Positions 1-64,000 of a stretch of DNA of 64,000 nt are shown piece after piece. The notes below the pieces were generated by a model that did not search any database, was not told where the DNA came from, and saw only the letters and a program-made list of their open reading frames with translations. A program made the translations under genes and the position numbers. The stretch is taken from positions 1,054,001-1,118,000 of the forward strand of contig CM022678.1 in NCBI GenBank assembly GCA_012295275.1, written 5' to 3'. Each line of letters begins with the position of its first letter. Positions within the stretch are counted from its first letter, which is position 1. This DNA comes from Chrysomallon squamiferum (taxonomy: Eukaryota > Animalia > Mollusca).

Positions 1-600
1 AAGAGGAGTTTCACCTTTTCTGTTCTTAACATTTACATCAGCACCTTTTTCAATCAGTGCTGTCACAATTTCTACATTTTGATTCTTAGCTGCAAAGTAT
101 AAAAGAGAACTGTTATCATTGTCTGTTAAATTAGGATCAGCTCCTTGTTTTAGTAAATATAAAAATATTTTGTAATGTTGAAATTTAACAGCTAGAAAAA
201 CAGGAGTTTCACCTTTTCTGTTCTTTACATTTATATCAACACCTTTTTCAATCAGTGCTGTAACAATTTCTATATATCCATGCTTTGCTGCTAAGTGTAA
301 AACAGAACTGTTATTATTGTCTGTTAAATTAGGATCAGCTCCTTGTTTTAGTAAATACAAAAATATGTTGTAATGGTGAAACTCAACAGCTGTAAAAAGA
401 GGAGTTTCACCTTTTCTGTTCTTAACATTTACATCAGCACCTTTTTCAACCAGTGCTGTAACAATTTCTACATTTCCATGTTCAGCTGCTAAGTATAAAG
501 CCGAATTGTTATCATTGTCTGTTAAATGAGGATCACCTCCTTCGTTTAGTAAATATAAAGCTATTTCTGGCCTGTGACACATCAAAGATACATGAAGAGG
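1..600 (-). repeat. 198-bp (66-aa) di-ankyrin tandem units in paralog A, about 3 visible
   Basis: The 'ggatcagctccttgttttagtaaata' block recurs at ~131, ~330 and ~528 with period 198. Confidence 0.9.
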
Positions 601-3600
601 AGTTTTCTTATCAATGTTAATTGCATTTATTTCAGCACCTTTTTTTATTACTTCTTTCACAACATCTATGTCAATTTCAGAGGCTGTGTGCAATGCTGAA
701 TTCTTGTTGTGATCTTTTATATTGATATCAGCACCATTTTCCACTAACAACAAAGCTACTTCCTTTCTGTGTGTCACTGCGTTTACAGCTTCATGAAGTG
801 GACTTTTTCCCTTTCTGTTTACTGCATTGACATCAGCATTTCTCTTTATTAGTGATTTTATCATATCTAAGTCACCACGCAGAACTGAGATGTGGAGGGG
901 CGTGTCTGAAGACAATAATTTTGAATTAATTTCGACATGAGACAACAGTTCGAAATCATTTTCATCTTCAAACATCTGAATCAAGTTCTGATTAACAGCT
1001 ACCTTCACATTAGGAACAGCTCCTTTATCAAGAAGACACTGAACAACATCTGCACTGTTAAACATCACTGCCACTTTCAGTACTTGACTTTTCTTCCAAT
1101 TCTCATCTCCATCATTACATCTCTGCTCAATGAGAAAATTCACTGTATCAGTGGCTCCCCATACTGCTGCTGCTAAAAGTACTTTATCTCTGTTCTCATC
1201 ATTTAAACAATCAGGTTTCAGTTTTACTATTTCTTTCATAACACCTGAATTACTCTGACAAGCAGCAATAATAGCAATGTCTTTAATTTTGTTTATTATA
1301 TCAATGGTAACCAGTTTTTTAAAAAGATGGCTTACATCAACAACTTCAGAAGTCTTCGAGTTCCAAAAATGCCATTTTCTTAAATCAAGTCTTACTTGGC
1401 TATGGAACCTAACCAATAACAGTTTAATGGCTTTTTCCTTGATTTCACTGTTGTGTTTCTCATTATTTATCAATTCAGCTAACAAACATGCAATCTGCAT
1501 ATTACCTGAACTAATAGAAGCAAGTAAAAGATCTGAATAGTCATTCAATTTCATTTCTTTTTCACAGTGTAACAGTTCTCTGAGTATGGGAACACTGTCG
1601 GTTTTTGAACAAGCAGCTACACCCAAGGAATCAAATGCTGAAGTAACACCTGATTTTAGCAAAATTCTGACAACATCTTCATCACCAAACAAACAAGAAA
1701 TATTCAAAAGTTCTTTTTTCAGATATGTTAATTTCATTTTACACAGATATTCAGTGAAAAATCTTGACAATGTTCTTAATCCCTTCACAATACATTCACT
1801 TTGAACAGAGGATGAAATTTCAAAATATGTTTCAGTATCCAAGTACTCGTAAATATAATCCTCTGAATAATTGTCAAGAAGACATGAAATATTGCTAAAT
1901 ATTTCATCAAGATTGTCTACATTTACAGATGATATACACAAATGTTCATGATTAGGTAGTTGTTGAAACAGTATTTCAGACAATTTATCATTAAAGTATT
2001 TCTCCTCTATGAGAAACTTGACAAACTCTTCATCTTTGAGTGATGGATGTGAAATAATGTCTTCGGCATTGGTTGATGCCAACAAGTCAGTAAATCTCCG
2101 AGCAAGAACATCAAAGCTGTTAGATTTCACAGTCATTGTAATGTGACTTTTGTTAGACACTCCAGGTGTCACAACATATTCTAACAACATTGAGACAGGA
2201 CACATTTCTAGCAACTCTGCTGCTTTCTTTGGAAACTCTGATGAAAAGATGAGAAACAATGAGTCAAACACTGACTGGTGAATAAATGAATATTTATTGT
2301 CATAAAACTTCAAATAGGTACCACACATTTCATCAGCTGTTTTCTTTATGTCTGTGAGATCAGTGTTTTTTACACTCCGACAGACTCGCTCTAGCTGTCT
2401 TACTAATTTCATTATGGCACTGTCAGAGTCATTTTCAAATGGGTCCAATAAATTAATGCTGAGACTGCCTTGTTGGAACAAAATCAGCAGTAGAACCAGG
2501 TACTTTATCCATGAACCAGGTAATTTATCATTTTTCAAATATTCCAGTTGTTGTGTGAGATATTCTACAGGATTCTCAAAAAACGCAACTCCTCTATTCT
2601 GTGCATCACTTGAATTAACATAATACACACACACCTGAGGAAATCCTAACTTTGTACATGAACAATAAATGACAGTCCATTTATCATCTTCTTCCATTGT
2701 AACATTCTTTTGTTCGAGATATGTGTTTAGAATTTCTAACTTCTCATCATCATTCAGACAACATTCATCGCTTTGCAGGTCAAGGAGATGATTTTCATTG
2801 AAGAGATCAAATTCGTTCAGACTGGCTATAATTTCTGTAAATATTTGTTTTCTTAAAGTAATAATACATCTCACACGCTCGTCTTTAACAAGACTCCACA
2901 CCTCTGGAAATAGCTGCTTCCAACACGACACAAAATCTAATACAAGATTAGTTTTACCAAATATGTCATCAATGAGAACAATACATGGTTTATCTTTAAA
3001 CACAGGAATGTATTTGAAATCAGAGTGATGAGTCACGATGTAAGGGTCTATTTTTTCTTTTTTCTCTATCTGTTTAATCATGTTCAGAGCTAGAGTTGTC
3101 TTTCCTGAACCTGGACATCCTACTACAATCACAACACCATTCTTTTTCAAAAGTGTTAGTCCTCTTTCTTCTGCTCTTGTTTCAACATAGACTCTCCAGT
3201 CAACTGTGTTTAACTGTGACCTGGTAGACTCTGTATCAACACATTAAAATAAAATAATATCTATTATTGATATATTTTAAATATATTTTACTATTTAGAT
3301 ATAGATAATATAATTTTAAACTAGTCATCAGATGTGAAATTTTTAAAATAAAGCAGAAGTTTTTTGTTATAATTTACTTCATCAGAATTTAATGACTATA
3401 CCATATCACAGTTTTAGCTGGTGTAAAAGTAACATAATGATTATCTTCTTATAAATTAAATCTTACAGAAGTAACAAAAACAATAAAAAATAAATAAAAA
3501 TAAACCTTTCATATGGGACGCTCGTCCATCAGTCTTTGCTGAAATAATATAAAAATAAAACAAGTAAATTTATATTATTGATGATGAGCAAAAGAGTATT

Positions 3601-3765
3601 ATTAAAGTGAAATGTACAGTTACTCTGTACTTCATTCATGGAACAATCAACATATAACATTATTATTATCTTTCTGATTTATTTTAGTAGAATTATTACT
3701 ACTAGTATTAAAACTACTGCTGTTGTTATTTCTCACTATTGTTACTTAGTTATTGTTATTGTTCA

Positions 3766-3803
<38 letters not shown>

Positions 3804-3910
3804 TTTTACTGTTTTTCAGTAGTTGCAAGTGAAAATAATGACATATATTGGCTTGATTAACACATGCTGAATTCTCTTAAAAAGAAAATCTAGATAAGAT
3901 TGATGGCACT

Positions 3911-3950
<40 letters not shown>

Positions 3951-4945
3951 CGGTGGGACGTCATAAGCACATAAGACAAAAGTGGGCCAACAAAACTGCG
4001 CTGGCGTAACATTTGTTATTATTACTGTTATTTTAATTATTATTTTATAAATATTAACAAATCATAAACTTCAAACATTTAGTTCCAAATTATAAGCATT
4101 CCTAGGTAGTCCATGACTTCAGTTTCTTCAAATTGTACGACGAGTGTTAGGAGGGCTGCTTTGGATCTCACAGATTTGGGAAATTTTTAAATACTGATTG
4201 GCCAGCATTAACATGTGTTATGACATTTTCCTAAGGAACTGTTCTTATCTGACTGATGCAGGATTATATTGTTCAATTTCACAACTTACAAGCATTATTT
4301 CTCAGATCCACATGTAGATCATACACTGCACACAGTATGAATAAAATCTGTCATTTGTTAGTATTATTGAATAAAACAATGTTTTAAAAAATGTGTAAAA
4401 TTCTTTATATTAAATGTAACTTTTTGCGTTTTTATACATATATACTAATGAGTATTTTGATGCATATTCTAATAAACAGGCAGGCAGGCAAAACAAAAGT
4501 TTCTGTTTTTGACTTGTCAATTAAATATTTTTAGTCTCATAATAGAACATTTCTAAAGTGAGATATATCTTAGTCACTCAGGCCAATGTTGTTGATGTGA
4601 TGAATGTCAGTTTAATTGTATCCATGAGCAATCTATCATTCAGCATAGCACAAAATGTTGTACAATCCTCATGTGAACTAAATGGTCGTTCACACAATTT
4701 GTGCACTCTTGGTAGTGGGTAGGCATATATGTGTGTATGCATTATGTCTGTGTTTGTTCATACACATATTTGGTCATACTGTTTGATGGTAAAATACTAC
4801 CAATTAATGTAACATACATTTCTGTTATCGATTAAAAATGTTTTGATTTTTAACTTACTGGTTTTCACAGCTTCATCTCCTGATACACTACTTCTGTTAC
4901 TTGATAGATTTTCATCTGTTTTCATATTTACATTACATTCTACCA
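1..4945 (-). CDS. NLR-like nSTAND3-type NTPase + ankyrin-repeat protein, paralog A (partial at both ends). Exons 4945-4859 (87 nt), 3538-3506 (33 nt), 3230-<1
   Basis: The large exon starts after an ag acceptor and reads ..DWRVYVETRAEERGLTLLKKNGVVIVVGCPGSGKTTLAL (Walker A ~3097-3120) ..CIVLIDDIFGK (Walker B) ..YSFIHQSVFDS.., then ankyrin repeats (GADPNLTDNDNSS../GETPLFTAV). Frame is consistent at spot checks and runs off the window, so it is absent from the ORF track. The small exons have ag/gt ends and keep phase 1. No start exon found. Confidence 0.88.
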
Positions 4946-5865
4946 CTGCAAAAAGAAAAAGAAGTTATTTAAAGTCAGAGCCTACAAGTGTTATTTCTAA
5001 AACTGTCTGTAGCTACATGAAGAGCATACAGTATCAAAAATGTGTGTTTATGTGTGTCTGTGTGTGTGTTTTTGCATATATCACCAGCTATTGCTAAAAC
5101 ATGCATACTGACATAAGATAATGAAAATGACAATTTTAGAAGCAGTTTCTAAAAACAAAGGTGAGAAAAATATCTAACTGCAGAGAATGTCACATATGAC
5201 AAGTGGGCTTTGTATTCTGGACAACATTAATGGGTTCAAGGAATTTAGTCAGTGTTTAATTTAATGAAAAATAAGTAATTTTGATATGGTAAAATTTAGC
5301 TATGTAGTTGCTGGAGGTCAGCACTGCAGTAAAATGACTTCTAAATAATTACTGAGTGAGACTGGTGATGTCAACTTGTCAGTTAATGAATCATGTTTTA
5401 ATTGTGAAGTTCACTGCTGTTTTATGTTACACCCAGTAAGATCATGTGCACCAAAACAGGATACAATTTCCATCAACTTTACAAATACACATACACACAT
5501 ATATGCATACACACACACATATATATATATGCATACACACACACACATATATATATACGCACATATATTTACATACATATACACATATACATACATATAC
5601 ACATATACATACTTATAAATATATACATACATACATATTCAATACATACACACACATACACAGACACACATACATACATACATTCTTCTCTGTACTTTAA
5701 TCCTAAAGTTTATGACAGTAAAGTCATTGTCATTGTCATTGTGACACTTGTAAACAAAACTTATTGTGGCACTTGATCATAACACAATCTCATAGAAAGG
5801 CAGTCATCAACAATGAAATGTCCAACAATATATACAAAACATACAAAATATGTAACATGTATGTG

Positions 5866-5918
<53 letters not shown>

Positions 5919-6066
5919 GTTAGAACATACAAACCAAACTCATAAGTACACGAAGTACATACACTGTTATTAACTATACAAAAATTAGGATCTTTACTTT
6001 TGTGTACCAGAAGATATTTTCCTAAGATTTTTCCTCTCTTTCTTTCTGTTATTTTTATTATTATTA

Positions 6067-6111
<45 letters not shown>

Positions 6112-6299
6112 AAGTTTTAATTTCTTATTCTTTATTATCACTGTATATAGTAACAGAATAAAATGAAAAACACTGACTATTACACTAATATTATTGAAAT
6201 TGACTTAATTAGTCCTTCAGCTATAACAATCAGATGTGCAACAAATAAGAGACAAACACCATTTGTCCATTTTCATCCAAAACAACAATAAAATAAAAA

Positions 6300-6453
6300 A
6301 TAAAAAAACTACTTTTCATTTTGGATGCTTGTCCATCGGTAACGATTATAAAAATAAAACAAGTTTATATTACTGATGATGAGTACAAGAAAATGATTAA
6401 AGTGACCTGTACAGTTATTCATGGAAGTGTCAACATATAACATTATTATTATC
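6300..6453 (-). pseudogene. Degenerate duplicate of paralog A's 33-nt exon and upstream intron, cut off by the duplication junction
   Basis: Aligns with 3495-3670 (gtccatc..aaaataaaacaag..tgatgatgag..catataacattattattatc); the acceptor is lost. Confidence 0.65.
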
Positions 6454-9400
6454 CTGAATCAAGATTCTGATAGGGACCTTACGGAATCAAAAAGTGGTAC
6501 CAGTGATTCGGAAATTGAAAATGCTGAATCTGAAACAGGTTTAAAAATTCATGAAGAATCTGGAAGTAACACAACTGAATCAGAAATTATAAAAGCTGTT
6601 CTAGAAAATAAAGAGGTTTGCATTGGGGAAAGAAATGACAGTGATTTTGAACAGTCAATTTTCACGAGTATGAAATCTACGAAAAGCAGAAAAGAAATTC
6701 AAATTTCATTGGAACTCAGTGGTGTGCCATTCAAAGTGGAAGTAGATACAGGTCTTCTGTGTTGATGATTTCTAATAAAGAGTTATCAGGAAAGATTGAA
6801 GAAAAACAGTACCATTGAAATCAACATCGATTGTGTTGAAAACATACAGATGAAGTGGTGCCAGTCCTGGGGCAAATTGAGGTGATTGTTAAACATGGAA
6901 AGCAGAAAAAACTGTTACCTTTAATTGTGGTGAAAGGAAATGGACCAACTTTGTTTGGACGGAATTGGTTCCAAAACATTCAGTTGGACTGGAACCGTAT
7001 TAATTATTATGAAAACCTGTGGAAACCCTGAAAATTTGTTCAGTAGATATTAAATTTTTCATATGAGTTGGGAACAGTAAATGACATAAGAGCTCATCTG
7101 AAAGTGAAACAGGATGCTACTCCAAAGTTTTTCAAGGCTAGACCAGTACCTTATGCTTTGAAGGAAAAGATAGCTGATGAACTTCACAGACTTGATGCAG
7201 AAGGAATAGTAGAAAAGGTGGATTTTCTGAATGGGCTTCTCCTATTGTACCTGTTTTAAAAACTGACAGTACCATTTGCATTTGTGGCGATTACAAGATT
7301 ACCATAAATCCTGTGTTGGAAGTGCCGAGTACCCTTTGCCCACTGCAGAAGACATTTTCAGCAAACTCAATGGAGGACAAAAGTTCTCCAAACTGGATTT
7401 GTCACATGGATACCAGCAAGTGTTGCTTGATGAAGAGTCGAGGAACTATGTCACAATCAGTACTCACCTTGGACTTTATCGCTATACAAGGTTGCCATTT
7501 GGAGTTGCTGCAGCGCCTGCTATTTTTCAACAAACTATTCACAAAGTGCTTCAAGGGCTAAAAGGTGTAGGTTTTATTTTTGATGACATCATAGTCACTG
7601 GAAAGGATGACACCGAACACTTGAAACATTTGAAAAACACTTTGAAACGCCTAGAAAAATATGGAATTCAACCGAAAAGGTCCAAATGTGCATTGATGAA
7701 AGATGAAGTTGAGTACTTTGCATTTATTGTGAACAAAAATGGGATTCAACCTTTGAAAGAAAAGTTGAAGCTATTCTGAAAGTGCCTGAACCTAAGAACA
7801 AGAGTGAGTTGCAATCTTGGTTAGGTATTGTGAATTATTATCGCAAGTTTGTACCCAACACGTCAACAGTGGTGGCACTGCTAACAGCGTTGTTAACCAA
7901 AAAGACTCGGAGTGGAAATGGAGTGATGATTGTCACCAAGCATTTTTCAAAGTGGGAAAACTGTTAGCATCATCTAAAATTCTTGTCCACTATGACCCGA
8001 TGAAACCAGTAATGTTGGCAGTAGATGCATCTGCGCATGGTCTTGGAGTGGTAATATCACATGGAAATGAAGGATCAGATAGGCCAATAGCATACGCTTC
8101 TAGAACTCTGACATCAGCAGAACGCAAGTATTCCCAGATTGAGAAAGAAGCATTGGCAATAATTTTTGGAATACACAAGTTCCATCAGTACCTGTATGGT
8201 AGAAGATTTACTTTGTTCACAGATCATAAACCACTGACAATGATTTTGGACATAAAAAGAATATTCCTGTTCTGACAGCCTGTCGACTACAGCGTTGGGC
8301 TATTCAGTTAGCTGGATATCAGTTTGACATTAAGAACAGAAAAACTACCAAAAATGGAAATGCTGATGCGTTGTCCCGACTACTACTTCTGCAAACTGAA
8401 GAAATTTCTGAAAATGTGTTTTGGCATGAAGACAAGCAAGCAATGAGAAATCAAGTCAATGGATTACCTATCACTGCAAGAAATATTGCGAAAAGCAACT
8501 TAGTTGACAAAGTGTTATCTCGGGTTGTACATTATAACATGTATGGATGGCCAGAAGAGTCTTCTATTTCACCTGAGCTGTTACCTTATTTCAGAGTGAA
8601 AGATGAATTAACCGTGGAGGAACACTGTCTTCTCAGAGGAATGCGAGTGATTATTCCCGATAAATATCGAACAGATATTCTGTATTATCTTCATGAAAAT
8701 CAAATAGGAATTGTGCGTATGAAAATCTTTGGCTAGATTGGATTTGACCCACCAAACCATGGCAAACAATACATGTTGATTTTGCTGGACCATTCATGAA
8801 AGAAATGTTCATGATTGTGATGGATGCACATTCTAAATGGATCAAAGTTTTCGAATGTCCAGTACCAGAGCAACGCATACAGTAGAGACATTGAGAAATC
8901 TCTTCAAAGTTATGGAACGCCAGAGCAGTTGATTTCTGATAATGGACCTCAGTTTGTTGCAGAGGAATTTGAAACATTTCTTAAGAAAAATGAAGTGAAA
9001 CACATCAAATCAGCTCCATACCATCCAAGTTCAAATGGCGAGGCAGAAAGAGCTGTTCGTACTTTCAAAACTGCAATGAAAACAGTTGAATCACGAACCA
9101 TGAACCAGAAGATTTCATCATTCTTGTTTGCGTATCGGAACAAAATGTAGTCCATCAGAATTGTTTCTTGGCAGACGTGTTCGAACGAGATTGGATATCT
9201 TGCGTCCAAGTTCGGAGAACTCTGTTAAAAAGAGAACTATTCCAAAAGCAAATAAAACACGGGTGTTCAGTGTTGGAGATTCAGTACAAGTGAAGAACTA
9301 CAGAAGATCTGACAAATGGTTGAGTGGAAAAGTATTGTGTCAGCTAGGGCCTGTTACCCACAGAGTGAAAGTTGGAGATTTTGTGTGTAAAAGACATGTG

Positions 9401-9878
9401 GATCAACTTCGTAAATGTGCGTATTCTGAGGATAATAGTATCACTTTCCCAGAACTGTCTGCAGTTGGTACTCAGTCTGAAATGGAATTTGTTGAACCAA
9501 TGGACATACTTGATAAACTGTAATTGAAATATTATGGTGTCCAATGAAAAAAAAAAAAAAAAAATTTTTATTTGTTTTAAGTTCAAAGTTCAGTTGTTTA
9601 ATTATTACTAATTAGTAAAGCACACAAATTTATTTTAGAATTTTAGATATAAGATAATTTGTGGGTAAATTGAAAATTTTGAGGGGAGGAAGTGTTGTAT
9701 CTAAATGGTGTTAGGGTTAACATTGTTACAGTTTACAATGTTTAGGGGAACCGGAATAAGACAGTATTATATGACGTCACCGGGAGCGTGCGTTAGTTCT
9801 TGTTCGTAGCCATTTTAGAAACAAATAAATTGTTTGGAAACTGAAATGAACTTTATGTTTTAATGTTAAAACATAACA
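6454..9878 (+). mobile_element. 5'-truncated Gypsy/Ty3 LTR retrotransposon copy (end of gag, PR, RT, RNase H, IN, PPT, 3' LTR 9693-9878); defective
   Basis: FKVEVDTG protease, [10 protein letters not shown] / RLPFG / FDDIIV RT, VDAS..YSQIEKEALA RNase H, SDNGPQF..SNGEAER integrase; multiple frameshifts and stops. Confidence 0.95.
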
Positions 9879-9977
9879 GTTACGTGACTGACATGCAGAT
9901 ATTTCATGCTTAATCTAGTCTATGTACTTCTAAGTGCAGTTCGTTCTAGGTCACGTGTTTATTTCTATATACCAATT

Positions 9978-10014
<37 letters not shown>

Positions 10015-10060
10015 CAAATTGGGAAGTGGAAAGAGGAAGAAATAAGACAAAATAACTCGA

Positions 10061-10091
<31 letters not shown>

Positions 10092-10655
10092 CATAATAAT
10101 AATTATAATGATAATATAATTTTTTCTTTCCATAATAAGAGTCAAACCTGTTATATAATTTAAAATAAAAAAATTACACTGTGTACAAAAAACAACACAC
10201 ACCCTCAAACACTAAAAGAATGGTAATTAGAAGCGAGATGACATGAATTGTTTATATTTCCTTTTACTATTGACAATTTCAGTTAATAAACAAAAATTGT
10301 GTTAATATGCTAATCAGGGCTAATGATTTTCTCCATGGTGCTTCGGCTACATCTGTGATAGTTTTAATGTATGTTGATGAGTAAATGTTAGCGAGTATTA
10401 GAAAAATCCTAGATGTGGTGTGTAAGTCGCGGCATAAATTCATAATCAAAAAGAAAACAAAAGAAAAAACGCTTTCTTTGTAATAAACTATAAAGCACAC
10501 AAGCCACTCAAACAACTGAAAAATGATAATTAGAAGGGACATAACAGAAATCTTTCCACAATGGCATCATTTGTATTTGCTTTTGCAACCGATAATTTCA
10601 ATTAATAAACAGGAACTTTCTTAATTTCCTCATCAAGAATAGCAAATTTATTATT

Positions 10656-10687
<32 letters not shown>

Positions 10688-11932
10688 TTATGATTATTAT
10701 TATTATTATTATTCACTTCTTCGGAACACAAGTCTGACTTTTACGATATAAGTTTTAGCAATGTTAATGATATATACAGATAACAAACTATTTTTAAAAA
10801 AAAATCAGTAAATAAATAAATCATCACACTTGTACATCAACACAAAAAAATCAATTAAACCATTTATTATTATAACTGGCAAAATTTCATTTTCTATAAT
10901 AAAATAATGAACATTTGCAAAACAATAAAGTTAGTTTTTCCCTAATTCGTATCTACATTACAGTATATGATAATTATAGACACATATAATACGATGTTAC
11001 ACAAAAATGAAAAAAGAAGAATCACATTCGCAATTCAACACTAAAACGTTCCATTAAATCGATTTATAATAAAATAATAAAGACTTGTAAAACAGTAGTC
11101 TGTTCTTTGCTAATTCATTTCTACATGACAAAACTCATGTTAAATATTTCAAGTACATGTCTAGATCACGTGACAATGATCTGATCTTAAACTAACGTGA
11201 CATTGACTAGTGAGCTTGTTTATTTTAAAATCTAACGACAAAGAAAGCTGAGTATTAATAATAAACTTTTCATTCTTAAACACTTACCAAGTCAGTAGAT
11301 ATTGTACTATTTATTTTTGATTTAATTTCTTAATTCATCGCATTATTGTAATTTAATAAATAATTTCATTTAATGAAAACAAGAAATTTAACAATAAGCT
11401 AACTTGAATATTTCGTTACCACTTGTCAAAAAATTATTTTAACAAAAAGATACTCTATGTTAAACAGTTAAAACAAATAATAATAATAACAATAATAATT
11501 ATAATTATAAAAAAAAACCCAGATAAAACAAAAAGATAAATATCATGAACAAAATCAACTAATGAATATAACTGTAATAAGGAGTATCCACTGTAGCCAT
11601 TTTAAATTTCAGCTCAGTTTTAGATTATAATTGAATCAAATCAGAATATAGAAATTAACCTGTTACTTTATTAACGCTGAAGATATTTTTGACCAATGAT
11701 TTCTCATAATTATTCTACCTTTTTTGCAATTCCCGAATTTAGTGAAATAGACCTGTATCAGTATTTGAGGAAACTGATTTATTTCAATTTTCTCTTAATA
11801 AAGAAAGAGTTATTCCGTAGACATGTTATTCCTCCATCGCCTATTTCATAAGACAACTGAACAAAGTGTACTTCGTCAACAGCGGTTTTACTTAGACACC
11901 GCTTCCGTTATTGGAGGATTTTTTCTTTCGTC

Positions 11933-11996
<64 letters not shown>

Positions 11997-12924
11997 ATGA
12001 AGAAAAAAGGAAAAGAAATAAAAAAATAAAATAAAAAATTAAATTAAATTTTAAACAAAATGGTGGCACGTAATTTAAGATTATATTGACACTTTCGGAG
12101 AAGCGCCTGTCCGGAAAATGCAAATATCCTGAAAATCGTGAATGCAAACATGAAACCTAAAATTAACGGAAATACAAAATTTCATTACAGATAGCAGCTA
12201 CATAATACAGTAACAAAGTAATGTAGTAGCAATGTACAGACATAATAACAATGTAAACAAATGTCATACACTACATGAAAAGAAAATTGTAGAATAGGTT
12301 GGGTGAAGTTTGCAAGGTAAGGATAGTGATGGGTACAGTTTTAACTTGATGGAAAGTGCGAGGAGACAACGTTACTGTCATCGTGGGTTACGGAAATAAT
12401 GGCACTCGGAAGAAATGGCACTGTGCAGATTTGGAAAAAATGGCACCTGAAAAATACTTTTTATTGCTTATTGGCGTTTAGTTATTGGTAGTAGTTAAAG
12501 TCATCTTTATAGTGCATGAATAATATTTGAGAAAATTATTTAATGTGAGATGTTCATAATTAAACGTCAGTCAAAACAAATGTAAACCAAAGCTAACCCC
12601 TCTCTCTATATATAAATATATATCGAAAACAAAAATAAAATAAACATTTTAAATTTGCTTCTTTTTCACATTCATAAGAATCTTTCGAAAGTAATTAAAC
12701 AAACTACCTCGCATCTACAAAATTCACATTCTATTATTATTTGATGATAATAAAAATACATAAATAAATGAAGAAAGAACAACAACAATAACATTCAATA
12801 ACAAAATAGCTCTTGAAAGCAAAGAAATATCACGAAAACCAAAAGAAACAATATATTTATACAAAATAATCATTCAGTGTAATTTAAAGACCAATACATT
12901 CCACAAAATAATTTTAATAAAAAA

Positions 12925-13389
12925 TTAGAGTTTCACCTCGACTGTTTTTAATATTTACATCAACATCTTTTTTAATCAGTGCAGTCACAATTTCTGGCTG
13001 CTATGTGTAACAGAACTGTTGTCATTGTCTGTTAAATCAGGATCAGCTCCTTGTTTTAGTAAATATAATGGTATTTCTGGTATAATATAGAATACGGCTA
13101 CAAAAATAGTTTTACCTTCACTGTTAACTACGATTATTTCAACCACCCCGCTTTTTGTTACTTTTTTCATCATATTTGTTAATTTGTGATGTCATGTGCA
13201 ATGTTGAATTGTTTTGTTTAACAGTTATATCAGTATCAGCTCCATTTTCCAGTAACAACAAAGCTACTGCCTTTCTGTGTGTCACTGCTTTTACAGCTTC
13301 CTGAAGTGGAGTTTTTCTCTCAATGTTTACTGCATTAACATCAGCATTTTTCTCTATCAGTGATTTTATCATATCTAAGTCACCACGCA
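12925..13389 (-). pseudogene. Ankyrin-region fragment of the nSTAND3-ANK family (duplicate of 24615-25079)
   Basis: ORFs RGDLDMIKSLIEKNADVNAVNIERKTPLQEAVKAVTHRK and LYLLKQGADPDLTDNDNSS, frameshifted, homologous to 540-890. Confidence 0.85.
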
Positions 13390-13999
13390 TTGGATGTAAT
13401 AGCAGTGTTTCAAACACAGAACAAATTCGTAGTCTATCTGAACAGTATTACTGAATAGAGCAATGTATGTTTTAACAAATGTGTTTAATACTGTTAACTA
13501 ATTACACATAGATACACTGACTGATGACCTCAACATTATTTTACAACATTCAAACAAATAAAAGCCAATATAAGAATAATAATAACTGTCATGAGGAAAC
13601 AATAATTAGTGTGTGTTTTTTATTTAGTTATTTATTTATTTTTTATTTTTGCTGCTTTCAGCTGTCAGACAGTACTTAAACCTCTTTAAATTGTATATTT
13701 ATTATCAATGTAAATAAAAAAGTGTTAGTTTAGAAATAGTAAAATAGTTAACATTATATTGATGTATAGGGTATTGATAAAGATATAAACAAATTTTCAT
13801 ACTCCCTGACGAAGAATCATATATCGTGTTAAAAAAAAATTCTAAAACAACTCTCGTTAAATCTCTAACGGTTGACCTGCAAAAATGTAATCATTATCAC
13901 AAAGCATATAGAGTATGTTTTCTGAACTGCACTATTAAATTACATAAACCTAGTAATTATCAAAACAGTTTTAATAAGTTATATTCTTAGTCAACCCTA

Positions 14000-14545
14000 A
14001 TATCAACCTATTCTATATAAACAATGTAAATGTACATATCATAAGAATAATTTTACTAAATTAAGTAGAACAAACAATGAGAAATTGTTTCAACAATTTA
14101 TATTTACATATTTATTAACACTAATACTAAATTAAGTTAAATAAACAATGAAAATGTATAGAATAGTTTCATAAAGATATATTCTTAGTTTTGTCAATAC
14201 TAACACTAAATTGTAATATTAACAATGCTAATGATAGATAACATCAGAATAGTTTCAGTAAGCATATTTTTAGTTTTCTCAACACCACCACTAAATTGTA
14301 ATCTATAAATAAGGAAAATATACAGAATAGTTTCAGTAAGACATATTCTTGATTTTCTCAATACTAACACTAAATTATAATATAAACAATACAAATGTAT
14401 AGATAATATCAAAATAGTTTCAGTAAGCATATTTTTAGTTTTCTCAACACTACCACTAAATTGTAATATATAAATAAGAAAAATATACAGAATAGTTTCA
14501 GTATGTTATAACACTCAGTTTTCTCAATATCTATACTAAATTGTT
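14000..14545. repeat. Degenerate AT-rich minisatellite (unit about 73-78 bp)
   Basis: Recurrent 'aatagtttcagtaag..atattcttagttttctcaa..actaaattgtaat'. Confidence 0.75.
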
Positions 14546-14970
14546 ATACAAAAACTATCAATGAAAACTTACCAATATGCACCCATGTTTGTTTTTTCCA
14601 AACTGCAGAATGTTCGTGCATCAGATATGAATATTTACCTCCACTGTATTCAACAGCTGAGTCATTCACAGTAAATTTGACAAGAAGGAGAACGTCAGAA
14701 GAACAAATATGGCAGACAAAAGGAATGATACAGAAGTGATGTCCACAAAATTTATTCACTCACTGTCATTGCCCACCTCTAAAACAACACTTTAACAATT
14801 CTGTCTTGGCCAGGTATAAGTCCCAGTTTCGTCTCCGACGTTGTTGGCAGCTTTATAAAGATCTGTAAATATTAAAGTATTCAACCATTAAAACCTTTAC
14901 ATGATGTTATTTTTTTACAAATAATTTCTTTATGTAATTAAAAGATGATTTGTTGAACATTAAATATCCA

Positions 14971-15029
<59 letters not shown>

Positions 15030-15959
15030 TCTCCTTCTTCTTCTTCCACTCAATAACCTTTGATGTCAAAGCGTTGTTTGGTCCAGCTCTGTAGTAAACA
15101 AGTTGTTAGTTAATTCTGAACAAATTACATAAAGACAATGTTTTTAATTCTCACTACGCCGTTAACATGGCTGAATCAGTTTCCGTTTCGTTTGGTCTCG
15201 TCTCATATGCAATCTTTTCAATTAACAAAAAGACTTTACAATTAACGGAAAGACTGTTCACATACATTTCCTTATTTAATGGATAGTCGTCGAAGTCGTT
15301 ATGGCCCGCGAAATCAACAACTTGTGTAAATGATCTTAAAATTGTGTCTACTTAGCGGGACAAGCTGAAATGTACCAGTAAGGATCTGTCGATGTCCCGG
15401 GACTCATTAATTGACGTTTTACCTGGTTGACCGTGTGCGCAGTCAAAAAGTAACAACGAGACGATACTGTACAGCAAATTAAGTTACATATTTATCAAGA
15501 TTCCTTTAATCTTTTTTTTTTTTTTTTTTTTTTTTTTTGGATGACACAAGATTGTTTATGTTAAAAGTAGATGGTCTTGTATACAAATATTTCTTTAAAT
15601 ATCATTATAAAATAAACATTTTGATGAAAATGGAATTCATCTTCAATGCCTCTAATGTCACACACACGCATACACACACACACACATGCACACGTACACA
15701 CACACTCACTCTCAAACCAACAACAACCCCCCACACACACACCAATGGGTCCACTAAGAAGGTTCGATCCTATGTGTCAAGTTACCCACCATAAAGGCTC
15801 TACCGATTCATGTCGCTGGTTACGTTAATGGTATTACAGTACTAGTAAATAAATAAATAAATAAATAAATAAATGTTCCATCTGATAATACAACATCAGT
15901 ATCACACAACAACTCCAAGTTCTTGTCAGTTGTGAAGATCAGTATTGTCTCCTCCTTCA

Positions 15960-16420
15960 ACTCTGTGTAGAAAAGGATATCCTCCCTTGGTGCGGGTCCT
16001 CTCTCCTTCTAAATTGATATCCTGTCTTGTCTGGAGTAGTCGGGATAGGGTGCTATGTCATTGTGAGTATAGTATCGTCTTAATGGCACTAAAATGTGGA
16101 ATCTCGGCTGACAAACCGTTAGGAACAAAGTGGTGTTTTTTCCTGAGATTGGAAATTTGATCGGAGTAAATCTTAGGAACTGGCGTTGTTTCCATTTTAG
16201 CTCGGTCCATGACTTTCGCCTTAAACACATCACCACGCTTAACAAATTACAGCGATGCATGGTTGTGCTGTATATGGTCTGCCATCTGGAGTATGTTGTC
16301 CACAGTCACAACGTAGTCTCTGCATTTCCTCTCCACACTTTCTATTCACTCGAAATTTGTGTTGGTTGTAATACAAATGTCGTCCGCCAATTAATGTGTC
16401 GATAAAAGTCACTCTAACTT
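15960..16420 (-). mobile_element. Decayed MULE (Mutator)/FLYWCH-type transposase fragment
   Basis: Broken frames give GGRHLYYNQHKFRVNRK, FKAKVMDRAKMETTPVPKIYSDQI and QTRQDINLEGERTRTKGGYPFL, resembling invertebrate FLYWCH-MULE transposases. Related tgtcgaNNtcccggg motifs flank it at ~15390 and ~16810. Confidence 0.55.
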
Positions 16421-17405
16421 GTGCACCTAGCATAATGTTAAACGTGAAATAGTTTTTCATTTTGATATGAAACTTTATATAGATTAAACCCTAAAAGAAC
16501 CAGTGTACAAGTGCCTGCTCAGTATAAGAGAAAGATAAATTTACAACCCAAAACAGTAAATTGGTAGAGCATAATACGAGCAAATAAACAATAAACAAAA
16601 ACACACAGGTACATACTCAGTTAGTGATAGCCTATTTACAAATTCTATCCAGGAGAGTAATCACATAATATTCTACTTCAGGGTTCTCATCTCGTTGTTA
16701 ACAAAAGAGGTGCCTCGTAACTGCAGCTCAGAATTTACAAACAATTAGATATGTCTACATCCTGGGACTTTTATTATTCTACGTCCCGGTCCTAAACAAA
16801 ATAGATTTGTCGACTTCCCGGGCCGACACCGTCGAAGTCTAGCGAGAAATCGTATTTTCATTATTTTGCTGGAGACTGACGTAGCATCATTCGCTCGCTC
16901 GTCAATCAACGGTAAATGTTCTGGGATCTGTGAACCTTTACTCTAAAAATATAGTGAAGACATAAAATGATTCCTGAACTCTGACTTCAGATAAACCAAC
17001 ATGGAATTTCTTTCAGTAGTTTTTCTTCAACTTTCACTTTATAGAATAAAAGATCATAAATCTTTAAACAACTCGGTCTTTTGTTTGCATACATCATCAT
17101 CATCATTATATTACTTTCAGTTAACTCTTTAGAGGATTCGAGTTCACACCGCCTGAAGTCCGAATTTGCTATGTTATGTCATGGCTTAGAACATGACCTT
17201 ACTAATATATATCTCTGTGTGTGTGTGTGTGTGTGTGTGCGGTTATACACAGATATAGATATTACTAAAGTCATGTTCTTTAGCCATGATATAACAATAG
17301 TAAATTTAAATATATACAGCATGTTCTACATTCAGCAAGCCAAGGCAGACATTCTTTGTTAACTTGTTTCATTTCCTGTCACAGCTCACATTACATTTAA
17401 TATAC

Positions 17406-20400
17406 ATTATATGACGTCACCGGGAGTGTGCGTTAGTTCTTGTTCGTAGACATTTTTGAAACAAATAAATATTTGGAAACTGAAATGAACTTTATGTTTT
17501 AATGATAAAACATAACAGCTGGCGACGAGGATGGGATAACACTTGTTCAACTGTTTCCTGAAATTAACTGTTTATGAAATATGGCTACCTACGGTAAAGT
17601 TGAAGAGTTTGATCTAGAAAGTTCCGATTGGGATGAATACATCGAACGTTTGGAACAGTATCAGTTGCCGAATGAATGTAAGTGAATTTTTGGCTGAATT
17701 AAGAAAACTGGCAGAACATTGTGAATTTGGTGCATTTTTGACTGAAGCATTAAGAGACATTTTGGTCTGTGGTCTGTCTGAAAAGTCAGTACAGAAAAAA
17801 ATTCTCTCTGAACATGACTTATCACTGAGGAAAGCCTTGCAAATAGCTGTTAGTATGGAAATGGCAGCTAGATAAACTGACAAGGTGAAAATAGGAATTA
17901 AGTCAGAAACAGAAAAGTTCCACAAAGTTTCTGTCATTGAATGCTTCCAGTGAAACTAATCATCATCCTGATGCATGTTTTTACAAAAAGGCAAACTGTT
18001 ATAACTGTAATGAAACAGGACATTTTAGTAGAAAATGTCGAAATCAAAAGAAAAAAATAGAAAGACAGGAAAGCAAACAGATGGAAAAAGGAAAAAAAAC
18101 AAATTTCCAAAGTTGAAAAAGAAAAATTCTAAACTTCATGTTCTGAATCAAGATTCTGATAGGGACCTTACGGAATCACAAAGTGGTACCAGTGATTCGG
18201 AAATTGAAAATGCTGAATCTGAAACAGGTTTAAAAATTCATGAAGAATCTGGAAGTAACACAACTGAATCAGAAATTATAAAAGCTGTTCTAGAAAATAA
18301 AGAGGTTGCATTGGAAAGAAATGACAGTGATTTTGAACAGTCAATTTTCACAGTGAAATCTACGAAAGCGAAAGAAATTCAAATTTCATTGGAACTCAGT
18401 GGTGTGCCATTCAAAGTGGAAGTAGATACAGGTCTTCTGTGTTGATGATTTCTAATAAGAGTTATCAGGAAAGATTGAAGAAAACAGTACCATTGAAATC
18501 AACATCGATTGTGTTGAAAACATACAGATGAAGTGGTGCCAGTCCTGGGGCAAATTGAGGTGATTGTTAAACATGGAAAGCAGAAAAAACTGTTACCTTT
18601 AATTGTGGTGAAAGGAAATGGACCAACTTTGTTTGGACGGAATTGGTTCCAAAACATTCAGTTGGACTGGAACCGTATTAAGATTATGAAAGCCTGTGGA
18701 AACCCTGAAAATTTGTTCAGTAGATATTAAATTTTTTCATATGAGTTGGGAACAGTAAATGACATAAGAGCTCATCTGAAAGTGAAACAGGATGCTACTC
18801 CAAAGTTTTTCAAGGCTAGACCAGTACCTTATGCTTTGAAGGAAAAGATAGCTGATGAACTTCACAGACTTGATGCAGAAGGAATAGTAGAAAAGGTGGA
18901 TTTTTCTGAATGGGCTTCTCCTATTGTACCTGTTTTAAAAACTGACAGTACCATTTGCATTTGTGGTGATTACAAGATTACCATAAATCCTGTGTTGGAA
19001 GTGCCCGAGTACCCTTTGCCCACTGCAGAAGACATTTTCAGCAAACTCAATGGAGGACAAAAGTTCTCCAAACTGGATTTGTCACATGGATACCAGCAAG
19101 TGTTGCTTGATGAAGAGTCGAGGAACTATGTCACAATCAGTACTCACCTTGGACTTTATCGCTATACAAGGTTGCCATTTGGAGTTGCTGCAGCGCCTGC
19201 TATTTTTCAACAAACTATTCACAAAGTGCTTCAAGGGCTAAAAGGTGTAGGTTTTATTTTTGATGACATCATAGTCACTGGAAAGGATGACACCGAACAC
19301 TTGAAACATTTGAAAAACACTTTGAAACGCCTAGAAAAATATGGAATTCAACCGAAAAGGTCCAAATGTGCATTGATGAAAGATGAAGTTGAGTACTTTG
19401 CATTTATTGTGAACAAAAATGGGATTCAACCTTTGAAAGAAAAGTTGAAGCTATTCTGAAAGTGCCTGAACATAAGAACAAGAGTGAGTTGCAATCTTGG
19501 TTAGGTATTGTGAATTATTATCGCAAGTTTGTACCCAACACGTCAACAGTGGTGGCACTGCTAACAGCGTTGTTAACCAAAGACTCGGAGTGGAAATGGA
19601 GTGATGATTGTCACCAAGCATTTTTCAAAGTGGGAAAACTGTTAGCATCATCTAAAATTCTTGTCCACTATGACCCGATGAAACCAGTAATGTTGGCAGT
19701 AGATGCATCTGCGCATGGTCTTGGAGTGGTAATATCACATGGAAATGAAGGATCAGATAGGCCAATAGCATACGCTTCTAGAACTCTGACATCAGCAGAA
19801 CGCAAGTATTCCCAGATTGAGAAAGAAGCATTGGCAATAATTTTTGGAATACACAAGTTCCATCAGTACCTGTATGGTAGAAGATTTACTTTGTTCACAG
19901 ATCATAAACCACTGACAATGATTTTTGGACATAAAAAGAATATTCCTGTTCTGACAGCCTGTCGACTACAGCGTTGGGCTATTCAGTTAGCTGGATATCA
20001 GTTTGACATTAAGAACAGAAAAACTACCAAAAATGGAAATGCTGATGCGTTGTCCCGACTACTACTTCTGCAAACTGAAGAAATTTCTGAAAATGTGTTT
20101 TGGCATGAAGACAAGCAAGCAATGAGAAATCAAGTCAATGGATTACCTATCACTGCAAGAAATATTGCGAAAGCAACTTAAGTTGACAAAGTGTTATCTC
20201 GGGTTGTACATTATAACATGTATGGATGGCCAGAAGAGTCTTCTATTTCACCTGAGCTGTTACCTTATTTCAGAGTGAAAGATGAATTAACCGTGGAGGA
20301 ACACTGTCTTCTCAGAGGAATGCGAGTGATTATTCCCGATAAATATCGAACAGATATTCTGTATTATCTTCATGAAAATCAAATAGGAATTGTGCGTATG

Positions 20401-21557
20401 AAATCTTTGGCTAGATTGGATTTGACCCACCAAACCATGGCAAACAATACATGTTGATTTTGCTGGACCATTCATGAAAGAAATGTTCATGATTGTGATG
20501 GATGCACATTCTAAATGGATCAAAGTTTTTCGAATGTCCAGTACCAGAGCAACGCATACAGTAGAGACATTGAGAAATCTCTTCGCAAGTTATGGAACGC
20601 CAGAGCAGTTGATTTCTGATAATGGACCTCAGTTTGTTGCAGAGGAATTTGAAACATTTCTTAAGAAAAATGAAGTGAAACACATCAAATCAGCTCCATA
20701 CCATCCAAGTTCAAATGGCGAGGCAGAAAGAGCTGTTCGTACTTTCAAAACTGCAATGAAAACAGTTGAGTCACGAACCATGAACCAGAAGATTTCATCA
20801 TTCTTGTTTGCGTATCGGAACAAAATGTAGTCCATCAGAATTGTTTCTTGGCAGACGTGTTCGAACGAGATTGGATATCTTGCGTCCAAGTTCGGAGAAC
20901 TCTGTTAAAAAGAGAACTATTCCAAAAGCAAATAAAACACGGGTGTTCAGTGTTGGAGATTCAGTACAAGTGAAGAACTACAGAAGATCTGACAAATGGT
21001 TGAGTGGAAAAGTATTGTGTCAGCTAGGGCCTGTTACCCACAGAGTGAAAGTTGGAGATTTTGTGTGTAAAAGACATGTGGATCAACTTCGTAAATGTGC
21101 GTATTCTGAGGATAATAGTATCACTTTCCCAGAACTGTCTGCAGTTGGTACTCAGTCTGAAATGGAATTTGTTGAACCAATGGACATACTTGATAAACTG
21201 TAATTGAAATATTATGGTGTCCAATGAAAAAAAAAAAAAAAAAAAAAAATTTGTTTTAAGTTCAAAGTTCAGTTGTTTAATTATTACTAATTAGTAAAGC
21301 ACACAAATTTATTTTAGAATTTTAGATATAAGATAATTTGTGGGTAAATTGAAAATTTTGAGGGGAGGAAGTGTTGTATCTAAATGGTGTTAGGGTTAAC
21401 ATTGTTACAGTTTACAATGTTTAGGGGAACCGGAATAAGACAGTATTATATGACGTCACCGGGAGCGTGCGTTAGTTCTTGTTCGTAGCCATTTTAGAAA
21501 CAAATAAATTGTTTGGAAACTGAAATGAACTTTATGTTTTAATGTTAAAACATAACA
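17406..21557 (+). mobile_element. Gypsy/Ty3 (Mag-like) LTR retrotransposon, near full length but defective: truncated 5' LTR 17406-17517, gag from 17581, pol, 3' LTR 21372-21557
   Basis: gag start MATYGKVEEFDLESSDWDEYIERLEQY, zinc knuckle CYNCNETGHFSRKC, PR-RT-RH-IN order, PPT gaggggaggaag, 186-bp LTR TGTTG...TAACA; internal deletions, stops and frameshifts. Confidence 0.95.
17520..17537 (+). other. Primer-binding site complementary to the 3' end of tRNA-Ser(GCT)
   Basis: tggcgacgaggatgggat, 2 nt after the LTR-terminal CA; its reverse complement is ATCCCATCCTCGTCGCCA. Confidence 0.8.
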
Positions 21558-21656
21558 GTTACGTGACTGACATGCAGATATTTCATGCTTAATCTAGTCT
21601 ATGTACTTCTAAGTGCAGTTCGTTCTAGGTCACGTGTTTATTTCTATATACCAATT

Positions 21657-21693
<37 letters not shown>

Positions 21694-21739
21694 CAAATTG
21701 GGAAGTGGAAAGAGGAAGAAATAAGACAAAATAACTCGA

Positions 21740-21770
<31 letters not shown>

Positions 21771-22335
21771 CATAATAATAATTATAATGATAATATAATT
21801 TTTTCTTTCCATAATAAGAGTCAAACCTGTTATATAATTTAAAATAAAAAAATTACACTGTGTACAAAAAACAACACACACCCTCAAACACTAAAAGAAT
21901 GGTAATTAGAAGCGAGATGACATGAATTGTTTATATTTCCTTTTACTATTGACAATTTCAGTTAATAAACAAAAATTGTGTTAATATGCTAATCAGGGCT
22001 AATGATTTTCTCCATGGTGCTTTGGCTACATCTGTGATAGTTTTAATGTATGTTGTTGAGTAAATGTTAGCGAGTATTAGAAAACATCCTAGATGTGGTG
22101 TGTAAGTCGCAGCTGAAATTCATAATCAAAAAGAAAACAAAAGAAAAAACGCTTTCTTTGTAATAAACTATAAAGCACACAAGCCACTCAAACAACTGAA
22201 AAATGATAATTAGAAGGGACATAACAGAAATCTTTCCACAATGGCATCATTTGTATTTGCTTTTGCAACCGATAATTTCAATTAATAAACAGGAACTTTC
22301 TTAATTTCCTCATCAAGAATAGCAAATTTATTATT

Positions 22336-22367
<32 letters not shown>

Positions 22368-23611
22368 TTATGATTATTATTATTATTATTATTCACTTCT
22401 TCGGAACACAAGTCTGACTTTTACGATATAAGTTTTAGCAATGTTAATGATATATACAGATAACAAACTATTTTTAAAAAAATCAGTAAATAAATAAATC
22501 ATCACACTTGTACATCAACACAAAAAAAATCAATTAAACCATTTATTATTATAACTGGCAAAATTTCATTTTCTATAATAAAATAATGAACATTTGCAAA
22601 ACAATAAAGTTAGTTTTTCCCTAATTCGTATCTACATTACAGTATATGATAATTATAGACACATATAATACGATGTTACACAAAAAAATGAAAAGAAGAA
22701 TCACATTCGCAATTCAACACTAAAACGTTCCATTAAATCGATTTATAATAAAATAATAAAGACTTGTAAAACAGTAGTCTGTTCTTTGCTAATTCATTTC
22801 TACATGACAAAACTCATGTTAAATATTTCAAGTACATGTCTAGATCACGTGACAATGATCTGATCTTAAACTAACGTGACATTGACTAGTGAGCTTGTTT
22901 ATTTTAAAATCTAACGACAAAGAAAGCTGAGTATTAATAATAAACTTTTCATTCTTAAACACTTACCAAGTCAGTAGATATTGTACTATTTATTTTTGAT
23001 TTAATTTCTTAATTCATCGCATTATTGTAATTTAATAAATAATTTCATTTAATGAAAACAAGAAATTTAACAATAAGTTAACTTGAATATTTCGTTACCG
23101 CTTGTCAAAAAATTATTTTAACAAAAAGATACTCTATGTTAAACAGTTAAAACAAATAATAATAATAACAATAATAATTATAATTATAAAAAAAAACCCA
23201 GATAAAACAAAAAGATAAATATCATGAACAAAATCAACTAATGAATATAACTGTAATAAGGAGTATCCACTGTAGCCATTTTAAATTTCAGCTCAGTTTT
23301 AGATTATAATTGAATCAAATCAGAATATAGAAATTAACCTGTTACTTTATTAACGCTGAAGATATTTTTGACCAATGATTTCTCATAATTATTCTACCTT
23401 TTTTGCAATTCCCGAATTTAGTGAAATAGACCTGTATCAGTATTTGAGGAAACTGATTTATTTCAATTTTCTCTTAATAAAGAAAGAGTTATTCCGTAGA
23501 CATGTTATTCCTCCATCGCCTATTTCATAAGACAACTGAACAAAGTGTACTTCGTCAACAGCGGTTTTACTTAAACACCGCTTCCATTATTGGAGGATTT
23601 TTTCTTTCGTC

Positions 23612-23684
<73 letters not shown>

Positions 23685-25079
23685 ATGAAGAAAAAAGGAA
23701 AAGAAATACAAAAATAAAATAAAAAATTAAATTAAATTTTAAACAAAATGGTGGCACGTAATTTAAGATTATATTGACACTTTCGGAGAAGCGCCTGTCC
23801 GGAAAATGCAAATATCCTGAAAATCGTGAATGCAAACATGAAACCTAAAATTAACGGAAATACAAAATTTCATTACAGATAGCAGCTACATAATACAGTA
23901 ACAAAGTAATGTAGTAGCAATGTACAGACATAATAACAATGTAAACAAATGTCATACACTACATGAAAAGAAAATTGTAGAATAGGCTGGGTGAAGTTTG
24001 CAAGGTAAGGATAGTGATGGGTACAGTTTTAACTTGATGGAAAGTGCGAGGAGACAACGTTACTGTCATCGTGGGTTACGGAAATAATGGCACTCGGAAG
24101 AAATGGCACTGTGCAGATTTGGAAAAATGGCACCTGAAAAATACTTTTTTATTGCTTATTGGCGTTTAGTTATTGGTAGTAGTTAAAGTCATCTTTATAG
24201 TGCATGAATAATATTTGAGAAAATTATTTAATGTGAGATGTTCATAATTAAACGTCAGTCAAAACAAATGTAAACCAAAGCTAACCCCTCTCTCTATATA
24301 TAAATATATATCGAAAACAAAAATAAAATAAACATTTTAAATTTGCTTCTTTTTCACATTCATAAGAATCTTTCGAAAGTAATTAAACAAACTACCTCGC
24401 ATCTACAAAATTCACATTCTATTATTATTTGATGATAATAAAAATACATAAATAAATGAAGAAAGAACAACAACAATAACATTCAATAACAAAATAGCTC
24501 TTGAAAGCAAAGAAATATCACGAAAACCAAAAGAAACAATATATTTATACAAAATAATCATTCAGTGTAATTTAAAGACCAATACATTCCACAAAATAAT
24601 TTTAATAAAAAATTAGAGTTTCACCTCGACTGTTTTTAATATTTACATCAACATCTTTTTTAATCAGTGCAGTCACAATTTCTGGCTGCTACATGTGTAA
24701 CAGAACTGTTGTCATTGTCTGTTAAATCAGGATCAGCTCCTTGTTTTAGTAAATATAATGGTATTTCTGGTATAATATAGAATACGGCTACAAAAATAGT
24801 TTTACCTTCACTGTTAACTACGATTATTTCAACCACCCCGCTTTTTGTTACTTTTTTCATCATATTTGTTAATTTGTGATGTCATGTGCAATGTTGAATT
24901 GTTTTGTTTAACAGTTATATCAGTATCAGCTCCATTTTCCAGTAACAACAAAGCTACTGCCTTTCTGTGTGTCACTGCTTTTACAGCTTCCTGAAGTGGA
25001 GTTTTTCTCTCAATGTTTACTGCATTAACATCAGCATTTTTCTCTATCAGTGATTTTATCATATCTAAGTCACCACGCA
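18143..25079. repeat. Segmental duplication copy 2 (continuous with flanking element and pseudogene sequence, so probably the source copy)
   Basis: Matches 6454-13389; here the Gypsy continues upstream and the ankyrin fragment continues past the breakpoint. Confidence 0.95.
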
Positions 25080-25408
25080 GAACTGCAATGTGGAGTAGTG
25101 AGTCTAAAGGCAACAATTTCAAACTAGGTTTACATAGAAGAAACAGTTTCAATCTAGTGTGTTCATCGGATCACAGTTTTAATCTAATTTCCTCTTCAAA
25201 CACTTGAATCAATTTCTGGTTAACATCTACATTCACATTAGGATCAGCTCCTTTATCAAGAAGACACTGAACAACATCTACACTGTTAAACATCACTGCT
25301 ACTTTTCTTCCAGTTGTTTTCATCTATATCATTACGTCTCTGGTCAATGAGAAAATTCTATGTGTCAGCAGATCCCCATATTGCTGCTGCTAAAAGTACT
25401 TGCTCTCC
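24615..25408 (-). pseudogene. Ankyrin-region pseudogene fragment of the nSTAND3-ANK family
   Basis: Homologous to ~400-1190 (KVLLAAAIWGS..AVMFNSVDVVQCLLDKGADPNV..LHIAVLRGDLD); deletions and frameshifts; no NTPase part. Confidence 0.88.
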
Positions 25409-25489
25409 TTAGATAAATCTATTCATGACTATTTGGTCTATCTGTTTATAGATAGATAGATAGATAGATAAAAAGATTGTATTTTTCAA

Positions 25490-26330
25490 ACTAGCAATAT
25501 GTATATTGTAAATGGAAGAGTTGGTAATGATAAAAATAATTGTAAAACTACTTGTAAGAGATTGTTCTAACATGAACAATTTAATACAACGGTGAACAAT
25601 ATCAATAATTTATTCGTGAACACCGCAGCAAACACATTTGGATGTACTTAAAAAAAACACAGAAGAAAATACACAGAAGCCAGAACATTTAACAATAGGA
25701 AAACACAAGAAAACAATGGAAAACAAAAAACGACTTATAAAGACTAGTAAACAGTACAAGAATGTAATATTAAAACATTTAAGAAGACATAATTTGAAGA
25801 TAGAACAGAAACTTACAGATCTTACAAATACGCCACGCGAACATTTCAGGAACGTAATCTACCTCCTTTAGAAACACTATATCAATACTTTACTGACGTA
25901 AACATCAGTGATGACAGCCTCCACAACATAAATTTACCACAGGCCTAGAAAGTAATAGTTTATTAGAATGTAAAATACTTACAGTTGTTACAATTATCAA
26001 GAACAACAAACCTTTTGATTTAGACAATATAATTAATGAATATATTAAGCAAACTGTTCCCTGTATGATACATGATTATTTGAAACTTTTATATTTTGTG
26101 TTTTAGAATTGATGATCAAAATAATCCAGAAAACAATAGATCTATTACTTTACTTAGTTGCCTCGGTAGACTCTTTACCGCTGAGATAAATAACTATGCT
26201 GTATCTTGAAACAAATGATATAATCTGGAATTCAAGCAGGTTTTAGGAAGGATTATTGTACACATGACAACATGTTTACACTATACGGTATAATCGAACT
26301 GATGAAAGGACGGAAGAAAAACTGTTTGTC
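25490..26330 (+). mobile_element. Decayed non-LTR (LINE) reverse-transcriptase fragment
   Basis: NPENNRSITLLSCLGRLFT..QAGFRKDYCTHDNMFTLYGIIELMK; paralogous to 29720-30690. Confidence 0.8.
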
Positions 26331-27426
26331 ATGCTTGTTTTGTTTTATATATATATATATATTTTTTTTCTTCAAATAATTATTGTATAGACTTTTTTTT
26401 TTTTTTTTTTTTCACATTTGAAAGAGATTATAGTTTTTACACAAATGTAAGGGATTATATAAGTTTGTGAAAGAGTCCAGACACTGTGCTGTTTTTCTTC
26501 TACACACAAAAGAGTTAACATCGTATTTATACGAACTAAAGATTAATAAATAGTTACATTTTCTTTTAATGAACACATGGCTAATACGAATCTTATGTGG
26601 CCTCGTCAAAAATAATTTTAATGAGAATAAATTCCACGTTGAAGTTCCAAATTGACAAAAAAAAAGAAAAAAAAACAACATATATATAATATATATATAT
26701 ATATAATTGTTATCATCAATTTGTTTTTTGTTTGTTTGTTTTATTTGTTTTGTTTTTTGTTTTTTGTTTAGTCAACAATTTGTTTTTATTATTTATTGAT
26801 TGATTGTTGTTGTAGTTGTTGTTTAGAAAGACCTCACCTTAACCATTTTACACTATATTTCAATATTAAATTATAATTATACCAAATCAATACATATGAA
26901 ATTAACTTTGGTTATTAAAGCTGACTAAACGTTCTCTACTGGAAATATTTTTAATCAGTGTCTACATGTTTTGAAACTTTTGAAATTTACATCAGTATCA
27001 ACATTTGACGAAACCAATTAATATTAATTCAGTATTTTTAAATAAACAGTTATTCCGTTGACATTTTAATCCTCTATCGAGATAAATTGACCCTTACTGG
27101 TGCCATTTTTATTCTTTGCTAAAACAGACATGACGCGCAAGGTAGAAAAGTTGGGCCACTGCGTCTGGAGACAAAACTGGTCTGACGTCAGGCCTGTTTC
27201 TGTCATACTTATATTAAATATACCAGACGATAACCCTTTTTGTTCGTGTGTTTATTGTTTTATAAATAAATAAATTAAATAAACAGAAATATTTTAACTT
27301 TATTTCGTCATAACTGTTTTCAAAATGAAAACTCAAATGAAAGCCGAGTTTCGGATGTCACATTCCGGGATCGCCATTGAAAATTTTAAACTGTAAGTTT
27401 TATATAAGCAATTAACAGTCACTATT

Positions 27427-27499
27427 AAAAACAATATAGTTTAAGTTTTGCCTACCTGTAGTAGAAATCACAGTAAAACAGGAATCTTGTCAACTAACG
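27427..27499 (-). promoter_or_regulatory. Putative non-coding first exon and donor (AG|GTAGG) in a CpG-richer patch; paralog of 52582-52652
   Basis: Reverse complement cgttagttgacaagattcctgttttactgtgatttctactacag|gtaggcaaaactta aligns with cgttagttgacaaatttcgagttttacttccttttctactgcag|gtagggaaaactta. Confidence 0.4.
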
Positions 27500-28812
27500 T
27501 CGTCTTCTCGTCTGTGAATTGTCTGCTTAGACACGTCAGTTGATATATTTGTAAGACGACGCGTCACCGTTACTCTGGTTCGTTGGTGACAATGTCTACA
27601 GCTTTACAAATCAGTTCTAAATATAACTATTATAAATATTGTTCTCCGACAGGCTTTTTTTTTTTTTTTTTTTCGATCTTTATTTATTTATATATTTATT
27701 TCATTTCATTTGAGTCTATATGTGTATGTGTGTGAGTGTGTAAATGTGAGCGTGTGTATATGTCTACATATCTAACATTACATACAAAAGGACTGTTGAT
27801 TTTCATTGTAATAAAATTCTCTAAAACCAGAAATAACAACACTGAATTTAATTTTGTTACAGGCAGCTTTAAGACAATCGCAGATATAAATTTTACAGGT
27901 CAATACATTTAAATCCCTTGTATTTATAAATCTGCGAAATAAAAGGTTCCACTGTAGAAAAAAATAAAAAATAAAAATAAAGTGAGCGATCCGTCCCATT
28001 ACGTAGTTCGTTTTCTTACTTTATAAATTATGAGAGATCTGCATGTTAGTCACGTGACTTTTATTATTGTTTTATGTCGAAAATTATAACAGGACATCCA
28101 AAAAGAAACTCACACTCTCGCAGACATACATATATTATACACATATACATACATATATATAAACATACAATGTACACAGATACCATATACACGCATACGT
28201 ACACACATATATATACATGCACACACACAAAACTCTTGAATACGTTATTTTAATTATCGTAAACAATTTTATTTAAAAAAACTTTTATCTATCTTCACTT
28301 TTTTATTATTATTTTATTTTATTTTATTTTATTAAGTCCCATTACAATTACCTGTAATTACCTGTGAATAAATGTCACAAGACTAACACGCAGATATCTC
28401 ATGTTTAAACTTGTCCATGTACTTCTAACTGCAGTTTGTTCTAGGTCACCCGTTTATTTCAATACAGTGTGTTACTCCTGTTAGCCTGTGACGTCACTGA
28501 ATGTTCTAATATATCACGTTTCTGAAAACTGTTTTCAATACGAAGTCAGAAAGCAACAGAGCGGGAGAGCGGGTTGAACTACACCAACGATTATAACAGA
28601 TAATAATATCGTGTTCAGAATGAAAACAAATGAAATAAACATTTTAAATTTACTTCTTTCTCTCATTCATCAGAATCTTTCAAAACTAATTAAACAAACT
28701 ACCTCACATCTACTAAATTCACCTTCTATTATTATTTGATGATAATAAAACAAATTAATTAATAAAGACGAAACAGAACAAGCAGAAAAATAAGAAGAAC
28801 AATAGCCAAATT

Positions 28813-55031: not shown

Positions 55032-57019
55032 GTAAGTAAATGTTTTATTTGTTTGAATTACTTACATTTACAAACAAGCAGAAACACATACATACATGTA
55101 CACATTTCAAATTCAATTGTGATTGCCAGTAAAAATAGTAAAATTTAATATTATAAGCATACAGTGGAAGCTAATCACAAGCTAGTCAAAATTTATTGAA
55201 AAATGACTTCAGTCTTGTTGTAGTTTGTTATTTATAATTCTTTCTTTACTAGTTTTCAACCTTTACATTAAGTATCGCATGCTGACTTCAGTAAGCAAAT
55301 TTCATTTCTGTATCTGATACTAGAAATAATTAACATTGAATAAAATGAATTTTTACCTTAGTTACCTAATGTTTTCTTTGCTATTATTTATTTATTTATA
55401 CTTCAAACTTGATGTAACAGGTATGAGATCTTTATTGAATAGTGTCTAACTTGAAATTCTGATCAATGCTGTTTTTTGTGGGTTTTTTATTTTGTTATTT
55501 TGTTATTATATTTTTTCCTAAGGTAGCAAATGACTGTGTCACCTGTTATTCATTTTAAGAAATAAAATAAGTTGTTACGCTTTGTACACAGTGTAACAGT
55601 ATGATAAGGGCTATATACTGTACTATTTGTAGATGCTATTACTTCCTTAGTGGTTTGTCAGCTGCAGAACAGAAAAAAAACCATTCAGAATAAATGAGTA
55701 CATAAACATGAAATCACAAGATCAAGTTTTGGAATGAAGAATATTGCTGATTATTGAAAACTGAAGTTTGAAAATTATCAAAGTATGTTATACTGGCATA
55801 GAAATAAATAAAAATTATCATCTAATATTTATTTAACAGATACAACAGACTTCTAACCCTGTTTTGAAATATTACCCTTGTACATACTAATTTATTCCAA
55901 AACTTAAAAATTTAAGAACTTCTTATGGTATTAAATAAGTAAATATATTACAATATAATTAAACTGAGTACAAATAAATGTGAGTAATCTACTAAAAAAA
56001 ACAAAATCAGAACACAGGAGAGTATAATATACATCTGCGAAAATGTTTAGCATTCCGGTGTTAGAAGAGGGTTTTTTAATCACAGTATTGTCACATAATT
56101 AGTCCTATTTAACACTAATAACATATCATTCCAAAGTATGGCGCTGCAGAGTTTATAAAATAGTTTAAGAAATTGTTTTACAGAGAAAATGTTATTTTGA
56201 GTCTCTATTACGTCTGTAGTTAAAGAGTTCAGTGACAAGTAAACATTCAACTGACTTCAACATCTGACTTGTCTTTACACTTACATATTGAATTGTCAGA
56301 TGGTCATTCCCAGTGCTAAGCTGATTCACTTTCTCTGTGTATATAAAATGCTCACTGATGTGCTACAGTGGTTTCAAAGCTGGACTCGTAACTGGCCAAG
56401 GCAGAAGTGTTACAGCTTTGTTAAAGGTGTATATTTGTGACATTTCCATTTGTATTGTTTATATCACATAATATACTATAGTGAGAGTATAAATAAAACT
56501 CTTCCAATCTTATCTATATATTTATTTTGTTTTTTTATAATTTAATGCAAATGACAAAACTAATAATATAATTTAGTTATTATTCTGATGATTATTATAT
56601 TTATTACTTTGTCTTTGTCATAATTATAGACATAATTTAGTACTGTAGTTTAAAAGAATCCTGTAAATGTTTTGGGATAATTATTTGAGTTAATTATTAC
56701 AAAATATTTTGAACGAACTGGCTCTATTATGATGCAAGAGTAATTAATTACAAGAATATTAAGTTTTCACATAAGCAATGCTCAACAAGTCATGTATGAA
56801 ATTGTAGGGACTGTCTGTGGGTAGGTGTAAATGAAATATCACTTGTTAATAAGAAAGAGTAGATTGAAGTGACAGCAAAGGATTTTTCTTTTGTTGTCTG
56901 AATATTCCTAAATCTTATCTCTAACCTCATATAAATTAAATGAGTTCAATAAAACATTTGTTTTCTTCCTTCTGTATTAAAAATCAATCATTATATTATT
57001 ATTTTACAGCTCAACCAAT

Positions 57020-58656
57020 ATGGACAACAAAAACAAGAGTTCAGAAGTTTCTTCTAACAGCACAGCTGCTGCTTCCACAGACAATATCAGAGCTGTTTCT
57101 TCTGTAGAGACTGAGACAGCTGTTTCTCTCTTAGACAGTATGACAGGTGTTTGTCTCTCTAACATTGCATCTCAGTCTTCCTTTGATGTCGCAAAAACAC
57201 AACATCATTTACAAGTACCTGTATCAAGCAGTTGTGGTAATATGCACAGTATTTTAATATAATGTTTACTTTTTTGATAGAATATTATAAGCATTAGAAT
57301 TTTGTTTATATTTATAACAATAGAATATTTCAATGTATTGTTTATGTTATTGATGGTAAATTCTAAACTGACAAATGTATTATTTACATTTGGAACAAAA
57401 CACTGTTTCAGTATATTGTTTAGTTCCGTCTTAGGTATTAGTTAAATTGACACTTTTTAAATTTATATTGATAATGAATTAGCAATTTAAAGTTTTACAG
57501 ATTAAAACAGTAATTCAAAATACACACTACAGACTGTTTGATTATGACCATTATAATTATTCTTGTATTTATTGTTATACATTTTTATACTGTAAAGTAA
57601 TATTTATTTCATAACAGCTAGACATAATCAGTCAAAAACATTTTTAACATATATTGTTTTATTTAATAATGCTTTTGACAAAAACAGATTGTATTAATAC
57701 TGTATGTTGTCCTTACAAACATTTTTAAAAATTATGCTTCTGAGTGGTAAATTTAAAAAATGTACTCTGTTTCACAGATACTCCAATAATACAACTTGTA
57801 CAACGGAAACTAAATATATCTGACTGTGGAAATGTTCTAATAGGAGACAATAGCACTTTAATCAGTAAGTTGAAAACTAAAGTTGTTTTCTTTTCTCTAG
57901 ATGTTTAGTTGATAACAGAACACACATGTGACATATTGATTCTCAAGGAGATGTGTCCAGATTCTGAGATATGAATAGATTTGGCATCCACATGCAATGT
58001 TGTCTCTAATGTATCATGTATATATCTTGGAAACTGACTAAGTTGTACTAAGAAACACATTTGTTAAAAATCCCTTGAAAATTCATAATTAGCCTGCAAC
58101 AGAATATCCTATCAATAACTTGCTGAATATATATATTTGTGAACTTGGTGGAGGTTTTGTCCTGTTTTTGGTGCTCATGAACTTACTGGATGTAACCTAA
58201 AACAGCAGTGAACTACACAAGTAAAAGGTAAGTAACAGACAAGTTGATATCACCAAGCTCACCCAGTAACTGTTTAGAACTCATTTTTCTTTGTGCTGAC
58301 CTACCAACTATATAGCTACATTTTCCCACGACAAAAACTACTTATTTTTCAAAAATTTAAATCAAATATATTTTAAACCATTAATGTTGGCCAGAATGCA
58401 AAGCCCACATGTCATATGTGACCTGTGTCAACCAATAACCAGTACACTTCCAAGGATTCTGTGATCTGCTATTCTTTGCTAAACTTTATTTCACCTGTTT
58501 CTGAACACTGCTTCTAAAATCGTCATTTTCATTATCTTACATGTATATGCATGTTTTACATGTAGGCTGTGAATGTAAATTATTTATTTTTCTACATTTG
58601 CAACAACATAAGCAGTGGTAGAACATAATGTAAAACAAAAATACAGTACAAAGAAC

Positions 58657-58711
<55 letters not shown>

Positions 58712-59195
58712 GCATAAGCATAATAGTAATAATACTAATAAAAATAATAATAATTATAATTGTACTAATAGTATGAACAATAACAATAACCAAATAATAA
58801 TAGTCATAAAAAACAACAGCAGTGGTTTTAATAATGGTAGTAATAATTACAGTAAAATAGATAATGAAGGTATAATAATAATGTTACGTGTTAACAGTTC
58901 CCTGAATAAAGTACAGACTAGTTGTACAGATCAGTTTCATCATTTCTTTTACTCATCATCAATAACACAAACTTGTTTTATTTTTATATTATTTCAGCAA
59001 AGACTGGTGGACGAGTATCCAGTATCAAAGGTATTATTTTTATTATTATTATTTTTATTATTATTATTTGTATAGTTTTCAAACATAATCATCTTGTTGC
59101 TTTTGCACCATCTGAAATTGTCACATCTTATTATCTTCATTAAAATCTATTGTAATTACTTTTTTAAACTTCATATCTAACAACCAGTTAACAGT

Positions 59196-59247
<52 letters not shown>

Positions 59248-62200
59248 ATAGTAAAATATGCTCTAAACAATCATGATTTGTTTATTTTATTTTATTTTTT
59301 TTATTTAATGTTGTGATCAGAGTGTACCAGGTCAGTGTTAAACTCAGTTGACTGGAGTGTCTATGTTGAAACAAGAGCAGAGAAAAGAGGTGTTGCACTT
59401 TTGAAGAAGAACGGTGTTGTCATTGTGATAGGATGTCCAGGTTCAGGAAAGACAACTCTTGCTTTGAGCATGATGAGACAGATGGAAAAAGAAGAAAAAA
59501 GAGTATCTTACTTGCTGACTCATCACTCTGAATTCAGTGACATCTCTCTATCTAGAAATAAGAAATATGTTGTTCTCATTGATGATATATTTGGTAAGAC
59601 TAATCTTGTTTCACATTTTAGAGACTCATGGAAAGAGAAATTTCCAGAGATATGGAGTCTTGTTCATGCTGGTTCTTTGAAATGTATTATTTCTTTAAGA
59701 AAACAAATATATTCAGAAAGTGAAACTAGTTTGAAGGAATTTGACCTGTTTAATGAGAATCATGTTCTTGATCTGCAGAGTTATCACTGTTGTCTGTATG
59801 ATTATGAAAAGGAAGAAATTCTAAACAAATATCTCAAAAAAAAGTATGTTCCAATGCATGAAACTGATAAAATGACTGTCATTAAAAGTTCATGTACAGA
59901 GTTAGGATTTCCTCAGGTGTGTGTGTATTATATTAATTCAAGTGATGCACAAAAACGAGGAGTTGAGTTTTTCAAGAAACCTGTAGAATATCTCACACAA
60001 CAGCTGGAAAATATGAAAAAAGACAAAACTTTACAGATCAATTACCTGGTTCTACTGCTGATTTTGTTCAAAGAAGGCTGTCTCAGCATTGATTCACTGG
60101 ATCCATCTCAAAATGACTCTGACAGTGACATAATGAAATTAGTAAGACTGCTAGAGCGAGTCTGTCAGAGTGTGAAAAACACTGGTCTTACAGAGATCAA
60201 GGAAACAGCTGATGTACTGTGTGGTACCTATTTGAAGTGTTGTTACAATGAATACACATTTATTCACCAGTCAGTGTTTGACTCTGTGTTTCTGATGTTT
60301 TCATCAAAGTTTCCAAAGAAAGCAGCAGAATTGCTAGAAGTGAGTCCTGTCTCCATGTTGTTAGAATATGTTGATACGCCTGGAGTGTCTAACAGAAGTC
60401 ATATTACATTGACTGTGAGACCTGACTGCTTCGATTTTCTTGCTCGCAGATTCACTGACCTGCTGGCTTCAGACAATTTCATAGAAATTATTTCACATCC
60501 ATCACTGAAAGACGAAGACTTTTTAAAATACCTGATAGAGGAAAAATACTTTTATGGTAGATTATCTGAAATTCTACATCAAAGACTATATCAAAATACT
60601 CCTGAATTGCAGCAAAGACTATATCGTTTACATACATTTGGGAGCCTTTATATATCATTTGTTTGTGTAAACACTGCTAATGAAATATTTAGAAATATTT
60701 CCTGTCTTCTTGACAATGAATCAAGGTTTCATTCTCATCACAAATGGTACTTAGAAGTTGAAGAAAAATTTGCATATTCGTCATCTGTTCCAAGTGAGTG
60801 TATTGTGAATGGACTAAGAACATTGTCAAAATGTTTCACATCAAATCTGTGTAACATGAAACTAACATTTGTGATGAAAGAGCTTTTGGATATTTCTTGT
60901 TTGTTTGGTGATGAAGATGTTGTGAGAATGTTGCTAAAATCAGGTGTTATTCCAACATTTGATACATTCAGTGCAGCTGCTTGTTCAAAAACAGACAGTG
61001 CTACCATACTCAAAGAACTGTTTTTTTATAAAAAGGTGGTAAACTTGAATTTGTATTCCCACTTGTTACATATTTCATTTTGTTCAGGTAACATGAACAT
61101 TGCCTGTCTGTTGGTTGAGATGATAAATAATGAGAAACACAACAGTGAAATCAAGGAAGAAGCTGTGAAACTGTTTTTGGTTAGATTCCATAGAAAAGTA
61201 ACATTTAAATCAAGCTGCATGTGTTTGGAAAAGGCTCTTAAAGTTGCTGATGTAAGCCATATTTTAAAGAAATTGGTTACCATTGATATAATAAACAAAA
61301 TTAAAGACATTGCTATCATTGCTGCTGGTCAGAGGTCTTCAAACATTATAAAAGAAATAGTAAAACTGAAACCTGATTGTTTAAATGATGAGAACAGAGA
61401 TAAAGTACTTTTAGCAGCAGCAATGTGGGGATCTACTGATACAGTGAATTTTCTCATTGAGCAGAGATGTAATGACAAGTGGAAGAAAAGTCAAGTACTG
61501 AAAGTGGCAGTGATGTTTAACAGTGCAGATGTTGTTCAGTGTCTTATTGATAAAGGAACTGATCCTAATGTGAATGTAGCTGTTAACAAGAAATTGACTG
61601 AGTACTTTGAAGAGGAAATTGAATTGAAACTGTTGCCTGATTACAACATAAATATAAATAAACTGAAATTGTGGTGTAGAGATAAACCTAGTCTGTTGCC
61701 TTCAGACTCACCCCTCCACATTTCAGTTCTGTGTGGTGACTTGGATATATTAAAATCACTGATAAAGAGAAATGGTGATGTTAATGCTGTAAACATTGAG
61801 GGAAAAACTCCACTTCATGAAGCTGCAAAAGCAGTGACAAACAGAAAGGAACTAGCTTTGTTGTTACTGGAAAGTGGTGCTAATACTAACACTGCAGATA
61901 AACAAAAGAATTCAGCATTGCACATAGCTTGTCAAATTCACATAGATGTGGTGAAAGAAGTAACAAAAAGGGGTGTTGAAATAAATGCAATTAACTCTGA
62001 AGGGGAAACTCCTCTTTTTTTATCCTTACTCTATGGCAGACCAGAAATCACTTTATACTTACTAAGACAAGGAGCTGATCCTAATTTAAGAGACCGTTAT
62101 AACAATTCAGTTTTACACGTAGCAGCTCAACAAGAAAATACAGAAGTTTTGGCAGCACTGATTGAAAAAGGTGTTGATGTAAATAATAAAAACAGAAGTG

Positions 62201-64000
62201 GTGAAACTGCTTTTTTTACAGCAATGTATTCCTACAAACATCATTTTTATGGACATCAGAATATAGAGTCTCATAAGAACAAAGCTGTTTTGTATTTACT
62301 TCAACATGCAGCTGATCCTAATTTAACAGAGAACGATAAAGATTTTGTTTTACACATAGCAGCTGAAGAAGGAGATATAGACCTTTTGATAGCACTGATT
62401 GGAAAAGGGTTTGATGTAAACATCAAAAACCTTCGAGGTGAAACTCCTCTTTTTACAGCTCTTAACTGCAAACATGATAAAGTGGTTTTGTATTTACTGG
62501 AACATGGAGCTGATCCTAATTTAACAGGTATTGGTAACAATTCTGTTTTACACTTAGCAGCTAAACAAGGAAATATAGAAATTGTAACAGCACTGATTGA
62601 AAAAGGTGTTGATGTAAATATTAGAAACACTTCAGGGGAAACTGCTCTTTTCACAGCTGTTCGGTATCAACAGAAGAAAGTAGTTTTGTATTTACTGGAA
62701 CATGGAGGTGATCCTAATTTTACAAACGATAGTAACAATTCTCTTTTAGGCCTAGCAGCTAATCATGGAAATTTAGAAATTGTGACAGCACTGACCGAAA
62801 AAGGTGTTGATGTAAATATAAAAGAGAGTCTTCTTGGTTATACTCCTCTTCTTACAGCTACAAGATGCACATCGAACAAAGTATTTTTCTGTTTACTGGA
62901 ACATGGAGCTGATCCTAATTTGACAGACAATGGTGACAATTCTGTTTTACACCTAGCAACTGAAAACGGAAAGAGAGAAATTGTAACAGCACTGATTGAT
63001 AAAGGTTTTGATGTAAATATTAGAAACAGAAGAGGTGAAACTCCTCTTTATACAGCTCTGAATTACCAGAAACCTGTGATTGGTACAGTAGATGATATAT
63101 ACTGTTGTAAGAACAAAGTAGCTTTTTATTTACTGGAACATGGAGCTGATGTTAATTTAACAGACAATGATAGCAATTCTGTTTTACATGTAGCAGCTAT
63201 ACATGGAAATATAGAAATTGTGAAAGCACTGATTGAAAAAGGCTTTGATGTAAATATGAAAAACACTAGCGGTGAAACTCCTCTTTTTACAGCTCTGAAT
63301 TATGATGTATTTCATTTTTGCGAACATCAAGATAAGAGTAAAGTAGCCTATTATTTATTGGAACATGGAGCTAATCCTTGTTTAACAGACAGTGATAATA
63401 ATTCTGTTTTACACCTAACAGCGAAACAAGAAAATATAGAAGTTTTGACAGCACTGATTGAAAAAGGTGTTGATGTAAATATCAGAAACAGTCGAGGTGA
63501 AACTCCTCTTTTTACAGCCATGAACTCTATACAGAATGAAGTAGTTTTTTATTTACTGGAACACGGAGCTGATCCTAATTTATCAGACAATGATAAGAAT
63601 TCTGGTTTACTCCTAGCAGCTAAACATGGAAGTCTAGACATTGTGACAGCACTGATTGCAAAAGGTGTAGATGTAAATATTAGAAACTGTAGAGGTGAAA
63701 CTCCTCTTTTTACAGCTTTGATTTGCTACGACATATATTTTGGCCAAGATCAAGATATGTACTCTCGTAAGAGCAAAGTAGCTTTGTATTTACTGGAACA
63801 TGGGTGTGATCCTAATGTAACAGACAATGATAACAATTCTGTTTTACACATAGCAGCAGAAACTGGAAATATAGAAATTGTGACAGCACTGATTGAAAAA
63901 GGTGTAGATGTAAATATTAAAAACTGTAGAGGTGAAACTGCTCTGTTTGCAGCTGACCAGTATAGACAGTGTGAAGTAATGTTGTATTTACTGGAACATG
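57020..64000 (+). CDS. NLR-like protein, paralog B: Ser-rich N-terminus + RHIM-like motif + nSTAND3-type NTPase + helical region + long ankyrin array (3'-partial, >1670 aa). Exons 57020-57236, 57778-57864, 58998-59030, 59321->64000
   Basis: All introns are gt-ag and phase 1. Walker A GCPGSGKT at 59431-59454, Walker B VLIDDIFG ~59572-59595, FIHQSVFDS motif ~60260, ankyrin repeats from ~61700 to the edge. The 4.68-kb exon appears open to the window end. Confidence 0.92.
57810..57863 (+). other. RHIM-like amyloid signalling motif LNISDCGNVLIGDNSTLI
   Basis: Ungapped match to the human RIPK3 RHIM (VNIYNCSGVQVGDNNYL, from memory): N, I, C, V, G, D, N and L are identical; core tetrad is VLIG. Confidence 0.72.
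62071..64000 (+). repeat. Di-ankyrin tandem array, 9 units visible (198-bp base unit; 201/225/237-bp variants)
   Basis: GADPNL-type starts at 62071, 62308, 62506, 62704, 62905, 63142, 63367, 63565 and 63802. Confidence 0.93.

Follow-up and report, generated by a model that had tools for sequence, protein, structure and literature searches.

The window, i.e., the whole 64,000-nucleotide stretch of Chrysomallon squamiferum DNA analysed here, carries at its end a gene in which a short RHIM-like motif is predicted to precede an nSTAND3 NTPase and an ankyrin array, and at its start a paralog (gene A). Both extend past the window. Their features are as follows.

57020..57236, forward strand: exon 1, coding (ATG and 72 codons), Ser/Thr/Ala/Val-rich low complexity; RNA contigs cover it, with splicing to exon 2 in run X2
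57778..57864, forward strand: exon 2, 87 nt, phase-1/phase-1, carrying the motif; AG/GT ends, consensus donor, 5' junction in RNA
57810..57860, forward strand: RHIM-like motif, 17 codons, with the tetrad V-L-I-G from 57834; 7/10 RHIM features
58998..59030, forward strand: exon 3, linker, 33 nt; AG/GT ends, intact same-length counterpart in the paralog at 3538-3506
59321..64000 and beyond, forward strand: exon 4, nSTAND3 and ankyrins; open frame, AG acceptor
59362..59838, forward strand: nSTAND3 NTPase; Walker A (59431-59454), the Walker B di-Asp and the sensor-1 Arg are all intact; PF20720, E 1.6e-27
59839..60300, forward strand: STAND helical domain with GxP motif, and winged-helix region; G-F-P-Q invariant in 10/10 rows, model pLDDT 87.6
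61710..64000, forward strand: ankyrin array (Pfam Ank), built on a 198-bp unit of two repeats, with insertions that vary, continuing past the window
1..3230, reverse strand: gene A, open nSTAND3-ankyrin exon, 64% identical, extending past the window (sequence comparison, Pfam)
4490..4574, reverse strand: dead motif exon, a copy lying upstream of gene A, with a one-base insertion, two stops and the donor lost
4859..4945, reverse strand: another 87-nt candidate exon of gene A (phase 1), rich in Ser and without the motif

The four GT-AG exons of the main gene join at phase-1 junctions, as the preliminary description of this DNA had it, into a single open frame of 1672 codons up to the window edge (64000); exon 1 (Ser in 17 of 72 codons; no Pfam match at E<=10) is indeed the low-complexity N-terminus that was placed before the motif. 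Exon 4 encodes both STAND and ankyrins in a 1561-codon open frame, and it needs an upstream exon because its first Met (residue 52) falls after Walker A (residue 39). Three junctions had been put forward for checking against RNA. Junction 57236/57778 is spliced in one contig among the matches listed (run X2, 509 letters, 0 differences), whereas 57864/58998 and 59030/59321 occur in none of the RNA rows listed, in a comparison that skipped the repeats beside both sites. Runs X2-X4 contained less than 0.2 of the sampled words and were left aside for questions of habitat. We infer that exon 2 is included in the NTPase transcript; since all exons are symmetric, its skipping would also preserve the frame. 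The gene, with its in-frame exons, nSTAND3 and ankyrins, is real.

The claim of a STAND-type NTPase, namely nSTAND3, is confirmed by the PF20720 match (96.5 bits against a curated cut-off of 27.2). The Walker A, Walker B di-Asp and sensor-1 Arg columns are invariant in 10/10 aligned relatives; together with GxP and the winged helix, we take them to be the features of an nSTAND3 STAND NTPase. A fold search with the predicted model returned NB-ARC, NLRP2 and Avs5 among many AAA+ ATPases: the best TM-scores among the matches listed were 0.50 (NB-ARC of NRC1) and 0.48 (NLRP2), and the Avs5 structure was matched at E 1.5e-4. Exon 4 contains 21 Pfam Ank stretches, in agreement with the more than 20 repeats claimed; they have a period of 198 with 77-85% matches, and pN is about equal to pS between them. 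A death-fold, TIR or enzyme domain in the 112-residue leader was rejected on account of its low complexity and lack of a Pfam match. The general statement that the protein has no such effector stands within the window but does not reach the whole protein, whose C-terminus lies past 64000. The product is likely an intracellular immune receptor built of an nSTAND3 switch and a long ankyrin array.

Its closest relatives are gastropod nSTAND3-ankyrin proteins (44-45%). At the place of the motif, relatives have swapped caspase, CARD, Death, SAM, HEPN or PARP domains, and expansion of the family with swapping of N-terminal effectors is seen across them. Within the window, the Ser-rich 87-nt candidate exon of gene A has a decayed counterpart in intron 2 of the main gene. 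The window also contains a number of broken ankyrin fragments as well as retrotransposon insertions.

The seven-feature score of the motif has a shuffle p of 0.015; across all six frames of the window this score is reached 8 times, the other 7 of them outside the exons described. The RHIM-type spacing is exact for six hydrophobic/Gly positions plus Asp-Asn. The aliphatics at -8, -6, 0 and +2, the four positions from which RIPK1/RIPK3 amyloid nucleates, match RIPK3 V450, I452, V458 and V460, given as essential for nucleation in a deep mutagenesis preprint (bioRxiv 10.64898/2026.02.19.706818); Gly, Asp and Asn are in register with RIPK3 G461, D462 and N463, and there is an aliphatic at +8, like RIPK1 M547. 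By itself, the aliphatic tetrad often arises by chance (shuffle frequency 0.24); with Gly added, the frequency is 0.015. The mammalian core tetrad (V/I)-Q-(V/I/L/C)-G (PMC9444067) is absent, position 2 of V-L-I-G being Leu and not Gln; instead of Asn at -4 and the C-terminal Asn-x-apolar, there is Asp at -4 and Ser at +6, with the apolar +8 present. The RIPK3 residues at these divergent positions are Q459, N454 and the Asn that follows N463. RHIMs are also defined by unstructured flanks; the flank encoded by exon 1 is of low complexity. The insect cRHIM core VxxG (PMC13506858) fits, although this pattern is too loose for diagnosis.

The Pfam comparison recommended for the motif went against it: exons 1 and 2 match no family, RHIM included, at E<=10, with HMMER filters dropping weak matches, and 13 homolog sequences (six motif stretches and seven whole homologs) likewise do not match Pfam RHIM at this threshold. 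A PDB sequence search with the exon-2 peptide gave 0 matches. A poorly aligned profile of seven motifs retrieved no RHIM chain from PDB; its 6 matches were non-RHIM, hexapeptide beta-helix proteins and a capsid protein (E 0.06-2.9). Judged by its letters, the motif is RHIM-like and not a bona fide RHIM; the earlier designation holds for the nucleating aliphatics and the Gly-Asp-Asn spacing, but not for the strict mammalian tetrad.

The motif had also been expected N-terminal to nSTAND3 in related species. Seven of the ten features are found in 4/72 homolog N-termini, in 3/39 clades (shuffle mean 0.42, maximum 3 in 300 shuffles; clades were taken from a quick tree), and six features in 16/72 (shuffle mean 6.1, maximum 13); counted by clade, the latter figure is 10/39 and lies inside the shuffle range (maximum 13). 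The homolog sites are in P0140, P0020, P0026, P0062, P0074 and P0165, and the homolog gene models place motif and NTPase on one chain. In 33 hand-picked pairs of unrelated N-termini, the top ungapped match lay in register over the template sites 9 times; three of these were cross-pairs (p 0.005-0.01, template scores 5-7). Pairing the query with 12 homologs gave no significant score (the lowest p, 0.05, is off the motif). Taken alone, the query motif matches 8/71 homolog N-termini at p<=0.05, barely more than the controls (3/71 and 2/69; exon-1 peptides 0-6).

Other tests of conservation were weak or negative; overall, the motif is only modestly conserved among homologs. In these, the aliphatic tetrad by itself shows no enrichment (8/72 vs 11.5 in shuffles), with Gly it occurs in 1/72, and the strict tetrad is found in 2/71 (P0071 and P0074; p 0.115). 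Depletion of the motif in effector-bearing homologs is non-significant (Fisher p 0.08-0.24). Unseeded motif discovery yielded a five-member subfamily motif and not that of the query, and query-seeded iteration was overfitted (11.5 vs 9.96 +/- 0.92 in shuffles, maximum 12.2; exon-1 seeds up to 11.6). Relaxed patterns exceed shuffles (14/72 vs 5.9; 10/39 clades vs 5.5, p 0.034); we give this enrichment little weight because the patterns were devised with the data already in view and fit the NTPase region as well (18/72).

A partner with a matching motif, for which a search had been proposed, was found neither in the frames of the window nor among the 7 candidates that the motif frame drew from a database, none of which reached E<=10. 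RHIM-bearing RIPK-type proteins have been reported for molluscs, according to a review statement and a reference title.

Members of the STAND family oligomerise upon ligand binding. We presume that the ankyrins would sense a ligand and the receptor, with its predicted ATP-binding nSTAND3 switch, would oligomerise; the RHIM-like motif, predicted to stand in for a folded effector domain, may then be clustered and stack into a cross-beta seed. The seed could recruit a putative partner bearing a matching motif, with cell death or NF-kB-type signalling as the putative outcome. We believe that such a RHIM-like amyloid-signalling receptor with a putative matching partner is the best explanation overall, and hold it tentatively, at not quite an even chance. 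It is favoured because the aliphatics of the motif match the nucleating positions of RIPK3 at a low shuffle p, because the motif occupies the place of the relatives' effector domains, as described for RHIMs of amphioxus, because its features recur in homolog N-termini, two of which have the strict tetrad, with some pairs in register, because it has its own symmetric exon spliced to exon 1 in RNA, and because bacterial Avs5 has an nSTAND3 immune switch and RIPK-type RHIM proteins are reported in molluscs. It is weakened by the substitutions of Leu for Gln and Asp/Ser for Asn and the lack of a Pfam RHIM match; by the failure of the PDB profile, query-motif, seeded and unseeded searches to support the motif; by the unenriched tetrad, the clade-level six-feature count and the non-significant query pairs; and by the non-significant depletion in effector-bearing homologs, the lost exon of gene A and the missing partner.

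Another explanation we consider possible, short of probable: the protein is a sensor with no signalling module of its own, and the motif would be a beta-prone stretch that drifts within a low-complexity leader subject to shuffling. Signalling would then proceed via co-oligomerised caspase/CARD/Death/HEPN paralogs, or the stretch would be a non-amyloid docking peptide. Relatives with fused effectors exist, gene A keeps an open NTPase-ankyrin frame despite its dead motif exon, the conservation tests are mostly weak or negative, and the motif has no polar ladder residues; however, the exactness of the RHIM spacing at six hydrophobic/Gly positions plus Asp-Asn, and the in-register recurrence across distant clades whose leaders are otherwise unalignable, speak against this explanation.

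A further reading is that the motif exon is not joined to the NTPase. The sole listed contig with the exon 1-2 junction (run X2) continues unspliced for 207 bases into intron 2, to 58071, contigs of X1 and X5 are likewise unspliced across the exon-2 donor, and the read-through frame stops after 115 codons; on this reading, exons 1 and 2 would give a short transcript whose motif-only product of 115 residues serves as decoy or amplifier, with receptor transcripts skipping exon 2. We find this unlikely: the donor of exon 2 fits the consensus, no AATAAA/ATTAAA signal occurs within the initial 800 bases of intron 2, the homolog models join motif and NTPase, and intron 1 is also crossed by unspliced contigs, as one would expect if the libraries contain nascent RNA or DNA. 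A decaying copy in a birth-and-death cluster, now without function, would suit the broken fragments and insertions and the dN/dS to the paralog (0.47-0.96), but is very improbable given the 1561-codon open frame, intact NTPase motifs, an NTPase dN/dS of 0.47 and a spliced transcript.

Returning to the amyloid-signalling receptor, it may be part of a family-wide, fungus-like system of molluscs, in which snail, scallop and clam nSTAND3-ankyrin receptors that lack an effector would template a shared cell-death/NF-kB partner through a fast-diverging exon-encoded RHIM-like motif; motif exons would be gained and lost between paralogs, and the motif-only splice form would possibly be a decoy or amplifier. 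This extension is speculative and may well not hold. If true, amyloid signalling by immune receptors would extend to a large mollusc gene family, and the signalling of its many effector-less nSTAND3-ankyrin receptors would be accounted for. A 2021 review leaves it as an open question whether RHIM is the sole signalling amyloid of metazoans (PMC7889193). That NLR-type receptors signal by amyloid has been demonstrated for fungi and has support in bacteria; in animals, our literature search gave only the sequence-based mention in amphioxus. The locus offers a candidate of 17 residues encoded by a separate exon, a naturally occurring paralog from which the motif has been lost, and homolog sites.

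The preliminary description overstated the novelty of such an invertebrate receptor, which has two precedents. Amphioxus BF82280 has a RHIM-NACHT-repeat layout like that of fungal NWD2, given as a sequence prediction only (Kajava et al. 2014, PMC4262963). It is likewise a STAND receptor from an invertebrate, with the RHIM predicted at its N-terminus; however, it has NACHT, a cephalochordate host and a significant RHIM profile match, whereas the present gene has nSTAND3, a mollusc host and a motif below Pfam RHIM. The nSTAND3+Ankyrin proteins of bivalves are in the supplements of Kaur et al. 2021 (PMC8195603), and these molluscan proteins have in common with ours the NTPase family, the ankyrin array, lineage-specific expansion and swapped N-terminal domains; those forms have folded domains, e.g., TRADD-N, whereas in our protein nothing but a short motif stands before the NTPase. 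The term "RHIM" is absent from the main text and from the 12 of 13 supplementary files searched, and our literature search found no report joining RHIM with nSTAND3.

The layout predicted here, of short motif, STAND NTPase and repeat sensor, is common to fungal NWD2/HET-S and PP-motif NLRs and bacterial BASS3 NLR/Bell pairs (PMC4262963; bioRxiv 10.1101/2020.01.06.895854), and fungal NLRs have internally conserved, reshuffled repeats, as in the present ankyrin array. Next to these amyloid NLRs lies an effector gene that bears their motif, and the systems share a G-phi-Q-phi-G core; neither is found here. With the RHIMs of RIPK1, RIPK3, ZBP1 and TRIF the motif shares the nucleating aliphatic spacing and Gly-Asp-Asn, and with insect cRHIM the loose VxxG core; it differs from this group in a tetrad without Gln, no Asn at -4 and +6, and a host that is not a kinase or TIR adaptor. 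Bacterial Avs5 (Sir2-nSTAND3-repeats, bioRxiv 10.1101/2025.07.08.663546) differs in its cis Sir2 enzymatic effector, TPR/PPR repeats and prokaryotic host, but has the nSTAND3 switch and the C-terminal repeat sensor in common with the receptor described here.

The four exons proposed for the receptor gene in the preliminary description (57020-57236, 57778-57864, 58998-59030 and 59321-64000+, plus strand) carry AG/GT ends. Their junctions are phase 1, and the joined frame stays open for 1672 codons, as far as the window edge. The frame is preserved when exon 2, exon 3 or both are skipped. Exon 4 has no Met ahead of Walker A and therefore depends on an upstream exon. A scan for further open phase-1 exons yielded a single candidate, of 63 nt, in intron 3; introns 1 and 2 contained none. 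Five sequencing runs from two studies contain the stretch (four are recorded as RNA), and contigs of four runs were compared. A contig of run X2 spans 57022-57235 joined to 57777-58071 with no differences; therefore exons 1 and 2 are spliced together, and the proposed junction 57236/57778 is observed. This contig retains the start of intron 2. Junctions 57864/58998 and 59030/59321 are absent among the contig rows listed, where repeats beside both sites were skipped; the joining of exon 2 to the NTPase exon in one mRNA is predicted from the sequence. RNA-library contigs also run unspliced across the exon-2 donor (57865-58100), and such read-through would end the predicted protein at 115 residues, shortly after the motif.

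The 17-codon motif in exon 2 (57810..57860) is not a RHIM by the strict definition: its tetrad, V-L-I-G, lies outside the pattern (V/I)-Q-(V/I/L/C)-G given in PMC9444067, and Pfam RHIM has no match to it. Sections of a RIPK3 deep mutational scan (bioRxiv 10.64898/2026.02.19.706818) report V450, I452, V458 and V460 as essential and a second interface as required in RIPK1 only. Leu, Ile, Val and Ile stand at precisely these intervals in the motif, followed by Gly, Asp and Asn as in RIPK3 G461-D462-N463, and an aliphatic residue occupies the site of RIPK1 M547. At the positions critical for nucleation, its sequence resembles a RHIM. A ten-feature template drawn from PMC4262963, PMC9444067 and general RHIM features gives the motif a score of 7, with the three polar positions missed (shuffle p 0.015); later tests (deep-scan positions; aliphatic tetrad) agree with the template on spacing.

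Conservation of the motif in homologs is mixed. Among 179 stored proteins, 74 have a leader (the stretch N-terminal to the NTPase) of at least 25 residues, and 71 remain without near-copies for the query-motif test; template and tetrad counts concern 72 sequences, sorted by hand into 39 groups on a quick tree with 75 rows. At least seven features are found in 4/72 leaders (shuffle mean 0.42, maximum 3) and at least six in 16/72 (shuffle mean 6.1, maximum 13); for the latter count, downstream controls give 1, 10 and 5. The positive rows cluster on the quick tree (10 changes vs 14.8 shuffled), an effect due in part to the close kinship of five scallop-like rows. The best ungapped leader-leader match is in register on template sites in 9 of 33 hand-picked pairs, with p 0.005-0.01 for P0140-P0062, P0153-P0062 and P0020-P0014; this test is partly circular, because the template itself selects similar residues. 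Pairs with the query, i.e., our motif, are in register in 3/12 cases and significant in none of the 12. Used by itself as a query, the motif matches 8/71 leaders at p<=0.05, barely more than the controls, which give 3, 2 and up to 6; motif discovery on homolog leaders failed twice; the aliphatic tetrad taken by itself shows no enrichment among the 72 leaders, and tetrad plus Gly occurs in one of them. The six-feature count by clade (39 groups) is inside the shuffle range. A seven-row motif profile searched against PDB matched hexapeptide beta-helix proteins and no RHIM chains. We read these data as a genuine though loose family of Gly/Asn motifs, prone to beta structure, preceding the NTPase, the query being among the closest to the RIPK3 spacing; the statistics behind the recurrence are modest.

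A different 16-residue Gly/Thr/Asn-rich leader motif is found in one subfamily (P0010, P0012, P0058, P0059 and P0060; two are named Haliotis). It is the sole product of unseeded motif discovery and could be a second amyloid-type motif.

The remaining domains are as previously described. In exon 4, Pfam recognises nSTAND3 (E 1.6e-27) and 21 ankyrin stretches, in agreement with “more than 20”. No change is seen in Walker A, Walker B, the sensor-1 Arg or the GxP motif across 10/10 aligned relatives. The structure model is confident (pLDDT 87.6), and its predicted fold matches many AAA+ ATPases; the best TM-scores among the matches listed include the NRC1 NB-ARC domain (0.50) and NLRP2 (0.48), and Avs5 and SAMD9 are also among them. 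The ankyrin array consists of a 198-bp two-repeat unit (77-85% identity), with pN close to pS between repeats (0.19 vs 0.20; 0.27 vs 0.31); framework columns are invariant, and other columns vary strongly.

The receptor belongs to a known molluscan family, the nSTAND3-ankyrin proteins, and is ordinary for it. Gigantopelta aegis supplies the closest proteins (43-45% for the five best), followed by Haliotis and Solemya, so that a gastropod is the likely source. A family profile search gives 3450 cluster representatives at E<=0.001. Contigs of run X1 number 278 at 90-95% identity vs 123 at >=99%, as expected for many paralogs; the lower-identity class is the commoner in the compared runs. Many homologs have a low-complexity leader only; others carry N-terminal domains.

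N-terminal domains of homologs
Caspase, N-terminal: P0015 (nSTAND3 fusion)
CARD, N-terminal: P0044
HEPN_DZIP3, N-terminal: P0043, P0045, P0118, P0158, P0164
Death, N-terminal: P0144
SAM, N-terminal: P0086, P0110, P0136
PARP, ahead of nSTAND3: P0148

In P0086 the SAM domain and a six-feature motif are both present.

A second open paralog in the window (gene A, 1..3230, minus strand, 64% identical) retains the 33-nt exon. Its copy of the motif exon is dead, with one base inserted, stop codons where Gly and Asn would be encoded, and the donor site gone; gene A also has a different 87-nt candidate exon. Retention is reciprocal: gene A keeps this Ser-rich candidate exon and the main gene the motif exon.

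Features of the cluster
4859-4945, minus strand: Ser-rich 87-nt candidate exon of gene A; its counterpart in the main gene, about 58597-58641, is decayed
12920-13447, 24608-25405 and 28825-29664, minus strand: ankyrin fragments belonging to this family, broken by frameshifts and lying between the two open genes

The fragments are those of a birth-and-death cluster. Pieces at 13524-14823 (minus strand), just upstream of an ankyrin fragment, resemble the main gene's intron 1 and a candidate 5' untranslated exon (56382-56422), which suggests an internally deleted paralog. A 7-kb segment occurs twice (6454-13389 and 18143-25079, 99.0% identity), either by recent tandem duplication or as an assembly artefact; it contains an ankyrin gene fragment together with a broken element, which by eye looks like an LTR retrotransposon from its protease-, reverse-transcriptase- and integrase-like frames. 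An assembly gap (run of N) lies between the two genes, within about 41990-42190.

Considering the mechanism, we tentatively favour an amyloid receptor, of which the anatomy is the observed part. The ankyrins would bind a ligand, the NTPase would then oligomerise, the clustered motifs would build a cross-beta seed, and the seed would recruit a partner carrying a like motif. Such a partner was found neither in the window nor by database search; molluscan partners are plausible, because a review traces RIPK1 and RIPK3 to Mollusca (PMC13506858, in part) and an oyster RHIM-containing protein appears as a reference title in bioRxiv 10.64898/2026.02.19.706818. A somewhat less probable reading is a sensor with a neutral or non-amyloid motif that signals via effector-bearing paralogs; the caspase, CARD and Death homologs are consistent with it, and the seven- and six-feature counts above shuffles point the other way. 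A third option, for which the unspliced contigs speak, is a 115-residue read-through product carrying the motif without the NTPase; it is improbable.

The amyloid-receptor reading was offered earlier as that of a possibly new system, which appears to hold for the combination and not for the layout. The literature search, with most subscription journals outside it, gave nothing joining RHIM with nSTAND3 and no title that links RHIM-like motifs to STAND receptors of molluscs; among the matches listed, none on nSTAND3 concerned molluscs by title or abstract start. The passages of Kaur et al. 2021 (PMC8195603) that describe nSTAND3+Ankyrin proteins in Crassostrea, and 12 of 13 supplementary files, contain no mention of RHIM; the remaining or incomplete files could bear on this. 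A RHIM-like leader recurring in effector-less family members thus appears unreported. Parts of PMC7889193, PMC9646362, PMC7179693 and PMC11652944 were also drawn on.

The motif-STAND-repeat layout itself is already on record in amphioxus, fungi and bacteria. Passages of Kajava et al. 2014 (PMC4262963) describe many RHIM proteins in amphioxus, including BF82280, with the motif-NACHT-repeat layout of fungal NWD2; the main gene has nSTAND3 in place of NACHT. According to part of bioRxiv 10.1101/2025.07.08.663546, Avs5 employs nSTAND3 in phage defence. The array resembles fungal NLRs, whose repeats are internally conserved (PMC13449251, in part), in pN/pS and column pattern. Bacterial BASS3 and fungal PP motifs share a core built around Gln, and an effector gene lies next to them (parts of PMC4262963 and bioRxiv 10.1101/2020.01.06.895854), whereas the main gene has Leu at tetrad position 2 and no partner in the window.
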